Shown here one piece after another: positions 1-64,000 of a DNA stretch of 64,000 bases. A model generated the notes under the pieces. It did not search any database. It saw only the letters and a list, made by a program, of their open reading frames with translations, and was not told where the DNA came from. How positions within the stretch are numbered: position 1 is the stretch's first letter; each line of letters opens with the position of its first letter. Made by a program: the position numbers and the translations under genes. Source of the DNA: Bacteroidales bacterium (GTDB taxonomy: Bacteria; Bacteroidota; Bacteroidia; Bacteroidales; WCHB1-69); the NCBI GenBank assembly GCA_017443175.1, contig JAFSOZ010000003.1, forward strand, positions 289,892 through 353,891, written 5' to 3'.

Positions 1-3000
1 AACGTGATAATTAACACCGCCATTGCCGTTCAAACCGGTGAATACAGTAGAATCAACACCATTCAATGAATATGTGAAGTTAGGATTCGGGTTTGTAATG
101 GTAATAGTACCAGTACCGAGAGAAGAACAATCTTCGTCATCAACATGAGTAGCAGTAATATGGTATTCTGGCTTCACAACATGCAAATACTGCCATGGAA
201 TTGATAAATAACATTCGAAAATCTTATGCTCTTGAACGACCATATAGTATCCGTCGGGCAAGCTATCAATAATGAAGTTATGGTCAGCAAAGTTATCTTG
301 ATCACGTTCAATATCCCATACATACCTACCAGCTTCAGGACTATACATCCAACGAGCCAAGAAATAGTTATATTCGTTGTTAGGATTGGTAATCTGAACC
401 TTATTGTCCGGATGAGCACAATCAGTACCATTGGTGTAAGTAGCTTTAACAGTATCAAACACCAAGATGCTATGAGGAACCTCAACGTTAAAATTAATAC
501 CGCAGTTATGGTCATCCTTAATAGTCATAGCGTAAATTTGGTCAGCTAAGCTGTCAAATACAACAGCAGTACCGGCAACACCAATAATCGTTTCACCAGC
601 AAGAGTGTAGGTAAATCCAGTCATAACTTGGTTAGCAGGAACGGTAACAGAACCATTCTGACCATGGTAGCCACCGAACATATATTCACAATAATCATTA
701 TCATGAATTGTAAGAGTCGGAATAGCAGGCACAGCCGTACGTGAAGGCATGGTGAAAGGTTGGACAAACGTACAATTACCAGAAGAAACGATGGTAATAG
801 GATGATCGCCGACAGAAAGGCTATCGAATGCCAATGTGCCATTGTTACCACGAACAGTTTTACCATCTACAGTATAGGTGTATGTCGGATTAGAGTTGGC
901 AATATAAAGAATACCATTGTCCATTGTACAATCAGCTGTATCAATTGTAACAATATGAGTGGTAGGTGTATCCGTAACGTCAAGTACAGTCACGTCATTA
1001 GTAACGAAATGACAGCCCTTAGGAGAAACAACATACACGCGATAGGTATCTTGATACAACCAGTTGAACATAATCGGGGTAATCACAGTAGAATCACTTG
1101 TGATAACCTCACCGTCAGTAAAGTGAGTGTCACTTGAAATCTGATAGACATAGTTCTCAACATTAGGAGTAACTTGGACCGAACCTTCATAAGGATTCTC
1201 ACACTTGAAATTGTCGCGGAGACGAGTAGCCGTGAACGGAGCATTAAGATCAGTCGTGTCGTGTTTTACAGTGTCGGTGAAAGTAGCATAACAACCGTGA
1301 GTAGTATAAACCGTGAAGTCGTATGTATTCTGAACAAGGCCAGTGTAAACATAGCTAATCGGGCGATACGGTGTATAGTTGTCACCATTCCACTTGTAAC
1401 CGGCGATCTCAGCAGTGTCATTCAAAACATTGATAGTGAAAGTACCATCGTAGATAGGATTATTCATAGCATCAACTGCGCCATCGCAATAGGTGTTCGG
1501 AGTAGTGACAAACTCAATGTCAGTACGAACAGGTGTACGATAAACAAGAGGAGAAACTGTCATAATGCTAGAACAACCAGCCTGATCTGTAACAGTCAAT
1601 GTGTAGGTATGAGCTGCAGTGGTCATAGTCACATCAATGGTCTCTGTGGTTGCACCAGTGGACCAAGCCCAAGTGCAGGTACCGATAGCATTGACAACGG
1701 TCGGGGTGAGCGTAGTAGCAAGAGGCTCACAACCAACATTGCTAGAAGCGATATCCGTGATATTAACGGTGTTGGCCGGCATCTTCACATTGATAACGTG
1801 AGTGTATGTCAAGCAAGGAACTGCATCAGGATTATTCTGGTTACGAGGAGCTGTGATGGTAATCACAACAGTGGTATCGTGATTGACGAAAGTACCAGGA
1901 GTAACATCCTGAGTAATCTCCATCTCACTCAGAGAGAAGCAATTATGTTGTACAGTCAGCGGGTTGAAATAAACGTTAGTAGAGACAAAGTCAGGAACAC
2001 TGATAACGCAATCATTACGTCCGGAAACTAACGGCATCGTTATTTCTGTGATAGCAGTAACAGTCAGCGTATCCTCTGCTCTGAGAGCACCGTAGATATT
2101 GAATGCGGTAGTGGCAGAGCAGTTCTTCATGTTGGTCACGGTGAGATATGTGGTGTATAAAGTGTCACAGTTCTCACAAGCCATCTTGAACATGTTGGTG
2201 TAGGTGTGCTTGTTCAAAACATCGGAAGCACCAGACCATGTATAACCGAGGCTCTGGTAATTGATGACAGAGTCAGGAAGGTTAGAAACTGAGTTGCCAG
2301 ATTGTACATAGAAGTCGCCATAGTTGGGGCAAAGGGTGTCGCCATCATGGATCGGGTTGCCGGTGTTTTCAGGATGGCTGATAATCTCAGCGGTAGGCAG
2401 ACGGTAGAAGTGGACAGCATTGGAGGTGTCAGCAGCAACACAACCGAGAGAATCGGTAACCGTCATGATAAAGTGAGAAGAGGTGTTAAGCATCTGGTCA
2501 ACAGGAGCAATAACAGCTTCAAGATAGTTGTTAGAATCCGGAGTAATGATGGACTGACCAACAACAGAAATCTGTGACCATTGATAAGTATAAGGTCTGT
2601 CAGCATTCATGACAAAGTTGTCATTGAAATGCATATTGGTCGTAACGTCAGCACAAAGTTCAAGCGTATCAATCGTGATAGCACCATGGGCAATGTACAT
2701 AGCAGCCGGTTTGTGAATATCAAATACCGGAGTCTTCGCAGAGCTATTGCCGCAAGCATCGGTAACAACAGCATAAATCGTCACCAGGTTGGTGTCGGCG
2801 AAGATATTGAGATTGCCATCGGCCAAAACATTGGTGTTGTTGATGTAGAACACCACCGTGTCGAAAGCAGACTCAGTACAATTATAAGTAACATGAATAT
2901 TCGTGTCGTTATCAAAGATGTTACGCAGTGTAGCGTATGAAGGAACATCGTAAGTACAAGCAGTATCACGAACAGGGTTCACATTGATACGGCCAGAGAT

Positions 3001-5286
3001 AACGGGCTTGAAATCATTGTTAATAGTAAAGATCTCAGAAATAGTGTTGGAGTGGTTGCCACAAGCATCAACAGCCTCGTATGTACGAGTCACGATGGTC
3101 TGGCAAGCAGTATGGGAAGTAACCACGTCTGTAACATTGAGGGTGTTCACGTTCACACAACCATCAATGATAGTACCGACTGCCGTAGCAGGAACAGTGG
3201 CAGTGCTATCGGCTATGACAGCGAAATCAGCAAGCGTATAAGGAGCAGGAACAGCAGAAGAGTCGCAACCACTCAAGGTGCGGATCTTGTTGCCCAATGT
3301 GTCAAACGCAGCGCCGGTAGTATCCCATGCCATAACAGGGTTCTCGATATCCTGAGCCTTGATAGTATAGGTACGAGTCATTTCATTTTGACATCCTTTA
3401 ATGGTAGCTGCCGTAATATGGACAGTATAGGTGTCAACCTGGTTGCAAACCATGGAAGCGTTTACTGTGAGGTTGGTGTCATTGGAGAGAGAAACATTGT
3501 TCTTGAACCACTCATAAGTAACAGTAGGAAGAACATCGTTATAGTCAGGCTCAATGGAAGAAACCATACTGTTCATTGTAACAGAAGCACCTGGACAAAC
3601 CACGAAATCAAGTTGAGTGGAATCAACAACGAATTCAGGAGTCATAAAGAACTCGAATGTCACAGAATCATATTTAGCCGAGAAGGTATTCGTGTTGGTA
3701 TTGACCGTATAAAGATAGAAGGTAATGACCTTGTCTTCGTTCTCGGGATTCAGTTCTGTCAAATCCAGACTGATGGTGTCTCCGATCTGTTTCAGATATG
3801 CAGCGGCGTGAGTAGGATAACCCAAGTCATCTTCGGTGTACCATCTGATTTCTGTGGAGCAGAAATCCTGAGGATCCAGATGAGCACGGAGCACGACCGG
3901 AGAGTTGGCTTCCAGAGTCTCATTACAATAAGAATAATAATGAGCACCTTCCAGGATCGGAGGGAAGAGGTCGCGTACGTTCACCACGACGGTATCAACC
4001 TGACCACCACAACCGATGGTATCATCATCCATGGCGTCATAATAGAAATTGAACTGACGAGCATAGAACGGATATTGACCAGCAGTTTGGGTCAGCTGGT
4101 TCAGAGACAGAAGTTGGGACATGTCGGTAGTCCAGCTCACACCGTTCTCAGACCAACGGATTTCATGACCGATGATGCCAGGGGCATCCAAGTCAACCTC
4201 GGTCACAAGACCAAGCAAGTCAGCTGCGGTGAAATTCTCGTCACGGCAGAGGTTGGTGTCTCTGGCCACGATATCGGGATTGATACGGGTATAGAGTTGA
4301 AGAGTATCGATACGTTCCACAATCCAGTGGTCGCAAACATAGTCACCGAAGAGAACATAATACAGACTTTCTTCTGTGAAAGCATAAAGGGTAGAACCAG
4401 TGGGGGTCACTTGGCCACGGCCATACATGAATGTCTCGCCGTCGCAGATGGATTTTTCATGAGCAGTGGTCACGAGATAATGCAGAGAGTCTTGATAAAG
4501 GATCTGGCCGCAGCAGCTCTGGTGGCCGCCGATATACATTTCAGGATTCTGGGAACCGTCCATCGTGAAGTCATAGTCAGTACCACCGATACGTTCACGG
4601 ATACGAACTACGAGAGCATAATTACCAACTTGTTTCCATTTGATGACAAAATCAGTAGTGGAGTGTTCACTTGCGAGGAAAGGCAGATAGAAATAGTCGA
4701 AGTTATACGTGTACATTACATGCGTATAACCGGCAGCGTGGTGAGACTCATCAAAGTATGCAGGTGCGAGCGGATTAGCCTGGCGTGCGCCCGGGAAGTC
4801 ATTGTGATTGACATGCCAAGTACTGGGATCGCAACCACAAACACCATCGCCATTTTCTACGATACCACCCAGCCAGTTGATGTTCTGGCATACGCCGGCA
4901 GCGTTAAGCTGATCATAGCGGGTGTAGATGCCGATTTCTGCATAGTCTGACAGATCACCATTTACCAATTGGCCGTCACGATAAAGCAGCCACTCAATGG
5001 AGACTTTAGTCCCACAGTTAGCACCTGTCGGGAAATGAAGTCTGTAAATGTCAGTGCTGTCTTTACGGGCGATGTTAAGAACATTGTTCAACACAAGGTC
5101 CATGCCGGCACTGGTGTCTTGAGCAATCCCAGTACCGTCCAGGTTGGCAATATGCTGGGCCGTCACCGGCTGCATGTTTTCAACCCAGAAACAGCATGAT
5201 GGATTGCTACTTTGCGCTTGAGCTGTGAAAAAGCTCATCATCGTAAGCAGAACGCTTAGCAAGCAAATTGATAATAGTTTTTTCAT
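1..5286 (-). CDS. Giant secreted SprB-repeat / Ig-like adhesin, N-terminal 1762 codons; C-terminus lies beyond the window start
   Basis: ATG at 5286 (plus-strand cat 5284-5286) is followed by the signal peptide MKKLLSICLLSVLLTMMSFFTAQAQ. I hand-translated the minus frame codon by codon from 5286 to base 1 and found no stop (no TTA/CTA/TCA in plus-strand phase 1). The ORF therefore runs off the left edge, which explains its absence from the ORF track. Repeated modules include TRTYEAVDACGNHSN, IYAVVTDACGNSS and TYTLTVTDQAGCSS. At least 5 SprB-type repeats lie near the edge (e.g. DCSSLGTGTITITNPNPNFTYSLNG). Plus-strand ORFs 760-1137, 1174-2031, 2581-2940 and 3052-4950 are antisense shadows of this gene. 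Confidence 0.85.
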   Translation of the reverse strand, partial: MKKLLSICLLSVLLTMMSFFTAQAQSSNPSCCFWVENMQPVTAQHIANLDGTGIAQDTSAGMDLVLNNVLNIARKDSTDIYRLHFPTGANCGTKVSIEWLLYRDGQLVNGDLSDYAEIGIYTRYDQLNAAGVCQNINWLGGIVENGDGVCGCDPSTWHVNHNDFPGARQANPLAPAYFDESHHAAGYTHVMYTYNFDYFYLPFLASEHSTTDFVIKWKQVGNYALVVRIRERIGGTDYDFTMDGSQNPEMYIGGHQSCCGQILYQDSLHYLVTTAHEKSICDGETFMYGRGQVTPTGSTLYAFTEESLYYVLFGDYVCDHWIVERIDTLQLYTRINPDIVARDTNLCRDENFTAADLLGLVTEVDLDAPGIIGHEIRWSENGVSWTTDMSQLLSLNQLTQTAGQYPFYARQFNFYYDAMDDDTIGCGGQVDTVVVNVRDLFPPILEGAHYYSYCNETLEANSPVVLRAHLDPQDFCSTEIRWYTEDDLGYPTHAAAYLKQIGDTISLDLTELNPENEDKVITFYLYTVNTNTNTFSAKYDSVTFEFFMTPEFVVDSTQLDFVVCPGASVTMNSMVSSIEPDYNDVLPTVTYEWFKNNVSLSNDTNLTVNASMVCNQVDTYTVHITAATIKGCQNEMTRTYTIKAQDIENPVMAWDTTGAAFDTLGNKIRTLSGCDSSAVPAPYTLADFAVIADSTATVPATAVGTIIDGCVNVNTLNVTDVVTSHTACQTIVTRTYEAVDACGNHSNTISEIFTINNDFKPVISGRINVNPVRDTACTYDVPSYATLRNIFDNDTNIHVTYNCTESAFDTVVFYINNTNVLADGNLNIFADTNLVTIYAVVTDACGNSSAKTPVFDIHKPAAMYIAHGAITIDTLELCADVTTNMHFNDNFVMNADRPYTYQWSQISVVGQSIITPDSNNYLEAVIAPVDQMLNTSSHFIMTVTDSLGCVAADTSNAVHFYRLPTAEIISHPENTGNPIHDGDTLCPNYGDFYVQSGNSVSNLPDSVINYQSLGYTWSGASDVLNKHTYTNMFKMACENCDTLYTTYLTVTNMKNCSATTAFNIYGALRAEDTLTVTAITEITMPLVSGRNDCVISVPDFVSTNVYFNPLTVQHNCFSLSEMEITQDVTPGTFVNHDTTVVITITAPRNQNNPDAVPCLTYTHVINVKMPANTVNITDIASSNVGCEPLATTLTPTVVNAIGTCTWAWSTGATTETIDVTMTTAAHTYTLTVTDQAGCSSIMTVSPLVYRTPVRTDIEFVTTPNTYCDGAVDAMNNPIYDGTFTINVLNDTAEIAGYKWNGDNYTPYRPISYVYTGLVQNTYDFTVYTTHGCYATFTDTVKHDTTDLNAPFTATRLRDNFKCENPYEGSVQVTPNVENYVYQISSDTHFTDGEVITSDSTVITPIMFNWLYQDTYRVYVVSPKGCHFVTNDVTVLDVTDTPTTHIVTIDTADCTMDNGILYIANSNPTYTYTVDGKTVRGNNGTLAFDSLSVGDHPITIVSSGNCTFVQPFTMPSRTAVPAIPTLTIHDNDYCEYMFGGYHGQNGSVTVPANQVMTGFTYTLAGETIIGVAGTAVVFDSLADQIYAMTIKDDHNCGINFNVEVPHSILVFDTVKATYTNGTDCAHPDNKVQITNPNNEYNYFLARWMYSPEAGRYVWDIERDQDNFADHNFIIDSLPDGYYMVVQEHKIFECYLSIPWQYLHVVKPEYHITATHVDDEDCSSLGTGTITITNPNPNFTYSLNGVDSTVFTGLNGNGGVNYHV

Positions 5287-5389
5287 ACTTGTTTTTTTTT
5301 GTTGTTATTAATTATTTATTCTTTTTTTTCTTATATCATTGGCTTTTAGATTCATAGAGTACAATACACTATACTAAACTTTCAACCTG

Positions 5390-5397
5390 CAAAAATA
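5390..5397 (-). promoter_or_regulatory. Bacteroidetes -7 promoter box (TAnnTTTG) for the giant adhesin gene
   Basis: Plus-strand caaaaata is TATTTTTG on the minus strand. It sits in an AT-rich intergenic region about 100 nt upstream of ATG 5286. Confidence 0.5.
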
Positions 5398-5639
5398 CAT
5401 TTTTTTTTCATTCCTATTATTATTGCATTTTTTTTTTGATTTTTTTTCAAACCTTATTCACACCAACAAGACGGATTTTCGACTTATAAAATAATATCTG
5501 TTAAGATATAGTTTTAAAAATCAAACCTTTAAATTAGCCTTGCAATTTAAAGTTATGAACATTGGAGTAATGATAAGTATGCCGGATTCCTCCCGTCGGA
5601 GGCCGGATTTTCAAAGAAACAGAAGGGGAATGAAGGGTT

Positions 5640-7586
5640 TTAGCGGACGAATCTGAATTCTGTGCGACGGTTTGCGGCCCTGCCCTCCTCTGTGGAGTTA
5701 TCGGCGACAGGCTGCCGTTTTCCATAACCGGCATAGCTCAGACGTTCGGCGGGAATTCCACGCTCCACCAGATAGTCGTACACCGCCTTGGCTCTGCTCT
5801 GGGAGAGTCTGTCGTTATACTCGTCGCTGCCCTGGTCGTCGGTATGGCCGCCAATCTCTATCTTGACATTATTGTGAGACAGGTAGTCAACCAGTTTGTC
5901 GAGCTCCATATATGACTCGGGCTTCAGCTCGCTGCGGTTAAGGTCGAAGAAGATATTCTTCAGCACTACCACCGTGCCCACATCAGCACGATGCAGACGG
6001 ATATCCTTTATATAAGGTGAAATCTCCGTATAGGATTTCTCCACCTGGAAATTTTCAGAATAGAAAGGATAGTTGGCACAGGAGACATTGAGCATGATAT
6101 TGGTGCCAGTTTGGATACATGCCAGATACTCTCCGTTCTCGGCATCCGAAGTGGTGTGTGCCACCACCTTCTTCGTATTCAGATCCACCATTTCAAGCAC
6201 GGCCTCTTGCGGAGCACCCGTCAAAGCATCTGTGACATGACCTTTGATATAGGTAACCGGATTGGGTCTCAGGGTCTCATCCAGTTCAAAGCTGTACAAA
6301 TCAAGTCCGCCTTCACCGCCGTCCTTGTCGGAAGCCATATAAGCGACCGTTCCTTTTGCATTGATGAAGATGTTGATTTCATCCGCCGGGGTGTTGATGG
6401 GATATCCCAAGTTCTGGGGTTCGGTCCAGGAGCCGTCAGCTTGCAACACTGCATAGTACAGGTCATAGCCGCCCATCCCCACTCTTCCGTTGGAAGCGAA
6501 GTAGAGCGTGCGCCCGTCACTATGGATGAATGGCGCTGCATCATCGCCCGGCGTGTTGATGACAGGTCCGAGATTCTCCGGAGCCGTGAAGGCACCCTCA
6601 GAAGTCATAGTGGTTTTCCAGATGTCCTTGCCGCCGAAGCCGCCCGGACGGGAGGAAACAAAATAGATCGTATGGCCGTCCGAAGCCATCGAAGGCTGGC
6701 TCTCCCATGCAGGTGAATTCACGGGCGCGCCAAAGTTACGCGGCCGCGACCACTTCTGCCCTATCATCTTGGACCAGTACAGATCGCAACTGCCCATACC
6801 ATAGTCGGCATCGCACATGGTGTATAACAAATAATTGCCATCTGGGGAAATGCACTGTGCACCTTCATTGTAGCCACTCTTGATGGGAGCACCGATAGGC
6901 TCGCGCTTCTGCCACTGACCGTTACCATCCTTGACAGAGAAATAGAGATCCTCTTCGTTCAGGCAGAAAGCACAAACCGTATGTTTGTCCTTGGGTCTCT
7001 TTACCGTATATATCAAAATGGAATCATCCGCCGTGATAGAAGCAAGGTACTCATCCCATTCCGAATTGATGTTTGCTCCGAGATTTACGGGCTGGAATTT
7101 CACAGGATGCTCCATTGCCTCAATGCCAAACCGACAATTGGCGATTCCTCGCTGGGCTTCCGAAAGCACCTCCGTATATTGTAAGCCTTTCTGCATGAAA
7201 AGTTCGTAATTCCGAAGGGCATCACGGTACTGCGCACACTTGGCACCCTCATTGGCAGCAATGAAATAGAGCATCGGATCAGGATCGCCAATCAACGCAA
7301 TGGCTTTGTTATAGCACTTGACGGCCGAATCGGATTGCAAGGAGAAATTGTACACATCCCCCATTATGATATACGTATCTGGATATTGGGGATCTTTCTG
7401 TTCGGCTTGCTTCAACAAGGCCAACGCCTTTTCAAAATTGTGCTCGTTGACACATTGTTCAGCCTTTTTACAGAGAGCTGCCGCTTTGGAATTCTTCTGT
7501 GCAAATGCAACATTGCTCGTGACAATGAAGACGGTCAGCATTAATGTATATATATATACTATTTTATATAAATAACCATTCTTCAT
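5640..7586 (-). CDS. OmpA-family outer-membrane/periplasmic protein with N-terminal TPR, TolB-like PD40 beta-propeller repeats and a C-terminal OmpA peptidoglycan-binding domain
   Basis: The C-terminus reads NIFFDLNRSELKPES...GHTDDQGSDEYNDRLSQSRAKAVYDYL...RRTEFRF (OmpA_C). PD40-like repeats include SPDGNYLLYT, ASDGHTIYFVSSR and HSDGRTLYFASN. The track start at 7592 is a GTG; the first ATG is 7586 (MKNGYLYKIV...AFAQ signal). Confidence 0.85.
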   Translation of the reverse strand: MKNGYLYKIVYIYTLMLTVFIVTSNVAFAQKNSKAAALCKKAEQCVNEHNFEKALALLKQAEQKDPQYPDTYIIMGDVYNFSLQSDSAVKCYNKAIALIGDPDPMLYFIAANEGAKCAQYRDALRNYELFMQKGLQYTEVLSEAQRGIANCRFGIEAMEHPVKFQPVNLGANINSEWDEYLASITADDSILIYTVKRPKDKHTVCAFCLNEEDLYFSVKDGNGQWQKREPIGAPIKSGYNEGAQCISPDGNYLLYTMCDADYGMGSCDLYWSKMIGQKWSRPRNFGAPVNSPAWESQPSMASDGHTIYFVSSRPGGFGGKDIWKTTMTSEGAFTAPENLGPVINTPGDDAAPFIHSDGRTLYFASNGRVGMGGYDLYYAVLQADGSWTEPQNLGYPINTPADEINIFINAKGTVAYMASDKDGGEGGLDLYSFELDETLRPNPVTYIKGHVTDALTGAPQEAVLEMVDLNTKKVVAHTTSDAENGEYLACIQTGTNIMLNVSCANYPFYSENFQVEKSYTEISPYIKDIRLHRADVGTVVVLKNIFFDLNRSELKPESYMELDKLVDYLSHNNVKIEIGGHTDDQGSDEYNDRLSQSRAKAVYDYLVERGIPAERLSYAGYGKRQPVADNSTEEGRAANRRTEFRFVR

Positions 7587-7597
7587 TGCCACTTGGA

Positions 7598-8368
7598 TTA
7601 TTGTTCGTTATGCTTGGCCTCCTGCCAATAAGTTTCCATCTCTTCCAAAGTGAGGTCAGTCAATTTGCGATTGGACAATTTGGCCTGTTCCTCTATGTGT
7701 TGAAAACGCTGGATAAATTTGCGATTCGTTTTCTCTAACGCATCATCAGGGTTGATTCGTATAAATCTAGCATAATTTATCAGAGAAAAGAGCACATCGC
7801 CAAGTTCATCTTCTACTCTATCGGATTGATTATCAACTTCTTTTTTCAACTCAGACAATTCTTCCTGAACCTTGTTCCAAACTTCTTGCTCATTGTGCCA
7901 GTCAAAGCCCACACCATTGGCCTTCTCCTGAATCCGATAAGCCTTGATCATGGACGGCGCACTTTGGGGCACACCGCCCAACACGGAACGGTTTCCTTCC
8001 TTCTGCAACTTGATCTTCTCCCAGTTCTCATGGACTTGTTGCGCATTCTGCGCAGATGTATCCCCATATATGTGGGGATGGCGTCGGATCAATTTATCAC
8101 AGAGTTGATTGATAACATCTGAAATATCAAATAGTTTTGTTTCGGATGCTATTTTAGCATAAAACACAATATGCAACATCAAATCTCCGAGTTCCTTGCA
8201 CATATCCGGATAATCCTTGCCCACAATTGCCTCCGACAGTTCAAAGGTCTCTTCTATGGTTAGGCAACGCAAAGTCTCAAAAGTCTGCACACTATCCCAC
8301 GGACACTTCTCACGAAGTTCATCCATGATGTCAAGCAGTCTTTGAAACGCCTCTAATCTTTTATCCAT
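7598..8368 (-). CDS. mazG: Nucleoside triphosphate pyrophosphohydrolase MazG
   Basis: MDKRLEAFQRLLDIMDELREKCPWDSVQTFETL... with tandem MazG domains. I chose the internal ATG at 8368 (cat 8366-8368) because the longer track ORF overlaps proS. Confidence 0.85.
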   Translation of the reverse strand: MDKRLEAFQRLLDIMDELREKCPWDSVQTFETLRCLTIEETFELSEAIVGKDYPDMCKELGDLMLHIVFYAKIASETKLFDISDVINQLCDKLIRRHPHIYGDTSAQNAQQVHENWEKIKLQKEGNRSVLGGVPQSAPSMIKAYRIQEKANGVGFDWHNEQEVWNKVQEELSELKKEVDNQSDRVEDELGDVLFSLINYARFIRINPDDALEKTNRKFIQRFQHIEEQAKLSNRKLTDLTLEEMETYWQEAKHNEQ

Positions 8369-8397
8369 CAAAAAATAGTTTTGAAAATAGAGAAATA

Positions 8398-9873
8398 CTA
8401 ATAAGATCTGGCAAACAAGACTCTCTGTTTGGAAGGTTTGCCCGTCAAAATGCACTTGCCTTCCTCCAGCGGATTATTGAACGGTATGCAACGAATCGTC
8501 GCCTTCGTCAGTTCCTTGATCTTATCTTCCGTTTCCGCTGTGCCGTCCCAATGTGCGTAGATAAAGCCAGGGTGGTTATCCAGCAAATCCACAAACTCGT
8601 CCCAAGTATCGGCTTTTCGAGTATTATCGTCTCTGAATTTCAATGCTTTGGCAAACAGATTAGCTTGAACATCCTTCAACAGCTGTTGTACATATTCAAC
8701 AAGTGTATCAAAAGGTACAACCTCCTTGGTCAATGTGTCTCGACGGGCCACCTCGGCAGCATTGTTTTCCAAATCACGAGGCCCGATGGCGATTCTCACG
8801 GGGACACCCTTCAATTCATATTCATTGAATTTCCATCCAGAACGCTTGGTGTCATCATTGTCAAACTTTACAGAGATATTAAGCTCTTTCAGTTTTGCAA
8901 TGAGCGGCTGAACCTTCTCGGCAATTGCCTGACGTTGTTCTTCTTCCCTATAGATAGGTACGATCACCACTTGAATAGGAGCAAGATTCGGCGGCAAGAC
9001 CAAACCGTTGTCATCGGAGTGTGTCATAATAAGAGCGCCAATCAATCGGGTGGAAACGCCCCAGGAAGTTGCCCATACATACTCTTGCTGGTTGCTTTGG
9101 TTCAGGAACTTCACATCAAAAGCCTTGGCAAAATTCTGACCGAGGAAATGGGAAGTACCAGCCTGCAATGCCTTGCCATCCTGCATGAGTGCCTCGATGC
9201 AATAGGTGTCAATAGCACCGGCAAAACGCTCATTCGGAGACTTAACACCCTGAATCACAGGAATTGCCATGAAGTTCTCCACAAAGTCTGCATAGACGTG
9301 CAACATTCTTTCGGTTTCTTCCACGGCCTCCTCGCGGGTGGCGTGCGCAGTGTGACCCTCCTGCCACAAGAACTCTGCCGTGCGCAGGAACAAACGCGTG
9401 CGCATCTCCCAACGAACCACATTAGCCCACTGGTTGCACAAAATCGGCAGGTCACGGTACGATTGAATCCAATTCTTATAAGTGTCCCAAATAATGGTTT
9501 CGGAAGTCGGACGGACAATGAGTTCCTCTTCCAGCTTAGCTTCAGGATCAACGACCACTCCGCCGCCATTGGGATCATTCTTCAAACGATAATGTGTCAC
9601 AACGGCACATTCCTTGGCAAAGCCCTCCACATGGCTGGCTTCACGACTGAAAAAGGACTTGGGAATAAAAATCGGGAAATAGGCATTCGAGTGTCCCGTC
9701 TCCTTGAACATCCGATCCAAGGTGGACTGCATCTTCTCCCAAATCGCATAGCCGTATGGCTTTATCACCATGCATCCTCTAACCGCCGAATTCTCAGCAA
9801 GATCTGCTTTCTTTACAATATCATTATACCATTGTGAATAATTCTCATCTCGTGTAGAAAAACTTTTAGCCAT
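8398..9873 (-). CDS. proS: Proline--tRNA ligase (archaeal/eukaryote-like class II type)
   Basis: 491 aa. N-terminus is [46 protein letters not shown]. Class II motifs and a C-terminal ProRS domain are present. Confidence 0.92.
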
Positions 9874-9902
9874 TATTTTTGAGTATTAAATTAACTTTTT
9901 CG

Positions 9903-9910
9903 TATTTTTG
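9903..9910 (+). promoter_or_regulatory. -7 promoter box TATTTTTG for the 9977-14942 operon
   Basis: TAnnTTTG match 67 nt upstream of ATG 9977. It forms the left arm of an 11-bp perfect inverted repeat with 9942-9952. Confidence 0.5.
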
Positions 9911-9942
9911 CCGTCAATGAAATGTTGTTTTGATTTGAATTG

Positions 9943-9950
9943 CAAAAATA
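9943..9950 (-). promoter_or_regulatory. -7 promoter box TATTTTTG (minus strand) for proS-mazG-ompA-like operon
   Basis: Plus-strand caaaaata, about 70 nt upstream of proS ATG 9873. Confidence 0.45.
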
Positions 9951-9976
9951 CGAAAATAAGCCATAAGGAGGTCATT

Positions 9977-11329
9977 ATGAAAAAACAATTTTTATTTGTT
10001 CTAATCCTCGCAGCAATTTGTATAACATCTTGTCAAACAGGTTCTTTCGCCTACTACGACGACATCTACTCCTCATCGGGCGATGACCAGTACAAGATCA
10101 TGCGTGCGGAAAGCCAGAACAAGCCCGCAAACAATCCGAAGACCGTCACCTATTATGAGGAGATTCCGGCTCCGGATTCTATCTCCTATCAATACAATGA
10201 GGATGGAAGCATCGGCACCACCTATTATTATAATGAAGACGATTACTACGACTACTATTACACCTCCCGCCTGCGCCGCTTCCACACGGATGTATATAGC
10301 GGCTGGGGATATTACGATCCTTATTTCACCAATCTGTATTGGTATGACTACTGTCCATCAAACTGGGGCTTAAGCATTTACATGGGTTACAACTGGTGGT
10401 GGCCAAACTACTACTATCGTCCGTATTACTATAATTACGGCTGGTATGACTATGGTTTCCGCTATGGTTGGGGCTGGGATTATTACAATCCTTACTGGCA
10501 CAACCACGGATGGGGATGGTACCATCACCACAACTGGGCTATCGACTATTATCACAACAACTATGACCACAACCACTCGTTCTATTATGGTCATCGCAAC
10601 AGCATAGGACCCGTTTTGGGAAATCAAGGAAACGACGACAGAGGTATGCGTCCCAATTTCGATTACAGCAACAGTAACAACGACAACAATAATCACTACT
10701 CTGTTGTTTCCTCTTCACCAGCCTCATTCAGCGATCGTTACGATGGTTTAGCCGCATCTTACAGTCCTTCGGGGGGCGGCGGTTCCAGCTCTGGTTCCCA
10801 TAATCCTTCTTCAAGACCCACCACACAACCTACTCCTACTCCTACGCCTCGTCCTGCCAACACACCAGCCTCCGCAAGCACAAACCGGACAAATGTAAAC
10901 ACGAACAACAGTCGGACTTACGACAATAATCCGACCTCTAATTCAACCCCCAACACCCGTCCCAACTACAATTCTTCCAGAACTCCAACAAACACATCTG
11001 CCTCCACTTCAAGACCTTCGTCCAACAATAGCCGGAGCACTACTACCTGGACAACTCCGAGTTCCTCCACCCACGACCGTCAGCCGAGCAACTCACACAA
11101 CAGCCGGCCAGGTTCTTCCTACAATCAAAGCAACACTTCCAGACCAAGTTCAACTTACAATAACTCAAACTCTTCCAGATCTTCTTACAATAATTCTTCT
11201 TCCAGAAGCAATTACAGCTCCCCGTCCAGCAGCAGCAGCTCTTCTCGCAGCTCATACAGCGGATCCTCACGAAGCAGCAGTTCGTCATACAGCAGCAGCT
11301 CTTCACGCAGCAGCGGGGGAAGACGATAA
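9977..11329 (+). CDS. Lipoprotein of extreme low complexity: Tyr/Trp/His/Asn/Gly-rich core followed by a Ser/Thr/Asn/Pro/Arg-rich tail
   Basis: ATG 9977 gives MKKQFLFVLILAAICITSC, a lipobox with Cys. The core contains YYYRPYYYNYGWYDYGFRYGWGWDYYNPYWHNHGWGWYHHHNW. The tail ends ...SSSSSSSRSSYSGSSRSSSSSYSSSSSRSSGGRR. I recognise no family. Confidence 0.7.
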   Translation: MKKQFLFVLILAAICITSCQTGSFAYYDDIYSSSGDDQYKIMRAESQNKPANNPKTVTYYEEIPAPDSISYQYNEDGSIGTTYYYNEDDYYDYYYTSRLRRFHTDVYSGWGYYDPYFTNLYWYDYCPSNWGLSIYMGYNWWWPNYYYRPYYYNYGWYDYGFRYGWGWDYYNPYWHNHGWGWYHHHNWAIDYYHNNYDHNHSFYYGHRNSIGPVLGNQGNDDRGMRPNFDYSNSNNDNNNHYSVVSSSPASFSDRYDGLAASYSPSGGGGSSSGSHNPSSRPTTQPTPTPTPRPANTPASASTNRTNVNTNNSRTYDNNPTSNSTPNTRPNYNSSRTPTNTSASTSRPSSNNSRSTTTWTTPSSSTHDRQPSNSHNSRPGSSYNQSNTSRPSSTYNNSNSSRSSYNNSSSRSNYSSPSSSSSSSRSSYSGSSRSSSSSYSSSSSRSSGGRR

Positions 11330-11363
11330 ACAAAATGGTATTATCATCTTAAATCTCACAACA

Positions 11364-12869
11364 ATGAAAAGGATTTTAACCAGCATAGTAATGTTGTGCC
11401 TAATCAGTACAACTTTCGCACAAGGGGACTATGAGGCATTCCGTTTCTCCCAGATCGAGTACCAGGGAACGGCACGTTACATGGGTGCTGGCGGAGCATT
11501 CAGCGCCACAGGCGGAGAGTTTTCCGCCATTAGCGTAAATCCCGCAGCCATTGGACTTTACAAGCGCCACGAAGCTTCCATTACCCCATTATCTTTGGCC
11601 TTTACCAATAACAATTCCACCTATTACGGGGAACCCAGCTTTACTCAAAAAGCCAAATACACAGTTCCTCAATGCGGACTGGTCATCACCAACCACATCG
11701 ATAACTCCAATTGGAACTACTGGCATTTCGGTTTCGGGTACAACCGCATCATGGACTATAACAACACGTTCCGAGCCAATGCCCCTGTTAACAAATCTAT
11801 GGCTGACGTCATACTTCCACACGCCAACGGTATCGCTTACAATGCGCTTACTGGTGATGCTTCTCTGGCATGGAGCACTTGGCTGATAGACACAATACCT
11901 GGGACTAACAATCAGTATTATAGCCCTTTCACAGACGCAAAACTCAACAATGAAGCACTTGTAAAAACCTCCGGAGCCATGGATGAAATCAGCTTCTCCT
12001 TCGGCGGCAATTATTCTGACAAACTCTTCATCGGTGCCACTCTCGGCGTGCCCGTGCTCAGCTACAAAGAGGTCATTTCCTACGCCGAATACGCCACTGA
12101 TTCCGCCACCTTGGCCAAAGGAATCGCCTCTTTCCAAACCAACAGCGCTCAACAGAACTCCAGTGCCGGTATCAATTTGAAATTAGGCGTTATATATCAG
12201 CCTGTCAGTTTCCTGCGTTTAGGCGCATCTTTCCAAACTCCTTCCTATTTCTGGAAAGTCAAAGATTCGTACAGCCGGGATATGATCTCCTACTATACCA
12301 ACGGCAAGAATTCCGACACGTGGAGTTATGACAACAACTATCGCTTCTCGCTCACCACTCCGCTCAAATTCAATGTAAGTGCCGCATTCCTCATCAACAA
12401 AAGAGCATTCATATCCGCTGAATACGATTTCATCGACTACTCCATGGCCAAACTGTACGCCGACGACTACAATTTCAACACAGAAAATCAGGCTATTGAC
12501 AACAAATACGGCATCTGCAACACATTCAAACTCGGTGCCGAAGTAAACGTCACCTCCAAGTTCCTGTTGCGTGCCGGTTACAACTACAAAACCTCTCCTT
12601 ATAAAAACTTCAAATCCAGTTTCAACGGAAGCGCACATTATGGTTCTGTCGGCTTCGGAATCCGCACCAAATACGTCTTCTTTGATTTGGCCTACGTGCT
12701 GAAATACTCCAAAGACAGCTACTGGTTGTATCCCGATACGGTCCAATATCTTACCGCCAGCGAATACCAGAACCTTATTCAAAACAGTCTTCCCGACCGT
12801 TACACCTCTGCCATCTCCACCAGAGGCATATCCCACAGAATTGTCGCTACAATCGGTTGCAAATTCTAA
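11364..12869 (+). CDS. FadL/TodX/OMPP1-like outer-membrane beta-barrel channel
   Basis: Signal peptide ...TFAQ, then a FadL-type N-terminal hatch pattern: YEAFRFSQIEYQGTARYMGAGGAFSATGGEFSAISVNPAAIGLY (G-rich, NPA). The rest has alternating aromatic beta-strand character and ends in a terminal ...GCKF. Confidence 0.6.
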   Translation: MKRILTSIVMLCLISTTFAQGDYEAFRFSQIEYQGTARYMGAGGAFSATGGEFSAISVNPAAIGLYKRHEASITPLSLAFTNNNSTYYGEPSFTQKAKYTVPQCGLVITNHIDNSNWNYWHFGFGYNRIMDYNNTFRANAPVNKSMADVILPHANGIAYNALTGDASLAWSTWLIDTIPGTNNQYYSPFTDAKLNNEALVKTSGAMDEISFSFGGNYSDKLFIGATLGVPVLSYKEVISYAEYATDSATLAKGIASFQTNSAQQNSSAGINLKLGVIYQPVSFLRLGASFQTPSYFWKVKDSYSRDMISYYTNGKNSDTWSYDNNYRFSLTTPLKFNVSAAFLINKRAFISAEYDFIDYSMAKLYADDYNFNTENQAIDNKYGICNTFKLGAEVNVTSKFLLRAGYNYKTSPYKNFKSSFNGSAHYGSVGFGIRTKYVFFDLAYVLKYSKDSYWLYPDTVQYLTASEYQNLIQNSLPDRYTSAISTRGISHRIVATIGCKF

Positions 12870-12875
12870 TCAACT

Positions 12876-13661
12876 ATGAACAAATGCGTTGTCATCACCT
12901 TTCTGATAACCATATCCATTGGTTTAGGACAAGCGCAATCCTTGTTCGATGCAACGTATGACCACTTCACAACCGACAATCAGAACAATATCTACACCTG
13001 GAGGGGGGCCAGCCTGACCAAATATTCAACCCAAAACACACCCGCTGGAGAAGTCCTGTGGGTGTTTGACAAACCCGTATATGGCAACATCTCATCGGTA
13101 GATGCCAATGTCATCAAAACCCTTGTCTTCTATCAGGAATCCGGCAAAATAGTGTTGTTAGACAACACCTTATCCCCTATCGGGAACGAACTTGATCTTT
13201 TCGAGCACGATTTGACCTCTGTAACACTGGCCGCACTCTTCGGCAACAATCGAATCGTCTTGTTTGACGAGACCAACCAGGATCTATACATCACAGACCT
13301 GAACCTGAACGTCGTCTCCAAAACACATTGCTCTTTCCCAGAAGAGATTGCCCCGTTCAGCCTGCAATCAGAACCCGACCATTGCATCATGCTGATAGAC
13401 TCCATGAAAGGCATATTCTTTTTCGATAGATTCGGCACATTTGAACAACGACTGCCTATAACGGGTATCCTTTCCGCCCAACTGTCTGGAGAGAACATCA
13501 TCTACCTGAAAGACAACACTCTATATCAATACAATCGTAAAAAACTAGAACAATCACAGTCCTATCCATCTTTTATTTCCAACAGCAAAGAACTCCGCTT
13601 AACAGGATCCTGGCTGTTCATTCTGGACAAGGACGGTATTCTACACACCATACAAGATTAA
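12876..13661 (+). CDS. Secreted hypothetical protein (repeat/beta-rich, possibly propeller-like)
   Basis: Signal peptide MNKCVVITFLITISIGLGQAQ. It starts 6 bp after the barrel gene. No recognisable motif. Confidence 0.6.
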   Translation: MNKCVVITFLITISIGLGQAQSLFDATYDHFTTDNQNNIYTWRGASLTKYSTQNTPAGEVLWVFDKPVYGNISSVDANVIKTLVFYQESGKIVLLDNTLSPIGNELDLFEHDLTSVTLAALFGNNRIVLFDETNQDLYITDLNLNVVSKTHCSFPEEIAPFSLQSEPDHCIMLIDSMKGIFFFDRFGTFEQRLPITGILSAQLSGENIIYLKDNTLYQYNRKKLEQSQSYPSFISNSKELRLTGSWLFILDKDGILHTIQD

Positions 13662-13682
13662 GATCAAGAGACCACAAGCACT

Positions 13683-14942
13683 ATGAGAAGATACCTCTTT
13701 ACAATCGCCCTGCTATTGAGCATAATTCCGGCATTCAGCACCCATATCCTGATTCCGATGGATTTGGAGCAAAAAAATCATCTGAAAGCATACGGAATAG
13801 CCTATTACGCAGTAGCCCATCAGATTGACATGAGCTGGCTCCTGAACTACCGCGGAGGCAGCTTCATGTGCGCGTACAATGATGCTGTGGAAAACGAATG
13901 CCGTGTCCGTGGCGTTTCATTTCAGGTCATCGCGGACATACAGGCCCAACAGATTCTCAGCGAGATTGCGGCTGTAGAGAACAATATGAACGAAATCCGG
14001 CTCACCAAAGAGCCCAAGATCGCCGTTTACTCGCCAAAGAACAAGCTTCCTTGGGATGATGCCGTTACTTTGGTGCTCACATACGCGGAAATCCCCTATA
14101 CCGTGCTTTATGACGAAGAGGTAATCAACGGTGAATTGCCCAAATATGATTGGCTGCACTTGCATCACGAAGACTTCACCGGACAATATGGTAAATTCTG
14201 GGCCAGCTATCGTAATGCCAAATGGTATATTGATGATGTGAAAGAGAATGAAGATCGGGCCGCACGATTAGGATTTGCAAAAGTTTCACAAATGAAATTG
14301 GCTGTAGCCAAGGGTATCCGTGACTTTGTGGCTGGCGGCGGCTATCTATTCGCCATGTGCTCCGGTCCCGACAGCTACGACATCGCACTGGCCGCCGAAG
14401 GTGTGGACATTTGCGATGTAATGTTCGACGGCGACCCTATGGATCCACAGGCCCAAAGCAAACTCAACTACGACAACTGCTTCGCCTTCACCAACTTCCA
14501 TATCGTCACCAACCCATACGAGTATGAGGTTTCGGACATTGACGTGAAGCCTACCCTGCACATGACGAACAAGAGCAACGATTTTTTCACCCTGTTTGAG
14601 TTTTCCGCCAAATGGGACCCTGTTCCCACCATGCTTTGCCAGAACCATCTAACCGTCATTCCTGGGTTCATGGGCCAAACCACGGCCTTCCGCAAAGCGG
14701 TCATAAAGCCCACCGTCACTATCCTGGGAGAGTCTGCTCAATTTGACGAGGCGCGATACATTCACGGGGAGTATGGCAAAGGCACCTGGACCTTCTATTC
14801 CGGCCACGACCCTGAAGACTACCAGCATTTGGTAAACGACCCACCTACCAATCTGGACCTCTTCCCGAATTCGGCGGGATACCGCCTGATTCTGAACAAT
14901 GTGCTATTCCCTGCAGCCAAGAAACAGCAGCAAAAGACATAA
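13683..14942 (+). CDS. Secreted hypothetical protein with class-I glutamine-amidotransferase-like / DUF4159-like features
   Basis: Signal peptide ...IIPAFS. The pattern KIAVYSP...WDDAVTLVL...KYDWLHLHHEDF...VAGGGYLFAMCSGPD resembles the GATase1-like (ThuA/DUF4159) fold. This assignment is tentative. Confidence 0.55.
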   Translation: MRRYLFTIALLLSIIPAFSTHILIPMDLEQKNHLKAYGIAYYAVAHQIDMSWLLNYRGGSFMCAYNDAVENECRVRGVSFQVIADIQAQQILSEIAAVENNMNEIRLTKEPKIAVYSPKNKLPWDDAVTLVLTYAEIPYTVLYDEEVINGELPKYDWLHLHHEDFTGQYGKFWASYRNAKWYIDDVKENEDRAARLGFAKVSQMKLAVAKGIRDFVAGGGYLFAMCSGPDSYDIALAAEGVDICDVMFDGDPMDPQAQSKLNYDNCFAFTNFHIVTNPYEYEVSDIDVKPTLHMTNKSNDFFTLFEFSAKWDPVPTMLCQNHLTVIPGFMGQTTAFRKAVIKPTVTILGESAQFDEARYIHGEYGKGTWTFYSGHDPEDYQHLVNDPPTNLDLFPNSAGYRLILNNVLFPAAKKQQQKT

Positions 14943-14944
14943 AA

Positions 14945-14972
14945 AGACGGCGGTGCTATCGCACCGCCGTCT
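14945..14972. terminator. Bidirectional rho-independent terminator between convergent 13683-14942 and udk
   Basis: Perfect 12-bp stem agacggcggtgc / gcaccgccgtct with loop tatc, flanked by an A-run and a T-run. Confidence 0.8.
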
Positions 14973-14979
14973 TTCCTTA

Positions 14980-15594
14980 TTATATGATTCCCAAAGTCTG
15001 CTTTATTTTGGACGTCAGGATGTCAATTCCTTTCTCATTTTCCGCTCCTATCGGAATGATGATGTCCGCTAACCGCTTGGAAGGTTCAATAAACAGTTCG
15101 TGCATGGGTTTCACAAAATTCTGATAGTGGATGATGGATTTATCAAGTCCGCGCCCTCGCTCATTGACATCGCGCTGGATGATTCGGATCAAACGCTCAT
15201 CGGCATCCGTATCCACAAAAACCTTGATATCCAAGTTTCTGCATAGGGGCTGGTCTGTAAAAATCAAAATACCTTCCACAATGAGCACATCGCAGGGATT
15301 CACAGGAATGGTATCCTTGCCTCGAGCACAAGTCACATACGAATAAGTAGGCATCTCAATAGTATGGCCGGCACGTAATTCATCTATATGGTGTACTAAC
15401 AGTGGCCATTCAATAGCGGACGGATGATCGAAGTTGATTTTTTCCTTCTCTTCTTGCGGCAGATGACCATTATCTTTATAATAGGCATCCTGCGAAAGTA
15501 CGCTCACTTTCTCTTTTGGGATGCTTTGGATGATTTTCTTCACCACGGAAGTTTTGCCCGAGCCCGAGCCGCCTGCGATACCAATTACTAACAT
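14980..15594 (-). CDS. udk: Uridine kinase
   Basis: MLVIGIAGGSGSGKTSVVKKI P-loop and uridine kinase length. ATG at 15594 (cat 15592-15594). Confidence 0.9.
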   Translation of the reverse strand: MLVIGIAGGSGSGKTSVVKKIIQSIPKEKVSVLSQDAYYKDNGHLPQEEKEKINFDHPSAIEWPLLVHHIDELRAGHTIEMPTYSYVTCARGKDTIPVNPCDVLIVEGILIFTDQPLCRNLDIKVFVDTDADERLIRIIQRDVNERGRGLDKSIIHYQNFVKPMHELFIEPSKRLADIIIPIGAENEKGIDILTSKIKQTLGII

Positions 15595-15621
15595 AGCTTT
15601 TGATTTTAAGAATGACAGGCG

Positions 15622-15629
15622 CAAATATA
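15622..15629 (-). promoter_or_regulatory. -7 promoter box TATATTTG (minus) for udk
   Basis: Plus-strand caaatata, 28 nt upstream of ATG 15594. Confidence 0.5.
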
Positions 15630-15642
15630 AGATTTTTTAAAC

Positions 15643-15669
15643 AAAAAACACGCCCGATTGAGCGTGTTT
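15643..15669 (-). terminator. Rho-independent terminator after tRNA-Gln
   Basis: On the minus strand: AAACACGC-tcaatcgg-GCGTGTTT followed by TTTG. Confidence 0.7.
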
Positions 15670-15685
15670 GAATTTTATTTTTCTG

Positions 15686-15756
15686 TTGCCCCGATAGGAC
15701 TCGAACCCATACAAACAGAACCAGAATCTGCTGTGCTACCATTACACCACAGGGCA
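15686..15756 (-). tRNA. tRNA-Gln (anticodon CUG)
   Basis: Hand-folded cloverleaf. Acceptor TGCCCTG/CGGGGCA, D arm GTGT-AATGGTA-GCAC, anticodon stem GCAGA/TCTGT with loop TTCTGGT, and T arm ATGGG-TTCGAGT-CCTAT. CCA is not encoded. Confidence 0.8.
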
Positions 15757-15771
15757 ATTCGTTTGAGCGCG

Positions 15772-15779
15772 CAAAAATA
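15772..15779 (-). promoter_or_regulatory. -7 promoter box TATTTTTG (minus) for tRNA-Gln
   Basis: Plus-strand caaaaata, 16 nt upstream of the tRNA 5' end. It lies in the loop of a 13-bp inverted repeat (15757-15769 / 15797-15809). Confidence 0.5.
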
Positions 15780-15831
15780 CATTTTTTTTTGAAACACGCT
15801 CAAACGAATTTGATTTTTTTATTTTTTTCTT

Positions 15832-16959
15832 TTATGAGACGAAGACCACTTCATACCAGAGGTACCCACTCACGACAACCTCCTTGTAATATACGTTGTC
15901 CACTTTGAAGTACACATTGCCTTCAAGGACAATCTCTTCGTAGTTGCTGGGCAGTTCTGCCACACGGGCTCCGATAGGAGGGGCGACCACTTCGTAGTCA
16001 TTTTTTCTCGGCACATAGAAGGTTCCATCATCGTAGTAGTAAGTCACATTTTTGTGGATTACGATTACCGGCTTCCAAGTGTTGAAGATGCTGTAGGCAA
16101 TCACGGCACCAATAGGCGGGCGGCAGATTACATAGTAGCCATTGATATAGCGGCAGAAGAGGCTATTGTAGAAGTAGTATGGCATACCATGATAGTAAAC
16201 CGGACGGATGTGGCGCGGAACCGTCATGTGATGACCGAAGTTGTGGTGATTCGGGTGCACATAGGGTGCCGGCTTGGGACCATGAGCAGCTCCAGCGTGG
16301 CTTCCGTGATGTTGCGGAGCTGGCTGCGGACGAGCCTGTCCATTGCTTGTATAACCTCTTTTAGTGTTATCGCCGGCTGTTGTAGGAGCAGGACCTCTGT
16401 CATTGGCCGAAGATGCCGTTGCGGGAGTGGTAGAAGTTGCACGGGCAGGTGTACTCGCTCTGTTAGCGGTGGAAGATGATGGCGTTGCCGAGGCCGGAGT
16501 CTTGCTGTTCACCGTAGTGGTTCTGCTCGGAGTAGCCGCACTGGTCTGTCTTGCAGTTGACGATGAAGTGGCAGCCGGACGTGCCGTACTGGAAGATGCT
16601 GACGTGTTAGTTCTGTTGGCCGCACTATTGTTCACCGTAGAAGTTCTGCTTGACGTAGCTGAGCTGGCAGGTCTTGTGGTTGTTGATGTCGCAGGACGGG
16701 AACTCGGAGTTGTCTGACGCACACTTGTGGCAGGGCGAGCCGTAGAGCTGGATGACTGAGCACGTTGATAGCTGGAATTGGCTTTATTGAGTTGAGTGTC
16801 ACCTTTACGCATTTGGCGAGCTGACTGTGAGCTGACTGTGGTAGTTTGAGTTCTACTACTGCTGGGGGCAGTTTGCCGTGCAGGCGCCTGGGCCATAGCA
16901 TCTGTGCTGATCAAACTTGCAACACAGAGCATTAACGACAGGATTACATTCTTTTTCAT
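15832..16959 (-). CDS. Secreted protein with a long Ser/Thr/Ala/Arg/Pro-rich low-complexity region and a His/Tyr-rich C-terminal globular domain
   Basis: ATG 16959 gives MKKNVILSLMLCVASLISTDAMAQ. Degenerate repeats SSSTARPA(A)TS follow. The C-terminus reads ...HHNFGHHMTVPRHIRPVYYHGMPYYFYNSLF...PPIGARVAELPSNYEEIVLEGNVYFKVDNVYYK. Confidence 0.65.
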   Translation of the reverse strand: MKKNVILSLMLCVASLISTDAMAQAPARQTAPSSSRTQTTTVSSQSARQMRKGDTQLNKANSSYQRAQSSSSTARPATSVRQTTPSSRPATSTTTRPASSATSSRTSTVNNSAANRTNTSASSSTARPAATSSSTARQTSAATPSRTTTVNSKTPASATPSSSTANRASTPARATSTTPATASSANDRGPAPTTAGDNTKRGYTSNGQARPQPAPQHHGSHAGAAHGPKPAPYVHPNHHNFGHHMTVPRHIRPVYYHGMPYYFYNSLFCRYINGYYVICRPPIGAVIAYSIFNTWKPVIVIHKNVTYYYDDGTFYVPRKNDYEVVAPPIGARVAELPSNYEEIVLEGNVYFKVDNVYYKEVVVSGYLWYEVVFVS

Positions 16960-17028
16960 CTCTTTGTGTTTTTGATTGTGAATAAAAACACTCATAAGAC
17001 GAAAGACTACACTGAACGTTTAACCACC

Positions 17029-19116
17029 TTAATGCAGAACAACAATTTTTTTCTTGTAGGCAACAGTGCCGTCTTGGACAATTAACGTATAGAACCCATC
17101 AGGCAATGTCCTGACATTCAAATCAACAGCTCCCAAAACATTCTTTTCCGCACTTACCACACGTCCAGTGACATCATATAACATCACCACGGCTTCATCC
17201 AAGTGAGCTGGAACTCGAACATGTATGCTGGAATATGCAGGATTGGGGTAAATTGTGATTTCGTTCTCATCAAATTCCTCCAAGCCATCCGGAGAATAAT
17301 CTGAAGTCCAAGACAGCTCAAAACCATCTCCGCACAAATAATTGTCAGTCACAAATTCAACGAATACATAATTGCTGAAGAAAAGCAAATCTCTCGGACT
17401 GTCATTTTCAGAAAAAAGTGCAATCTGAGGTTTCTCTGGGTCAGACCAATCATAGAATGCTAACCGGTCACCTGCAGCCAAATCCAATTCGGAAAAAGCA
17501 AAATTGATCATTGAAGCATGGGGCAGATAGAATCGCCAGCTGCAATTAGCGTTATATTTGTACGAAGTTGGTCCGCTTCCGTCGGTCAGTGTACCATGAT
17601 ACTGTTGAATCAGGTCATCATGACAGAAGTTTTCATGTCTGGCCATTCTGAAATCCAGACGCCATCCCTGTGCTGTCACAGAATCATCGCTTCTGAATGT
17701 GATATACAGACTGTCGGAATTAAAGTAATAGGTGGTTCCCTGCTCTACCGTTCCGGAGAGCGTCAACAAAAGATTGCCCTGATCAGGATGTCCATCCCAG
17801 AAGCTCAAAGAGTCATGATTTTCCTGGGTTTCAAACGATTTGATTTTTATCATAAATCGATATGCTGCACCTTCAGTGAGCACAAACATGCAATCCGAAT
17901 TGTTCTGATAATCGGATGGGCCGCTGCCATCCTCAATCGTTCCATCCGAACAATGGATTTCACGATTAGCGCACATGTACGGGTAGTTCTCATCCCCGGG
18001 ATAGATATTTCTGATAATCCGCTGGGAATGCTGAAAACCATTTATCACATTGGAATCGCTATCGCTTGCAGTCAAAACATAGTAACCATTGGAACTGCCG
18101 CCCCACCCGAAATTGAAATGATAGTAATCGTCATTTTCATAGCCATCGCACACAAAAGCGTGGCCGCCATCATCGCTATGTCCAGCATAATACAAAGGTC
18201 TTTTGGCATTCAAATCCTCTTTTATGAAATTCTTCCACTGGGCCAACGTATAATCGTAACGGCGCAGGAATTGACAATTAGAGGAATAGCCGAAATAAGA
18301 AGCAAGTGCGTCAGGCACGCTTTCAGAATAGGCGCCTGATCCATCGGCACCATACATCATATCGACAGCAGTGGCACAATGGAATATCAATTTGGCCACT
18401 TCATTGTTAAAATGGCTCAGCTGATCCGTCATCGCATCATAACAATAGGTCTGTTGAGCAAAATTCACATAATAATCGCCATAATCCGTATGGTTGGTAT
18501 GGGAGCCCCAACCATGTGACGGATATCGATAATAATACATGATCATAGCCATTGCCACGGCGACGCAGCCATTGGGTGTACGCTGGTCATAGCCAGAGGG
18601 TGCATTCGCATCATGCGGGGAATATGCATTATAATATTTGGTCTGATTCCAAAGAGCCGTCAACAAGGGAGCAACACTTTGCGAAGTTTGGTCTTTAATT
18701 CCAGAAGCAGTTCTCAGAGACTCCCAGGCTTGGACCACCTTTAACGATGGTGTAGTCCCATGTTCCCGTGCGTATTGGATTTGTTTTGCATAGGAATCCA
18801 GCCACAACAGGGCTGCGGGAGCGGCCTCCTCCATGTAAAACTGTTGGTCCAAGGAATATGCCAGCACCGGAAAAACAGCATCATCGGCTGATAACACGAT
18901 AAATCCCTTGGAAAAATTCGCCACCAGCAGCAGGGTATCGGATCCGTCAGTTACAAAATGACAATCCTTAAGTTCCAGCGCACAAGCACTTTTCTGTTTG
19001 AAAGCGTTCACAGCAGCAGAAACAAGTTGTTTTCTGCCAACAGGTTTGGCAAACAAGGAAACGGATAAACAAAACAGCAAGAGCAGCCCTATAGATTTCT
19101 TTGAATTTGTCAGCAT
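17029..19116 (-). CDS. Peptidase C10 (streptopain family) with I69-type propeptide, two CUB domains and a T9SS type-A C-terminal sorting domain
   Basis: Catalytic Cys context NGCVAVAMAMIMYYYRYP. Catalytic His context DGGHAFVCDGYENDDYYHFNFGWGG. CUB-like modules are CSDGTIEDGSGPSDYQNNSDC... and GTLTDGSGPTSYKYNANCSW.... The tail is ITIYPNPAYSSIHVRV...LPDGFYTLIV. I chose ATG 19116 because a -7 box overlaps the upstream ATG at 19143. Confidence 0.85.
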   Translation of the reverse strand: MLTNSKKSIGLLLLFCLSVSLFAKPVGRKQLVSAAVNAFKQKSACALELKDCHFVTDGSDTLLLVANFSKGFIVLSADDAVFPVLAYSLDQQFYMEEAAPAALLWLDSYAKQIQYAREHGTTPSLKVVQAWESLRTASGIKDQTSQSVAPLLTALWNQTKYYNAYSPHDANAPSGYDQRTPNGCVAVAMAMIMYYYRYPSHGWGSHTNHTDYGDYYVNFAQQTYCYDAMTDQLSHFNNEVAKLIFHCATAVDMMYGADGSGAYSESVPDALASYFGYSSNCQFLRRYDYTLAQWKNFIKEDLNAKRPLYYAGHSDDGGHAFVCDGYENDDYYHFNFGWGGSSNGYYVLTASDSDSNVINGFQHSQRIIRNIYPGDENYPYMCANREIHCSDGTIEDGSGPSDYQNNSDCMFVLTEGAAYRFMIKIKSFETQENHDSLSFWDGHPDQGNLLLTLSGTVEQGTTYYFNSDSLYITFRSDDSVTAQGWRLDFRMARHENFCHDDLIQQYHGTLTDGSGPTSYKYNANCSWRFYLPHASMINFAFSELDLAAGDRLAFYDWSDPEKPQIALFSENDSPRDLLFFSNYVFVEFVTDNYLCGDGFELSWTSDYSPDGLEEFDENEITIYPNPAYSSIHVRVPAHLDEAVVMLYDVTGRVVSAEKNVLGAVDLNVRTLPDGFYTLIVQDGTVAYKKKIVVLH

Positions 19117-19140
19117 TCGTTCAGATTTTTTAAAAGGCCG

Positions 19141-19148
19141 CAAATATA
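19141..19148 (-). promoter_or_regulatory. -7 promoter box TATATTTG (minus) for the C10 peptidase operon
   Basis: Plus-strand caaatata, immediately after the upstream terminator and about 25 nt upstream of ATG 19116. Confidence 0.5.
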
Positions 19149-19149
19149 C

Positions 19150-19178
19150 AAAAAAGGATATTTGGTTAAAATATCCTT
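19150..19178 (-). terminator. Rho-independent terminator after the four-helix-bundle gene
   Basis: Perfect 10-bp stem aaggatattt / aaatatcctt with a 5-nt loop, followed by a T-run on the minus strand. Confidence 0.7.
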
Positions 19179-19202
19179 TAGTTCAATTTATTTCGAAAAA
19201 AA

Positions 19203-19655
19203 TCAGAAATTGTTGATATCCGCCATCGGAATAAACGGGTCGTCTTCTTTGTCATCGCGGCCGAGGCCTCCCGTACTTCTCTGTAGAGATGCGATGAGGG
19301 ATCCTATCATCTTGGTGAGCTCCATCAACTGACTACGGGAATAGTTAACAGACTCTTCGCCCATCAGTTGCTTGCGAGACATCATTTCCGTATAGACCAC
19401 GCACTCGCGGACAGAGCTTTTGGCCATTTTCAGATAATAAAGAAATTGTGTCTTGCTTCGCGAAGAGCCTTCCGCCGTGTTGAGTGCGATATTCTGTGCC
19501 GATTTCAAGAAGGATTCTTTCAGCACATTCACCGCACTGCCGTCGGTCATTTTTTCAATCTCAGCATAGAGCCATGTAATATAGTCCATGGCCTTTGCAT
19601 AAATTCTCAAATCTTCAAATCTGAAGAAACTTACATTAACATTAGATTCGTTCAT
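19203..19655 (-). CDS. Four-helix-bundle protein (23S rRNA intervening-sequence protein family)
   Basis: MNESNVNVSFFRFEDLRIYAKAMDYITWLY...IALNTAEGSSRSKTQFLYYLKMAKSSVRECVVY. ATG 19655 (cat 19653-19655). Confidence 0.8.
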   Translation of the reverse strand: MNESNVNVSFFRFEDLRIYAKAMDYITWLYAEIEKMTDGSAVNVLKESFLKSAQNIALNTAEGSSRSKTQFLYYLKMAKSSVRECVVYTEMMSRKQLMGEESVNYSRSQLMELTKMIGSLIASLQRSTGGLGRDDKEDDPFIPMADINNF

Positions 19656-19680
19656 AATATAGGATTTAATTATTAAGGGC

Positions 19681-19688
19681 CCAAAGAT
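19681..19688 (-). promoter_or_regulatory. -7 promoter box TATCTTTG (minus)
   Basis: Plus-strand caaagata, 26 nt upstream of ATG 19655. Confidence 0.5.
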
Positions 19689-19786
19689 AATGTTTTTTTT
19701 CAAACAATCCACTTTTTTTACTTTTCTGCGTTTTTTCAAAATTCAGTGGAAGATTGGATTCAGCACGTTCCAAGTCTATTTTTTAT

Positions 19787-19794
19787 TACTTTTG
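19787..19794 (+). promoter_or_regulatory. -7 promoter box TACTTTTG for the M23-phoH-lpxK-PNP operon
   Basis: TAnnTTTG match 34 nt upstream of ATG 19828. Confidence 0.5.
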
Positions 19795-19827
19795 CACCGC
19801 ATTTCAACTGAAGTACGAACATAGAAC

Positions 19828-20736
19828 ATGGGGAAGCTACAGAAGCTAAAACACATCTGGGGTATCGTGGTAAAAAATTGGAAGACGAGATTCCGTCTGG
19901 TGTTCTCCAACGAGGAGACGCTGGAACAACGGCTGGTGGTTCAGCATATCACGATACAGAAAGCTGCAGTGGTCATTATCATTGCCGCTTTTGTGGTGAT
20001 TGTGCTCACCACTCTCCTCATTGCATTCACCCCGTTGCGGGTTTATATACCCGGCTACACTTCGCAAAAGGACTACAAGCAGTACAAATTGGCCGCAGCC
20101 AAAATAGACTCGTTGGAGAAGGCCATCGAGTATAATCAGCAGTTCATGGACAATTATATTGCGATGGCCAACGGGAGAGTGCCCACTGCCAACGAGATGG
20201 ACAGCAACGCCGCTGCCACGCCACAGGTACACGCAAAAAAACGCGACAGCTTGCGCACTCGCCAAAGCCACAAAATCCTTGAAGAAGCAGAGATGATTTT
20301 GGGGCGTGTGCAAAAGAACAACACGGCGAACACACCAGGCATCGATCAAGCCAAGATCTCCAACCTATCCATTTACCCTCCTGCCTCCGGTGCCGTATGC
20401 AGGCTCTTCAGTCCCGATGAAAACCATTATGGCATTGACATCAGAGGTTCTCAAAACAGCACTGTTTGTTGCGTCGCAGACGGGGTTGTCATTTTCGCGG
20501 GTTACAACGCCAACGACGGTCATTTCATTGTAGTTCAGCACCCTGGCAACCTCACTTCCATCTACAAGCGAAACAGTCGCGTACTGAAGCGCATCGGCGA
20601 CCGTGTATCCGCCGGAAGTCCCATAGCCCTCATGGGCAACACTGGCGCAACGGGGTCAAAAACAGCACACCTGCATTTTGAACTGTGGTATAACGGTTTC
20701 CCCATCAACCCATTAGATTATCTTGTCATACAATAA
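19828..20736 (+). CDS. M23 family peptidoglycan metalloendopeptidase (membrane anchored)
   Basis: HYGIDIRG...DGVVIFAG...GHFIVVQHPGNLTSIY...MGNTGATGSKTAHLHFELW, with an N-terminal TM helix. Confidence 0.88.
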   Translation: MGKLQKLKHIWGIVVKNWKTRFRLVFSNEETLEQRLVVQHITIQKAAVVIIIAAFVVIVLTTLLIAFTPLRVYIPGYTSQKDYKQYKLAAAKIDSLEKAIEYNQQFMDNYIAMANGRVPTANEMDSNAAATPQVHAKKRDSLRTRQSHKILEEAEMILGRVQKNNTANTPGIDQAKISNLSIYPPASGAVCRLFSPDENHYGIDIRGSQNSTVCCVADGVVIFAGYNANDGHFIVVQHPGNLTSIYKRNSRVLKRIGDRVSAGSPIALMGNTGATGSKTAHLHFELWYNGFPINPLDYLVIQ

Positions 20737-20739
20737 CCC

Positions 20740-21759
20740 ATGGAAAAAACAATCACTATTGAACCTTCAATGGTTGTCGGATTGTACGGCAGCCACAACG
20801 CCAACATAGACCTGCTCACGCACATTTTCCCGAAGCTCAAAATTGTAGCGCGCGGCAATGAGATAAAAGTGGCGGGGGAAGACCATGAAGTGGAAAACTT
20901 CGAAGAACGCATACACCTGCTGACAGCACATTTGGAGCAATACGGCAAGCTCACCGAGACCGACATCCTCAACATCTCCGCGATGGAGGACGACAGTTTC
21001 TACCGGCTGGACGACAACGGCAGCAATGTCATTGTACATGGTCGCGAAGGCAAAATCATCAAGGCAATCACGCCCAACCAAAAGAGGATGGTGGAGAGTG
21101 CGAACAAGAATGACATGGTGTTTGCCATCGGTCCTGCGGGCACAGGAAAGACCTACACAGCCGTAGCATTGGCCGTTAAAGCATTGAAAAACAAACAAGT
21201 TCGCCGTATCATCCTGACAAGGCCCGCCGTCGAAGCAGGTGAGAATCTGGGGTTTCTGCCCGGCGACCTGCGTGACAAGCTGGACCCTTACCTGCAACCG
21301 TTGTATGATGCGCTTTGGGACATGATTCCCATGCAGAAGCTGATGTCGTACATGGAAGACAAAGTGATAGAGATTGCGCCATTGGCTTTCATGCGCGGGC
21401 GCACGCTTGACAATGCATACGTCATCCTCGATGAGGCTCAAAACGCCACCTCAGCTCAGTTGAAGATGTTCCTGACACGTATGGGCAAGAATGCCAAGTT
21501 TTTCATCACGGGCGACATCACGCAAATCGACCTGCCCAAGAACCAGCAATCAGGCCTGCTACAAGCTGACCGCATTCTGAGCAAGATACCCGGGATTGAA
21601 TTCATTTACATGGACACCAAGGATGTGGTGCGCCACCATCTGGTGACCAAGATTATCAAGAGTTACGAAGAGTACGAAGAAAAGCAGGCCGCATACGAGC
21701 AGAAGCGAAAAGAGGAACGGCTGGCGCAAAAGGCAGAACAACAGACTGACCATGAGTAA
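20740..21759 (+). CDS. phoH: PhoH family ATPase
   Basis: AIGPAGTGKTYTAVALAV Walker A and the ...ILDEAQN... box. Confidence 0.9.
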   Translation: MEKTITIEPSMVVGLYGSHNANIDLLTHIFPKLKIVARGNEIKVAGEDHEVENFEERIHLLTAHLEQYGKLTETDILNISAMEDDSFYRLDDNGSNVIVHGREGKIIKAITPNQKRMVESANKNDMVFAIGPAGTGKTYTAVALAVKALKNKQVRRIILTRPAVEAGENLGFLPGDLRDKLDPYLQPLYDALWDMIPMQKLMSYMEDKVIEIAPLAFMRGRTLDNAYVILDEAQNATSAQLKMFLTRMGKNAKFFITGDITQIDLPKNQQSGLLQADRILSKIPGIEFIYMDTKDVVRHHLVTKIIKSYEEYEEKQAAYEQKRKEERLAQKAEQQTDHE

Positions 21760-22822
21760 GCCTTTGAAAGTTCGGCGTATATTGTATCCCCTCGCCTGGA
21801 TTTTCGGCGGGGCAGCGTGGCTTCGGCGTTTCATGTACAGCCGTGGCATTCTGAAGTCATACAAGCCCGAGATTCCTGTAGTATGCGTAGGCAATATCGC
21901 CATCGGCGGTACCGGCAAGACCCCGCACGCCGAATTCATCACGCGCACTTTGTCAGAGAACCACCATGTGGCCATGCTCAGCAGGGGCTACGGGCGTACG
22001 AGCAAGGGCTACCTCCTTGCCAACAGCATGCCCGAAGAACAGCTCACAGCTGAACTTATCGGCGACGAGCCCATGTTGCTGCACCAGCGGTTCCCCAACC
22101 TGCCCCTTGCGGTTGATGAAGACCGCAAGGACGGCATTGAGAAACTGCAAACATACGCTCCGGAGACCGACGTCATCGTGATGGACGACGCCTACCAGCA
22201 TCTGTCCGTCTCCCCCATCCTGCGCATGATTCTGACTGAATACGAGCGACCCTATTTCAAGGACTACCCGCTGCCTGCCGGGCGACTGCGCGAGTACCCA
22301 TCCGCGGTTCGCGATGCCGACTTGGTTATCGTAACCAAAGTCTCTGACGAACAAGTGGACCGTAATCTTTGGCGCAAGAAACTGGGCATCCGAAACAATC
22401 AGCCGTTGTTCTTCACCCGGTATAAATACGGGAAACCCGAACCTGTGACGCAACCAGCCAAAGATCTTACACTTGATGATAACTCTGAGATATTGCTACT
22501 CACCGGCATCGCCCGCTCCCAGCCTTTGCTGGAACATCTGCAAAAGGCTTACCACATCGAACGGCATTTCAAATTCCAAGATCATCACCGTTATACCTTA
22601 TCTGAAATTGAAAGCCTGAAAAAATATTTCAAGCATAACAGCGTTTTATTCACTACCGAAAAAGACTGGATGCGACTGCAATACAGCCACATCAAAAATT
22701 CATTATCTTTGCTGCCAGTTTTCATCCTCCCTATTGAGGTGGAATTTTTAACTGAAGAAGAAAACACTACATTCATAAACATTTTAGAAGACCATGTTAG
22801 AAGAGAGAAAAAAGAAGATTGA
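21752..22822 (+). CDS. lpxK: Tetraacyldisaccharide 4'-kinase
   Basis: PVVCVGNIAIGGTGKTPHAEFI motif. Overlaps phoH by 8 nt. Confidence 0.9.
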   Translation: MSKPLKVRRILYPLAWIFGGAAWLRRFMYSRGILKSYKPEIPVVCVGNIAIGGTGKTPHAEFITRTLSENHHVAMLSRGYGRTSKGYLLANSMPEEQLTAELIGDEPMLLHQRFPNLPLAVDEDRKDGIEKLQTYAPETDVIVMDDAYQHLSVSPILRMILTEYERPYFKDYPLPAGRLREYPSAVRDADLVIVTKVSDEQVDRNLWRKKLGIRNNQPLFFTRYKYGKPEPVTQPAKDLTLDDNSEILLLTGIARSQPLLEHLQKAYHIERHFKFQDHHRYTLSEIESLKKYFKHNSVLFTTEKDWMRLQYSHIKNSLSLLPVFILPIEVEFLTEEENTTFINILEDHVRREKKED

Positions 22823-23618
22823 AGAGACTGTTTCGTATTTAAAAAGCAAAACAAGCATACATCCCAAAGTAGCCATTGTGTTGGGTTCCGGTTTAGGCGG
22901 GCTCACTCAATCTGTAGAAATTGCTGATGAAATCCCCTACACGGAAATACCCAACTTTCCCGTTTCAACAGTCAAGGGACACAAAGGCTCTTTGATTTTC
23001 GGGAAGCTGAACAATACGGAAGTGATGGTCTTCAACGGTCGGATGCACTATTACGAGGGCTATCCGATGAGTGTAGTGACCTATCCGCAGCAGATTTTGA
23101 GTGGTTTGGGAGTGAAATGCATCATCCTTTCCAATGCCGCCGGCGGCATGAACCCCACCTTCAAGGTAGGCGACATCATGATCATTAAGGACCATATCAA
23201 CATGTTCGGCGACAACCCGCTGTTAGGGCCCAACGACGACACATTGGGACCGCGATTCCCCAACATGAGCGAAGTCTATTCGCACCGTCTTATCAAATTG
23301 GCCTATCAGAAAGCCGCGGAGACTGGTGTACACTTGCAGGAGGGCGTGTATATGGGCGTGACCGGCCCCTGCTTTGAGACTCCGGCTGAATACAAAATGT
23401 ACCACATCATGGGTGCCGACGCAGTGGGCATGTCCACAGTGCCGGAGGCCATCATGGCGCATCACAGAGGCATTGAAATCTTCGCTTTGTCGGTCATCAC
23501 CGATTTAGGCATTGTAGGACAGGTAATGGAAGCCACGCACGAAGAAGTTCTGCAAGCTGCCCAAACAACCGGCCCGAACATGGTAAAGCTGATTTTCGCC
23601 ATGCTGCCTGAGATGTAG
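22794..23618 (+). CDS. Purine nucleoside phosphorylase (inosine/guanosine type, PNP family I-2)
   Basis: VAIVLGSGLGGL...VKGHKGSLIFG...GRMHYYEGY...MSTVPEAI. Overlaps the lpxK 3' end by 29 nt. Confidence 0.88.
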   Translation: MLEERKKKIEETVSYLKSKTSIHPKVAIVLGSGLGGLTQSVEIADEIPYTEIPNFPVSTVKGHKGSLIFGKLNNTEVMVFNGRMHYYEGYPMSVVTYPQQILSGLGVKCIILSNAAGGMNPTFKVGDIMIIKDHINMFGDNPLLGPNDDTLGPRFPNMSEVYSHRLIKLAYQKAAETGVHLQEGVYMGVTGPCFETPAEYKMYHIMGADAVGMSTVPEAIMAHHRGIEIFALSVITDLGIVGQVMEATHEEVLQAAQTTGPNMVKLIFAMLPEM

Positions 23619-23620
23619 GA

Positions 23621-23956
23621 TCAGAATATAACCGGCAGCAACAGTTCCACGATTATAGCCACAAGCACGGCCACCAAGGCCACTTGGACCAAACCACGGT
23701 TTTTCCAAGCCATCACAATCGCCACCATCGTAGCAATGGACGCCGAAGCAAAATGCGGTGTGGTGGCACCTGTCGGCGTGGTGGAATAGATAACATCCGG
23801 AAAAGTCATGGCCGAGAGCACACAGAACGGGATGTAGAACAGAAAGTCCTTAATCCATTCATTCTCAAGTTTTTTCCGTACAAACCCGATAGGGATGAGG
23901 CGGATGAGATAGGTGGTGAGTGCCATGATTACCATACAGATGGCGATATTCTGCAT
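23621..23956 (-). CDS. azlD: Branched-chain amino acid exporter small subunit AzlD
   Basis: Small hydrophobic protein directly downstream of azlC. The start is ambiguous: GTG 23971, ATG 23965 or ATG 23956. The value given is ATG 23956 (MQNIAICMVIMALTTYLIRL). Confidence 0.75.
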   Translation of the reverse strand: MQNIAICMVIMALTTYLIRLIPIGFVRKKLENEWIKDFLFYIPFCVLSAMTFPDVIYSTTPTGATTPHFASASIATMVAIVMAWKNRGLVQVALVAVLVAIIVELLLPVIF

Positions 23957-23957
23957 A

Positions 23958-24698
23958 CTACACATGGGCACCTCCTTCCTGAACTTGTTTTCTTTTGAAG
24001 CGCTTCACCTCCTTGATGGAGGCGCAAATGGCCGCACCAAGGATAGCGGAGATGATGATGGCCCAGCCACCACCGCCGCTTTTGGAAAGCACATTGATAC
24101 CAGGCACATATTTGAGCAGGCAGGATAGCAGTGCCGAGACAATGACCGCGATGGCCACCTTCCTGCCCTTGCGCGCCGGCGGGATGATGATGGCAATGAA
24201 CATACAGTAGAGCGCGATGCCAAAGCAGCCCTGAAGCATGGGCGAAAGCAGGCTGGAAGCCACTGCACCGAGGCAAGTTCCCAGCGTCCATCCGAAAATC
24301 GGGGTGGCCATCAAACCGCCGAAAAACGGGAAGCTCACATCCTCTTTTTCCATAGAGGCCAGCGCAAAGACCTCATCGGTGATACAGAATGCCATGACGG
24401 CACGTTTGTAGAAGGGCATGTCGGAGGCCACCTTCTGGGAAAGCGACAGCGACATCAGCATGTAGCGCAGGTTTATAACAAAGGTGGTGATTACCAGCTC
24501 GATATACGGTGCGCCTCCCTCTATGAGGCGTATGCCGGCAAACTGGCCCGCCGAAGCCATGTTGGTGAGTGAGATAATAGTGGCTTCCAACGGATTAAAA
24601 CCCATCTTCACAGCAATCAACCCGAAGGTAAAAGAGACAGGTATGTAGCCCAAGCAGATGGGAAAACCTTTCTTTATACCTCTAAAAAATTCATTCAT
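23958..24698 (-). CDS. azlC: Branched-chain amino acid exporter AzlC
   Basis: GIKKGFPICLGYIPVSFTFGLIA...AGQFAGI...INLRYMLMSLSL. Confidence 0.85.
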   Translation of the reverse strand: MNEFFRGIKKGFPICLGYIPVSFTFGLIAVKMGFNPLEATIISLTNMASAGQFAGIRLIEGGAPYIELVITTFVINLRYMLMSLSLSQKVASDMPFYKRAVMAFCITDEVFALASMEKEDVSFPFFGGLMATPIFGWTLGTCLGAVASSLLSPMLQGCFGIALYCMFIAIIIPPARKGRKVAIAVIVSALLSCLLKYVPGINVLSKSGGGGWAIIISAILGAAICASIKEVKRFKRKQVQEGGAHV

Positions 24699-24728
24699 AA
24701 ATAGTTAACGGGTTGACTTTCAAGGCTG

Positions 24729-24736
24729 CAAAGATA
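24729..24736 (-). promoter_or_regulatory. -7 promoter box TATCTTTG (minus) for azlCD
   Basis: Plus-strand caaagata, 31 nt upstream of ATG 24698. Confidence 0.5.
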
Positions 24737-24830
24737 GTAAAAAAATGGCAGTCAGCGAGGTAATGCCCTATCCTCTCATCAAACAAGGCTTCGAAGGCAA
24801 GTTTTGGTATCCCCAAATCAATAAATTTAG

Positions 24831-24838
24831 TATCTTTG
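24831..24838 (+). promoter_or_regulatory. -7 promoter box TATCTTTG for the FGE-family lipoprotein gene
   Basis: TAnnTTTG match about 89 nt upstream of ATG 24927. Confidence 0.5.
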
Positions 24839-24926
24839 CAAGCTTGGGTAAAAGCTTTGACTGCCACTGAATAACAGTGGCATAATGCACTGCGATTTTG
24901 TTCAAAACAAGCCTATCTGAAATTCG

Positions 24927-25757
24927 ATGAAACTGATATCAAAAACACAAAAGAAAAGCATTGCTTTGTGGCTTCTTGCCGCAATAATTTCATGTACATT
25001 GCCTACACACGCTCAAGATCCAGTCTGTCGCGTATTTCATGTGAACGACATTCCGTTAAGAATGGTGTTTGTGAAAGGCGGAGACATGCAATTAGGCTGC
25101 ACTGCAGAAAGGGATGACAGCTGTAAAGCTCGTGAAATTCCCAACCACACAGTGTCTTTGCCTGATTTCTATATGGGCGAAACGGAGGTAACCCAAGCCC
25201 TGTGGATGGCAGTGATGGGTCGGGACAACAATCCGAGCTATTGGAAAGGCAACTGGCTTCCCGTGGAGCGGGTGAGTTGGGCAGAGTGCCAGCGTTTTAT
25301 AAACCGCCTCAACAAGTTTCTCTCTGCCGATTTGCCGCAGGGTTATCGTTTCGCACTGCCGACCGAGGCCCAATGGGAGTATGCCGCCCGTGGTGGTCTC
25401 AAAAGCGCGGGCACCAGCTATTCAGGTGGCAATGACCTGAAACAAGTCGCATGGTTTTATAGCAACAGCAACGAACGCACCCACGATGTCCGTATCAAGA
25501 CTGCGAACGAGCTGGGACTATTCGACATGAGCGGAAACGTTTGGGAATGGTGTCAGGATTGGTTCGATGAAAACTACTATGCGGAGAACAAGGACTGGAA
25601 TAATCCTTTGAACGACCAAGAAACAGCATATCGTGTACAGCGGGGCGGCAGCTGGAACTATGCAGCTCCCTATCAACGCTGTGCCAACCGCGATCGCGGC
25701 AGCATCTACTCCCGCTACGAGGATTGTGGCTTCAGGGTTGCGCTAATACCAAAATAA
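24927..25757 (+). CDS. Formylglycine-generating-enzyme (SUMF1/EgtB/PvdO) family lipoprotein
   Basis: Lipobox LLAAIISC. Motifs are GLFDMSGNVWEWCQDWF, RVQRGGSW and CGFRVA. Confidence 0.85.
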   Translation: MKLISKTQKKSIALWLLAAIISCTLPTHAQDPVCRVFHVNDIPLRMVFVKGGDMQLGCTAERDDSCKAREIPNHTVSLPDFYMGETEVTQALWMAVMGRDNNPSYWKGNWLPVERVSWAECQRFINRLNKFLSADLPQGYRFALPTEAQWEYAARGGLKSAGTSYSGGNDLKQVAWFYSNSNERTHDVRIKTANELGLFDMSGNVWEWCQDWFDENYYAENKDWNNPLNDQETAYRVQRGGSWNYAAPYQRCANRDRGSIYSRYEDCGFRVALIPK

Positions 25758-28700
25758 TTAAAACGCATATTTCAAATGCAGCAGAATCTGCCACGTGTTC
25801 GACAAGTTGTTGTAGAGCGACCACGTTGACGTAGTGAAAGTGTATTTCCCGTTCTGGTTGTCATATTTCAACACCACTTCGTTGTCCAGCACTTTGTAAG
25901 CGCCCCACTTACTGCAGAAAAGGTTGCCCAGATTATTGAAATCGACACCAACGTCGATGGTATGCTTGTGACCTTTGATATTGAAGTATATCTCCTGCTC
26001 CACCTTGAAATTGATGCGGTTCACCCAAGGTGCCTTACCGCCGTTGCGGATGGAATATTCGCCTCTGTGCTTGCTTAAATAATTGTCGTTGCTGATGAAC
26101 TCTTCGAAAGCATTGCGATTCTCCTCGGAGACGAATGGCATAGCCGCCAGTTCTTCGGAGGTGGGAATATACATCAACTGCAAACTGTTCATTCCACTGG
26201 CATAGTCAATGAGGTAAGAGCGGCGGGAACGATAGTTCACATTATAGATTCCCATGTTCAGACCTTCGTAGAAAAGACCGAGCCGCGTAGCCGTGTGTGG
26301 ACCTTCCTTGATGTTGTATCCAATGGAGGCAATCACACGGTGAGGCGCAACATAGCCTGTAAGCCCGAGTTCTGGGCTGTTGCTGCCATTCACACTGGCC
26401 GTATTTGCCAAACTGGAGACTTGGTCACTTATTCCGTCGGAGATTGTCCTCGCATTGCTTAATGTGTAAGCCGCCATCAAATTCAGACCAAAACGAAACT
26501 CTTTGGTCAACTGGGCGGTAAGAGATACATACTGTCCGTGCAGTTTTTTCTCGTTGTAGAGATAGTATCCGCTCATGTAAGAGCCATCACTATTGGTAAT
26601 GCCCTCGCTTGCGTAGTTGGTACGGGTATTGGGTTCTCCAGGAAGCGATATCGTACCGTCTTCCTTATAACCTAACACCTTGGCATACACTTCGTTGAAA
26701 TTAAAAGAATAGACAGCCTCCAAAGTGGCCTTGATATCGCCAGGAATCACAAAGTCCAAGGCCAGGGAGGATTTCCAACTGGTAGGCATGCGCAGATCCT
26801 TTGCCAAAATGGTGGCATTGGTAGGTGCTGGCAGACTGGTCCGGTTGTACTCCTGACCATGGTGGACGCTGTTGATGATATTCGAAAGTTCGGGGTCGAA
26901 GTTCACCACATCCTGTCCTGTTTCCAGATTGGCGATGTATTGGTATTGCAAGCAATTGGAGTTGCCCGCTGCACTCACCAGCCATACGTTAGGAATACGG
27001 CCCGTAAAGAGGCCTGTACCGCCACGAAGGATGACTTTACGCTTGTGCGTGATATCCCAGTTGAAACCGACACGCGGGGAGATATGGTAGTCAACATTCG
27101 GTACATCGTCGGTGCTAAGTCCCGCAAAAGAGCTGTTCGGATTCGCTGCCGCAATTTGATCAAACTCGACATTGAGATTGTTGTAACGGAAACGGACAAA
27201 AGGCGCCTCCAGACGGAGACCGACGGTGAGTTTGAAAAACTTGCTGAATTCCATGTCATCTTGAGCGTAAATGGAAATCTGGGAGTGGGTGAAAGTTGGA
27301 AAAACCTGCTCAGTAGGATTGTCTGTATTGGCATGGGTAATCATGAACAATGAAGGTCCGGCACCTTCCTCACCGTTTGCATCTGCAAGGAAAGACTGCC
27401 ATGAATCATAGACATACCAGCCGGCACCGCCTTGCATGAAGCCGTTGACAATACGGTTCCATTCAAACTGCGCACCAGTCATGATATTGTGGATGCCTTT
27501 TTTATAATTGAATTCATCGGTGAGCGTGATGGTATGAACGCGGCGAAGGTTGTTATAGGTGAATGGATCCGGACCAAATGTTGTGAACAGAGCTAACTGC
27601 GTGCTACCATCCGCGGCAGTATAGGGCTCCAAAATATCAACGGTCGGGAAATAGCCGCCCACGAAAGTGCGTGGTTCATTTTGCAATGACCAGGTGATTC
27701 GGGCCATATTATTGCCTTGTCCGTTCAGCACATGACTGTTGAGTTCCGCCGCCAGGGAAGTAAAGTTCTGTTTCTGGCAATAGCGGGCCGATTCAAACGG
27801 CATCGAATATTGCGAGTTACGTCCAGCATTGTCGCGGTTCACTGTATAGAGCTCCCCGTTAGACAGAAGTGTAATGTTGCTTCCTCCCAATGGGTTGAAA
27901 GAGCTGGCCGCAGGGTAAGGTGTGGAGACGTGTGTGTGTGATAAACGGATGTTGAACAGATTGTAATCGTTGATTCTCCAATCAAGACGTGCAAAAGCCC
28001 TGAAGTCGGGGGTTTTCACCGTATAGTACTCGTAACGTCCAGGGTCATAACCGTATTTGTCAACAAGGAATTGATGTATGGCATCCATTTGACCTGTGGT
28101 GGGGCGATTGTAACCGGTGCTGCCACCGTAAGGTTGACTCTCATCCATGCGGGATAAGACATCGGATCCGGCATCATGACTCACCACGTATTCTCCATTG
28201 ACGAAGAAGAAAAGCTTGTCTTTGACAATGGGACCCTCGAGAGTGACACCAATGGTATTGTTGAGGGTAAACGGAACGGCCAACCAGGCATCACCAACTC
28301 GTTTCCCTTGCAAATCATCATTGGTAAAGTAATTATAAACAGATCCATGCCATTTGTTTGTACCATGTTTGGTAACCATGTTGATGGCACCGCCTAGGAA
28401 TCCGCTGTGGCGGACGTTGTAGGGAGTGAGGTTGACACTGACCTGGTCGATAGCCTCAAGGGAAATCGGGATGCCGCCAGCGGGCAGGCTCGAACCTATG
28501 CCAAAAGCGTTGTTGAATGAAGCCCCGTCCACAGTAACAAAGGATCCCCGATAGTTGGCACCGCCGAACGCTGCTCCGCCTTCCGTTATCAGACCCTGCG
28601 GAGTATATCTCAACATATCGTATAAGCTGCGACTCACGGAAGGCACCGTCACGATTTCGCTGCTGTTGATGAGGATGCCTGCGCCCGAGCGGTTGATATT

Positions 28701-29129
28701 CATGGAGGATTTCTCTCCGTCACCGAAAATGGTAATCTCCTCAATCCGCTGTGAGGTGCGGGCTAATTCCACATTTACAACTACGGTCTCACCGATAGGG
28801 GCCACGACATCGTGTACTATTGCGGTTTGGAAATTGAGACGTTCCACTCGAACCGTGTAGGGACCTCCCACTAAAACATTATTGATAATAAAGTTACCCC
28901 TCTCATTAGAGAAAACATAATAGTTCGTACCTGTGGGACCGTGCACAACAGTGACCACCGCGTTCGGGATAGGATTCTTACCATCACTGACATTCCCCGA
29001 GATGGAAGAGGTGGTGATCTGCGCCGTCAGTGGCAAAGCCGTCAGCAGCAAGCAGAATGCTAGCACGATGGCCGACAATCCTGTTCTATTTCCGTTGTTT
29101 TCACTAAAAAATCGTAAAATATAAGCCAT
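25758..29129 (-). CDS. TonB-dependent receptor, Oar-like (N-terminal carboxypeptidase-regulatory-like domain; no adjacent SusD)
   Basis: SISGNVSDGKNPIPNAVVTVVHGPTGTNYYVFSNERGNFIINNV..., then plug and barrel, with a terminal ...LLHLKYAF aromatic end. The track start 29135 is TTG; the first ATG is 29129. Confidence 0.85.
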   Translation of the reverse strand: MAYILRFFSENNGNRTGLSAIVLAFCLLLTALPLTAQITTSSISGNVSDGKNPIPNAVVTVVHGPTGTNYYVFSNERGNFIINNVLVGGPYTVRVERLNFQTAIVHDVVAPIGETVVVNVELARTSQRIEEITIFGDGEKSSMNINRSGAGILINSSEIVTVPSVSRSLYDMLRYTPQGLITEGGAAFGGANYRGSFVTVDGASFNNAFGIGSSLPAGGIPISLEAIDQVSVNLTPYNVRHSGFLGGAINMVTKHGTNKWHGSVYNYFTNDDLQGKRVGDAWLAVPFTLNNTIGVTLEGPIVKDKLFFFVNGEYVVSHDAGSDVLSRMDESQPYGGSTGYNRPTTGQMDAIHQFLVDKYGYDPGRYEYYTVKTPDFRAFARLDWRINDYNLFNIRLSHTHVSTPYPAASSFNPLGGSNITLLSNGELYTVNRDNAGRNSQYSMPFESARYCQKQNFTSLAAELNSHVLNGQGNNMARITWSLQNEPRTFVGGYFPTVDILEPYTAADGSTQLALFTTFGPDPFTYNNLRRVHTITLTDEFNYKKGIHNIMTGAQFEWNRIVNGFMQGGAGWYVYDSWQSFLADANGEEGAGPSLFMITHANTDNPTEQVFPTFTHSQISIYAQDDMEFSKFFKLTVGLRLEAPFVRFRYNNLNVEFDQIAAANPNSSFAGLSTDDVPNVDYHISPRVGFNWDITHKRKVILRGGTGLFTGRIPNVWLVSAAGNSNCLQYQYIANLETGQDVVNFDPELSNIINSVHHGQEYNRTSLPAPTNATILAKDLRMPTSWKSSLALDFVIPGDIKATLEAVYSFNFNEVYAKVLGYKEDGTISLPGEPNTRTNYASEGITNSDGSYMSGYYLYNEKKLHGQYVSLTAQLTKEFRFGLNLMAAYTLSNARTISDGISDQVSSLANTASVNGSNSPELGLTGYVAPHRVIASIGYNIKEGPHTATRLGLFYEGLNMGIYNVNYRSRRSYLIDYASGMNSLQLMYIPTSEELAAMPFVSEENRNAFEEFISNDNYLSKHRGEYSIRNGGKAPWVNRINFKVEQEIYFNIKGHKHTIDVGVDFNNLGNLFCSKWGAYKVLDNEVVLKYDNQNGKYTFTTSTWSLYNNLSNTWQILLHLKYAF

Positions 29130-29163
29130 AATCAAAATGTTGCAAATCAGGATATAAAATATT

Positions 29164-29230
29164 CATCTTGTTAAATACCAGTAAGATATAATACAACAAA
29201 GAAAATAGTTATCCAATATTTAACAAGATG
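29164..29230 (-). promoter_or_regulatory. 14-bp perfect inverted repeat (catcttgttaaata / tatttaacaagatg) with a 39-bp spacer in the leader of the TonB-dependent receptor
   Basis: Arms at 29164-29177 and 29217-29230, read directly from the sequence. They lie between a candidate -7 box and the receptor ATG. Confidence 0.45.
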
Positions 29231-29231
29231 C

Positions 29232-29239
29232 CAAAATTA
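29232..29239 (-). promoter_or_regulatory. -7 promoter box TAATTTTG (minus) for the TonB-dependent receptor
   Basis: Plus-strand caaaatta, about 100 nt upstream of ATG 29129. Confidence 0.4.
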
Positions 29240-29263
29240 CAAAAAAAATCCCAATGCCGAGTG

Positions 29264-30832
29264 CTAACATTTCAGCTCAAGCGAAGATAATAGAGACATG
29301 GCCGTTTTCAATCCATCGATGGCAGCACTCATAATGCCTCCTGCATAGCCCGCACCCTCGCCTATGGGATAGAATCCGGGGAGTGTACACATACGGTCCT
29401 CGCCACGTATCATGCGCACAGGTGACGACGAGCGAGTTTCCACGCCGGTGAGCACTGCATCAGGGTCGGCGAAACCAGGCATTTTGCGGTCGAAAAGGGG
29501 CAACGCCTTGCGCAGAGAGTCCACTACATAATCGGGCAGACAGCGATGAAGGTCGCAGAAACAGACCCCATGGGGATACGAGGGTTTCACGCTGCGGTAC
29601 ATCTGCGCTATCTTATCCTGCAGGAACTCGCCCACCAAATTGCCGGGTGCACGATAGTCGCCGGCCACTTCGAAAGCCAGCCGCTCGTATTTTTCTTGAT
29701 AGTCGAGTCCATCCAAGGGGCTATTTTTCAGATAGTCTTCTGGGTTAACATTGACCAGCAGGGCGCTGTTGGAGTTGGCCTTGTCGCGTTTGCGCTCGCT
29801 CATGCCGTTGGTCACGATGGTGTTGGGCTCGCAGGCGGAAGCCATTACCGTGCCGCCGGGGCACATGCAGAAGGTATAGACGCTCCGGTCTTCCAAGTGG
29901 ACAACTCCCTTGTAAGAAGCCGGCGGCAGAATTCGCGCCGCCTCGCCATACTGCATACGGTTGATACGCCGCTGCTGGTGCTCAATGCGCACACCCATGG
30001 AAAACGGTTTGGCTTCCATGTCCAAGCCCCGCTTGTAAAGTTGCTTGATGGTGTCGCGCGCCGAGTGGCCCAGACCGAGCAACACATGATGTGTTTTGAT
30101 TTTCAATCCGGGCTCACAAACCAGTTCTATCACATCTTCCTTCCGGTGAAAATCCTTGAAAGTCGCATTGAAGTGAAACTCTCCGCCCAAAGATTCTATC
30201 TCCAAACGCATGTTCCGCACCACTTTCTCCAGATAATCGGTCCCTACATGTGGGTTCTGCATATAGGTGACATCCTCGTGGGCACCGTGCTTATGGAATT
30301 CTTTCAACACAAAATCATTGTACTCACTATGCACATTGGTGTTCAGTTTGCCATCGGAAAAAGTTCCTGCCCCACCCTCGCCAAACTGCACATTGGAGTT
30401 GGGATTGAGCGTTTTAGTGTACATGAAGTCGGACACAGCCCGCTTACGGTCCTCAATTTTGCCGCCTCGCTCCAAAACAATGGGTTTGGCTTGGCAACGG
30501 GCGAGGTACAGTGCAGCGAACATGCCAGAGGGACCGAAACCGACCACCACGGGGCGGAGGTCGTCTTTCCACAATGGATACTCCACCTCAACCGGTGGTT
30601 TCAGCTGAGAGACACCATCTTTTTCAAGAAGCGAGGCATAGCTGTCGGGCAACGTCACCGCCACTTGATAATCGTACATTACCTTGTTCTTCTTGCGGGC
30701 ATCAATTGCCTGGCGGAGCACACGGAAGTCCTGGACATCCTCGTGGCGGATATGATACTGCTGGCACACAGCGTTTTTTACATTCGGATTCGCCGAAACG
30801 GGGATGCGGATATTGGAGAGTTTCAGTTTCAT
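29264..30832 (-). CDS. FAD-dependent protein (COG2509-type NAD(FAD)-utilising dehydrogenase)
   Basis: VVVGFGPSGMFAALYLARCQAKPIVLERG dinucleotide fold. C-terminal GFYPIGEGAGYAGGIMSAAIDG. ATG 30832. Confidence 0.8.
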   Translation of the reverse strand: MKLKLSNIRIPVSANPNVKNAVCQQYHIRHEDVQDFRVLRQAIDARKKNKVMYDYQVAVTLPDSYASLLEKDGVSQLKPPVEVEYPLWKDDLRPVVVGFGPSGMFAALYLARCQAKPIVLERGGKIEDRKRAVSDFMYTKTLNPNSNVQFGEGGAGTFSDGKLNTNVHSEYNDFVLKEFHKHGAHEDVTYMQNPHVGTDYLEKVVRNMRLEIESLGGEFHFNATFKDFHRKEDVIELVCEPGLKIKTHHVLLGLGHSARDTIKQLYKRGLDMEAKPFSMGVRIEHQQRRINRMQYGEAARILPPASYKGVVHLEDRSVYTFCMCPGGTVMASACEPNTIVTNGMSERKRDKANSNSALLVNVNPEDYLKNSPLDGLDYQEKYERLAFEVAGDYRAPGNLVGEFLQDKIAQMYRSVKPSYPHGVCFCDLHRCLPDYVVDSLRKALPLFDRKMPGFADPDAVLTGVETRSSSPVRMIRGEDRMCTLPGFYPIGEGAGYAGGIMSAAIDGLKTAMSLLSSLELKC

Positions 30833-30850
30833 AGCAAGTGTTATTTTCTG

Positions 30851-30871
30851 TGCAAAAATAGTATTTTTGCA
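30851..30871. promoter_or_regulatory. Back-to-back divergent -7 boxes forming a 21-bp perfect palindrome
   Basis: tgcaaaaata-g-tatttttgca. The minus box 30853-30860 serves ATG 30832. The plus box 30862-30869 serves ATG 30887. Confidence 0.5.
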
Positions 30872-30886
30872 CGCATAAAAAACATC

Positions 30887-31438
30887 ATGCCCAAACTGCA
30901 CGAATTATTCTGGTCCTTTTTCAAAATCGGGACATTCACCATCGGTGGCGGATACGCCATGATACCGTTGATGGAGCGGGAGATTGTGGACCGGAGACAA
31001 TGGATGGACCGGGAGTCTTTCATGGACATTATGGCAGTGTCGCAGGCCATGCCGGGCATTTTCGCCGTGAACATGGCCACGAATGTGGGTTATCGTATGC
31101 GCGGGCATCGCGGGGTGGTCGTCTCCATCATCGGCAACATTGCCATGCCCATCCTCATCATACTCGGCTTTGCCACCTGTTTCCGTTTTTTGAAAGACAA
31201 TCCTGCTTTTGAAGCTGTCTTCAAGGGCATTCGTCCTGCTGTTGTAGCTCTGATTGCAGCACCTGTGTTCAACATGGCCAAAACGGCCAAAATCAGTTGG
31301 CGGAACTGCTGGATTCCGTTGGCAGCCATGCTCTTGATATATCTGTTAGGTCTGTCGCCCGTCTGGATTATCCTTTCGGCCATCATCGGAGGCGTATTAT
31401 ACAGTAAATATTTAGAAAAGAAGGAGGTACAGCCATGA
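30887..31438 (+). CDS. chrA: Chromate transporter family protein (short-chain CHR, first half)
   Basis: MPKLHELFWSFFKIGTFTIGGGYAMIPLMEREIV. This is the true gene at the 3' end of the spurious 630-aa track ORF 29546-31438. Confidence 0.85.
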   Translation: MPKLHELFWSFFKIGTFTIGGGYAMIPLMEREIVDRRQWMDRESFMDIMAVSQAMPGIFAVNMATNVGYRMRGHRGVVVSIIGNIAMPILIILGFATCFRFLKDNPAFEAVFKGIRPAVVALIAAPVFNMAKTAKISWRNCWIPLAAMLLIYLLGLSPVWIILSAIIGGVLYSKYLEKKEVQP

Positions 31439-32010
31439 TATTCCTTCGTCTCTTTCTTACATTCCTGAAGATCGGTGTCTTCAGCTTTGGCGGAGGTTTG
31501 GCCACCATCGCGCTCATACAGCATGACGTAGTGGAAAAGCAAGGCTGGCTCACTTCGCAAGAGTTCACCGACATTGTGGCCACCTCGCAAATCACGCCGG
31601 GACCGGTGGGCATCAACACGGCCACCTATACAGGCTACACGGCCATCGTGAATGCGGGGTATTCGGAATGGATGGGGGTTCTCGGCGCGTTCATTGCCTC
31701 TTTTTCCGTCATCTTGATTCCTGTCATTTTAATGCTCATCGTCAGCAAGTTCCTGCTGAAGCACAAGGACAACAGGACCATCGCAACCACCATGTCAGTA
31801 TTGCGTTTGGCCGTTGTCGGACTTGTTGCCGCCGCCGCGTTGCTCCTGGTCACTCCGGAGACTTTCGGCAACGTTTCGCCGCAACTGTGGATCAGTATCG
31901 GTATTTTCGTTGTGGTATTCATTGCATCTTTGAAATTCAAGGCAAGCCCTATTCTGATGATACTGCTCAGCGGCGTGGCGGGGTTCATCGTTTACGGGGT
32001 GATACTGTAG
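31435..32010 (+). CDS. chrA: Chromate transporter family protein (short-chain CHR, second half)
   Basis: FLKIGVFSFGGGLATIALIQHDVVEKQGWLT. ATGA overlap with the preceding half. Confidence 0.85.
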   Translation: MIFLRLFLTFLKIGVFSFGGGLATIALIQHDVVEKQGWLTSQEFTDIVATSQITPGPVGINTATYTGYTAIVNAGYSEWMGVLGAFIASFSVILIPVILMLIVSKFLLKHKDNRTIATTMSVLRLAVVGLVAAAALLLVTPETFGNVSPQLWISIGIFVVVFIASLKFKASPILMILLSGVAGFIVYGVIL

Positions 32011-33047
32011 TCTCCAATCTCTTCCAGCAAGATATACACGGGCAGATGGTCGGCGAACCCGCCGATGTAACGCGGACCGAGAAAGGTACGATTGGTCTTC
32101 ACGCCGCCGTATTTCTCATCGGGCACCAACAGGAAGGGTGCTTGGTAGATATGGGGCAGGTGCTGGAATATACGAAGTTTGTTTTTGTCAAAAAGAAGTG
32201 CGCGGGAAACAATAATCTGGTCAAGGCATCCCCAGAAATCCTCATGCTTGTGAGAACCCACATTATTCTGATTCACAAAATAATACATTAAGTTAAAAAG
32301 GGTGTCGCCAATATTATCAGGGCTATATTTTCGGGCGCGAAGATGCTTTTCCATGCTCTCGTCGGTGGCATAGTCGTTGAAATCGCCTATGAGCAGGATA
32401 TTGGCTTCTGGATTATCAATCAGCACAGAGTCCACCACTCTTCGTGCCACATCGGCGTAATAGTTGCGTTTAGGAATAGTGGCCGCATAGCCGCCGAAGC
32501 GCGAAGTCCAGTGGTTGACGATGACATGGAGAGAGTCGCCGCAGGGAAACTGGGCAAGAGCGTAGAGCAAGTCGCGGTTGCGAGTTTTCGGTTCGAAGGG
32601 AAATTGGACTGGCACTTTGTGCTCGCGCAGGATGCGGACGAGACTGTCGCGGTACAGGAGGGCCACATCCACGCCGCGGCGGTCGGGCGAGTCGTGATGC
32701 ACATAGCGGTAACCGAAAGTCTTAAGTGGCGATCGGTAGCAGAGGTCCTTGAGTACCCGTTCGTTCTCGATTTCAGCAAGACCGACAATCGCTGGAGGCT
32801 TCCCCTGCCCCATGGCAATCAACACTTTAGCCACATTGGCGATTTTCTTGTAGTACTTGCCATACGACCAGTGGTAGGCACCTGTAGGCGTGAAATCGTC
32901 ATCACGAGTGAGGGAGTCATCGGAGGGATGAAAGAGGTTTTCCACGTTGTAGAATGCGACCAACAGGGTGTCGCGTTGCGCCGGGGCACACAAATGCGAT
33001 GTGCACAGCAGCAGACAAAGTGCAAGAATTTGTTTTGTTTTCATCAT
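31992..33047 (-). CDS. Secreted endonuclease/exonuclease/phosphatase (EEP) family protein
   Basis: Signal peptide, then LLVAFYNVENLF... and ...NHWTSRFGG.. / DHLPVY motifs typical of the EEP fold. Its 3' end overlaps the convergent chrA by 19 nt. Confidence 0.75.
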   Translation of the reverse strand: MMKTKQILALCLLLCTSHLCAPAQRDTLLVAFYNVENLFHPSDDSLTRDDDFTPTGAYHWSYGKYYKKIANVAKVLIAMGQGKPPAIVGLAEIENERVLKDLCYRSPLKTFGYRYVHHDSPDRRGVDVALLYRDSLVRILREHKVPVQFPFEPKTRNRDLLYALAQFPCGDSLHVIVNHWTSRFGGYAATIPKRNYYADVARRVVDSVLIDNPEANILLIGDFNDYATDESMEKHLRARKYSPDNIGDTLFNLMYYFVNQNNVGSHKHEDFWGCLDQIIVSRALLFDKNKLRIFQHLPHIYQAPFLLVPDEKYGGVKTNRTFLGPRYIGGFADHLPVYILLEEIGDYSITP

Positions 33048-33071
33048 ATATTAAGAATTTCAAAGTCGCTG

Positions 33072-33079
33072 CAAAAATA
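33072..33079 (-). promoter_or_regulatory. -7 promoter box TATTTTTG (minus) for the EEP gene
   Basis: Plus-strand caaaaata, 25 nt upstream of ATG 33047. Confidence 0.5.
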
Positions 33080-33157
33080 ATAAATATTTCAATATATTGA
33101 TTTTCAGTATTTTATTAAGAAATATTTGTTAAAAACAAAGGATTATGGGAAAATATT

Positions 33158-33165
33158 TATCTTTG
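33158..33165 (+). promoter_or_regulatory. -7 promoter box TATCTTTG for the 33192-40233 gene string
   Basis: TAnnTTTG match 27 nt upstream of ATG 33192. This argues against the longer track start at 33126. Confidence 0.5.
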
Positions 33166-33191
33166 CAGCCTTATTCATAATTTGGATTAAA

Positions 33192-33938
33192 ATGTCTATT
33201 ATTGTCAACAACGTCACCAAGGTTTTCGGCGAACAATACGCCTTGGATAACGTTAGTTTTGAAGCCAAGAAAGGTGAGATTGTAGGATTCCTGGGTCCCA
33301 ACGGCGCGGGCAAGACTACCATGATGAAAATCATCACTTGCCTAATCCCCCCCACCCAGGGAAATGTGTCGGTTTGTGGTCTGGACATCTGGAAAGATTC
33401 ATTGGAATTAAGGAAGAAAATCGGCTATCTTTCAGAGGCCAACCCTCTTTATTATGATATGTATGTGCGAGAGTTCTTGGAGTTCATCGCCGGCGTGCAC
33501 CATTTGTCAGACGTCAAGGCCAAGGTAGCCAACATTATAGAGAAGACCGGTCTCACACCTGAGGAGCATAAGAAAATCGGGGCTCTGTCGCGCGGATTCA
33601 AGCAGCGTGTAGGCATCGCGCAAGCACTCATCCACGACCCTGAAGTGCTGATTCTTGACGAGCCCACCACCGGTTTGGACCCCAACCAGCTCATCGAGAT
33701 ACGCGAACTCATCCGCTCTTACGGCAAAAGCCGCACTGTGTTGCTCTCCACCCATATCATGCAGGAAGTGCAGGCCATGTGCGATCATGTCATCATCATC
33801 AACAAAGGCAAACTGGTGGCTGACGCGCAGGTGAGCGAACTGCCTACCATGGCTGAGAAACTCGGCCTTAAACACGCCTCCGAACTGAACGCTTTGGGCA
33901 TGGAAGAACTCTTCCAGGCTTTAACGCAAAAACAATAA
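33192..33938 (+). CDS. ABC transporter ATP-binding protein, GldA-like
   Basis: GFLGPNGAGKTTMMK Walker A, LSRGFKQRVGIAQAL signature and LILDEPTTGLD Walker B. The overall pattern matches Bacteroidetes GldA-type ATPases. No permease gene is adjacent. Confidence 0.85.
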   Translation: MSIIVNNVTKVFGEQYALDNVSFEAKKGEIVGFLGPNGAGKTTMMKIITCLIPPTQGNVSVCGLDIWKDSLELRKKIGYLSEANPLYYDMYVREFLEFIAGVHHLSDVKAKVANIIEKTGLTPEEHKKIGALSRGFKQRVGIAQALIHDPEVLILDEPTTGLDPNQLIEIRELIRSYGKSRTVLLSTHIMQEVQAMCDHVIIINKGKLVADAQVSELPTMAEKLGLKHASELNALGMEELFQALTQKQ

Positions 33939-33941
33939 TTC

Positions 33942-35219
33942 ATGCGCAGACTTCTACAACCTCTTCTCAAAACCGACGGACACTACCAGACCATCTCATT
34001 CGAGGAAGCTTACGAACAGATTGCTACCCACAGCAAACTGGCGAACAACAACAGCACCTTGGTCATGGCCTCTGGTGATTATTCCAACGAAGAGTTGTAC
34101 CTCATCCAGCGTCTTGCACGCACCGGCCTGCACACCAACGCCATCGGTTCCTTTGATTACTACAAACGAGGAACCGCTTTTTTCATCGACAAGAACGACA
34201 TTGTGCCGTTTGCCGAACTGTTCGGCGCAAGCGCATTCTACACCCTTCTGGATGCAGCATCCACGGCACTGTCACAGAAAACAGCTCTGGAGATTTTACA
34301 AGCATGCCCTGATACCCCGCGATACGATTTCAACACACCGGGGCATCTCAGTATCCGGAATTTCGGTGACTTTTTCCGCTGCATCAACCAGTATATCCTG
34401 CGCAACGACCTGGCCAAAGGCATTTACGTGCAAGGACTGGGCAAGAATTTCGAAACCTACAAGGCGCAAATCCTGACGGAAGACCTCAACCTGTTGCTGG
34501 CCTCCAATCAACTGACCGAAGAAGAAATCCGGTCGTTTGCGGAACGACTGCTGCGTGACGAAGCGCCCGTGTTTGTGATGTGGGAACGTTTTTTGGATGA
34601 CCGCGCCGTGATAGAGCTTGAAAACCTCTGCATGTTACTGGATATCCAAGCCAAGCCATCCTCCGGATTTCTATGTCTGAAAGCCGAGCTTAACTCGCAG
34701 GGACTGTTCGACATGGGCTTGTTTCCTGACATCTGTGTCGGCGGGGAGCCTTTTGACGACGAGCATCGTCAGGTAATGCAGGAACTGTACGGCCAAACCG
34801 TCTGTACGGAGCCCGTGAATCTTCATGAGAAAATCATGACACAGAAGTTCAACCAATGTTATCTTTTCAACGCCACGGGCACAGAAATCCCCCAAGACAT
34901 CATGGAGACCGCGAAGCATTGCTCCTGGAGTATGCTGCAAACTGCGTATTGGGACAACGAACAGGAAACCTTCGATTTGATTTTGCCTGCATCCTTGCCT
35001 GAGGAATGCAACGGCACTTTCACCGATTCGGCGCGCGCCGCACACACCAGCAAAGCCGATGCCACCTGTCCCCTGCCCTACGACAACATACAATTGATTT
35101 CTAGTATAGGAAAACATTTCGGACTGCCCGCATTGGACACCCCTACCGACATTTTCATGGAATACATCTCGTTCTTCCACGCCGGATGCCGCAGCCAGCA
35201 GAGACATTTCTTTAGATAA
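33942..35219 (+). CDS. Molybdopterin-oxidoreductase-fold protein resembling the cofactor-less C-terminal part of NuoG/Nqo3; lacks the Fe-S N-terminus
   Basis: LLQPLLKTDGHYQTISFEEAYEQIA...NEELYLIQRLARTGLHTNAIGS, and near the C-terminus DLILPASLPEECNGTFTDSARAA. Compare the NuoG/Fdh patterns P.vr.dG....sW.eA and vvLPa..f.E..Gt..n.egr. No CxxCxxxC cluster is visible. The assignment is tentative. Confidence 0.5.
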   Translation: MRRLLQPLLKTDGHYQTISFEEAYEQIATHSKLANNNSTLVMASGDYSNEELYLIQRLARTGLHTNAIGSFDYYKRGTAFFIDKNDIVPFAELFGASAFYTLLDAASTALSQKTALEILQACPDTPRYDFNTPGHLSIRNFGDFFRCINQYILRNDLAKGIYVQGLGKNFETYKAQILTEDLNLLLASNQLTEEEIRSFAERLLRDEAPVFVMWERFLDDRAVIELENLCMLLDIQAKPSSGFLCLKAELNSQGLFDMGLFPDICVGGEPFDDEHRQVMQELYGQTVCTEPVNLHEKIMTQKFNQCYLFNATGTEIPQDIMETAKHCSWSMLQTAYWDNEQETFDLILPASLPEECNGTFTDSARAAHTSKADATCPLPYDNIQLISSIGKHFGLPALDTPTDIFMEYISFFHAGCRSQQRHFFR

Positions 35220-35238
35220 ATTATTAAATCCTATCAAT

Positions 35239-37062
35239 ATGAATGACAACGAATTAAACAATCAACCCCAGATCATCACGGTCCAACCGGAATCCCGCGC
35301 AAGGAAATTCTGGCGGGTTGTGCTGGGATCCATGCTGGGATTCTTCTTTTCCATTGTACTGGTTTCTACGTTGTACACATGGATGCTTTTCAGCATGATT
35401 TCCACATTGTCCTCCGTAAACATGGAGAGTGTCAATGTGAAAGACAACAGTATTTTGAAAATCAATCTGACCCAGGGGATAACCGAACGGGCTGTCGAAT
35501 CTCCGTTTGACAAGTTCGACACCTACAATGTGCAGATTGGGCTGGATGACATTCTGGCCTCCATCAAGAATGCCGCATCCGATCCGAAAATCAAAGGCAT
35601 CTATATCAACTCTTCCACCGTAAATGCATCTCCTGCCTCGGTGAAAGAAATTCATGATGCGCTGCTTGAATTCAAGAAATCCGGCAAGTTCATCTACGCC
35701 TACAGTGACGTATTCGCCCAAAACGGCTATTATCTGGCATCTGTGGCCGACAAAATCATCCTCAACCCTGCCGGCTCTTTGGATTTCAAAGGCTATGCCA
35801 TGCAAATCATGTTCTACAAAGGTCTCATCGACAAACTGGATGTAGATGTGCAAGTGGTACGCCACGGACAATTCAAGAGTGCGGTTGAGCCCTATGTCCT
35901 GGATAAGATGAGCGAAGCCAATCGCGAGCAGCTGACTTTGCTGACCAACACGCTATGGAACGTGTTCATCAGCGATATCTCCGCATCTCGCAACATTCCA
36001 GCTGACAGTCTGAATGCCATCGCCGACAATCTGCTATGCGCCATGCCGAAGGATGCCTTGAAATTGAAGCTGGTAGATCAACTCGGGTATCCTGGCGACA
36101 TTGAAAAAATGCTGAAATCCAAACTCAACATCGACGAGGACGACAATCTCAACATCATTACGATCGACAAATACAAAAAATCCATCCAAAACAGCAACAA
36201 AAAAGCTTCTGACAAAATTGCTGTTGTATATGCGGTAGGCACTATAAGCGACGGTAAGGGCAACAACAGCAAAGGCATCTATTCCGAAAGCTTTATCAAA
36301 GAATTCAAAAAGGCCTATAAGGACAAGGATGTAAAGGCTATCGTATTGAGAATCAATTCTCCTGGAGGAAGTGCTTTGGCATCTGAGAACATCTGGAGGG
36401 AGATTGAGAATGCCAAAAAAGCGGGCAAGGTGGTGGTCACCTCCATGGGCGACTACGCTGCCTCCGGCGGCTATTACATCGCCTGTAATTCCAATTATAT
36501 CATCGCGCAACCCAACACACTGACAGGATCTATCGGCGTATTCGGCATGATCCCGTCTTTCCAGAATACCCTCAAAAACAAATTAGGCGTTACCATTGAC
36601 GGTGTGAAAACCAACAATCATGCGGATTATGGCACCGGTTTCCGTCCTATGGACGAAACCGAGTTGGCCGTATTGCAAAACTCTGTGGAAGACATCTATG
36701 CCACCTTCACCAAACGTGTGGCGGACGGTCGCAAGATGACCGTGGCGCAGGTGGATAGCATCGGGCAAGGCCGCGTATGGGCCGGTGCGGACGCCATCAA
36801 GATCGGACTTGTGGACAAGCTTGGTTCCCTGAACGACGCCATTGCCAAAGCTGCCCAACTGGCCAATATCTCAAATTACTCTTTAGTCTATTATCCCAAA
36901 CAACAAGACTGGTTCACGATGTTATTCGGTCAAGAAGATGAAGTGGACGCTGCTTTGAGAGCTAAACTGGGACGTCTCTACTTCACTTACGAAGGTCTGG
37001 AGCAATTGATGAACCAAGAGGGCGTGCAGGCCAGAATGCCAATGGAAATTTACATTTACTAA
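35239..37062 (+). CDS. sppA: Signal peptide peptidase SppA, 67K type
   Basis: 607 aa with an N-terminal TM helix and two ClpP/crotonase-like halves (...RINSPGGSALASE..., ...GDYAASGGYYIA...). Confidence 0.88.
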   Translation: MNDNELNNQPQIITVQPESRARKFWRVVLGSMLGFFFSIVLVSTLYTWMLFSMISTLSSVNMESVNVKDNSILKINLTQGITERAVESPFDKFDTYNVQIGLDDILASIKNAASDPKIKGIYINSSTVNASPASVKEIHDALLEFKKSGKFIYAYSDVFAQNGYYLASVADKIILNPAGSLDFKGYAMQIMFYKGLIDKLDVDVQVVRHGQFKSAVEPYVLDKMSEANREQLTLLTNTLWNVFISDISASRNIPADSLNAIADNLLCAMPKDALKLKLVDQLGYPGDIEKMLKSKLNIDEDDNLNIITIDKYKKSIQNSNKKASDKIAVVYAVGTISDGKGNNSKGIYSESFIKEFKKAYKDKDVKAIVLRINSPGGSALASENIWREIENAKKAGKVVVTSMGDYAASGGYYIACNSNYIIAQPNTLTGSIGVFGMIPSFQNTLKNKLGVTIDGVKTNNHADYGTGFRPMDETELAVLQNSVEDIYATFTKRVADGRKMTVAQVDSIGQGRVWAGADAIKIGLVDKLGSLNDAIAKAAQLANISNYSLVYYPKQQDWFTMLFGQEDEVDAALRAKLGRLYFTYEGLEQLMNQEGVQARMPMEIYIY

Positions 37063-37081
37063 CTCTCTAAAGTTTTTTATT

Positions 37082-37891
37082 ATGAATGCAGAAATTTTAT
37101 CCTCCGCTTTTTACATATATTTATATGTGATGATCGGCATTGCCGCCGTGGTATTCGTCTCCCTGTATTTTGTCGATGCCAGCTATGGTGCTTTCACAAA
37201 AAAAACTTGGGGTAAGACCATCAACAACAAACTGGCCTGGTTCCTCATGGAATTCCCCATCTTTCTGGCCATGATTATAATCTGGTTGTGTTCCCCGCAC
37301 CGGTTTGAAATAGTGCCCATGGTCTTCTTGCTCATTTTTGAGATACATTACTTCCAGAGATCCCTGATTTTCCCATGGATAATGAAAGGGAAAAAGAGCC
37401 AGATGTCACTGTCCGTGATGTTCATGGGCATTGCTTTCAACATCCTGAATGCCATGATGCAGGGTTATTGGATCTTTTTCGAATCCTTCAAGTGCAACTA
37501 CCACGTTCTTGGCCTGTCCTACACAGACCTTGCCTGGCTGAAATCGCCACAGTTTATCATCGGTGTGTGCATTTTCTTTATCGGATTCTTCATCAATCTG
37601 CGTTCCGACTATATCATCCGTCACCTGCGCAAGAACGACGATGACAACAAGCACTATCTGCCGAAGGGCTTCATGTTCGAGTATGTCACCAGCGCCAACT
37701 ATCTGGGAGAACTCACCGAGTGGTTAGGATTTGCCATTCTCACATGGTCGCTATCCGGTCTTGTGTTCTTCATCTGGACATTTGCCAACCTGGTGCCGCG
37801 CGCCCATGCTATCTACAAACGGTACAAGACTGAGTTCGGTCCTGAGATGGAAGCCAAGAAGCTGAAGAGAGTGTTTCCGTTCATCTATTAA
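37082..37891 (+). CDS. 3-oxo-5-alpha-steroid 4-dehydrogenase (SRD5A / steroid 5-alpha-reductase) family membrane protein
   Basis: HYFQRSLIFPW...NLRSDYIIRHLRK...HYLPKGFMFEYVTSANYLGELTEWLGFAI...PRAHAIYKRYKTEFG...VFPFIY. Confidence 0.8.
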   Translation: MNAEILSSAFYIYLYVMIGIAAVVFVSLYFVDASYGAFTKKTWGKTINNKLAWFLMEFPIFLAMIIIWLCSPHRFEIVPMVFLLIFEIHYFQRSLIFPWIMKGKKSQMSLSVMFMGIAFNILNAMMQGYWIFFESFKCNYHVLGLSYTDLAWLKSPQFIIGVCIFFIGFFINLRSDYIIRHLRKNDDDNKHYLPKGFMFEYVTSANYLGELTEWLGFAILTWSLSGLVFFIWTFANLVPRAHAIYKRYKTEFGPEMEAKKLKRVFPFIY

Positions 37892-37915
37892 TTTTTCTGA
37901 AAGTGCCTGAATAAA

Positions 37916-39172
37916 ATGGATATAGAACATATCTACGCACAATATCTATCGCATCCGCAGATTTGCACCGACACACGCAACATCGTCCCTGACAGCATAT
38001 TCGTATGTCTCAAAGGCGAGCGTTTCGACGGCAACCAGTTTGCCTTGACGGCACTGGACCAGGGCGCGGCGTATGTCATCACCGAGAACAGTGCACTGGC
38101 GGACAACCCGCGCTGCATAGTGGTGGAGAACAGTCTGGAGACTCTGCAACAACTGGCCGCCTACCATCGGCAACAGCTCTCCATCCCCGTCATCGGCATC
38201 ACAGGCACCAACGGAAAGACCACCACCAAAGAGTTGGTTTCCACTGTGTTGGCAAAAAAATTCCGCACCGCCTACACCAAGGGCAACCTCAACAACCACA
38301 TAGGCGTTCCTCTGACATTGCTCTCGATAAAGCCATCGGATGAAATTGCCATCGTGGAGATGGGAGCCAACCATCCGGGCGAAATTGCCGACCTGTGCGC
38401 CATCGCACGCCCCAACTACGGACTCATCACCAATGTAGGGAAAGCTCACATCGAAGGTTTCGGCTCCGAAGCGGAGATTGTCCACACCAAAAAGGCACTT
38501 TATCGCTCCGTCATTGGCGACCATGGGACCTTATTCGTCAACATCAACGACCAGAAGCTTCGCGACGGGTTGGACTATGACAAAGTAGTCTATTATGCTG
38601 AAGGCGGCGAAGACAACATCGTGAGCATGTCGCCCTACCTGCGCATACGTGTGGCAGGACATGAGGTTGACACTCATCTGACCGGCAGTTACAACATTTA
38701 CAATTTCCTGGCTGCCGCAGCCGTGGGGCGCTTTTTTGGAGTCAGCGACAAACAGATTGCCGAAGCGCTGGGCCAATACGAGCCCTCCAACCATCGTTCG
38801 CAGGTGAACAAAATCGGCACCAACGTCATTATCTCCGACTATTACAACGCCAACCCCACCAGTATGGAGGCAGCAGTACGGAACCTCGCCAAATTGGACC
38901 ATCCCCACAAGCTTGCCATCTTGGGAGACATGCGCGAACTGGGACCTGTGAGCCGCGAGGAGCATCTGAAAATCATCCAACTGTGCGAGGAGATGCATCT
39001 GAAGGCAATCTTTGTCGGTTCCGAGTTCAGTGCCCACCATCCGGAGCAATGCTACCCTGATGCAGAAGCACTCAACGAAGCACTGAAAGCGCAACCCGTC
39101 TCCGACTCCCTGATTCTGGTCAAGGGCTCCAACAGTATGCATTTGGACAAGTTAACTGCGCTATTGCAATGA
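37916..39172 (+). CDS. murF: UDP-N-acetylmuramoyl-tripeptide--D-alanyl-D-alanine ligase
   Basis: VIGITGTNGKTTTKEL, with Mur ligase middle and C-terminal domains. Confidence 0.9.
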   Translation: MDIEHIYAQYLSHPQICTDTRNIVPDSIFVCLKGERFDGNQFALTALDQGAAYVITENSALADNPRCIVVENSLETLQQLAAYHRQQLSIPVIGITGTNGKTTTKELVSTVLAKKFRTAYTKGNLNNHIGVPLTLLSIKPSDEIAIVEMGANHPGEIADLCAIARPNYGLITNVGKAHIEGFGSEAEIVHTKKALYRSVIGDHGTLFVNINDQKLRDGLDYDKVVYYAEGGEDNIVSMSPYLRIRVAGHEVDTHLTGSYNIYNFLAAAAVGRFFGVSDKQIAEALGQYEPSNHRSQVNKIGTNVIISDYYNANPTSMEAAVRNLAKLDHPHKLAILGDMRELGPVSREEHLKIIQLCEEMHLKAIFVGSEFSAHHPEQCYPDAEALNEALKAQPVSDSLILVKGSNSMHLDKLTALLQ

Positions 39173-40233
39173 GCAAAGGCTACCGCAGCGGCATAGGCGT
39201 GATGTCCGGAACCTCGTTGGATGGGCTGGACTTGGCTTGGTGTTCCTTCGAAAAAGAAGATACCGGCTGGCGATACCGCATTGAAAAAGCCTGCACCATA
39301 CCTTACGAGTCAGCATTCCAAGAACGGCTATCCAATGCCACCCTGCTGTCCGCATTGGATTATGCGCAGCTGAATGTGGACTTGGGCACGATGATAGCTG
39401 ACAACATCAATGAATGGATTGGCCACGAAGGCAAGCCAGACTTCATCGCCTCACACGGACATACAGTGTTTCATCAGCCCGCACAGGGGCTCACTACGCA
39501 GATAGGAAGCGGAGCCGTTATCGCTGCACGAACAGGCATAACAACCGTTTGCGACTTCCGCACCTTGGATGTGGCATTAGGCGGTCAAGGCGCTCCATTG
39601 GTCCCTATCGGCGACGCCCTGCTCTTCGGGCAGTATGATGCCTGCCTCAACCTCGGCGGTTTCTGCAACATATCCTTTCAGAATGAGGACAGACGCGTGG
39701 CCTTTGACATTTCGCCCTGCAACATGGCCATGAATCGTATAGCCAATCTCTTGGGCAAACCATACGACGAGGACGGCAACATTGCACGCAACGGGCAATC
39801 CATCCCAGAGCTTCTACTGCAACTCAATCAGTTGGAGTATTACAATCAGTCTTATCCGAAATCCTTGGGCAAAGAGTGGTTTGAACAACAGTTTTTGCCG
39901 TTGCTTCACGACTTTGAAAAACATCATTCTGCAGCAGACACACTCCACACCTTGGTGCTGCATATATCTGAACAGATTGCCCGCATCATTCCCTCTGCCG
40001 CCAAAACCCTGCTGGCGACGGGCGGAGGCGCGCTCAACAAATTCCTGATTCAGAACATTCAAGAAAGATGGGGAGGCAAAATTATCGTACCAGACCCCCT
40101 CACCGTCAATTTCAAAGAGGCATTGGTTTTCGCATTTCTAGGCCTGTTGCGTTTGCGGGGTGAAAAGAATTGTTTGGCAAGTGTAACAGGTGCAAAACAA
40201 GACAATTGCGGTGGCACTGTTTATTTTGTTTAA
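39169..40233 (+). CDS. anmK: Anhydro-N-acetylmuramic acid kinase
   Basis: GVMSGTSLDGLDLA...FIASHGHTVFHQP...GGGALN. ATGA overlap with murF. Confidence 0.88.
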   Translation: MSKGYRSGIGVMSGTSLDGLDLAWCSFEKEDTGWRYRIEKACTIPYESAFQERLSNATLLSALDYAQLNVDLGTMIADNINEWIGHEGKPDFIASHGHTVFHQPAQGLTTQIGSGAVIAARTGITTVCDFRTLDVALGGQGAPLVPIGDALLFGQYDACLNLGGFCNISFQNEDRRVAFDISPCNMAMNRIANLLGKPYDEDGNIARNGQSIPELLLQLNQLEYYNQSYPKSLGKEWFEQQFLPLLHDFEKHHSAADTLHTLVLHISEQIARIIPSAAKTLLATGGGALNKFLIQNIQERWGGKIIVPDPLTVNFKEALVFAFLGLLRLRGEKNCLASVTGAKQDNCGGTVYFV

Positions 40234-40295
40234 AAAAATTAAAACGTACAATATTTTTTTACCTCATCACGTTGCGATTTATAGAAAAAAAATAG

Positions 40296-40303
40296 TACTT
40301 TTG
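40296..40303 (+). promoter_or_regulatory. -7 promoter box TACTTTTG for the TonB-like gene
   Basis: TAnnTTTG match 48 nt upstream of ATG 40351. Confidence 0.5.
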
Positions 40304-40350
40304 CCGTGCTAATTATGTTAAGAGTAATAACCTTATAAATCATCATAATT

Positions 40351-41037
40351 ATGATTACGAAGAAAACCGACAAAGGAAACCTGGAAAACAAGAGAACTCT
40401 GTTTCTCTTATTGGGTTTCGTAGTTGTATTAGGCTTGGTTTATGCCGGATTTGAGCTTTTTGCCAATGAAGACAAGGCTCCCGCATTCACCATCACCGAT
40501 GACGACTTCATTGAAGTGAAAGATGAGGATGTCATTGCCACTGACCAAACACCTCCCCCGCCACCAGAGCAGCCGCAGCAGCAACAAGCTGTAGTGCTGA
40601 ACATTGTGGAAGACAACATCAAGGTGAGCACGGATTTCGATTTCGGCCAGGACGTATTTGAAGACGAGGCCATCGCAGAAATTGACGATGTGGTGGAAGT
40701 CGTGGAAGATGTGGAAGATGCCGCACCTCCCGTATATTTCACTGAGGAAATGCCTGAGTATCCTGGCGGTATGGAAGCACTGAACTCTTTCCTTTCCAGA
40801 GAGATTCAGTATCCTGAAGTGGCCAGAAACAATGGTATCATGGGCACCGTGCTGATTGAGTTCGTCGTGGAACGCGATGGTCGCGTGAGCAACGCCAAGG
40901 TGAAAGTGCCGTTGTATCCCGACTGCGACAAGGAGGCCGTTCGCGGTATCATGGCTATGCCGAAGTGGAAACCCGGTAAGAACATGGGCAAGCCCGTACG
41001 CTGTTTCTATCAGGTGCCTGTCACTTTCAGAATGTAA
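40351..41037 (+). CDS. Energy transducer TonB family protein
   Basis: N-terminal TM helix, Pro/Gln-rich spacer TPPPPPEQPQQQQ, and a C-terminal TonB domain (PEYPGGMEALNSFLSREIQYPEVARNNGIMGTVLIEFVVERDG). Confidence 0.85.
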   Translation: MITKKTDKGNLENKRTLFLLLGFVVVLGLVYAGFELFANEDKAPAFTITDDDFIEVKDEDVIATDQTPPPPPEQPQQQQAVVLNIVEDNIKVSTDFDFGQDVFEDEAIAEIDDVVEVVEDVEDAAPPVYFTEEMPEYPGGMEALNSFLSREIQYPEVARNNGIMGTVLIEFVVERDGRVSNAKVKVPLYPDCDKEAVRGIMAMPKWKPGKNMGKPVRCFYQVPVTFRM

Positions 41038-41061
41038 GACTGAATGTTTTCAATGATAAAG

Positions 41062-41088
41062 AAAAGGGGAACTTGATGTTCCCCTTTT
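41062..41088. terminator. Bidirectional rho-independent terminator
   Basis: aaaaggggaac-ttgat-gttcccctttt between the convergent TonB-like and 41089-41832 genes. Confidence 0.75.
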
Positions 41089-41832
41089 TTATTTCGCTGC
41101 AAACACATCCCAACCGTTGGCTTCCAACACCTCCTGCGCTTCGGCGTTCTGCATAATGCTGCCCCCATACTCATTGAAATCGAAATTATGAGGAGACGTG
41201 AACCATCGATTTACATTCATATCCAATGCAATGTCCATAACATCGCCCTTTGAAAGGGTCTTTTGAGTCAAGGGCAAAGTCACCATGAACGAATGCTCGA
41301 GCGTGTCCCCTTCGGCGGTCATCACACGGCCCGAGTGCAAGTTGAACGGATGGGCGGTCCCGTCCGGAGCCAGCCAGCGGCCATTGATTTTCATGTAGTG
41401 GTAGCCACCGCCGAGCACCGCCGGCCAGCTCATGTTGTTCTCCGGCGCATCCGTGTAGGCATGCATGACATTGAGCTCCGGAGCCAGGCCGAACACAAAA
41501 GACACGGATGTGTATGTGCCCGCAGGCAGCTCATCATTAGGCAGCCAATCCAAGGTGCCCGGAATGTCCGCATCCACGTAATGGGCACGCTTGTCAGACT
41601 TTATCGCGTATTGCGTGCCGTCCGACTTCGTCAAAATCACATTTGAAACAAAATATTGAGCCTCTGTAACCTCATATCGGTTTCCTGCCGCATTCTGATA
41701 CAACATGGTGTCCTGTTGCATCTCATCGCCATCTACAGAGAAAGAAAAATGCAACCTGACTGTACCCGTGGGATTCTGACAGGATGCACATAGCAAGACC
41801 AGCAATATCAACCCTGAAATTCTACCATTCAT
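41089..41832 (-). CDS. Lipoprotein, possibly MbnP-family (metal-binding) protein
   Basis: Lipobox LLCASC. The pattern ...AGNRYEVTEAQYFVSNVILTKSDGT...YTSVSFVFGLAPELN...MSWPAVLGGGYHYMKINGRW recalls MbnP-like proteins. This is from memory only. Confidence 0.45.
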   Translation of the reverse strand: MNGRISGLILLVLLCASCQNPTGTVRLHFSFSVDGDEMQQDTMLYQNAAGNRYEVTEAQYFVSNVILTKSDGTQYAIKSDKRAHYVDADIPGTLDWLPNDELPAGTYTSVSFVFGLAPELNVMHAYTDAPENNMSWPAVLGGGYHYMKINGRWLAPDGTAHPFNLHSGRVMTAEGDTLEHSFMVTLPLTQKTLSKGDVMDIALDMNVNRWFTSPHNFDFNEYGGSIMQNAEAQEVLEANGWDVFAAK

Positions 41833-42376
41833 CTTCGAAGACTTCTGGTGGCAGCATGCCCTCTTCCAGGGAATTGATCAGCTTTTTAATCTGCTCATCG
41901 ATCTGATTCAGCCATTCGTACTGAGACGGAGACCAATAGGGGCTGTCGGTCTTGAACCAGTTCTCAATGGGAGCAGCGGCAGCGGCCTTTTCATTAAAGT
42001 TGGTAATGGTATAACGATAACGTCCTTCGCGGCATTCGAGTTTGAAAGTGTAATAAACTATATTCTTCTGCATCATGGTGCCATCCTTCTGCTTGGAAAA
42101 GATACGGACGCTGGAGCGCATCTCTATCACACACTTGTCAGCATCGGACACTTTGATAACCTCGGCTGTGTTTTTATAATATTTTTTCACCCACGTCAAG
42201 GCTCTGTCGTAAAGCACTTGGGGTGTGCCTTCCTGTTTTACCACATCCTGATACGTCACCAAGTTGGTCCGCTCGTCGATAGGGAGATCCGGAACCGGGA
42301 GTTGGGAAGGCTTCTGGGCGTATGCGACAGCTACAATCACCAGCAAAGTCGCGAACATTGCAATCTTTTTCATCAT
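41822..42376 (-). CDS. DUF4468-like secreted protein
   Basis: Signal peptide ...VAYAQ, then ...VTYQDVVKQEGTPQVLYDRALTWVKKYY...YYTFKLECREGRYRYTITNF. Overlaps the next gene by 11 nt. Confidence 0.6.
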   Translation of the reverse strand: MMKKIAMFATLLVIVAVAYAQKPSQLPVPDLPIDERTNLVTYQDVVKQEGTPQVLYDRALTWVKKYYKNTAEVIKVSDADKCVIEMRSSVRIFSKQKDGTMMQKNIVYYTFKLECREGRYRYTITNFNEKAAAAAPIENWFKTDSPYWSPSQYEWLNQIDEQIKKLINSLEEGMLPPEVFEDEW

Positions 42377-42377
42377 C

Positions 42378-42866
42378 TTACTTTCTGATTAAGGTTTGAA
42401 AATACAAATCGAATTGGTTTTTCTCGTCTTTCGGAACAAATTCACTGTCTGTTAACGTCCATTCCCCTTCATTTATTGCCGGAAAATAAACGTCAGCGGT
42501 GAAGGCGGACGCTATTCTGGTAAGGTAAAGTTTATCAGCGTACGGTAAAAAAAGACGATACATCGTGGCACCTCCCATTACGAAAGCCTCTTCCTCATCC
42601 TGTACCAGCGCAAGAGCATCTTCTATGGAATGCACCGTTTCACAATCCGGAAAAGAGATATCATCCAATGTAATCACGATATTTCTTCTGTTGGGAAGCG
42701 GTTTTTTCGGAAGAGACTCCCAGGTCCTGTCGCCCATCATGACCGCATGGCCGGAGGTAATCTCCTTGAAATGCTTGAGATCAACGGGCAAATGGCATAG
42801 CAGCTGGTTTTTATAGCCGAGTTCAAGATTCTCGCCCACTGCGGCGATCATGCTGATATTTTTCAT
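42378..42866 (-). CDS. folA: Dihydrofolate reductase
   Basis: MKNISMIAAVGENLELGYKNQLLCHLPVDLKHFKEITSGHAVMMGDRTWESLP. The track start 42875 is TTG; the first ATG is 42866. Confidence 0.9.
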   Translation of the reverse strand: MKNISMIAAVGENLELGYKNQLLCHLPVDLKHFKEITSGHAVMMGDRTWESLPKKPLPNRRNIVITLDDISFPDCETVHSIEDALALVQDEEEAFVMGGATMYRLFLPYADKLYLTRIASAFTADVYFPAINEGEWTLTDSEFVPKDEKNQFDLYFQTLIRK

Positions 42867-42926
42867 TGCATTCAATATTTGGTTTCTAATTCAGGGCTGG
42901 CTGAAAATCACAGGAGAACGCCCTCA

Positions 42927-43547
42927 TCACTTCTGATTTGCGCCGATTATTTCATCAATCACGCGTAATACATGGTCGATTTTATCCTCAAAGCAGAGTT
43001 CTGCGTTGATAATGCGCAGTACAGGATGTCCTTTCCATGCGGCGATGAGATTGTCGTCCACTACGCGGGCCAGTTCGAGGGACTCGGAGCGGCAGTTGTT
43101 GTTCTGTCGGGTATAGAACTGCTCGGCACCTTTGGCGGCAGTGCAAATGTGGAGCACTGCCTCATAGCGTTTGTCGCGCAGGGTTTCGGTGGTCCCTCCC
43201 ACCGCATCCATCACATGCTGCCACACATCGTGGTCCATATAGGCCGCCGTATCCATGGTGCCCCGGTCACAGACCAGCAGAGCAGGCTTGTCGCCCGCAG
43301 CGGCAATCCGCGTAATGCAGTCTTCCATGACCATTTGAAACTGTAGTTTGTTGGATTCTGTGGTGAACGAGAGATCAGCATCTTTGGTCAGGAAGTCAGC
43401 ACCAGCCTCAATGAAGAGCGTGGCGGACTCGGGCAGGGTGAAGACTGCGTAGCCCAGGTTGGAGTATTTGTTTTGTATCCGTTTGAGAATAGTGGATTTG
43501 CCGGCGCAAGGGCCGCCTGTGAGTACGATTCGGGTGATTTTTGGCAT
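42927..43547 (-). CDS. P-loop NTPase (AAA_28-like ATPase/kinase)
   Basis: [18 protein letters not shown] Walker A, about 200 aa. The specific function is not recognisable. Confidence 0.7.
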
Positions 43548-43573
43548 ATCAGAGAGGCTTCAAAAGAATGGAG

Positions 43574-43581
43574 CAAAAGTA
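43574..43581 (-). promoter_or_regulatory. -7 promoter box TACTTTTG (minus)
   Basis: Plus-strand caaaagta, 27 nt upstream of ATG 43547. Confidence 0.5.
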
Positions 43582-43636
43582 CACAATATTTCCCAATTCC
43601 GCACGTCATCGGGCAACATTCTTATCGCATTTTTTG

Positions 43637-43644
43637 TACTTTTG
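43637..43644 (+). promoter_or_regulatory. -7 promoter box TACTTTTG for smpB
   Basis: 16 nt upstream of ATG 43660. Confidence 0.5.
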
Positions 43645-43659
43645 CAAATTGTTGAAGCT

Positions 43660-44121
43660 ATGAGTAAGAATACCAACACATCACAGATAGAGATCAAGAA
43701 CAGGAAGGCTGACTACCAGTACTTTCTGCTCACCTCATACACAGCCGGCATTGTGCTCACCGGCACGGAGATCAAGTCTATACGCGCGGGCAAGGCCAAC
43801 ATCACGGATGCTTACTGTTCTTTCATCCAGAACGAGCTGTGGGTACACAACATGCACATCAGCGAGTATGCGAACGGCAGCTACAACAACCATCAGCCCA
43901 AGCGCGACCGCAAGCTGCTGCTCACCAAAAAGGAGATGCGCAAGCTGCTGAGCAAGCTCAACGAGCGCGGTTTCACCATCGTACCCACCCTGCTGTGGAT
44001 TAACGAAAAAGGCTATGCCAAATTGGACATTTCCCTGGCCAAGGGAAAGAAATTATATGACAAACGCGAGAGCATCAAAGAGAAAGATGAGCGCCGCAGA
44101 AAACAGATGGAGGATGAATAA
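43660..44121 (+). CDS. smpB: SsrA-binding protein
   Basis: [42 protein letters not shown]...[15 protein letters not shown] 43660 lies inside the longer track ORF. Confidence 0.92.
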
Positions 44122-44498
44122 TGAATGACGAGATGACTGACAGCAGTGGCTATCTGCCGCTGCCGGAATCGTTCGATTCCAAGGAGAAAATTTACTACAG
44201 CATGGGCGAGACCTGCGAAATTTTCAATCTGCCCGCCTCCACGCTCCGTTTCTGGGAGAAGGAATTCGACGTGCTGAAGCCGCGCAAGAACAAAAAGGGC
44301 GACCGTTTCTTCTCCAAAAACGACATCTCCCTGATCCGCACTATTCATTACCTCACCAAGGTGAAAGGCTACACGCTGCAGGGTGCCCGCGATGCCATCA
44401 AGGGCAACCTCATCAAAGAGGCCGACAACGCCGCCATTATCGCATCCCTGACCGAGATCAAGGAGATGCTGCTGAAAATCAAGAAAGAAATCGATTAA
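44121..44498 (+). CDS. MerR family transcriptional regulator
   Basis: YSMGETCEIFNLPASTLRFWEKEFDVLKPRKNKKGDRFFSKNDISLIRTIHYL. TAATG overlap with smpB. Confidence 0.8.
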   Translation: MNDEMTDSSGYLPLPESFDSKEKIYYSMGETCEIFNLPASTLRFWEKEFDVLKPRKNKKGDRFFSKNDISLIRTIHYLTKVKGYTLQGARDAIKGNLIKEADNAAIIASLTEIKEMLLKIKKEID

Positions 44499-44510
44499 GG
44501 AGCCGACCGG

Positions 44511-45083
44511 CTATTTTTTCAGAAACTCCATCAGTTTCTGCATGGCGCGTGCGCGGTGGCTGATGCTGTTTTTCAACTCATCGCCCATTTCCGCGAAAGT
44601 CTGGTCGTAGCCGTCGGGCATAAAGACCGGATCGTAGCCAAAGCCTGATGCACCGCGCTGTGTCTCAATGATGGTGCCATCTACCCGACCTTCAAACAGA
44701 TGTGTTTCACCGTCCAAAATCAAAGCAATCACCGTTTTGAAGCAGGCTTTGCGGTTGGTCATGCCTTGCATTTCCGCCAGCAATTTGTTCACATTGTCCT
44801 GATAGGTGCAATGTTCACCGGCATAACGAGCAGAATAGACACCTGGACGACCGTCCAGAGCCTCGACTTCCAATCCCGTGTCATCGGCAAAGCAGTTGGC
44901 GTGGAAATGGTCAGCCACATACTGGGCTTTTTGCAGGGCATTGCCCGGAAGCGTGTCGGCCGTCTCGGGGATCTCCTCCTCGCAACCGATGTCGTGCAGA
45001 TTTTTCAACGTCCAATCATCACCTAAGATAGCCCTTGCCTCTTGGGTCTTGTGCTGGTTATGTGTAGCGAAAATTATCTCCAT
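44511..45083 (-). CDS. rdgB: Non-canonical purine NTP pyrophosphatase (RdgB/HAM1)
   Basis: [20 protein letters not shown]...[14 protein letters not shown]...[23 protein letters not shown]...GFGYDPVF. Confidence 0.9.
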
Positions 45084-45104
45084 ATTATAAACATAAAAAG
45101 ATGG

Positions 45105-45135
45105 CATAATTGCTTATGTCATCTAACCTTAAGTA
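45105..45135 (-). terminator. Rho-independent terminator after rpmF
   Basis: On the minus strand: AGATGACATAA-gcaa-TTATGCCATCT (one A.C mismatch) followed by TTTT. Confidence 0.6.
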
Positions 45136-45155
45136 AAAAAAATGCAGGGGTGTGC

Positions 45156-45344
45156 TTACTGGGCGGCACCGCTGACTTCGATGGCTTGTTTGCCTCTGTA
45201 GTAACCGCATTCCGGACAAATACGATGTGTCAGGATGGGGGCACCACAATGGCTGCAAGTCGTCAACTGAGGAGCAGTGATGAAATCATGAGCTCTTCTC
45301 TTATCTCTTCTCATTGCTGAGTGTCTTCTTTTAGGATTCGGCAT
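45156..45344 (-). CDS. rpmF: 50S ribosomal protein L32
   Basis: MPNPKRRHSAMRRDKRRAH...CSHCGAPILTHRICPECGYYRG. Confidence 0.95.
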   Translation of the reverse strand: MPNPKRRHSAMRRDKRRAHDFITAPQLTTCSHCGAPILTHRICPECGYYRGKQAIEVSGAAQ

Positions 45345-45365
45345 AATATCTAAATTTTATAGTTA

Positions 45366-45920
45366 CTAATCTAATTTAAGATTCTTCAACGCTTCCCATC
45401 TCGGGTCCATTTCTTTTTCTTTCTCCGCTTTGGCTTTCTCCATTTCCTCCAACTTGCGCATCACCTCGGGATCGCACGTCGGGTTCCCATTCTCATCGTC
45501 CTCATGGACAATTCGGTGTGGCAACTCCAGGAAGATGGATTCATACACATAGTGGAAAATATCCAGCTCGTATGTATTCTCATCCATCACCCAGATGTCG
45601 TCATCATCATCATTTTCTCCCTCTTCCACCATAGGCACGAGCTTCACGATCAAGCGCGTGTCAAAATCCATCGGAATGGACACCGGCAGAAGGCAACGGT
45701 CGCACGGTGCAATCACATCACCTTCGAAATGGCAGTTCAAGACCACCAATTTCTCAGTTTTCTCCATTTCAACCCGCAAATGCAAGTTGCCGTCGCGCAC
45801 ATCGGAGATTTCAGCCAACTCAAAGAACTCTTTATTGCATTCTATTGAATAACAATATGTTCCGTCTTCAACTCCGGATAGCCGCAGCTTAAATTGATCC
45901 TTTAAGTCCTTTATATCCAT
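45366..45920 (-). CDS. yceD: YceD/DUF177 family protein (23S rRNA accumulation protein)
   Basis: Located directly upstream of rpmF. CDRCLLPV motif and an acidic C-terminus. Confidence 0.85.
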   Translation of the reverse strand: MDIKDLKDQFKLRLSGVEDGTYCYSIECNKEFFELAEISDVRDGNLHLRVEMEKTEKLVVLNCHFEGDVIAPCDRCLLPVSIPMDFDTRLIVKLVPMVEEGENDDDDDIWVMDENTYELDIFHYVYESIFLELPHRIVHEDDENGNPTCDPEVMRKLEEMEKAKAEKEKEMDPRWEALKNLKLD

Positions 45921-45939
45921 CGTTTGAATTTTTGGGCTG

Positions 45940-45947
45940 CAAATATA
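45940..45947 (-). promoter_or_regulatory. -7 promoter box TATATTTG (minus) for yceD-rpmF
   Basis: Plus-strand caaatata, 20 nt upstream of ATG 45920. Confidence 0.5.
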
Positions 45948-46070
45948 TGATTTTTTTAATATGAAAACTTTATATCCAACATATTTATTTTCACCATAGA
46001 ACAGCGTCTATTTTTTTCGTAACATTTTGTACCGAAAACACGACATACATTATATAATACATATTTTTAT

Positions 46071-46078
46071 TAATTTTG
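46071..46078 (+). promoter_or_regulatory. -7 promoter box TAATTTTG
   Basis: 25 nt upstream of ATG 46103. This argues for the MKRFLFF start. Confidence 0.5.
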
Positions 46079-46102
46079 CAGACGACAATAATCCCTTGCA
46101 TT

Positions 46103-48925
46103 ATGAAAAGATTTCTATTTTTTATTTTCATATTGTGTGTCAGCATAATGGTGCTTAGGGGCCAAACCACCGTTCTGATGGGTTCACAAGCCTCCGTAAC
46201 CAATTGCAATATATTAATTTACGACGATGGTGGTCTTACCGGCAATTACGCACCCAACGTCAACGAGACGCTCACCATTTTGTCCAACGACCCCAACAAT
46301 GGTTGTGTCATGGTGGAAATCACCGACTTAGACATTGATGTCTCCGACACGCTGACCATATACGACGGCGTGGGCACCAGCGGGCCGGTGCTCCACAAGA
46401 TCAACAACGACAACTACGATCCCACTGGCACCTTCCGCTATGCCGCCACCATACAGAACACCACGGGGGCCCTCACTTTGCAGTTCACCTCCGACGGGTC
46501 CGGCGAGGGCACCGGTTTCGAAATCCGCACCAGTTGCATCGCACCCTGCCAACGTATAACGCTCCACATCGACTCTGCCAACTGTTCCCATCTGCCTCAC
46601 CTCAACCCCGACGACGGCTATTATTACGTGGACGTATGCCCATACGACACCTTCTATTTCAGCGTGCGTGGCGAGTATCCGGACAATGACTTCAGCTATC
46701 ATCAAGCGGACAACACCACTACATTCCTTTGGGATTTCGATTTGGAGGAGATTGACAGCTTAGGCGGCAATTCCGTGAATTACTATTTCACGCCTGGCAG
46801 AGGGTACGATGTGTCCATCAGCGCTGCCGACCAGTCGCAATGTCTGTCGCTGATTCCCATCACTTTCCGCGTGCGCACGTCGAAGAACCCGATCCGCGAC
46901 ATCAGCCAGCTGCCACCCATCTGCACAGGCCAGCAGCTGGACCTGAGTGTGGGTTATGACCAGATTTCGAGTTTGCAGTTGGACTCTGTTGGCAGCGAGC
47001 AGATCACCTCTCTTGGAGTTACCGACACAGTGTTCCTGCCCGACGGCATCAGCTGTCCGCCCTACGGCTACTATTACCGCTCATACGTCAACTTCACCTC
47101 TTTTGCGCCCACCGCCACCATCACCAATGCCAACGACATCCTCTTTGTCCGCATCAAGATGGAGCATTCGGCCATCGAGGATATCCGTATCAAGCTGTTC
47201 TGTCCGAATGGCAGTTCATGCCGCATCGTGCCCGACTATCAGAACGACGGATGGGGCGGCATCACCCACTATTTCAGAACAAATCTGGGACGTGCCAACC
47301 GATTGCAGGAGGTAACCAGCTGCAATCCCGCCCAAAACCCCATGGGCGAAGCCTGGAACTATGTCTGGTCCAACAATACCACACTGGGTTACCAGTACGC
47401 AAGCGGCACCTACGGCTATTGCTATGAGCCCAGCAATATCCACTACATCTATAATCCCATGTGGGATGACGGCAGCTACTCCTACGTGATTGATTCAAGC
47501 AATGTGGCCAACATGACGCAGATCTACCACCCCAACCAGAGTTTTGCAGGCATGGTAGGCTGCCCGCTGAACGGCAACTGGTACATTGAAATCCAGGATT
47601 TGTGGACCAACGACAACGGATACCTGCACGAGTGGGAGATTGCGCTGGACCCGCATCTGCTGCCGCAGAACTGGTCATACGCCGTACACGTGGACACCAC
47701 ATACATAGTCGGCCCCGGAGCCAACAGCATGTACATCGTTCCCGATGTGTCCGGCGACATTTACTACACCGCCGTGGTGGTTGACGATTTCGGGTGCACC
47801 TACGACACCCTGATGCCTCTCCATGTGGTGCAGTCACCAAAACCCGAGTTGGGTGAGGATTTCCACATTTGCTACGGCGACCGGGCCATAATTACCAGCA
47901 ACTACAACGAGCCCAACACCACCTACGTGTGGAACACCGGCGACGACACCCCCGACATCCAAGTGGCATCAGCGGGGACTTACACGGTTTTCATAGCCAC
48001 TACGGACAGCACCAACAACCTGACCTGTTACGGCAGCGACACCATCAAAATAAGTGTGCTGGAAGTGCCCCATGCGGATTTTCGCATGGCAGACACCACC
48101 GGTTGCGCGCCCGCCACAGTCCGTTTGTTTGACGAGACCACCGTTGAAAACCCCAACTATTTGTACGAATGGATGATATTGCACGAGGACGGCTCTTTGG
48201 CATACGCCTCCCCCAACAAAAACCCGATAATCACCATTGAAGAACCCGGAATCTATACGGTAGGATTGCGCGTACACACACCCGAAGGCTGCTACGACTC
48301 ACTCTTTAAATGGAATTGCCTGCATATTTACCACCAACCGTTGGCCGAATTTGTTTCCGAACCTGAAATCTCCTTATACAGCGAAAGCAACGGCCTCATC
48401 CATTTCCACAATTACGCCGATTCCACCTTTGTGGAAAGCGGCGACATCAAACTGCGATGGGATTTCGGCGACGGCAGTTCCGACACGGCGGCTTTTTCAC
48501 CCGACCACACCTACGCTTCGTGGGGAGATTACGATGTCACCTTGAACCTTATAAGCAGCTTCGGGTGCTCCAGCAGCATCACACACACGGTGGTGATTGA
48601 GGACGACCTTGTCTTCCCGAATGTCATCACCCCCAACGGCGATGGGACCAACGACTGCTTTGCCATCCAGAACCTGAACATCCGCTACAACCCGGAGGAT
48701 CCCGACGAATACCGGTCCAACGAGCTGTACATCTATGACCGATGGGGGAAGATGGTCTATCATGCAAAAAACTACGACACCTACGCGGTTAACGGGGAGA
48801 TTGTCAGGGGAACGCAATATTTCGACGCTTCCCAGCTCAGCGACGGCGTGTATTACTATACATTTTATTATAAAGGAAAAGTGAAAACCGTTGATTATCA
48901 CGGCAGCATTACCGTGATAAGATAA
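46103..48925 (+). CDS. T9SS type-B (gliding-motility-associated) C-terminal-domain surface protein with CUB-like, proprotein-convertase P-domain-like and PKD-like modules
   Basis: Signal peptide MKRFLFFIFILCVSIMVLRGQ. CUB-like module: NILIYDDGGLTGNYAPNVNETLTI...TIYDG...LQFTSDGSGEGTGFEI. P-domain-like module: VRIKMEHSAIEDIRIKLFCPNGSS...GNWYIEIQDLWTNDNGYLHEWEIAL. Type-B CTD: VFPNVITPNGDGTNDCFAIQNL...YIYDRWGKMVY. Confidence 0.85.
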   Translation: MKRFLFFIFILCVSIMVLRGQTTVLMGSQASVTNCNILIYDDGGLTGNYAPNVNETLTILSNDPNNGCVMVEITDLDIDVSDTLTIYDGVGTSGPVLHKINNDNYDPTGTFRYAATIQNTTGALTLQFTSDGSGEGTGFEIRTSCIAPCQRITLHIDSANCSHLPHLNPDDGYYYVDVCPYDTFYFSVRGEYPDNDFSYHQADNTTTFLWDFDLEEIDSLGGNSVNYYFTPGRGYDVSISAADQSQCLSLIPITFRVRTSKNPIRDISQLPPICTGQQLDLSVGYDQISSLQLDSVGSEQITSLGVTDTVFLPDGISCPPYGYYYRSYVNFTSFAPTATITNANDILFVRIKMEHSAIEDIRIKLFCPNGSSCRIVPDYQNDGWGGITHYFRTNLGRANRLQEVTSCNPAQNPMGEAWNYVWSNNTTLGYQYASGTYGYCYEPSNIHYIYNPMWDDGSYSYVIDSSNVANMTQIYHPNQSFAGMVGCPLNGNWYIEIQDLWTNDNGYLHEWEIALDPHLLPQNWSYAVHVDTTYIVGPGANSMYIVPDVSGDIYYTAVVVDDFGCTYDTLMPLHVVQSPKPELGEDFHICYGDRAIITSNYNEPNTTYVWNTGDDTPDIQVASAGTYTVFIATTDSTNNLTCYGSDTIKISVLEVPHADFRMADTTGCAPATVRLFDETTVENPNYLYEWMILHEDGSLAYASPNKNPIITIEEPGIYTVGLRVHTPEGCYDSLFKWNCLHIYHQPLAEFVSEPEISLYSESNGLIHFHNYADSTFVESGDIKLRWDFGDGSSDTAAFSPDHTYASWGDYDVTLNLISSFGCSSSITHTVVIEDDLVFPNVITPNGDGTNDCFAIQNLNIRYNPEDPDEYRSNELYIYDRWGKMVYHAKNYDTYAVNGEIVRGTQYFDASQLSDGVYYYTFYYKGKVKTVDYHGSITVIR

Positions 48926-48952
48926 ATGACACTCTTTGTAATTCCTTTTTTG

Positions 48953-48960
48953 TATCTTTG
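48953..48960 (+). promoter_or_regulatory. -7 promoter box TATCTTTG for the GtrA-like gene
   Basis: It lies inside the longer track ORF (48926), 20 nt upstream of ATG 48980. Confidence 0.45.
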
Positions 48961-48979
48961 CGGCTCACTATTTTTTGAG

Positions 48980-49477
48980 ATGATAGAGAAACTCAAGGTA
49001 CTTATTGTTAAGATATTCACGCCTCAATTTATCAGGTTCATTCTCACGGCCATCCTGAACACGGCATTCGGCCTGATCATCAATTACGTGTTCCTGTTCA
49101 TTTTCGAGCATTTGCTCAAGATCAACCATGCATACGTCATCTCCAATTTTTTCGCCACCATCGTCAGTATCCTTTTCAACTTCAAGACGTACGGCATACT
49201 GGTATTCAAGAACAAGAACAACAAACTGCTTTTCAGGTTCCTGATGGTCACCTCGTTCACCTACTTGCTGAACATCGGCGGAATCGCACTGATGGAGCAT
49301 TTAGGAAGCCACAACAATTATCTGAACCTCACCTTAATGGCCATACCGGTTGGTTTGCTGAACTACATTCTGAACAAGCACTTTGTATATACCGACCGTG
49401 CCAAGAGATGGCACTGGTTCTGCCTGGTGGGCGTGCTGGCGATTGAGCTGACTCTCTTCCTGATCCTGAAATATTAG
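48980..49477 (+). CDS. GtrA family membrane protein
   Basis: FIRFILTAILNTAFGLIINYVFLFIF...FNFKTYGILVF...LLNYILNKHFVY. The start could instead be 48926. Confidence 0.75.
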   Translation: MIEKLKVLIVKIFTPQFIRFILTAILNTAFGLIINYVFLFIFEHLLKINHAYVISNFFATIVSILFNFKTYGILVFKNKNNKLLFRFLMVTSFTYLLNIGGIALMEHLGSHNNYLNLTLMAIPVGLLNYILNKHFVYTDRAKRWHWFCLVGVLAIELTLFLILKY

Positions 49478-50238
49478 GGTTGTTTCGGGAAGATGCCGAA
49501 CACGGCCGAACCGCTGCCCGACATGGCGGCATAGAGTGCACCGTCATCATAGAATTTCTGTTTGATACCTTCCAACTGCGGATGCAATTGGAAAACTGAT
49601 TCTTCAAAATCGTTGAACAGACAGTTTTTCCACTCATGCACGGGCACATCGCGCACGACGTCGGCGAAATTGAGGTCCGACTCATGCGGGCGCACACCTG
49701 CGTAGGCCTCGCGCGTGGAGACAAAGATGTCTGGCTTTATTATATATATATTGTATAGCGACAGGTCCAGGTCAACCGGGGTCATGATCTCACCGCGCCC
49801 TGTGGCATAGACGGGGGTGTTATCGATAAAAAAGGGGACATCGCTGCCCAGTTGCGCGGCGTAATGTTTCAGGATCCGGTTGTCAACGGGCAAATTGAAG
49901 TGCTCGGCCAGCAATTTGAGCGTAAACGCCGCATCGGCGGAGCCTCCGCCCAAGCCCGCGCCCGTAGGGATTTGCTTGTCGAGGGTCAACCGAACACCTT
50001 GGATGCCGTAGTCGCGCTGCAGCAGACGAAACGCCTTGACGCACAGATTGGCCTCATCCGGACCCACATCCTGTGCACTGCGGCAGACGAATTCAAAATC
50101 CTGTGGCACATTCTCCAAGAAGATATGATCCGTGAAATTATTTACCGGGTAGAACACGGTTTGCAAGTCATGATAACCATCCGGACGTTTCCTGATGATG
50201 TTCAGACCGAGGTTGATTTTGCAATTGACGAGAGACAT
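49474..50238 (-). CDS. ispE: 4-(cytidine 5'-diphospho)-2-C-methyl-D-erythritol kinase
   Basis: MSLVNCKINLGLNIIRKRPDGYHDLQTVF...IPTGAGLGGGSADAAF. ATG 50238. The 26-codon upstream extension in the track (SPFTPFTPFTFSPFT) is just the repeat element read in frame. Confidence 0.88.
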   Translation of the reverse strand: MSLVNCKINLGLNIIRKRPDGYHDLQTVFYPVNNFTDHIFLENVPQDFEFVCRSAQDVGPDEANLCVKAFRLLQRDYGIQGVRLTLDKQIPTGAGLGGGSADAAFTLKLLAEHFNLPVDNRILKHYAAQLGSDVPFFIDNTPVYATGRGEIMTPVDLDLSLYNIYIIKPDIFVSTREAYAGVRPHESDLNFADVVRDVPVHEWKNCLFNDFEESVFQLHPQLEGIKQKFYDDGALYAAMSGSGSAVFGIFPKQP

Positions 50239-50303
50239 GGATGGGTGAAGGGTAAAGGGTGAAAAGGTGAAAGGGGTAAATGGGGTGAAGGGTGAAAGGG
50301 AAA
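50239..50303. repeat. C-free G-run word repeat (GGGTGAA / GGGTAAA variants), 7 G-runs of 3-4
   Basis: atgggtgaagggtaaagggtgaaaaggtgaaaggggtaaatggggtgaagggtgaaaggg. There is no C on the plus strand from 50237 to 50306 by hand reading. It abuts the ispE start codon. Confidence 0.8.
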
Positions 50304-50388
50304 GTTCAAAGTTCAAAAATCAAAAATCAAAAATCAAAATATATTATGAATTCTGTATTTTGGATTTTGAATTTTGAATTTCGTATTT
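50304..50388. repeat. AT-rich imperfect inverted repeat built from TCAAAAA / TTTTGA(A/T) units
   Basis: The left arm ttcaaagttcaaaaatcaaaaatcaaaaatcaaaata faces the right arm tattttggattttgaattttgaatttcg across about 14 nt. It lies between the yitT stop and the ispE start. Confidence 0.7.
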
Positions 50389-50396
50389 CGGAGGGG

Positions 50397-51260
50397 TCAG
50401 AGTTTCAATGTGTCAAAGTTTTTTCCGAACACGCTGGAGGTTTTGGTGATGGTGACGAATGCGGTGCTGTCAATCTCTTTGATGATGCGGGTGACACGGA
50501 CCTTGTCAGATCGATGGGCGATGATCAGGAGCACGTCGCTCTCCTGGCGGTTGTACGAACCGTAGCCTTTCAGGAAGGTTGCGCCGCGGTGCAGTTCCTG
50601 GTTGATGCGATGAGAGATTTCGTCGTTTTTCTTGGAGAACACCATAAACTGATAGGTCTGGTGAAAGCCGTCTATCACCGTGTCGGCCACCAGCATACCC
50701 ACAAAAAGCACGACGAAGCTATAGACCAGTTTTGGCACATCATGCAAGATGAAAAATGAGGATCCCACGATAATGAGGTTGCACATCATATTGACTTTGC
50801 CGTATGAGATGTTGCGATATTTGCCCACCATGAGGGCAATGATGTCGAGGCCACCGGTATTGCCGCCCCAGTTGATGGAGATGCCGGCGCCGAGCGCACC
50901 CAGCGAGGCGCCGATGATGACGCTCATGAACATGTCATCCACAATGGGCTTGGTGAAGATACGTTGTCCGAGATAGAAAAACACGGATATGATGATGGTG
51001 CAAATCAGCGAGTTGATGCAGAATTTGGGGCCCAGGATTTTCCACGCGATGGCGATAAGTATGGCATTAAGCACGAAGGTGGTGACGCCAATGGGGATTT
51101 TGGTGGCGAAAAAGAGGATGGATGCAATACCGGCCACGCCGCCGCCCGTCACCTCAAAAGGAGTCATGAATGCGGACCATCCGAGCACGAAAATCGCCAA
51201 ACCAAGGGTGATGAAGAAGTAGTTTTTGATTTCGGTGAAGACCTGCTTGCGGGTTATCAT
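50397..51260 (-). CDS. YitT family membrane protein (DUF2179 C-terminal domain)
   Basis: Five predicted TM helices, then a C-terminal ...GATFLKGYGSYNRQESDVLLIIAHRSDKVRVTRIIKEIDSTAFVTI. Confidence 0.8.
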   Translation of the reverse strand: MITRKQVFTEIKNYFFITLGLAIFVLGWSAFMTPFEVTGGGVAGIASILFFATKIPIGVTTFVLNAILIAIAWKILGPKFCINSLICTIIISVFFYLGQRIFTKPIVDDMFMSVIIGASLGALGAGISINWGGNTGGLDIIALMVGKYRNISYGKVNMMCNLIIVGSSFFILHDVPKLVYSFVVLFVGMLVADTVIDGFHQTYQFMVFSKKNDEISHRINQELHRGATFLKGYGSYNRQESDVLLIIAHRSDKVRVTRIIKEIDSTAFVTITKTSSVFGKNFDTLKL

Positions 51261-51329
51261 AATAGGAGGATATATTTTATATAATTGATTTTTAAATAAT
51301 TAACTAATGATTAGCCTAATAATTTTTTG

Positions 51330-51337
51330 CAAAAATA
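51330..51337 (-). promoter_or_regulatory. -7 promoter box TATTTTTG (minus) for the yitT-like gene
   Basis: Plus-strand caaaaata, 70 nt upstream of ATG 51260. Confidence 0.45.
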
Positions 51338-51377
51338 ATTTTTTTTTCAAAAGTATTGAGACATATTAAAAAAAATG

Positions 51378-51385
51378 TATTTTTG
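51378..51385 (+). promoter_or_regulatory. -7 promoter box TATTTTTG for tRNA-Asn
   Basis: 30 nt upstream of the tRNA 5' end. Confidence 0.5.
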
Positions 51386-51414
51386 CAGCCGTTAACCAAA
51401 GCGGTTAAGCACCC

Positions 51415-51488
51415 GCTTCCTTAGCTCAGTTGGTTAGAGCATCTGACTGTTAATCAGAGGGTCCAAGGTTCAAGTCCTTGAGGGAGCG
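51415..51488 (+). tRNA. tRNA-Asn (anticodon GUU)
   Basis: Hand-folded. Acceptor GCTTCCT/AGGGAGC, D arm GCTC-AGTTGGTTA-GAGC, anticodon stem TCTGA/TCAGA with loop CTGTTAA, and T arm CAAGG-TTCAAGT-CCTTG. Confidence 0.9.
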
Positions 51489-51500
51489 CAAAACGGAAAA

Positions 51501-51534
51501 GCACTTGCGAAGATATTTGCGAGTGCTTTTTTTT
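51501..51534 (+). terminator. Rho-independent terminator after tRNA-Asn
   Basis: gcacttgc-gaagatattt-gcgagtgc (8 bp including one G.U) followed by T8. Confidence 0.7.
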
Positions 51535-51709
51535 GTATGCACTAACAAACGGACTAAAATTTCCTCGCTCATGCGGCATATTCTTCCCCGCACAGAGTGC
51601 AAACACACGCATTTTTCCATATACTTTTTTTTACACATGTAATCTATTGAAAATTAAACAATAAAATAAAAAAAGACAATGGCAGTGTTTTTTATATGTA
51701 AAAAAATGC

Positions 51710-51717
51710 TATTTTTG
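51710..51717 (+). promoter_or_regulatory. -7 promoter box TATTTTTG for the 2180-aa gene
   Basis: 69 nt upstream of ATG 51786. Confidence 0.5.
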
Positions 51718-51785
51718 CCAGATTAATGTTACTTTGTAAAAAAATATACGAGAAAATTTAAAATAATTAATAAAATAAACCACTT

Positions 51786-54700
51786 ATGAAAAAATTTCTA
51801 ACTTTAACCTTGACTGCGATTCTGTGTTGCCTGTTGACAGGCGTGGCACAGGCGCAAAGCGTTGAATCTAAGACTCAAACGTACAACTCTGGTTCCGGTA
51901 CATGGACCGCTCCCACAGGAGCCTGGAAAGTCACCAAGCTTGAGGCTTGGGGCGGCGGCGGCGGCGGCGGAAATTGCAGTAATAGATACCGGGTTGCTTC
52001 TGGCGGCGGCGGCGGCGCTTATGCTAAAACCACAACAGAGACATCTGTCATTCCAGGTGATCGATTGCCATTTTCGGTTGGTACTGGTGGCGCCGGTGGC
52101 GCAAATGGAAACGATTCTTGGATGAAAGCCAACGCTAACAGCACGGATTACTTGGTTAAAGCAAGTGGTGGTAGCAGTGGTACTTACGTAGTAAGACCAA
52201 CCTCTAATGGTACGGTAACAGCAGCTGGGGGAGCTGGTGGTTCAGTATCTACATCTTTTGGTACAGAAGAAACCATTGCTGGGGGCAATGGTTCCGATGC
52301 AACCATAACAAGAAGTGGCACCTATTCCTATTCTCAGAGTGGTGCGGGTGGAAAAGGTGCTAATGGCGGCAACGGAGGAAATTCTGTATCATCAAATTAT
52401 GCGGCCGGTAATGCAGGAACCGCTCCTGGCGGTGGTGGTAGTGGGGCCCGAAATACCAACAGAAATGGATACAGTTATAATGGTGGCGCCGGAGGCTCCG
52501 GTCGTGTGACAATCACCTACGAAATCCTCACCCTTACCGTGACACTGGACCAGAATTACTTCGGTGCCCCTGAAGCTGAAACTTTTGACATACTTTATTA
52601 TGACACATGCGGCAATAACCTTACAACTCCCGACCGTGGAGCACGTTACCTTTTCCTTGGCTGGTTTACCGAGCCCTCGGGCGGCACGCAAGTGACTGCA
52701 ACCGACACATGCAAATCCACCAGCAATGTTACGCTGTACGCACACTGGGCATACGCTGGCGCCATTACGACCATCACCGAAACTACAGACCCTTGCGGCA
52801 ATTATGAAGTAACGCAAGATACCGCAGCTGTGGGAGAAGTCGTCTATTCCTGGGAATACGCCTTCAACAATGGCAATTGGCAAGCCATCCCCAATGCCAA
52901 CACGGCTGCATTGACCCAAGAATACATGAATCTCAACCAAATGGGTACTTACCAGTTCCGCCGTTACATTACCGGCAACAGCCAGACAGTGATTTCCGGA
53001 GGAATTTACTCTGTTAAAGTAAAGGGTTTGAGCACTGCCGGTGCCATTGCTTCCAGCAGCAGATACTCATGTACAACAGGCTCCGACACGATCAAAAATG
53101 TAACGGAAGCAACACCGGAATACAGCACCAGTACGGTAACCTACATTTGGAAATACAGCAAGGATGGAGGTGCAGAAACCACTATTGACAACAGCAATTC
53201 CGCTTCCTACATCGCACAAAACCTGACAGCCGGTACATACGTATTCAAACGCTATGCCACGATAGGCTGCGCTGAGCCGGTAGTTTCCGCAGGTGAAGAT
53301 ACATTGATTGTGATTGATTTAAACAACTATACACCTACGGTTTCTGCCAACTACACCCAATTATGCGAGGGAGGTACATTAGAGATCGAAAGCGACAATT
53401 ATGAGCTTTCTGATATTGACCAAAATTATAACTATCCTGCATTCAAATGGATGATTTCTGAAGATGGCGACAATTACATTCAGGTTCCGGATATGTATGG
53501 AAAGACGCTTTCCCTGGTGATCAACAATGACGGCGACTACAAATTCTTTCTGAATTTGACCTACTTTGGCCTGCCTGCTTGTGTGATTTCCACCGACACC
53601 ACTGACATCACCGTGGTGGACGATCCTACTATCGGAGCTCCCAGCATAAGTGCCACTGAACCTATATGCCCCAACAGCGAAATAACAATGGAGGCTGCCA
53701 CTATTCAAGGTGGTGTGGGTATCTATACCTACACTTGGGAATTTCTGCCTGCTGGCGGAGATGAAACCACTGATTGGGTAGATACAGCTGCCTCTCAGGC
53801 TACCTACAGCAGCAACGCCACTGGCAGTATCCTTACGGCCAGCAACTTCCTGGTAACCGGTGATGTGAAATACAGAACCAAAATCAGCAATACACAAGGT
53901 TGCGATTTCACCAGCGATCCTGCTGCTTTGAGCATCAAAGAACTGCCCATTCCTACTGTAAGCCAAGCTATGGATGTATGTCCAGCTCCTGGCGACACTG
54001 CTTTCACCTTCATGGTGAGCACCACCGATCAGAGTTACGAATTAAGCTGGTTTGCTGATGCCACTTCCACCACTGCCATTCCAGCTCCGGAAACATCTCT
54101 CGCCAGTGAGGGTGTGATTACCTATTACGTGGCCCAACGCAACCCGGTTGACGACTGTTTAAGTGCCCGCGTACCTGTTACGTTGACTATTACCTACACC
54201 GCACACCTCGGCCACACCGGTGGCGACACAGTGCAGGTTGTATGCCAGAACAGCGCCATGGAGGCCATCACGTTCGACCATTCCGGAGACTGCGCCCCGC
54301 AAGTAACCTGGAATCCCAGCCAGCCCGCTGGTGTGACCGTGACGACGGAGAACGGCATCACCACCATTGCCGGTACTCCTGAAGAGGCCGGAAACTTTAC
54401 ATTCAAAGTGGAGTTGCATCCTGATGCCCAAACGGTTTGCGCTGCTCCCAACGTTTTCACCGGCAGAATTCAGGTAAACACTATATATAATGTAACGGTT
54501 GACACTACAATTTGTAGCGGCAGTGTTACGATTAGTGACAACAATGGCCACAGCTACACCTTCAGCGAGAGCGGCAATTACACAAGAACCTTGGAGGCAG
54601 TGACCGGCTGCGACAGCGTGGTGACATTGAACCTCTATGTGCATGAATGGAATCAGTTCGGATTCAAGGAAAATGAAGAGCTGATTGCCGGTTGGACCTC

Positions 54701-57700
54701 ATTCAGCAGCGTTAATTCTCCTATTAATGCCGATGCAGGTTCCGTTTCCGGATCCCGTATTACATATAGCGGATGGAACGGCAGCAACGCCAGAAGAGAC
54801 AATCTCTCTTCAACCTCAATGGTGAGCGCTTCAGGTTATTCATTAGGTTTAGTAAATGGTTCATCAAGCAGTAATTTAAATAATGGTAAAACCATTACTA
54901 TAACGACTTCAACTAAAGATTTTGGTAATCTGAAACTGCATTTTGATTACGGTGCTGAAAGATATCAGTCTGTTACTGGAATTTATTCATCAAATGACAA
55001 AGCATTCACGGATATTACATATAGGGTTGCAACCACGACGGGTAGTACTGACTTGCCCTCTACTCATATTGAATTGCAGCAAAGTACCCTTACAACCGGC
55101 TCTGTGGATATTGATTTGTCTGCCTCTGAGGATCTTAGAAATCTGATTGAGAATCAAGACAATATTACAATAACGTTGACTTTTAGTGGAGCAGCATACT
55201 CGGTTGTTCCCTTCGTTACTCATACACAATATTTACGCCTTGACAACATCTGCATATCCGGTACCAAGGCCATAGACGAAATAGAATTATCGAGAGCTGA
55301 CGAGACAGAGCCTTGTTGTACTAATCAGCCGTTGACGTTGGTAGCTACTGCACCGTACGTTAACACCAATGCAGAGCCGGCAGTTGAAACGCCTATTATC
55401 TACAAATGGGAAAGAATTGTGGGAGGTGTGAGTACCGTTTTGGATGAAACGTCCTACGTTTTGACCGACAACGATGTGCAAGAGGGTGATTATCAATATG
55501 TGGTAAGTGTAGGCGAGGCTCCTTGCGGCAAGTCCGACACCATCAACGTACATGGTATCAAGCCAGCCTATCGTTTGGACATTGTCCGTCATGGTACGGT
55601 CTGTTCCAACAAAGTGGATCAAATCAGTAACATCGATTTTACTGATTGCGAATATGAGGATGGCATGTTCATCGTAACGCCTTCTGCTAATGAGATGCGT
55701 ACACCGGGCATTTATGAATGCCAGTTGAGCGTCCCTACCACGGAGAATCCTTGCGACAGTGTCATCACCCTGATGCTGGAAGTACTCAAGGCATTTGACA
55801 CTACGATTGTGGCCAACATCTGTTTGGGAGAAACCTACAACCAATATGGCTTTAACATTACTCCTACCGTAGAGGGCGTCACCTACCATACTTCTGACCC
55901 GACTTGGACTTGTTCCACGGGTTGCGACAGTATTTATCGTCTGACGTTGATTACAAGTAGCGTTAAACAGACTTTGAGCTCAGAAACGGATGTGACATTG
56001 GCTGCTTGGCCTATGGATCATGGAATCAACAAATTCGTGCCTGCGTGCGGTGTGCGTACTGCCAATAGTTCATTTATGGTATATGGTGGTGAACACATGC
56101 CTTCCTTTACCAATACAACAGGACATGCACCCTCTTCTGACTACTGCTACGCTGCCGCATCAAGTAATGGCGCTCTGAATTGGGCAAATTTAAGCAGTGA
56201 CTGTAGTGGTTTATTGAAAACCCCCACCTATATAGATTACAGCGGTGCTTACTTTGAAATCAGGATCAACCCATACGACTACGAGAATCTTAAGTTGAAA
56301 TTTGATTACTCACGCCAGAATGCCTCCAGCAATGGCCAGGCCTTTAACAGAGTGAACTATTATTATAAGTTCAGCGAAACGGGCAGTTATACTTCATTAG
56401 GCTATGCGAATATTAACTCTACCAATTGGGATTCTCAAACGTTGGATTTCTCTTCCGCTGATGCTATTGACCATAATGTGATGTATCTGAAGGTTGAATT
56501 TACAGGAGGTTCTGCCGGTAACACGCAAAATTGCGGAACAGCACAAGGTTCAAAATACCTTCCTAGCTATATCACGGTGGATAATGTGAAGATTACGGGT
56601 GACCGTCCGGCAAGAGCCTCATTGGATGGCAATGCACAGACCTGCAGCGAGACATACGTGTGCGAAGGCAATGAAGTGGTATTCAACTGCCAGGGCGATG
56701 ACAACTACTTCAAGTTCTATGTGGTGGATGAAACCGCCAATGACACTACCGCCTTCAATGGTAGCCTCTCCCTTGTCAAAACCCCGACCCAATCTTCAAC
56801 CTATAAGATCGTGGGTGTAGAACAGACCACCATGTGCGACACTGTATGGGGTCCGTTTAACGTGGAAGTGGTAAAGAACCCGACCATCACCGCCTCACAA
56901 GGTGAACTCAACCTGGGTATTTGCGGTCACGATATGGTCAACAACGTGTTGCTCATTGAGAACGCCACCGGCTACACCTTCTCTTGGCTGACGGATAGCT
57001 TGGGCTTAGCTCATACCGAAACCACAGGCCATCAAGTGGATACCATCACCATCACCGGCACCTTGTCCGAAGGTGGTTACGTTGGATACAGAATCATAGC
57101 TAATCCTGACGACCGTTGTTCCAGTGTTAACGTAAGAGAAGAGGGTTCCATCACGGTTCGTAGAGTGCCCACATTCGAGCAGACCATCGGCAAAGACACG
57201 GTGTGCGAGGGCGCTGATATGCAGTTTGTGGTGGACACCACCGGTTGCAACTTCTTCCAGATCGCCCCGGATCAACGCATCAAGTGGTACACCAACAATG
57301 TTGTTCTGGGTAATGAAGACACACTGAACTACGTGGCAGAAGAGGCCACCCACTCCGCACGCCACTACATCATGGTCAACCAGAACGGTTGTACCACGAT
57401 AGATTCCATGGACATTGTAGTCTATAAATTCGATGCAGACACGCTGCGCCTCAAAGAAAGCCACTATGTGCTCAACTATGGTGACAACTATCTGATAGCT
57501 GATTCAGTTCAAAAACCCGACCTGATGCACAATGGTGAAGCTATAGCTGAAAAGAATATCCAATCCATCACTATCCGCGGCATTACAGACAACAAGATTC
57601 CTGTCAACAGCATCACTGACTTGAGCGCCACCATTATATGGGACGTTGTGGATATGTGCGGCAACACACACAGCAGAGAGCAGGTTCTCACCTTCGAACT

Positions 57701-58328
57701 TCCTCCTTGCGGCGACGAGGATCATTTCTTTGTCACCGATGTGGACGGCAATGAGTATCACACCGTGAGAATGGGCTGGAACTGCTGGATGCGTGAGAAT
57801 CTGAAGACGCTGAACTATGCAGACAATACGCCGGTAGCCAAGGCTATGGGCTATGTAAGCAGCGAGTTCCCGAATGCTGACACCACAGCAAAAACCTTCG
57901 GTCGTCTCTACACCTGGTACTCCAGCATGGGCATAGAGGAAGGTTCCAACACCATGCCGACCGTCAACGAATTCGGCCACGTGCAAGGTGTCTGCCCTGA
58001 AGGTTGGTTCGTGCCCGCTCCTGAGCAGTTCAACACCATGTCAGAAATTGACATGGACAATCTCCGTGCTCCCGAATATTGGCTGGATGGCGGTGGCAAC
58101 AACAGCACCAAATTCTCCATCCTGCCGGGCGGCGCATACAACAGCGACAAAGACCGTTTCGAGAACATCCTCGGTAACGCCTACTTCTGGAGCACAGACC
58201 TCACAGGTAGTGCACAACCCAGAGCATACATGGCCGACTGCAACTGCTACATGTGGCAGATTTTGGATAGTTCCCCGAAACACGGATTCAGCGTCCGTTG
58301 CGTGAAGGAGAAAGTGAAAAACGAGTAA
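51786..58328 (+). CDS. 2180-aa secreted multidomain surface protein: N-terminal glycine-rich (PF12810-like) domain, Listeria-Bacteroides repeat, many Ig-like repeats, two MAM/CBM-like modules, C-terminal FISUMP (Fibrobacter succinogenes major paralogous) domain
   Basis: Signal peptide [24 protein letters not shown]. Gly-rich domain: [29 protein letters not shown]...[11 protein letters not shown]...[16 protein letters not shown]. Listeria-Bacteroides repeat: [20 protein letters not shown]...VTLYAHW. FISUMP: [24 protein letters not shown]...GRLYTWYS...[13 protein letters not shown]...NAYFWST...GFSVRCVKE. No T9SS CTD at the end. Confidence 0.9.
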
Positions 58329-58350
58329 TGGATACTCCATACATGAAAAA

Positions 58351-58378
58351 TGGCTGCGTTTCCGCAGCCATTTTTTTT
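58351..58378 (+). terminator. Rho-independent terminator
   Basis: tggctgcg-tttc-cgcagcca followed by T8. Confidence 0.8.
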
Positions 58379-58402
58379 ATTCCAAACTTTCAAAAAAAAA
58401 TG

Positions 58403-58410
58403 TATCTTTG
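58403..58410 (+). promoter_or_regulatory. -7 promoter box TATCTTTG for rho
   Basis: 100 nt upstream of ATG 58510. It lies inside the longer track ORF, so the 58408 start is rejected. Confidence 0.5.
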
Positions 58411-58509
58411 CGCGTCTTTTGCAGGAGGAACAACAACCTGTCCATATCCTCTACGGGTGGTCCTCCATATTCAGCAAGGAAAATCCTATTCTACAAATTC
58501 TTAAAAACA

Positions 58510-60285
58510 ATGTCAGAGTCCGTTGAAAATAGACCTAAGAGACGAAGAATTAGTACGGCAAAACCTATACCCGCAGGTTCTTCAAACCAAAAAAAAGTCA
58601 CTGAAAAAGTAATATTGCCGGAAAAGAAACCCGTGGTATTCATCAAGGAGCGTCACGAGCAGCCGGTGAACGAGGTTGCCGCAACCCCTTCCGTCCAAGA
58701 GGAAGTGGTGATGATGGCCAATCCCATTGCGCCTGCCGAGAAACCCAAGCGCGGTCGCAAGAAAAAAACAGAGGAACCTGTAGCCGCACCCGTGGAGAAT
58801 GTCCCGCAAGAAGCAAGTGCAATTCAAAGTACAGAAGCTGAGCCTGAAATTCCCGTAAAGAAAAAACGCGGACGCCCTAAGAAGAACCCCGCTCCTGACG
58901 TTGCCCCAGCCATAGAAGCCAAGGAAACGGAGGTGAAAGAAGAAACCGCTGAAAAAACCGAGCCCAAGGAGCAGGAGACCAAACCGGCCAACGATGAAAC
59001 CAATCCTCAAAAAAACAATTTCAAGCAGAAAAAACAGGACAAACATAATAAACCTGATAACCAGTCCAAGACTGCCGAGCAGAAACCCACTACCCCACCC
59101 GCTCCTGCCAAGACCCAGGAGGAACTGTTCCTTGAGGAGCAGATGCGCATACTGGCCGACTCGCAATATGACGGTGCGGTATCCGCCGAAGGCGTATTGG
59201 AAATCACCAGCGACAACTGCGGTTTCCTGCGTTCCTCTGACTACAACTACCTTACCTCCCCCGACGATATCTACGTTTCCATGTCCCAGATCAAACTGTT
59301 CGGTTTGAAGAACGGGGACACCATTTATGGCCAGATTCGTCCGCCAAAAGCCGGTGAGAAATACTTCCCGCTGACGAAAGTGGAGAAAATCAACGGATGC
59401 AATCCTGAGGACATTCGCGACCGTATTCCGTTTGACTATCTCACGCCGATGTTTCCGGATGAGAAAATCAACCTCACCGGACATCCAGGCTGCAACATCT
59501 CCACGCGCGTCATCGACCTGTTCGCGCCCATCGGCAAGGGCCAGCGTGGCCTGATTGTGGCCCAGCCCAAAACGGGTAAGACGGTATTGCTGAAAGATGT
59601 GGCCAACGCCATCGCTTACAACCATCCCGAGATCTACCTTATCGTGCTGCTCATCGACGAGCGTCCTGAGGAGGTTACGGACATGCAGCGCAGTGTGAAC
59701 GCGGAGGTCATTTCATCGACCTTCGACGAGCCCGCCGAGCGCCACGTGAAGATCGCCAACATGGTTCTGGAAAAAGCCAAACGCATGGTGGAATGTGGCC
59801 ATGACGTCTGCATTCTGTTGGATTCTATCACCCGTCTGGCACGTGCGTTCAACACCATCGCACCGGCATCCGGCAAGGTGCTCTCCGGCGGTGTGGAAGC
59901 CAATGCCCTGCAGAAGCCCAAACGTTTCTTCGGTGCTGCCCGTAACGTGGAGAACGGCGGCTCACTCACCATCATCTCCACCGCCCTCATCGACACCGGC
60001 TCCCGCATGGACGAGGTGATCTTCGAGGAGTTCAAGGGCACCGGCAACATGGAGTTGCAACTCGACCGCAAGCTTTCCAACAAGCGCATCTACCCGGCGG
60101 TTGACTTAGTAGCCTCCAGCACGCGCCGCGACGATCTCCTGCAATCACCTGCCACCTTGCAGAAAGTGTGGATCCTGCGCAACCATATCGCCGACATGAC
60201 CACCATCGAGGCCATGACCTTCATCAAGGAGAACATGGAGGATACGAAGGATAATGAGGAGTTCTTGAGTGCGATGAATAGCTAG
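58510..60285 (+). CDS. rho: Transcription termination factor Rho with a roughly 235-aa Lys/Glu/Pro/Ala-rich N-terminal insertion
   Basis: The C-terminal two thirds are canonical Rho: [17 protein letters not shown]..., [15 protein letters not shown] Walker A and [10 protein letters not shown]. The N-terminus [16 protein letters not shown]... is low complexity. Confidence 0.93.
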
Positions 60286-60343
60286 GGATGTTTAGAGTTG
60301 AGAGTTTAGAGTTGAGAGTTTAGAGATTAAAAGATTAGAGGTT
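60286..60343. repeat. Tandem 14-bp repeat TTTAGAGTTGAGAG (2 perfect copies plus degenerate copies), C-free
   Basis: Units at 60291-60304 and 60305-60318, then tttagagattaaaa and gattagaggtt, directly abutting ATG 60344. No C on the plus strand from 60283 to 60374. Confidence 0.8.
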
Positions 60344-61639
60344 ATGAGAAGGTTGGTTGGTTGTATGTTTTTGGCGGTTTTGGTGAGCTTGATGGGCTTG
60401 ATGGCTATGAGTTGCACCAAAGCGAACGCTGTCAGGGACAGAAGCGGCCGTATGGACAATCCGATTGTCCGCGCAGACACCACATCTCCCTTTGTGCGCG
60501 AGCTGGCGCAATATATTGACAACACCTGCAACCGGTTGAACGGCACATTGATTATCGCACGGCACGACACCATTTTGTTGGAGCGCGCCAGCGGTTACCT
60601 GCAACTGTTCCGCGAGGCCACGGGCTACGACACCATCACTTACAACGACCTCGCCCGGCTGCGCAAGCGCGAAGACAACCGGATGACGATGAACAGTCTT
60701 TTCGACTTGGCATCCGTGTCCAAGCAATTTACCGCCGCAGCCATCATGAAGCTCTGCTATGAGGGTAAGATCAAGCTCACCGACTCACTATGCCGTTTCT
60801 TCCCCAATATCCCGTACAAGAACGTCACCATCAAGCAGCTGCTAACCCACACCTCCGGCATTCCGGAGTATTTCAACTTTGACTTCAAGATCTACGACAC
60901 CACGTTTTTCATTGACAACGACCAGTTAGTTCAGGTGCTGGAGCAGCAGCGATTCCCGCGCATGTTCGTGCGCGGCACCGGATACAAGTACGTGAACACC
61001 AACTACGCCCTGCTGGCCGCCATCGTGTCCGATGTAACAGGCGATTCGTTTGAGCATTATGTGCGCACCAACCTATGGGAGCCTGCCGGTATGGAGAACA
61101 CACGCTTCTTCACGGAAATTGTGGGCATTTCTCCCGTGGATTTGCTGCAGCATGATCCAGCAGAAAAAGGACAGGAATACGTAATTGCCTACCCCATGCC
61201 GTGCATGTCGAAAGTGCCTGTGACACGGGGACACTGGCGAAGCGGCGCGCTGGCCCAATACGACCGGCTGAACGGCATCCTGGGCGACAAAGGCGTCTAT
61301 GCCTCCGCTGAAGACCTCATTAAATGGACCAACGCTTTCTACATTGAGCACAAAATTCTGCCCAAGGAATGGGTTGACGAGGCCACCCGAGCCCAAAACA
61401 GACTGAGCAATGGCAGCTATCCCAAAGATGGCTACGGCTACGGTGTCCATCTGGAAGAGAAAGAAGAGAGCGGTTTTGTAGTCTATCACGGCGGGCTGTG
61501 GGACGGCTATCACAACGTATGGCTATACCGCCCGTCCGACGGCCTCCAAATCGTCTTCCTGAGCAATTTCTATAACCGTGCCCATACGGGCAAATGCGAC
61601 CAGATTCTCCAGTTCGTGGACAGCCTTTACCACAGATAG
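60344..61639 (+). CDS. Serine hydrolase, beta-lactamase (class C / PBP4-like) family lipoprotein
   Basis: Lipobox LMAMSC and the SxxK motif LASVSKQFTAAAIMKL. Confidence 0.82.
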   Translation: MRRLVGCMFLAVLVSLMGLMAMSCTKANAVRDRSGRMDNPIVRADTTSPFVRELAQYIDNTCNRLNGTLIIARHDTILLERASGYLQLFREATGYDTITYNDLARLRKREDNRMTMNSLFDLASVSKQFTAAAIMKLCYEGKIKLTDSLCRFFPNIPYKNVTIKQLLTHTSGIPEYFNFDFKIYDTTFFIDNDQLVQVLEQQRFPRMFVRGTGYKYVNTNYALLAAIVSDVTGDSFEHYVRTNLWEPAGMENTRFFTEIVGISPVDLLQHDPAEKGQEYVIAYPMPCMSKVPVTRGHWRSGALAQYDRLNGILGDKGVYASAEDLIKWTNAFYIEHKILPKEWVDEATRAQNRLSNGSYPKDGYGYGVHLEEKEESGFVVYHGGLWDGYHNVWLYRPSDGLQIVFLSNFYNRAHTGKCDQILQFVDSLYHR

Positions 61640-61640
61640 C

Positions 61641-62471
61641 ATGATGAACACCAACTACCATACCCACTGCACTTATTGTGACGGAAAAGATCCGTTGGAA
61701 GCTTTTGTAACCGAAGCCGAACGGCTGCATTTCAGTCAATTGGGATTTTCGTCCCATGCCCCCGTACCCTTTGAGAACGAATTCGGGATAAAAGAGGCGC
61801 AAATTCCCGACTACTGCCGTGATATTGACCAATTGCAGACCCGCACCCCCATACAACTGCTGAAAGCCCTGGAATGCGATTTCATCCCCTACATGTCCAC
61901 CACGTTTGAGACGTTCAAAGAGCAATATCATCTCGACTACATCATCGGCGGCGTGCATCTGGTGCGCCCCAAAAACAGCGACCGGCTCTGGTTCATTGAC
62001 GGCCATGACCGCGAAATTTATGACAACGGGCTCACCCAGCTCTTTGACGGCAATGTCAAAGTAGCGGTGACTGCATTTTGGGAGCAGACCTTCGAGATGT
62101 TGGAGACTCAGCAACTGGACATCATCGCCCACGTGGATAAAATCAAGATGCACAACCAGCACCGTTTCTTCCAGGAAGATGAAAGTTGGTACAGAGCACT
62201 GGTTGAAAAAGCCATTCAACTGATTCACCAGCATGATGTGGTAATGGAAATCAACACCCGGGGGCTGTACAAGAAGCGTTGTGATGCTTTCTATCCTTCC
62301 ACAGAGATATTGATGAAAGCCCGAAAACTGGATATCCCCGTTGTCATCAGCACCGATGCGCACAAGGCGGAGGAGTTGGGTTTGTACGCGGATGAGGCCA
62401 TGATAGAGCTACAAAAATGTGGTTATGGGAATGTGGTATCATTTGATACCGTTAAGCATTGCTTCCGATAA
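61641..62471 (+). CDS. Histidinol-phosphatase, PHP (HisJ/HisK) family
   Basis: MMNTNYHTHCTYCDGKD...GFSSHAP...GGVHLV...AHVDKIK...STDAH. ATG 61641, 1 nt after the preceding stop. Confidence 0.82.
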   Translation: MMNTNYHTHCTYCDGKDPLEAFVTEAERLHFSQLGFSSHAPVPFENEFGIKEAQIPDYCRDIDQLQTRTPIQLLKALECDFIPYMSTTFETFKEQYHLDYIIGGVHLVRPKNSDRLWFIDGHDREIYDNGLTQLFDGNVKVAVTAFWEQTFEMLETQQLDIIAHVDKIKMHNQHRFFQEDESWYRALVEKAIQLIHQHDVVMEINTRGLYKKRCDAFYPSTEILMKARKLDIPVVISTDAHKAEELGLYADEAMIELQKCGYGNVVSFDTVKHCFR

Positions 62472-62502
62472 AAGGTTTTCTGAGGTTTAATATTACTACC
62501 CC

Positions 62503-62652
62503 GGCCTGCGGCCACCCGTTGAGGCTACGCCTCCTTTTCCTCTTCACTCGGCATAGTCAAAGCAAGCTTTGCCTCTGCACTCGTTCATTCGTCAAATCTA
62601 AAATAGAAGGGGAATTTTGGGCGTGTACGACAAAACGTGCAATAACTATTGC
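62503..62652. repeat. Cluster of four short perfect palindromes in a convergent intergenic region
   Basis: GGCC-tgc-GGCC (62503-62513), GAGGC-tac-GCCTC (62521-62533), CAAAGC-aa-GCTTTG (62558-62571) and GCAATA-ac-TATTGC (62639-62652). Confidence 0.5.
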
Positions 62653-62658
62653 AATGGA

Positions 62659-63267
62659 TTACTTCCTGCGGTTCAGTTCCTCCTGGATTTTGGAGGCCAA
62701 CTCGAAGTCTTCGCTTTCAACGGCCCCGTCCAGCAGGGCCTGCAGTTCCTGCGTACTCATCTCCAGCAGTTTCTGTTCAATGTATGCATCGGGGCGGATT
62801 TCTTGCGTTTCGGTCAGCACTTGCGACGGATTGAAAGTTTCTTCCTCCTCTGATTCCCGATCTTCCAGACAGTTGGCATTGAAAACATCCTCATTCATGT
62901 AGAAAGGCACTTCCGCTTTCAACGCCAGGGCAATGGCATCCGATGGCCGTGCATCAATGAAAAAGATGGTATTGTCCGGGCGCATCATCAACATATCGGC
63001 AAAATAGACCCCATTTTCGTAGTGCACAATATCCACCTCCGTAAGCCGGCATCCGATATTATCGCACAACGAAGCGAACAACTCGTGCGTCAGCGGACGC
63101 TGCGTATGCGACTGGTTCAGCTCCACCAGAATAGCCCTCGCCTCGCTCATCCCGATGATGATGGGCACATAGCGGTCGCCCTCCTTTTCTTTCAGAATCA
63201 AGGAGAAGGCCTCCGAAGGATGCTGGGCCGCATGGATAGCCGCTACTGTGAGTTCGATTTTGGACAT
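62659..63267 (-). CDS. Bifunctional nuclease (DUF151/BFN) family protein with a C-terminal UVR motif
   Basis: LILKEKEGDRYVPIIIGMSEARAILVEL...RPLTHELF...ARPSDAIALALK. C-terminal ELQALLDGAVESEDFELASKIQEEL. Confidence 0.8.
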   Translation of the reverse strand: MSKIELTVAAIHAAQHPSEAFSLILKEKEGDRYVPIIIGMSEARAILVELNQSHTQRPLTHELFASLCDNIGCRLTEVDIVHYENGVYFADMLMMRPDNTIFFIDARPSDAIALALKAEVPFYMNEDVFNANCLEDRESEEEETFNPSQVLTETQEIRPDAYIEQKLLEMSTQELQALLDGAVESEDFELASKIQEELNRRK

Positions 63268-63333
63268 GAGAAAGGGCGAATGAGGTACATGGGGTGCAAG
63301 AGGTGAAATGGAATAACTATTATCTATTAACTA

Positions 63334-64000
63334 TTAACTCCGAAAATATTCCACTGCATTCTTGAAGATATCCTGGAATTTGTCGCCATCGATATTCTTG
63401 TACAAGTTCTCGCCTTTGCGCTCGCTGTGGCCCATCTTGCCGAGGATGAGGCCGTCGGGAGAGACGATACCTTCGATAGCGTAGGAAGATCCGTTGGGGT
63501 TGTCGAGCGGGTTCATGCTCACGTTACCAGCTTCATCACAATACTGGAAGGCTACCTGGCAGTTCTCGAAGAGTTGTTTGGCCAGTTCTTCACTCACCAC
63601 AAACTTGCCCTCACCGTGGCTGACCGCAATGCTGTGCACGTCGCCCACCTGGAAGGAGGTGAGCCAAGGCGAAGCCACTGTGGAAATGCGCGTGCGCACG
63701 ATGCGCGAGATGTGACGGTTGATGTTGTTGCGGTACAGTGTAGGCGATTCGGGAGTGATGTCACCGAGCCGTCCGAAGGGCAGCAGGCCTGACTTGACGA
63801 GGGCTTGGAATCCGTTGCAGATGCCGAGCACCAGTCCCTTGCGCGCCAACAGGTCGTTGACAGCGGCCTTCACTTGAGCGTTGTTGAGCACCGTAGCGAT
63901 GAACTTGCCACTGCCGTCGGGCTCGTCGCCGGAGCTGAAACCGCCGCTGAGCGCCAAAATCTGAGATTCACGGATAGCAGCTGCCAACTCGTTCAGTGAA
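63334..64000 (-). CDS. purL: Phosphoribosylformylglycinamidine synthase, C-terminal glutaminase domain (5' part beyond the window end)
   Basis: LSGGFSSGDEPDGSGKFIA...LVLGICNGFQALVKSGLLP...SHGEGKF. The M at 63987 in the track is a TTG. The frame stays open to base 64000 (..SLNELAAAIRE). Confidence 0.88.
   Translation of the reverse strand, partial: SLNELAAAIRESQILALSGGFSSGDEPDGSGKFIATVLNNAQVKAAVNDLLARKGLVLGICNGFQALVKSGLLPFGRLGDITPESPTLYRNNINRHISRIVRTRISTVASPWLTSFQVGDVHSIAVSHGEGKFVVSEELAKQLFENCQVAFQYCDEAGNVSMNPLDNPNGSSYAIEGIVSPDGLILGKMGHSERKGENLYKNIDGDKFQDIFKNAVEYFRS

Follow-up and report, generated by a model that had tools for sequence, protein, structure and literature searches.

Giant fibrillar adhesins built of Ig-like repeats are known from other secretion systems, examples being SiiE, LapA, the RTX-type adhesins and AgI/II of Gram-positive bacteria. 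Within the T9SS, two classes of cargo provide the closest points of reference. Cargo with a type A C-terminal sorting domain (CTD) exits the translocon bound to PorV, and is then either set free or attached to anionic LPS (A-LPS) (PMC10994853, PMC9143113); a single conserved Lys of the type A CTD contacts PorV (K1110 in RemZ), and some of this cargo ends up in the medium, not anchored (PMC10994853). SprB is an example of type B cargo, which does not require PorV and is held in place by a PorP-like protein of its own, in this case SprF (PMC10994853, PMC9143113). PorE, a lipoprotein, is a component of the T9SS itself, and combines TPR, β-propeller, CRD and OmpA_C-like domains (PMC9143113, PMC12773672).

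The gene described here lies at the left edge of a 64,000-nt stretch of DNA from a Bacteroidales bacterium, which we refer to as the window. A sequence-only reading of this DNA had taken its product for a SprB-type adhesin. Our analysis points elsewhere: the product is likely to be a giant T9SS cargo of type A, which would be secreted, relieved of its CTD and anchored at the cell surface, and which is adhesin-like in its build.

On the minus strand, translation of the window from the ATG at 5286 to base 1 yields 1762 codons without a stop. There are in-frame stops directly 5′ of this ATG, and the orthologues all share the start MKKLLSIC... with the window protein. The giant ORF is therefore confirmed as real, and it had been correctly spotted by the sequence-only reading as a minus-strand frame running off the window edge. 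It was also rightly said to be missing from the ORF track: ORFs running past the end of the source are left out of the listing, hence only scrappy plus-strand ORFs appear in its place. To the left of base 1, the gene continues in two contigs from two different samples, L011 and L012 (k141_999384 of ENA ERZ28019094, 205.8 kb, and an 18.4-kb contig of Logan SRR12529382, separately assembled), which were found via an exact match to the neighbouring TPR/PD40/OmpA protein with its ATG start corrected, and which are 100% identical to the window across all 5286 nt. Two assemblies, made independently, give this sequence, so that an assembly artefact is unlikely. The frame stays open in these contigs to at least codon 3215, up to which the codons were read directly; according to the gene records of the contigs, the product measures 3748 aa, or 3733 if a later start is used, and carries PF18962; the length and the PF18962 assignment for this allele, which concern the last ~530 codons, are those of the database record. 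On this length the window holds 47% of the gene, and the sorting domain does lie beyond the window, as had been anticipated. The end of L011 had no exact match in JGI metagenomes.

The class of the CTD was read in relatives. When the final 600 residues of the window protein were compared with species-representative genomes, seven loci emerged in MAGs of uncultured Bacteroidales, several of which come from the rumen; in all seven the gene is a single ORF of 3725-3809 aa. The orthologue C-termini read ...VYPNP...GVYVLQIVN...RKLVITK, and all seven syntenic orthologues match the type A models TIGR04183 and PF18962 above the curated cut-offs (36.7-38.4 bits, cut-off 23; and 45 bits, cut-off 27, respectively), while the type B models (CHU_C PF13585 and TIGR04131) match none of the seven. 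Among the relatives, a Lys five residues from the C-terminus (K3732 of 3737) is the same in all 13 family members compared, and corresponds to the conserved PorV-contacting Lys of type A CTDs (PMC10994853). Elsewhere in the window there are genes for a C10 peptidase carrying a type A CTD and for a PKD protein carrying a CHU_C type B CTD; a GHMP kinase and a YitT protein sit beside the latter gene, where no PorP/SprF gene was found. These other T9SS cargo proteins, together with a PorE-like gene next to the giant gene, indicate that the genome has a T9SS and both classes of cargo. Nor would such a protein be functionally unexplained in a non-gliding genome, as had been suggested, since in non-gliding Bacteroidales the anchoring of type A cargo at the surface is routine. 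The features found in the window are collected in Table 1.

Table 1. Features of the giant gene and its surroundings, in window coordinates; residue numbers (aa) refer to the window protein.
Feature	Position	Strand	Basis or remark
First 1762 codons (47%) of a gene encoding a probable T9SS type A cargo of 3748 aa	1..5286	-	Open frame and identical contigs; gene runs on beyond base 1
Signal peptide, aa 1-24, MKKLLSICLLSVLLTMMSFFTAQA, likely cut after AQA, then QSS	5215..5286	-	Read from sequence
N-terminal module (NTM), aa 25-275, ends ...IGGHQSCCG	4462..5214	-	Alignments of relatives; uncurated, predicted all-β
About nine divergent ~100-aa modules, S1-S9, aa 276-1178	1753..4461	-	Motif reading and hhalign of orthologue sub-alignments; two HYR-like, plus PKD/Ig_7-like
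HYR-like module 1, aa 649-760, contains TRTYEAVDACGN	3007..3342	-	Regex match aa 733-749
HYR-like module 2, aa 761-861, contains ...VVTDACGN...	2704..3006	-	Regex match aa 843-850
Tandem two-Cys repeat, predicted Ig-like, units 1-7 of 11	1..1752	-	Iterative HMM
Window units: aa 1179-1243, 1260-1337, 1356-1430, 1446-1510, 1526-1600, 1616-1697, 1713-1762 (last cut)			
Possible Bacteroidetes-type -7 promoter box, TATTTTTG	5390..5397	-	Fits TAnnTTTG, ~104 nt 5′ of ATG, then A-rich leader
PorE-like protein, 648 aa (TPR, PD40 β-propeller, OmpA_C-like)	5640..7586	-	Pfam; upstream of giant gene

The N-terminus reads as a Sec signal peptide, in agreement with the sequence-only reading: the layout of MKK, a hydrophobic core and AQA followed by Q at the putative cleavage site is conserved across the family, and is near-identical in orthologues and paralogues. 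Upstream of it, the box TATTTTTG is a possible match to the -7 consensus TAnnTTTG, on which we place low weight. An invertible promoter, as in phase variation, was considered and set aside, there being no convincing inverted repeats 5′ of the gene.

The signal peptide is followed by the NTM, which alignments place in all relatives. This part of the protein had been described as Cys-rich, but with 3.2% Cys in the first 250 residues, against 2.7% overall, it is not notably so. What does set it apart is its rarity: when 1.84 billion cluster representatives were searched exhaustively with HMMER, only 119 proteins carried the NTM, nearly all of them 2000-5900 aa long and with the module at residues ~23-300. 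Most of the 119 contain a second NTM match, and in a few the last ~85 residues of the module occur in 7-8 copies. Each of the seven orthologues has a further, diverged copy directly before the CTD (E 1e-8 to 1e-13), and a Por_Secre_tail was present in each of the 18 scanned proteins that carry the NTM or its sub-unit. An AF2 model of the NTM is all-β and of moderate quality (pTM 0.70, pLDDT 67.7). Compared with the PDB, the module has no significant fold or sequence match, its top and insignificant fold matches being AgI/II C-domains. Given a moderate model and no fold match, the idea that the NTM may be a ligand-binding site is a guess.

Between the NTM and the tandem repeat lie modules S1-S9, which hhalign of orthologue sub-alignments links only weakly to one another; S5 and S6, for instance, are joined at 65% probability over the motif end. 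Repeated modules of a TRTY...DACGN type had been reported here, but the full motif occurs once, in the first HYR-like module, with a single extra DACGN in the second. The resemblance of the window protein to HYR is at the level of the motif, with no match to PF02494 or PF23237 at the curated threshold. Its relatives are more readily classified, as Pfam finds Ig_7 in six, a K319L-like PKD in six and HYR_4C in five of 13. Among them, P0005 matches HYR_4C with 84 bits and P0002 with 26.8 bits (aa 888-936), just below the cut-off of 27; this match falls in a TRTY/CNN-motif region of P0002 that resembles S5 of the window protein at the level of the motif.

From aa 1179 onwards, the protein turns into a tandem array. 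Cys pairs spaced 28-30 residues apart recur every 80-97 residues in the last third of the window protein, and each unit, with two invariant Cys, follows the consensus N..C....NG.I.....N....Y.Y...G...(variable)...L..G.Y..........C. Eleven such units stand in tandem in every full-length protein, spanning aa 1179-2134 in this allele. The array was found only by Cys spacing and iterative HMM searches: a BLAST self-comparison of the window protein found no internal repeat. The repeat profile, for its part, had no match in a word-indexed database. An AF2 model of unit 4, built with 22 paralogous units, has seven strands at pLDDT 86.6, and its best folds in the PDB are PKD, IPT/TIG, SoxYZ and CEACAM domains (TM 0.4-0.6). 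We conclude that the repeat unit is predicted to be a divergent two-Cys sandwich of the PKD/Ig-like kind.

The sequence-only reading was right, then, to describe a tandem ~80-aa repeat, of which seven units fall in the window; what did not hold is the assignment of the repeat to the SprB type, as none of these seven units matches PF13573, even at E<=10. When 51 units were scanned singly against Pfam at E<=10, PF13573 was the most frequent family (6/51, best E 9e-4), followed by generic Ig and PKD families; all six matches are sub-threshold and all are among the 45 units derived from orthologues. At the level of whole proteins, PF13573 appears in one of 13 family members (E 1.2e-3). A kinship of the unit with SprB repeats is thus possible but weak. 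Matches to CBM77 (E 0.005, one unit) and to DUF5640 were treated as chance.

Taken as a whole, the window protein is acidic (pI 4.35) and rich in Thr, Val, Asn and Asp. There are 30 copies of D-S/T-[AILVMT], the O-glycosylation motif of Bacteroidota, where 10.4 +/- 3.0 would be expected (~3x), an excess that suggests a glycosylated stalk, although the strand motif ...VTD(S/T)xGC may be the source of part of it. Scanned at E<=1, the window protein has no Pfam or NCBIfam match, be it to a SprB, an HYR or an Ig-like family, and the absence of SprB/Ig-like profile matches is an outcome that the sequence-only reading had itself named as refuting; for the 3215-aa extension, Pfam offered only Ig_2, at E 0.009, and no catalytic domain was found among the 3215 aa of this allele.

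The giant gene has diverged in a manner quite unlike its neighbours. Comparing the window with L003, identity is 98% for ProRS and 94% for the OmpA-type neighbour, but only 55% for the repeats. In sliding windows along the protein, identity to L001 and L003 is 90-98% at aa 240-630 and drops to 30-50% at aa 1500-1700; identity to L002 is 52-68% at aa 270-720, 83-92% at aa 720-990 and 75-80% at aa 1500-1650. The nearest relative therefore differs from segment to segment, which is a signature of recombination between diverged alleles. Judged by these alignments, the giant gene is a recombinant mosaic, diverging far faster than the genes around it, and this fast change with recombination would suit a molecule that is exposed at the surface and under diversifying selection. 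The same locus can also hold a more distant version, P0003, a relative of paralogue grade (28-39% identity). The gene is broken in two relatives, by an in-frame TAG in L001 and by a split into 2696 and 926 aa in L009; either it can be lost, or it is error-prone to assemble.

The surroundings of the gene are, on the other hand, constant. At all seven loci the order is ProRS, MazG, a TPR/PD40/OmpA protein, the giant gene, an ABC transporter, a TrmB-like methyltransferase and a NusG-like protein, the downstream genes being those of the orthologous loci. A SprF/PorP-like partner had been expected just outside the window, but these three genes are what lies downstream in the orthologues, and no PorP/SprF gene flanks the giant gene on either side in any locus. 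The upstream TPR/PD40/OmpA gene adjoins the giant gene in 9/9 syntenic loci of other genomes (L001-L009). Its OmpA_C domain matches PorE's C-terminal domain (6TOP) with E 1.2e-20, with OprF scoring higher. No CRD was detected in the neighbour (5640-7586) and no lipobox Cys was seen, which is why we label it PorE-like.

How, then, might this protein reach the surface and what might it do there? Drawing the secretion, PorV and A-LPS steps from established T9SS biology (PMC10994853, PMC9143113), we infer secretion, A-LPS anchoring, a fibrillar geometry and an adhesive role along the following lines. The Sec system would export the giant protein via its N-terminal signal peptide, and the T9SS translocon with PorV would recognise the CTD. 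The PorU attachment complex would then cut off the CTD and join the new C-terminus covalently to anionic LPS. Held by its C-terminal end, the giant protein would stay anchored as a long fibril of perhaps 30-35 β-sandwich modules, namely about nine divergent PKD/HYR/Ig_7-like modules, the 11 two-Cys Ig-like units and further modules. The NTM would be exposed at the distal tip, as the part most likely to bind a ligand, and the diverged NTM copy would sit at the base, beside the CTD. In this respect, the broader description given by the sequence-only reading, of a large secreted modular surface protein with Ig-like modules and a tandem ~80-aa repeat, is supported by the sequence.

We could speculate further, if tentatively and with low confidence, that the protein represents an undescribed and narrow family of giant T9SS fibrils, with a ~250-aa NTM at both ends and a fixed locus by a porE-like gene, recombining into a surface 'identity' or adhesion locus that varies at the strain level. 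In such a family, the PorE-like protein could possibly tether the fibril to the cell wall, instead of or besides A-LPS.

An alternative is that the protein is a released or loosely attached component of a matrix or coat, S-layer-like, or a scaffold of a biofilm, acting without a specific ligand. Type A cargo can indeed be released (PMC10994853), the presence of modules of the same type at both ends could allow head-to-tail or lateral self-association, and the heavy putative glycosylation and the acidic pI would suit such a role. However, the gene is present in a single copy per genome at a fixed locus, extreme length combined with a single-chain modular stalk is more typical of fibrillar adhesins than of a lattice S-layer, and it is mainly in parts of the stalk and in the repeats that the protein is hypervariable, as in exposed fibrils. 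We consider a matrix or coat component improbable on balance.

The best match of the repeat profile among solved structures raises another possibility, as it is to RemZ (8gl8, E 0.0018): the protein could be a RemA/RemZ-like mobile adhesin, moved by the gliding machinery of a gliding rumen Bacteroidales, and type A CTDs are compatible with motility adhesins. The matched segment of RemZ, however, is a generic Ig-like module, which itself matches only generic Ig-like families (Y_Y_Y, Ig_J, CarboxypepD_reg and PKD), and the match therefore reflects a shared fold and not orthology. Moreover, no lectin domain was found, nor any gld gene among the window ORFs scanned, which cover part of the window, so that we regard a motility adhesin of this kind as very improbable. 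We also set aside the RemZ match as a sign of kinship with SprB, given that RemZ is a type A homologue of RemA and that the matched segment is generic.

A SprB-like mobile gliding adhesin, with a type B CTD and a SprF/PorP-like barrel and propelled along the surface, is scarcely credible here: the protein is giant and repetitive, the first half of its unit (C....NG.I.v......Y.Y) resembles the SprB repeat motif and PF13573 leads the sub-threshold matches of the pooled units, but the two features that define a SprB system, CTD type and partner gene, both fail, PF13573 is absent from the window protein, with no SprB repeat at the Pfam threshold in either the 1762-aa or the 3215-aa protein, and an array of 11 units falls far short of the much longer SprB. 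We therefore return to a surface-anchored type A cargo as the likely identity of the giant protein.

Several implications follow for the wider annotation of such loci. The SprB label was a tempting mis-annotation, and its correction illustrates that CTD type and neighbour genes decide; in gut or rumen Bacteroidales, SprB-like motifs in a large and repetitive T9SS protein need not mean gliding. A family of surface proteins of about 3.7 kaa is, at present, barely visible to curated domain libraries, and defining the NTM as a domain family would improve the annotation of T9SS cargo. The mosaic hypervariability of the gene, meanwhile, makes it a candidate for a strain-specific determinant of adhesion or recognition in uncultured Bacteroidales with close relatives in the rumen.

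Set against the known systems, the giant protein shares with SprB of F. johnsoniae and with PF13573 its size, its repetitive make-up, its probable export by the T9SS and the half-unit motif C...NG.I.v....Y.Y, and differs in its type A CTD, in its 11 units and in having neither a SprF/PorP partner nor a sprCDBF-like operon. The TRTY..DACGN motifs, the matches of its relatives and the predicted PKD/Ig-like fold of the unit bring it close to the HYR/HYR_4C (PF23237), Ig_7 (PF19081) and PKD-like modules found in large surface proteins of Bacteroidota, but its own modules are too divergent for any curated threshold. With SiiE, LapA, the RTX-type adhesins and AgI/II it would have in common a long β-sandwich stalk and a distinct terminal module, whereas its route would be the T9SS and its anchoring C-terminal, to A-LPS, and there is no sequence relationship. 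The closest likeness is to the type A cargo of the T9SS, such as the surface cargo of P. gingivalis and Prevotella intermedia and RemA/RemZ of F. johnsoniae: a Sec signal peptide, TIGR04183/PF18962, the conserved Lys, a modular and β-rich build, and a host genome in which further T9SS cargo and a PorE-like gene are encoded. Compared with most of these, the giant protein is far larger, at 3748 aa, lies almost wholly outside Pfam, shows no functional domain that can be recognised, be it a protease, a lectin or another, and bears an uncurated NTM that is duplicated before the CTD. It thus belongs, in all probability, to a known kind, the giant type A surface cargo of the T9SS, and what it adds to that kind is a poorly annotated family, an NTM that bookends the protein, mosaicism and a porE-like neighbour.

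Compared with its counterparts in nine syntenic loci from other genomes (L001-L009), the giant gene at 1-5286 (-), which encodes a T9SS type A cargo protein, is a recombinant mosaic: it has evolved much faster than its neighbours, and its nearest relative changes from segment to segment. Identity of the L003 protein to that of the window is 90-98% over aa 240-630 and 30-50% over aa 1500-1700, and L002 shows the opposite pattern, with the neighbouring ProRS at 97-98% identity to the window in both loci. The gene is also interrupted in two relatives: L001 carries one in-frame TAG at ~14220 (codon ~1408), where the window has TAT (Tyr), and in L009 (8001-18868) the gene is split into overlapping calls of 2696 and 926 aa. 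Pseudogenisation, programmed events or assembly errors could each account for these alleles.

Three of the loci (L006, L007 and L008) come from records titled 'Oscillospiraceae bacterium' or simply 'bacterium'; since each contains the Bacteroidales-type locus with its type A cargo gene, these bins are probably mislabelled or contaminated.

The window's giant protein contains 30 copies of the O-glycosylation motif of Bacteroidota, D-[ST]-[AILVMT], whereas shuffling its residues gives 10.4 +/- 3.0. Most copies fall within the middle and repeat regions, and the excess may partly reflect the ...TD(S/T)xGC strand motif. Some paralogues (P0002, P0003, P0004 and P0007) have at least one inserted domain of ~150 aa with the motif YSYSQQI(Y/F)T..E(V/I)..G.I.S..F, and this domain is absent from the window protein.

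Further T9SS cargo is encoded in the window, together with a second giant ORF and a conserved four-gene block (see table). The large ORFs that come next on the 3' side of the type B gene do not include a PorP/SprF-like partner. The four-gene block diverges from ProRS and is also found in L001 and in L011, a contig identical to the window over 5286 nt; Pfam gives no match for three of the four proteins that the block encodes.

Features of the window beyond the giant gene
Feature	Position	Strand
PorE-like gene, directly upstream of the giant ORF	5640-7586	-
Conserved four-gene block: 473 aa, FadL/TodX-like 501 aa, 261 aa, 419 aa	9908-14942	+
C10 (streptopain-like) cysteine peptidase: Inhibitor_I69 propeptide, two CUB domains, type A T9SS CTD	17029-19143	-
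949-aa protein: PKD, P_proprotein, CHU_C (type B T9SS sorting domain)	46076-48925	+
GHMP kinase ORF, 3' of the type B gene	49474-50316	opposite to the type B gene
YitT-family membrane protein ORF, 3' of the type B gene	50397-51260	opposite to the type B gene
tRNA gene, just upstream of the second giant ORF	51415-51488	
Second giant ORF, 2180 aa: Gly_rich_2, Listeria-Bacteroides repeat, C-terminal Fib_succ_major	51786-58328	+

In every syntenic locus the PorE-like gene stands next to the giant one. Neither a CRD nor a lipobox was detected in its product. The OmpA_C domain gives a match to the crystal structure of PorE (6TOP) at E 1.2e-20, and a slightly better one to OprF. With TPR, PD40 beta-propeller and OmpA_C domains, the product resembles the T9SS component PorE in architecture.

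Follow-up and report, generated by a model that had tools for sequence, protein, structure and literature searches.

Pairs of a lipoprotein and a beta-barrel are typical of the outer membrane of the Bacteroidota, which largely consists of such pairs, and the FadL-like barrels of its core machines were found recently, as were their lipoprotein partners. Within the Bacteroidota BAM complex, a FadL-like barrel, BamG, binds the lipoprotein BamH at its lipidated N-terminal region, and in B. thetaiotaomicron the genes of the paralogous pair BamG2/BamH2 putatively form an operon (PMC12578637, PMC12611786). We noted two resemblances to this arrangement in the 64-kb stretch of Bacteroidales DNA analysed here (the window). 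First, the gene for a Tyr/Trp-rich lipoprotein and a gene for a FadL-fold, 14-stranded barrel are paired in a Bacteroidota operon (Table 1). Second, the lipoprotein carries a conserved motif directly past its lipid anchor. However, the Tyr/Trp-rich lipoprotein has neither the folded domains of BamH nor its acidic export signal. Nor is its sequence akin to that of BamH or of any chain in the PDB: a phmmer search of all PDB chains gave no match at E ≤ 1, which leaves it outside the BamH family, and its AlphaFold2 (AF2) model was too poor for a meaningful fold comparison. The known barrel-capping lipoproteins of the Bacteroidota are surface-exposed and bear an acidic export signal, whereas the Tyr/Trp-rich family is without one.

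Extracellular loop 3 of Bacteroidota BamA is Tyr/Gly/Asn-rich and structurally unresolved, and its composition is conserved phylum-wide (PMC12578637). Although this loop is likewise a Tyr-rich, structurally unresolved segment of a Bacteroidota outer-membrane protein, it comprises 38 residues with 13 Tyr, lies inside a barrel protein, is not a lipoprotein module, and has no Trp-rich motifs and no demonstrated sequence relation to the family. Secreted Bacteroidota proteins with the YXWGXW/WXXGXW repeat (PF12779) or with DUF6515 (PF20125) share its richness in Tyr, Trp and Gly; however, a Pfam scan of the lipoprotein returned no family at E ≤ 0.1, and therefore neither of these. Kinship to the DUF6515 protein of the window itself was considered and rejected (hhalign profile-profile probability 0.3%).

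Two other lipoproteins invite comparison. In the enterobacterial RcsF-OmpA/C/F system, the disordered, positively charged linker of the lipoprotein RcsF threads through the barrel. The two are alike as outer-membrane lipoproteins in which a long basic stretch is disordered and which are tied functionally (in our family, putatively) to a beta-barrel, but the RcsF linker is N-terminal and tens of residues long, whereas the basic segment of the Tyr/Trp-rich family is C-terminal, spans 190-400 residues and shows no homology to it; an RcsF-like threading of the tail through a barrel is pure speculation, by analogy. Braun's lipoprotein, Lpp, tethers the outer membrane to peptidoglycan by a 58-residue coiled coil whose terminal Lys is covalently bound to the peptidoglycan. 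Lpp and the Tyr/Trp-rich family are both lipid-anchored at the N-terminus and conserve a basic C-terminus, and both have no export signal and a periplasm-facing (in our family, predicted) topology. In contrast to Lpp, members of the family have 450-700 residues, are aromatic and disordered, and end in Arg-Arg, which to our knowledge cannot be cross-linked as the terminal Lys of Lpp is.

Table 1. Features of the lipoprotein locus, in coordinates of the window.
Feature	Positions	Strand	Basis
proS (prolyl-tRNA synthetase), divergent, conserved synteny anchor	8398..9873	-	Locus comparison
Tyr/Trp-rich lipoprotein CDS, complete, 450 aa + stop	9977..11329	+	ORF list, translation, homologues, purifying selection
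Signal peptide and lipobox ITSC; codon of lipidated Cys19 at 10031-10033	9977..10033	+	Sequence; orthologue lipoboxes
N-terminal motif YYDDIY, residues 26-31, seven residues past the lipid anchor	10052..10069	+	Orthologue conservation
Acidic Tyr-containing variable linker, residues 32-87	10070..10237	+	Charge; low interspecies identity
Universal aromatic motif A, residues 88-143: DDYYDYYYTSRLRRFH...GYYDPYFTNLYWYDYCPSNWGLSIYMGYNWWWP	10238..10405	+	Conserved columns
Variable-length Tyr/Trp/Gly/His-rich low-complexity segment, residues 144-189	10406..10543	+	Alignment
Motif B, residues 190-207: DYYHNNYDHNHSFYYGHR	10544..10597	+	Y192, N194, D197, N199, G205, R207 invariant or nearly so
Motif C, residues 250-261: SFSDRYDGLAAS, predicted short helix	10724..10759	+	SF..[RK]Y conserved
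Polycationic disordered tail, residues 262-450, ending GGRR	10760..11326	+	Composition, Arg spacing, pLDDT, dN/dS
6-nt CCTACT (Pro-Thr) tandem repeat, strain-polymorphic	10829..10849	+	TRF; indel in L083
Degenerate 18-nt array including both exact 22-nt repeats (11230-11251, 11290-11311)	11229..11314	+	TRF
FadL-fold 14-stranded outer-membrane barrel, 501 aa, co-directional, 34 nt downstream	11364..12869	+	Pfam, AF2, Foldseek, synteny
261-aa secreted protein, clade-restricted third gene, 6 nt past the barrel gene	12876..13661	+	Locus comparison
419-aa secreted protein, last gene before the terminator at 14943-14974	13683..14942	+	Terminator scan

An aromatic lipoprotein and its family

The 127 residues translated from 10223-10603 (residues 83-209) contain 36 Tyr and 13 Trp (38.6%), exactly as an earlier note on this DNA had counted by hand, and the peptide quoted there is present; the same block holds 13 Asn, 11 Gly and 10 His. 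Among all ORFs of at least 150 aa in the window, the runner-up stretch of 127 aa has 23 Tyr+Trp. Given a background of 6.4% in 15 long ORFs of the window, both near and farther away, 49 of 127 corresponds to a binomial P of ~1e-25. The note's description of the product as a lipoprotein and an extreme outlier in composition is therefore borne out: the N-terminus MKKQFLFVLILAAICITSC includes a lipobox with Cys19, which as MKKQFLFVLILAAICITS-C19 has the form [LVI][ASTG][GAS]C of signal peptidase II substrates, and a lipobox of the form [LVIMFA][AST][AS]C occurs in 78 of the 81 orthologues. The note had drawn the gene at 10223-11326; 10223 lies inside the gene, for which the ORF list and the translation give an ATG at 9977 and a stop codon at 11327-11329. 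An Rfam search found no match near threshold within the gene or its surroundings, which rules out an RNA element there. A scan for sigma-70 promoters, the model of which excludes Bacteroidota promoters, returned counts at the level of shuffled sequence.

Relatives of the lipoprotein occur in at least 334 species genomes, all of them Bacteroidota and every one labelled "hypothetical". Among protein clusters at 50% identity, 1,102 match at E ≤ 1e-3 and 632 at E ≤ 1e-10; a single-sequence search gave 73 homologues. The word-based search passed over the closest relatives, its best match having 44% identity where a genome scan gave 90%, 83% and 72%, probably because the low-complexity tail saturated its candidate list. 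An NCBIfam scan matched the signal peptide only (15 bits against a cutoff of 50), and two look-ups of cluster names returned "hypothetical protein" from MAGs and nothing else. We found no description of the family in the literature; it is among the most aromatic conserved sequences in our data, and neither a domain nor a structure, a name or a publication came to light for it. The outer-membrane lipoprotein is genuine, not random low complexity, and founds a large, unnamed family specific to the Bacteroidota.

Which side of the membrane would such a protein face? We took as an export signal a minimum of two acidic residues among the six that follow the lipidated Cys (as in PMC12578637). None was found: between +1 and +6, the count of acidic residues is 0 in 60 orthologues and 1 in 18, and in no orthologue does it reach two. 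The family thus lacks the mark of surface-exposed Bacteroidota lipoproteins, and with no export signal its default topology is to face the periplasm. The Pfam scan also found no type IX secretion C-terminal domain (Por_Secre_tail, CHU_C) in the lipoprotein; type IX C-terminal sorting domains are present in two other proteins of the window.

Both results speak against a surface adhesin, a binder of polyphenols or tannins, or the heavily glycosylated spacer raised in the earlier note. Many members do come from rumen, horse-gut and termite-gut MAGs, environments rich in plant phenolics, but the family is also found in lake-water, sediment and other environmental Bacteroidota, to which polyphenol binding is a poor fit. 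In other systems, glycosylation of Ser/Thr/Pro-rich tails is common, and the sequon for O-glycosylation in the Bacteroidota is D-[ST]-[AILVMT]. The lipoprotein has a single one (DSI, residue 67) and its tail none (family median 1, range 0-2); as the sign of a substrate of the general pathway we took several sequons in the Ser/Thr-rich region, and by this measure the lipoprotein is not one. We regard this group of readings as very unlikely.

The aromatic module and the cationic tail

Conservation begins close to the lipid anchor, with YYDD[IV]Y in 69 of 81 orthologues and D28 and Y31 invariant or nearly so (alignments A1 and A2); residues 20-83 have a net charge of -6 and a pI of 4.1. Most of the invariant and near-invariant columns of alignments A1, A2 and A4 fall in motif A, which even members at ~30% identity retain. 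Residues 144-189 change in length and sequence and keep their Y/W/G/H/P/N composition; in this segment some homologues have poly-His or GY runs. Within the SF..[RK]Y of motif C, F251 is near-invariant. The aromatic block as a whole is the part of the lipoprotein under the strongest constraint: its identity is 100% in L001, 99% in L002, 94% in L003, 91% in L042, 88% in L009 and 80% in L005, and dN is 0.000-0.003 at a dS of 0.27-1.03 (dN/dS near 0), the mark of very strong purifying selection. Therefore, the constraint acts on positions and not on composition alone, and an aromatic stretch kept merely as an effect of composition, as the earlier note's emphasis implied, gives way to position-specific conservation. 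The peak Tyr+Trp count per 127 aa is 35-54 among the 81 orthologues, with a median of 47.

With an alignment of 61 sequences, AF2 gave a mean pLDDT of 47 and assigned no fold to residues 105-248. It predicted helices at 87-103, the only one in motif A, and at 251-261, where the mean pLDDT is 67 for residues 251-260. The aromatic block is thus a test case for structure prediction, in that AlphaFold2 fails where evolution maintains near-invariance.

Metal binding had also been suggested, and the copy in the window counts 14 His, of which the 127-aa block contains ten, in such clusters as HNH, HHH and HNNYDHNH; some homologues (P0040 and P0062) have runs of seven or more His. A lipoprotein that buffers or acquires zinc, nickel or copper through this stretch is nevertheless very improbable in our estimation. 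The His count ranges from 4 to 25 among the 81 orthologues, and these residues lie mostly in the variable-length filler, where other members have Gly/Tyr runs instead. Tyr, Trp, Asp, Arg, Phe, Gly, Pro and Asn make up the invariant columns, the only conserved His being H103, H193 and H206, and the conserved neighbourhood has no metal-transport genes. The metal-binding and glycosylated-spacer readings are weakly supported.

From ~10700 onward (residues 242-450, 209 aa), the protein consists mainly of S (76), N (26), T (25), P (20) and R (19). Glu and Lys are absent, but 4 Asp are present, so that the region, which had been called acid-free, is nearly so. In the tail proper (residues 262-450), one Arg occurs every 7-15 residues (roughly every 10), the net charge is +16, the pI is 11.8, and pLDDT is below 50 over most of the tail. 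In 69 orthologues the tail has, per 100 residues, 8.0 R, 1.7 K and 2.2 D+E, and R/(R+K) is 0.82 versus a background of 0.47. It evolves fast (dN/dS 0.2-0.3), with many indels and with repeats won and lost; nonetheless, it keeps its Arg-rich, acid-poor, Ser-rich composition (~30% Ser), and 63 of the 81 orthologues end in RR. The repeats that had been reported are there: NSSR, SRPSS and SSYN are each found twice, and the 22-nt repeat CAGCAGCAGCTCTTC[T/A]CGCAGC has exactly two copies, at 11230 and 11290, versus 0 expected. The prediction that repeats would make the length vary also holds, since the near-identical strain L083 (97.4% nucleotide identity) differs by one Pro-Thr unit and close relatives have 431-473 aa. 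Across the family the length is ~334-712 aa, the shortest members being cut by contig ends.

The head and the tail have opposite net charges, of ~-14 and +16, and the protein may self-assemble through aromatic contacts. In such a matrix or condensate, Tyr/Trp stickers of the acidic head would pair with tail Arg by cation-pi and charge interactions, and head-to-tail links would build a membrane-tethered gel or layer; alternatively, the assembly might be amyloid-like. FUS-type prion-like/RGG low-complexity domains use this Tyr-Arg sticker grammar. The family shares with them a Tyr-high region, spaced Arg (not Lys) in a Ser/Gly-rich sequence, SYS and GGY-type motifs, which occur in the tails of homologues, and no predicted stable fold. 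It differs in being bacterial, extracytoplasmic and lipid-anchored, and in having an aromatic region conserved position by position. Self-assembly is favoured by a head with 49 aromatic residues in 127 to which AF2 assigns no fold, by the opposite charges of head and tail, by the SYS and GGY-type motifs, by the tail's choice of Arg over Lys (R/(R+K) 0.82-0.88), and by the protein encoded at 15832-16995, in which a Tyr-rich domain is joined to a Ser/Thr/Arg region of similar, cationic character. Yet a dN/dS near 0 and column-wise conservation in motifs A and B point to a definite structure or interface, not to stickers that are interchangeable, and the preference for Arg would also fit phosphate or carboxylate binding. 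We consider this explanation quite unlikely, and we are just as doubtful of a new envelope material in which the Tyr/Trp heads and Arg tails of different molecules bind one another in a membrane-tethered gel or condensate that surrounds a FadL-type channel or underlies the outer membrane. If true, the gel would be an extracytoplasmic prokaryotic use of the sticker grammar of eukaryotic FUS-like proteins.

The neighbourhood and a possible barrel partner

Phylum-wide, genes of the family are coupled with the gene for a FadL-fold channel and with proS. In 70 of 80 loci, and likewise in L081 and L082, which are distant, proS adjoins the lipoprotein gene in divergent orientation. In 54 of the 67 loci with enough flanking sequence (81%), the gene immediately downstream is a FadL-like one on the same strand, at a median gap of 40 nt, and this order persists in members that are very distant and lie on contigs of 1.96 Mb and 0.9 Mb. 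By the earlier note's own terms, an ORF broken or absent in close relatives that conserve the three downstream genes would have refuted it; the ORF is intact in every close relative that has kept those genes. The note had missed the conserved links to a FadL-type barrel and to proS. In the other 13 of the 67 informative loci, mostly from one long-tailed clade and from termite-gut lineages, no FadL-like gene adjoins, which indicates that the lipoprotein can exist without a neighbouring barrel gene.

These 13 lineages, in which the gene sits beside proS without a barrel gene, raise the alternative of an envelope tether or spacer that acts without any barrel. With its anchor in the outer membrane's inner leaflet, it would bind glycan strands with its aromatic module by sugar-aromatic stacking, and its cationic arm of 190 to 400 residues would bind anionic peptidoglycan or the inner membrane non-covalently, in the role that Braun's lipoprotein has in enterobacteria. 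The lack of an export signal, from which a periplasmic face is expected, would suit a tether, and so would a disordered tail of charge +16 with a conserved basic dipeptide at its C-terminus. The tail also varies widely in length, as a spacer would, and synteny with proS is housekeeping-like. However, Pfam shows no OmpA, LysM or SPOR domain, nor any other known peptidoglycan-binding domain, a terminal Arg does not lend itself to the cross-link of Lpp, and adjacency to a barrel gene in 81% of informative loci, phylum-wide, points to a barrel-linked role. On balance, we think a tether of this kind rather unlikely.

The barrel itself belongs to the FadL/TodX family of outer-membrane transport proteins. 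It matches Pfam Toluene_X (PF03349) with 36.9 bits (cutoff 29.7; 2e-9), its AF2 model has a mean pLDDT of 85 with barrel strands, the top Foldseek matches are FadL, TodX, CymD and BamG (E 1e-13 to 1e-15), and the NPA hatch motif (N59, P60, A61) is invariant. The model superposes on BtBamG, PgBamG and FjBamG with E values of 6e-15 to 2e-12 and a TM score of ~0.6. A profile of 22 sequences, however, gave weak matches to FadL (3dwo) and TbuX (3bry) only, and to no BamG chain at E ≤ 10. We considered, and rejected, that the barrel is a BamG orthologue and the lipoprotein a BamH by homology, because the profiles miss BamG and the Foldseek E values are equal for BamG and FadL. The barrel is equally like the transport proteins FadL, TodX and CymD, and the BamG/BamH precedent serves as an analogy only.

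We propose, with a probability of roughly 0.4, that the lipoprotein is a lipid-anchored partner of the FadL-type barrel, whose specific aromatic module would serve for docking or binding and whose disordered arm is polycationic. It would be a candidate new component of the cell envelope and, we infer, an accessory subunit of the downstream FadL-fold barrel. Its architecture has three parts: the lipid anchor, followed by YYDD(I/V)Y and the acidic linker; a sequence-specific aromatic module made of motif A (~56 residues), the Tyr/Trp/Gly/His filler, motif B and helix C, on which purifying selection is near-absolute; and a fast-evolving but compositionally constrained polycationic disordered arm ending in -RR. 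The anchor-proximal motif and the aromatic module may dock on the barrel, or may bind its hydrophobic or aromatic cargo or a glycan. Through its charge, the long Arg/Ser arm could tether or capture something anionic, for example peptidoglycan, LPS, an anionic lipid or anionic amphiphiles. Against this proposal stand the 13 informative loci with no adjoining FadL-like gene and the lack of the export signal that known barrel-capping lipoproteins bear. AF2 gives residues 105-248 no fold and so lends no structural support to a docking domain, and the proposed partnership leaves the conserved adjacency to proS unexplained. Characterising the family could reveal a new accessory subunit for the uptake of hydrophobic substrates or, alternatively, a missing envelope tether or a novel self-assembling envelope protein.

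Farther downstream, conservation is narrower. The gene for the 261-aa protein is present in 39 of 80 loci, with a gap of mostly 6-7 nt; its product has a weak similarity to NHL beta-propellers (E 0.0035) and no consistent Pfam family. The gene for the 419-aa protein adjoins in only 19 of 80 loci, all from the closest clade, and its product has no match in Pfam, NCBIfam or the PDB. On the + strand, the terminator scan found no terminator-like site before 14943, and the one at 14943-14974 is the sole strong one. The gene at 15832-16995, for a second envelope protein with a cationic Ser/Thr/Arg region and a Tyr-rich domain, lies 500 bp past the cluster.

Composition, anatomy and constraint of the Tyr/Trp-rich lipoprotein

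The Tyr/Trp-rich lipoprotein begins with MKKQFLFVLILAAICITSC, a lipoprotein signal with Cys19. The earlier note had counted 36 Tyr and 13 Trp among the residues encoded by positions 10223-10603, and translation of this interval yielded exactly 127 residues with these numbers (38.6%), together with 13 Asn, 11 Gly and 10 His. The second-best 127-residue segment among all ORFs of 150 aa or longer in the 64-kb window contains 23 Tyr+Trp. Because the background, taken from 15 of the window's long ORFs, both neighbouring and more distant, is 6.4%, the binomial probability of 49 such residues in 127 is approximately 1e-25. The tail (residues 242-450) comprises 76 Ser, 26 Asn, 25 Thr, 20 Pro and 19 Arg, the last spaced one per 7-15 residues, and lacks Glu and Lys; it includes 4 Asp, and its description as acid-free is therefore nearly, but not strictly, correct. 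A proposed 22-nt repeat was found in exactly two copies, at 11230 and 11290 (expected number, 0), and TRF also detected two arrays, one with an 18-nt unit and one with the 6-nt unit CCTACT. The suggestion that such repeats vary the length between strains proved real, in that a near-identical strain contig (97.4% DNA identity) has a CCTACT array whose length differs by a single Pro-Thr unit; the proteins of close relatives range from 431 to 473 aa. As a whole, the observation of an aromatic/Ser-Arg lipoprotein was confirmed.

Alignments resolved a common anatomy. The motif YYDD(I/V)Y, seven residues after the lipobox Cys (69/81 orthologues), is followed by a variable acidic linker and by motif A, DDYYDYxYxxRxRRFH-x8-YYDPxYTNxYWYDYxPxxWGxSIYxGYNWWxP (about 56 residues), which persists even at approximately 30% overall identity. 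A Tyr/Trp/Gly/His filler of variable length, with poly-His in some members and GY repeats in others, then leads to motif B (YYHNxxDxNxSxYYGHR), a short SFxx(R/K)Y helix and the Ser/Thr/Asn/Pro/Arg tail, which terminates in -RR in 63 of the 81 orthologues. Their peak Tyr+Trp content per 127 residues is 35-54 (median 47). The His residues vary among members and sit in the filler, which speaks against the metal binding proposed earlier, and we consider binding through His the least probable of the readings.

When the window copy was compared with six relatives (L001, L002, L003, L042, L009 and L005, in that order), the identity of the aromatic block was 100, 99, 94, 91, 88 and 80%, and its dN was 0.000-0.003 where dS was 0.27-1.03, so that dN/dS is approximately 0. 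The aromatic block is therefore the most constrained part of the lipoprotein, and its conservation is similar to that of the adjacent prolyl-tRNA synthetase. Such constraint speaks for a structure or interface that is defined, and against a merely sticky composition. Tail identity was 88, 74, 56, 59, 55 and 42%, with a dN/dS of 0.2-0.3 and many indel columns. The tail is constrained in composition: in 69 orthologues it contains 8.0 Arg, 1.7 Lys, 2.2 Asp+Glu and 29 Ser per 100 residues, with an R/(R+K) of 0.82 (median 0.88) versus 0.47 in the other long ORFs of the window. The net charge is about -14 in the head (residues 20-262) and +16 in the tail. This dipole and the Arg-over-Lys bias would suit a self-assembling Tyr/Trp-Arg network, a reading that is nevertheless improbable, as the aromatic conservation is position-specific.

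AlphaFold2, run on a 61-sequence alignment, gave a mean pLDDT of 47, with helices only in the signal peptide (residues 3-17) and at residues 87-103 and 251-261. The pLDDT was below 50 at residues 105-114, at 130-248 and in most of the tail, and block means for residues 101-130 were just 47-51.

Extent of the family

A single-sequence search recovered 73 homologues, and relatives occur in 334 GTDB species-representative genomes. A profile of the family's conserved part reached 1,102 clusters (50% identity) at E<=1e-3 and 632 at E<=1e-10. The lipoprotein thus represents a protein family and not an accident of composition, and this family is large and unnamed, with a striking pattern of conservation. 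All named members are hypothetical proteins of Bacteroidota metagenome-assembled genomes (Bacteroidales, Lentimicrobiaceae, Bacteroidia, Chitinophagales and Vicingaceae) from rumen, horse gut and termite gut, and also from lake water and sediment; the nearest, from buffalo reticulum (L001), is 90% identical.

Pfam and NCBIfam scans yielded no model match (the signal peptide alone gave a sub-threshold match), a PDB sequence search matched no chain, and our literature search found no description of the family. A 387-aa secreted protein of the window has the same design in reversed order, namely a cationic Ser/Arg disordered region (about 210 nearly acid-free Ser/Thr/Ala/Arg/Pro-rich residues) followed by a Tyr-rich aromatic domain, DUF6515 (PF20125, 2.7e-22); homology between the two was ruled out (hhalign probability 0.3%). 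By all these comparisons, the lipoprotein is outside every described family.

A word-indexed protein search returned a best identity of 44%, although genomes with 90%, 83% and 72% copies exist; in the same database, the barrel protein next door was matched at 100%. A candidate list saturated by the low-complexity tail is the probable cause, and similar proteins may therefore be systematically under-retrieved.

Gene neighbourhood and the FadL-fold barrel

Features of the window discussed in the text
Feature	Position	Strand	Length	Remarks
Tyr/Trp-rich lipoprotein	ATG 9977, stop 11327-11329	+	450 aa	
FadL-fold barrel	11364-12869	+	501 aa	34 nt 3' of lipoprotein gene; Pfam Toluene_X (FadL/TodX) above threshold
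Secreted protein	12876-13661	+	261 aa	in 39/80 loci
Protein with signal peptide	13683-14942	+	419 aa	in 19/80 loci
Strong terminator	14943-14974			
DUF6515 protein	15832-16995	-	387 aa	
Type IX cargo	17029-19143	-		Peptidase_C10, CUB, Por_Secre_tail
Type IX cargo	46076-48925	+		PKD, CHU_C
Large protein	51786-58328	+	2,180 aa	N-terminal glycine-rich domain, Listeria-Bacteroides repeat, C-terminal Fibrobacter succinogenes major domain
Rho termination factor	58408-60285	+	625 aa	RNA-binding domain matched at 261-334

A divergent proS adjoins the lipoprotein gene in 70/80 loci. Among the 67 informative loci (at least 1.6 kb of flank), the barrel gene lies directly 3' in 54, at a median distance of 40 nt. 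Two contigs from very distant members, 1.96 and 0.9 Mb long, keep the arrangement proS, lipoprotein, FadL-like gene. On the former (L081), the lipoprotein gene (5001-5937) was called as two ORFs in succession, 153 and 161 aa long, so that it is a pseudogene with a frameshift or else the assembly is in error here; two other called genes separate it from the FadL-like gene, which is still there about 2 kb downstream. The 13 loci with no nearby barrel gene come mostly from a single clade whose proteins are 600-712 aa long, together with termite-gut lineages.

The barrel fold was predicted confidently (pLDDT 85), and the model superposes on FadL, TodX, CymD and the BamG of three Bacteroidota BAM structures (E 1e-13 to 1e-15, TM about 0.6); its NPA hatch motif is invariant. 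The sequence profile reached only FadL and TbuX, weakly, with no match to BamG. Where the 261-aa gene is present, it mostly starts 6-7 nt past the barrel stop; its product, whose sole similarity is a weak NHL beta-propeller match (E 0.0035), may be a third subunit in its clade. Only the closest clade has the 419-aa gene next to the cluster; its product, for which Pfam, NCBIfam and the PDB gave no match, shares 85-98% identity among relatives and is approximately as conserved as proS. Because the only strong terminator follows this gene, the four + strand genes probably form one transcript in this organism.

Topology and possible functions

Surface lipoproteins of Bacteroidota are marked by a minimum of two acidic residues no more than six positions from the lipid Cys (PMC12578637). 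This mark was found in none of 78 orthologues (60 have no acidic residue there and 18 have one), and the lipoprotein lacks a type IX secretion C-terminal domain. By default, it should face the periplasm. An adhesin, polyphenol binder or glycosylated spacer, as envisaged in the earlier note, is very improbable: the export signal is absent, the protein has a single O-glycosylation sequon (none in the tail), and the family reaches beyond gut habitats. Two type IX cargo proteins are encoded in the window, and the organism therefore has this secretion system.

Lipoprotein-barrel pairs are the rule in Bacteroidota. In newly solved BAM complexes, FadL-like BamG holds BamH by its lipidated N-terminus; in B. 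thetaiotaomicron, the genes for the paralogues BamG2 and BamH2 are a putative operon (PMC12578637, PMC12611786). The lipoprotein resembles such modules in kind, and the best-supported reading is that the FadL-fold barrel might have it as a lipid-anchored partner. We put this at roughly 0.4 only, because the adjacency is missing from 13 lineages and structure prediction gave the lipoprotein no fold. A specific interface or ligand site would come from the aromatic module together with the anchor-proximal motif, and the Arg/Ser arm could serve as an electrostatic tether or capture arm. A barrel-independent tether from the outer membrane to peptidoglycan is possible but unlikely. The protein does not belong with BamH, the Bacteroidota surface lipoproteins, type IX cargo or the aromatic-repeat Pfam families; a loose parallel is found in the BamA of Bacteroidota, whose unresolved loop 3 is rich in Tyr, Gly and Asn. 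By these comparisons, we rated the aromatic module as apparently unprecedented and the protein as, in kind, a putative barrel-associated outer-membrane lipoprotein.

Elsewhere in the window, a multidomain 2,180-aa protein is encoded upstream of Rho, which has about 260 residues ahead of its RNA-binding domain and therefore a large N-terminal extension.

Follow-up and report, generated by a model that had tools for sequence, protein, structure and literature searches.

The locus and its product

The window, that is the whole 64-kb stretch of Bacteroidales DNA analysed here, contains an uninterrupted plus-strand ORF that starts with ATG and, as translation bears out for the original prediction, encodes a protein of 2180 residues (Table 1). 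The stop-to-stop frame starts at position 51774, so an N-terminal extension is impossible. The identical protein is named 'MAG: InlB B-repeat-containing protein [Bacteroidales bacterium]' at NCBI. The upstream element TATTTTTG matches TAnnTTTG, the Bacteroidota -7 promoter box known from Bacteroides promoters, and likely represents the gene's own promoter. A sigma-70 scan found no enrichment. The neighbours are housekeeping genes (tRNA-Asn, YitT, Rho). Comparison of the ortholog loci found no neighbouring gene conserved across lineages, so that the locus provides the protein with neither a transporter nor a chaperone of its own.

The family comprises ~57 ortholog clusters (47-100% identity) from rumen and ruminant-gut MAGs. 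Nearly all members are ~2150-2330 residues long, most of them 2163-2203, and all clusters carry the head and/or the FISUMP tail described below. The predicted signal peptidase I cleavage leaves Gln as the mature N-terminus, and this A-x-A↓Q site is kept in nearly all orthologs with a complete N-terminus. In every ortholog, each Cys of the signal peptide h-region comes after a bulky residue (L, I or F). A lipoprotein is ruled out by these bulky residues, the conserved signal peptidase I site following instead, and the expected lack of a lipobox is hence upheld.

Table 1. Features of the 2180-residue protein and of its gene (positions in the window)
Feature	Residues	Position	Strand	Basis
-7 promoter box TATTTTTG		51710..51717	+	read from sequence; 69 nt before ATG
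CDS, stop included	1-2180	51786..58328	+	translation; P0001 identical
Signal peptide	1-23	51786..51854	+	predicted signal peptidase I site VAQA↓QS
Glycine-rich head	24-249	51855..52532	+	PF21722 match, structure model, Foldseek, profile matches
Exchangeable allelic cassette, ~650 bp		51860..52500	+	same-species DNA comparisons; ortholog head types
Listeria-Bacteroides (InlB B-type, Flg_new) repeat	251-320	52536..52745	+	PF09479
Stalk 1	321-954	52746..54647	+	Cys-containing Ig/PKD-like modules; invariant Cys pairs
Module A, jelly roll of CBM/MAM type	~955-1160	54648..55265	+	hhalign to module B
Conserved Cys-rich Ig-like and GCDS modules	1161-1392	55266..55961	+	conservation, invariant Cys
Module B, second jelly roll	1393-1612	55962..56621	+	structure model, Foldseek
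Stalk 2	1613-1986	56622..57743	+	Ig-like and HYR-like Cys modules; invariant Cys pattern
FISUMP (Fib_succ_major) tail	1987-2174	57744..58307	+	PF09603, TIGR02145

The stalks and the jelly-roll modules

A Listeria-Bacteroides repeat followed by Ig-like modules had been proposed downstream of the head, and both are recovered. The repeat scores 32 bits against a Pfam cut-off of 27 for PF09479 and is present in 21 of 22 orthologs, while TIGR02543 stays under its cut-off (17 vs 20.95). The Ig-like nature of stalk 1 is indicated by its invariant Cys pairs and by the families detected in orthologs, PF19081 (Ig_7, 20/22) and PF22352 (K319L-like PKD, 9/22). It contains short C..G..Y..GCDS..L.L.V modules, the borders of single modules being approximate. 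In stalk 2, a weak HYR_4C match is found in one ortholog. Weak BppU_N matches also occur in 5 of the 22 orthologs; a rescan of eight orthologs did not reveal where they lie.

Two homologous modules interrupt the stalk (hhalign probability 98%, E 7e-14). Self-BLAST of the protein detects no internal repeats, and the kinship of modules A and B emerges only by profile-profile comparison. Module B is modelled with a pLDDT of 87.1 and a pTM of 0.85, and Foldseek matches it to the Eph ligand-binding domain, to MAM and CBM4/11/16/22/35 domains and to the gingipain K2 adhesin (E 2e-6 to 1e-4). Only the head varies more than module A (ortholog identity 0.46-0.62), which harbors a divergent patch between the orthologs L011 and L012. 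The region between the two modules is far more constant, with an ortholog identity of 0.78-0.87 over residues 1201-1400.

A FISUMP tail in the place of a sorting domain

The original prediction placed a FISUMP domain at 57727-58310, and the two profiles agree with these coordinates: PF09603 covers residues 1994-2174 (79.9 bits vs a cut-off of 33.9, E 3.8e-22) and TIGR02145 residues 1987-2174 (77.9 bits vs 41.65, E 1.5e-21). The match stops 6 residues short of the stop codon, and five Cys are invariant (C2000, C2070, C2152, C2154 and C2172). As in the FISUMP proteins of Fibrobacter and Bacteroidota, the domain is full-length, with conserved cysteines and an extracytoplasmic signal. A lipoprotein signal is frequent, but not obligatory, in the FISUMP family. 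The FISUMP proteins of one ortholog locus (L005) are 236 and 261 residues long, whereas here the domain caps the C-terminus of a 2180-residue non-lipoprotein. FISUMP is described as a C-type-lectin-related ligand-binding scaffold and as a variable target domain of diversity-generating retroelements (DGRs) (PMC5758913), and a role in attachment has been suggested in Fibrobacter (PMC4704652).

T9SS C-terminal domains (CTDs; PF18962, PF13585, TIGR04183/04131) are absent at E<=1 from Pfam and NCBIfam scans of the protein, as had been predicted, and the same families give nothing at E<=0.1 in 22 of 22 orthologs. Two other secreted proteins of the window differ on this point, again as anticipated: a C10 peptidase (17029-19143, minus strand) ends with a type A Por_Secre_tail and a PKD protein (46076-48925) with a type B CHU_C domain. 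Members of the head family that were seen mostly terminate in a T9SS CTD, in contrast to the FISUMP of the window protein. Among the best 144 head-bearing representatives, a FISUMP end is found in one, a 5079-residue relative of the same family, while many others have CTD-like C-termini. A FISUMP tail is thus rare among head-bearing proteins, and the architecture is as unusual as first claimed. A homology search with the tail returned 6 small proteins only, of uninformative architecture.

The glycine-rich head

Glycine makes up 28.5% of residues 55-240 vs 7.4% of the remaining protein; any other 186-residue stretch of the protein contains at most 10.2%, and the other long reading frames of the window at most 17%. 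The Gly-run strings quoted in the original prediction are all present in the translation, within residues 55-246, and the coordinates then given for the head (51930-52530) agree with a Pfam match to PF21722 (Gly_rich_2) over residues 35-245 (48.5 bits vs 24.3). This alignment runs nearly end to end (profile positions 3-225 of 226), and the family matches 22 of 22 orthologs. The family assignment itself had to be changed: at E<=1, the Pfam scan of the protein does not return PF12810, the family initially put forward. The literature search retrieved no paper that names PF21722 or Gly_rich_2, or that treats FISUMP proteins of the present kind.

The AlphaFold2 model of the head (mean pLDDT 97.3, pTM 0.91, all residues at 70 or above) indicates a folded domain, not a disordered segment. 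The Gly runs have pLDDT values above 90, with neither helix nor strand assigned by DSSP. By its structural matches, the head is a TNF-like β-sandwich into which a glycine-rich bundle, putatively of the polyglycine-II type, is inserted. The polyglycine-II geometry of the bundle is inferred from homologs, and by the same analogy the variable positions probably lie at the distal tip; the head is a putative recognition tip. When only the head served as query, glycine words dominated the homology search, which gave 21 short matches only; homologs were gathered instead with the full-length protein and with an exhaustive search of representatives. With a profile built on the head, 10,977 representative clusters match at E<=1e-10, multiple copies in one protein being common.

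An exchangeable cassette

The most informative feature of the locus, absent from the original prediction, is that the head is hypervariable and exchangeable. No other part of this otherwise conserved family varies as much: mean ortholog identity falls to 0.36-0.39 over residues 81-200, while the 40-residue blocks downstream are at 0.44-0.89, mostly at least 0.53, and the FISUMP tail is at 0.65-0.74. About 8 head types exist among the orthologs, and their variation includes indels and whole-block replacement.

Comparison of the window with L010 illustrates this at the DNA level. Identity is 97-98% upstream, 42-73% in the 100-nt bins between 51800 and 52499, and 86-100% thereafter. A second, independent same-species pair, L011 and L012, displays the same pattern with sharp borders. 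Outside the head block, the DNA of alleles from one species agrees at 97-100% of positions, save for some short divergent patches in the gene, whereas inside the block the identity is 42-65%. The borders of the cassette coincide with the conserved signal-peptide coding sequence on one side and with the ITY(E/Q)ILTLTV junction on the other. Some ortholog pairs share 98% identity in the body and 33% in the head; in other pairs the head is 84% and the body 58% identical. Recombination between the conserved sequences for signal peptide and linker swaps discrete head types, within a species as well as across lineages. Assembly chimeras are an unlikely source of the head alleles, since the block structure recurs in independent assemblies.

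Relatives of the head in phages, flavobacteria and animals

Few proteins with polyglycine-II bundle domains are described so far: phage gp38-type tips, ALK/LTK receptors, antifreeze proteins and a few others. The best Foldseek match of the head is the fibre protein gp24 of cyanophage Pam3 (7ypx_A, E 2.8e-9, TM 0.59), 7yfw_a reaching a TM of 0.64, and the Pam3 matches are 24-26% identical in sequence. Tail-tip chains of Bxb1 gp33 (9D93) follow, ahead of ALK/LTK. The head sequence profile also matches the Pam3 fibre (hmmsearch, E 1e-9), and a structural search of BFVD returned 213 viral models at E<=1e-3, the highest TM being 0.74; annotated tail fibre proteins are among them. 7YFW and 9D93 gp33 contain PPII bundles (PMC13243192). 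A tblastn search of the head against 50,697 GenBank phage records found no match, low-complexity masking being probably part of the cause.

Pam3 gp24 and Bxb1 gp33, and more distantly S16 gp38 (6F45), combine a TNF-like fold with a glycine-rich tip, like the head. Pam3-type fibres also share with it a conserved Gly stem and hypervariable segments between Gly motifs. Unlike the phage tips, which lie at the C-terminus, form trimers and depend on a chaperone, the head is N-terminal and has no adjacent chaperone gene. It directly follows the signal peptide of a cellular protein, outside any phage context, and lacks the helical N-terminal shaft by which the fibres trimerise.

By sequence profile, the nearest cellular protein handled experimentally is RemZ of Flavobacterium johnsoniae (Fjoh_0803), a RemA homologue and type A T9SS substrate (PMC10994853). 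The head profile matches residues 2-203 of the RemZ chain, at the mature N-terminus, with an E of 1.2e-18; the score of 71.2 is accompanied by a bias of 77.1, a large composition bias in keeping with Gly-rich sequence. RemZ (PDB 8GL8/8GLM/8GLN) is, like the window protein, a large Bacteroidota adhesin-type protein, but its C-terminus is a type A CTD binding PorV/SprA, where the window protein has FISUMP and no CTD. The RemZ structures resolve the CTD only, and the likeness of the two heads is one of sequence profiles.

The kinship with the metazoan ALK/LTK receptors that was originally suggested may hold at the level of the structural class; the phage fibre tips are nearer. Foldseek matches to ALK/LTK (7nx3, 7mzy, 7lir, 7n00, 7nx1) have probabilities mostly of 0.84-0.96, for a TM of ~0.3 and E of 4e-3 to 3e-2. 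The TG region of these receptors (7LIR, 7LRZ, 7N00, 7NX1, 7NX3) is a β-sandwich with a polyglycine-II bundle, the probable class of the head. The link runs through Pam3 gp24, whose fibre unit reportedly can be superposed on ALK from C. elegans (PMC9608196). In the receptors the glycine-rich domain (GRD) is followed by an EGF-like module, a transmembrane segment and a kinase, and in the window protein by Flg_new and Ig-like modules; the type of ligand is presumably different. Searched by sequence, the PDB gave nothing meaningful for either the whole protein or its tail.

Proposed function and alternatives

Most likely, the protein works as a multivalent adhesin, at the surface or extracellularly, whose recognition tip diversifies. 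On this reading, which is slightly more probable than not, an uncultured rumen Bacteroidales species exports a giant, stand-alone adhesin-like protein through Sec. Its signal peptidase I signal would direct the 2180-residue protein to Sec export. The head would then form the distal, target-recognising tip, and behind it runs a long stalk of Ig-like modules with disulfides that carries the two CBM/MAM-like jelly rolls. Diversification of the head would alter the target, be it the surface of another microbe, a glycan or a particle, or it might serve to evade an agent directed at the tip. Lectin-type avidity could come from the jelly rolls and from FISUMP, and FISUMP may hold the protein non-covalently on the surface of its producer. 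FISUMP occupies the position of the T9SS CTD of relatives such as RemZ, which makes surface retention by this domain possible; it may act as an anchor, as its position and conservation suggest. Surface display is assumed in this scheme for a protein devoid of CTD, lipobox and partner gene, and a periplasmic or released form is possible.

A stronger combined proposal, in which the head is an exchanged strain-specific recognition module (or a phage decoy/escape locus) and FISUMP replaces the CTD for retention or export, is unlikely to hold as a whole. If it did, rumen Bacteroidales would exchange the head in the way of phage host-range cassettes, and the protein would be a polymorphic surface receptor setting which partners, prey or particles are bound by each strain. 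Alternatively, it would be a decoy or escape locus against phages with the same fold. FISUMP would in either case be a previously unrecognised surface-retention or export module in place of the T9SS CTD.

Among the alternatives, a released lectin or OMV-associated protein that the cell does not retain is unlikely, though the most probable of them. The protein would leave the cell by Sec and then by vesiculation or another route, and cross-link particles or cells, with FISUMP as a further ligand-binding lectin in place of an anchor. This would fit the absence of a CTD, a lipobox and a membrane segment, as well as the ligand-binding scaffold of FISUMP (PMC5758913) and its suggested attachment role in Fibrobacter (PMC4704652). 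However, the tail is far more conserved than the head (0.65-0.74 vs 0.36-0.39), which fits a constant partner better, and the head-to-tail polarity is that of the T9SS-anchored relatives.

It is decidedly unlikely that the protein is still a T9SS substrate, with FISUMP or its last strand read by PorV/SprA as a non-canonical sorting signal. Such a route would agree with the type A and type B substrates of the same window, with the presence in 20 of 22 orthologs of Ig_7, a 'CHU_C associated' domain typical of T9SS cargo, with the T9SS cargo status of head-bearing relatives and with the basic C-terminus of the protein. Yet Bacteroides species without T9SS also have FISUMP proteins, and CTD models match 0 of 22 orthologs. 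FISUMP moreover differs from the Ig-like β-sandwich bound in the translocon (PMC10994853).

A polymorphic receptor for self or partner recognition, whose head types would mediate type-specific cell-cell contacts, homotypic or with particular partners, in the manner of kin recognition, is more doubtful still. The head types are discrete and form no continuum, they are replaced within species, and the same types are common to diverged bodies. This pattern is nevertheless expected from any tip under diversifying or frequency-dependent selection, for example through change of target range or escape from phages or protists.

A head that works like the ALK/LTK GRD, binding a small secreted cytokine-like protein, is highly improbable. 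ALK/LTK are the sole non-phage PDB matches at a Foldseek E below 0.1, and the superposition of the Pam3 unit on ALK (PMC9608196) points the same way, but the low TM, the lack of a PF12810 match and of an EGF-like module, membrane segment and kinase, and the far closer phage and adhesin relatives argue against it. As to descent of the gene from a phage, as a prophage tail fibre, or DGR-driven variability, barely credible in general despite the phage-fibre-like fold of the head and the standing of FISUMP as a DGR target class, it is effectively refuted for the 64-kb window: a signal peptide precedes the head and Ig-like stalks come after it, the window holds no second copy of the head or of FISUMP, the tblastn search was empty, prophage origin is ruled out by the housekeeping context, and a DGR by the absence of any template-like direct repeat in the 24 kb from 40000 to 64000 and by variation that replaces blocks of the head, with indels, and leaves the tail conserved.

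The adhesin with a diversifying tip has implications beyond this gene. The locus puts a polyglycine-II-type unit at the head of giant cellular adhesins in gut and rumen Bacteroidota, in a very large domain family (>10,000 representative clusters at E<=1e-10), and bacteria appear to shuffle this tip as phages shuffle their receptor-binding tips. With the cassette, binding specificity at the level of strains becomes concretely accessible by sequence in an uncultured rumen lineage. The family also raises the question of how a 2180-residue extracytoplasmic protein is secreted in a T9SS organism when FISUMP stands where relatives carry a sorting signal; the answer would assign a function to FISUMP, of which both Fibrobacter and Bacteroidota have many copies. 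The combination of head and tail recurs on a smaller scale: a 967-residue paralog, adjoining the ortholog of 60% identity, displays the order head, Ig-like modules and FISUMP, and the module that precedes FISUMP is common to both proteins.

Gene and domain content

The gene is an unbroken ORF whose stop-to-stop frame opens at 51774, so that the annotated ATG marks the sole possible start region. Its product is already deposited (P0001, 100% identity, 'MAG: InlB B-repeat-containing protein [Bacteroidales bacterium]') and all its domain families are in Pfam or NCBIfam; nothing in it is therefore categorically new. The glycine-rich strings quoted in the original prediction are all found in the translation, between aa 55 and 246. 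Glycine makes up 28.5% of residues 55-240 versus 7.4% of the remaining protein, a content approached nowhere else in the protein or the window. The proposed PF12810-like head did not hold, as PF12810 has no match at E<=1 and the matching family is PF21722, whereas the Listeria-Bacteroides repeat and the FISUMP tail were correctly recognised (Table).

A conserved A-x-A↓Q site for signal peptidase I is present in the signal peptide, and a bulky residue precedes every cysteine in its hydrophobic core, so that a lipobox is absent, as had been proposed. The anticipated lack of a T9SS C-terminal sorting domain (CTD) is likewise borne out: CTD families have no match at E<=1 in the window protein or at E<=0.1 in any of 22 orthologs, and the FISUMP match stops six residues ahead of the stop codon. 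Other large window proteins were said to differ on this point; two secreted ones do bear type A and type B CTDs, so the organism possesses a T9SS. The type A protein also has two CUB-domain stretches, and CUB domains are uncommon among bacteria. The type B protein adjoins the gene at ortholog loci L001, L004 and L010 as well.

Table. Features of the gene, its product and the surrounding loci
Feature	Location	Strand	Description
Adhesin-like gene	51786-58328	+	2180 aa
Putative promoter box	51710-51717		TAnnTTTG
PF21722 Gly_rich_2	aa 35-245		score above curated cut-off
PF09479 Flg_new	aa 251-320		score above curated cut-off
Module A	aa ~955-1160		first jelly roll
Module B	aa 1393-1612		second jelly roll
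TIGR02145	aa 1987-2174		score above curated cut-off
PF09603 Fib_succ_major	aa 1994-2174		score above curated cut-off
tRNA-Asn(GTT)	51415-51489	+	directly 5' of gene
Box of tRNA-Asn(GTT)	about 51379-51386		own TATTTTTG box
Hairpin and T-run	about 51499-51535		after tRNA-Asn(GTT)
rho	58408-60285	+	long ORF, 591-625 aa depending on start codon; N-terminal extension before RNA-binding domain (aa 261-334)
632-aa ORF	3052-4950	+	no match in Pfam search
473-aa ORF	within 9908-12869	+	no match in Pfam search; beside FadL/Toluene_X-type gene
FadL/Toluene_X-type outer-membrane protein	11364-12869	+	
C10 (streptopain-type) peptidase	17029-19143	-	704 aa; Spi inhibitor prodomain, type A T9SS CTD
CHU_C protein	46076-48925	+	949 aa; P-proprotein-like domain, PKD domains, type B (CHU_C) T9SS CTD
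Paralog	L004:4646-7549	-	967 aa; Gly_rich_2 head aa 50-289, FISUMP tail aa 773-964
IS200-type Y1 transposase	L006:6878-7333		upstream of P0055 gene
Cleaved_Adhesin/MAM/fn3 protein	L006:15246-21374		2042 aa, type A CTD; downstream of P0055 gene

The glycine-rich head

The AlphaFold2 model of the head, built from 45 aligned head domains of orthologs and distant PF21722 proteins (alignment A1), has a mean pLDDT of 97.3 and a pTM of 0.91. No residue falls below 70, so the region is not purely disordered, in keeping with the folded head that was proposed. Strands occur at both domain ends and between the Gly runs, which are assigned neither helix nor strand; by analogy with homologs, these segments would adopt polyglycine-II geometry, and the variable sites of the head would cluster in space.

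The closest Foldseek matches in the PDB are the tail fibre of cyanophage Pam3 (7ypx_A, E 2.8e-9, TM 0.59; 7yfw_a, TM 0.64; 24-26% identity) and mycobacteriophage Bxb1 tail-tip chains (E about 2e-6). The head had been likened to the ALK/LTK type, and ectodomain fragments of both receptors do appear, but after the phage matches (E 4e-3 to 3e-2, probability mostly 0.84-0.96) and with a TM of about 0.3. ALK and LTK are remote structural cousins; the solved relatives of the family are phage receptor-binding tips. Pam3 gp24 is a TNF-like sandwich whose strands run on into a glycine-rich domain, and it resembles S16 gp38 and C. elegans ALK (PMC9608196). According to a 2026 paper (PMC13243192), 7YFW contains polyproline-II (PPII) bundles, as do gp33 and gp29 of Bxb1. 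Among predicted viral structures, 213 matched the head at E<=1e-3 (TM to 0.74, 28-35% identity), several of them annotated as tail fibre proteins.

The A1 sequence profile also retrieves the Pam3 fibre from the PDB (E 1e-9) and, more strongly, RemZ of Flavobacterium johnsoniae (E 1.2e-18, deposited-chain residues 2-203), of which the CTD alone is resolved in translocon structures (PMC10994853). The head belongs to a very large, little-studied family: among 1.84 billion representatives, the profile matches 37,955 clusters at E<=1e-3 and 10,977 at E<=1e-10, often more than once in a protein, although compositional bias may swell the weak end of the list. Literature searched under family accessions and names yielded no phage-tip-type glycine-rich head on a cellular Bacteroidota adhesin, and a review covering domains with PPII bundles confines its examples to phage, ALK/LTK, antifreeze, Obg-type and carboxylase cases.

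Stalk, jelly rolls and FISUMP tail

Beyond the head, the protein has three more lectin-type modules. Repeated Ig_7 ('CHU_C associated' Ig-like) matches are found in 20 of 22 orthologs and K319L-like PKD matches in nine; many cysteines are invariant, which fits disulfide-bonded extracytoplasmic modules. Modules A and B, of ~210 aa each, are homologous (hhalign probability 98%, E 7e-14). Modelled with pLDDT 87, module B resembles binding modules of the jelly-roll type (E 2e-6 to 1e-4), namely Eph receptor ligand-binding domains, MAM, CBM4/11/16/22/35 and the gingipain K2 adhesin domain. Weak Pfam matches to BppU_N, the N-terminal domain of the phage baseplate upper protein, occur in five of the 22 aligned orthologs (A3; best E 7e-5), but the region behind them did not turn up in the eight orthologs rescanned.

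The FISUMP tail is conserved among orthologs (identity 0.65-0.74) with five invariant cysteines, and no solved structure was found to match it by sequence. FISUMP is related to the DUF1566/C-type-lectin class of diversity-generating retroelement (DGR) targets, and lipoprotein signals are frequent in FISUMP proteins (PMC5758913); for Fibrobacter, a role in attachment or as an analogue of cohesin has been proposed (PMC4704652). Its use in place of a T9SS CTD was not found described in the searched literature. Such a tail is rare, occurring in one of the 144 top head-bearing representatives: P0151, a 5079-aa metagenomic relative with several head copies, whose body shares 38% identity with window-protein residues 418-1688. 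The head-to-FISUMP plan thus reaches beyond the 2180-aa family.

Exchange of the head

Conservation within the protein is lowest in the head core (aa 81-200): across 54 orthologs, identity to the window sequence averages 0.36-0.39 there, versus 0.44-0.89, mostly 0.53 or higher, for every block of 40 residues after the head. Identity in the head does not track identity in the body. P0040 and P0041 have bodies 98% identical and heads 33% identical, while P0017 and P0026 share 84% of the head and 58% of the body. Single-linkage clustering separates about eight multi-member head types and five singletons.

Compared with the same-species locus L010, the DNA flanks are 97-100% identical and the gene outside the head block mostly 90-100%, whereas positions 51,800-52,500 show only 42-73%. 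Identity changes abruptly where the signal-peptide coding segment ends and again at the ITY(E/Q)ILTLTV junction. The same divergent head block is present in L011/L012, an independent pair from a lineage only 55% identical to the window protein, with 99-100% DNA identity across most of the remaining gene and flanks. Since a second patch in this pair (gene nt ~3000-3700) falls in module A, this jelly roll is suggested to be a further binding module that is exchanged or evolves fast. The window and L010 have secondary patches at 54,000-54,200 and 55,800-55,900; secondary patches retain 72-90% DNA identity between alleles elsewhere 98-100% identical.

Differences between head-block alleles include indels and whole-segment replacement, and neither a second head or FISUMP copy in the 64-kb window nor a template-like repeat at 40,000-64,000 was found. 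Heads are thus switched by allelic replacement through homologous recombination, and for this window a DGR was rejected as the source of variation. Cassette-like head polymorphism was not found described in the searched literature.

Proposed mode of action

Judging by its signal peptide, the protein would be exported by Sec and cleaved by signal peptidase I, and is predicted to carry a folded phage-tip-like head on a long modular stalk. By analogy, the head would be the distal recognition tip, because the C-terminus of its relatives, where the CTD sits, is the cell-proximal end and because the first head lies <=80 residues from the N-terminus in 98 of 134 representatives. Its diversification would alter the binding range or evade an agent targeting the head. 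In T9SS-type relatives the CTD forms the end of the protein; here the conserved FISUMP stands in that place and may keep the protein attached to its producer.

With neither lipobox nor CTD, the protein might instead be a released or OMV-borne lectin, which we regard as unlikely next to a conserved tail. The organism has the system, yet a non-canonical signal making the protein T9SS cargo after all is doubtful, as CTD families go unmatched in all 22 orthologs. The variable head might serve a kin or partner recognition receptor, an improbable reading, and an ALK-like peptide receptor is scarcely credible at the structural distance observed.

Genomic context and distribution

The gene is placed between tRNA-Asn and rho; upstream, a yitT-family gene runs on the opposite strand. 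A prophage origin was rejected on genomic context. The upstream TAnnTTTG sequence, which matches a Bacteroidota promoter-box consensus, could be the gene's own promoter. Metagenomes of the rumen and ruminant gut contain exact or near copies, as do Bacteroidales MAGs of water buffalo and cattle. About 57 ortholog clusters (identity 47-100%) have the architecture in common, with lengths mostly of 2163-2203 aa, a few being partial or as long as 2334 aa. The adjoining genes vary from lineage to lineage, so the gene stands alone and lacks a conserved neighbour encoding a partner, chaperone or transporter.

At L004, a 60%-identity ortholog occupies the same yitT-rho interval, inverted relative to both genes. 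The paralog adjoining it has the same plan, with a signal peptidase I signal, Ig-like modules in a short stalk, and a tail about 40% identical to that of the long family. At L006, the relative P0055 (2334 aa, 54% identity) lies between a transposase gene and that of a large adhesin-type protein.
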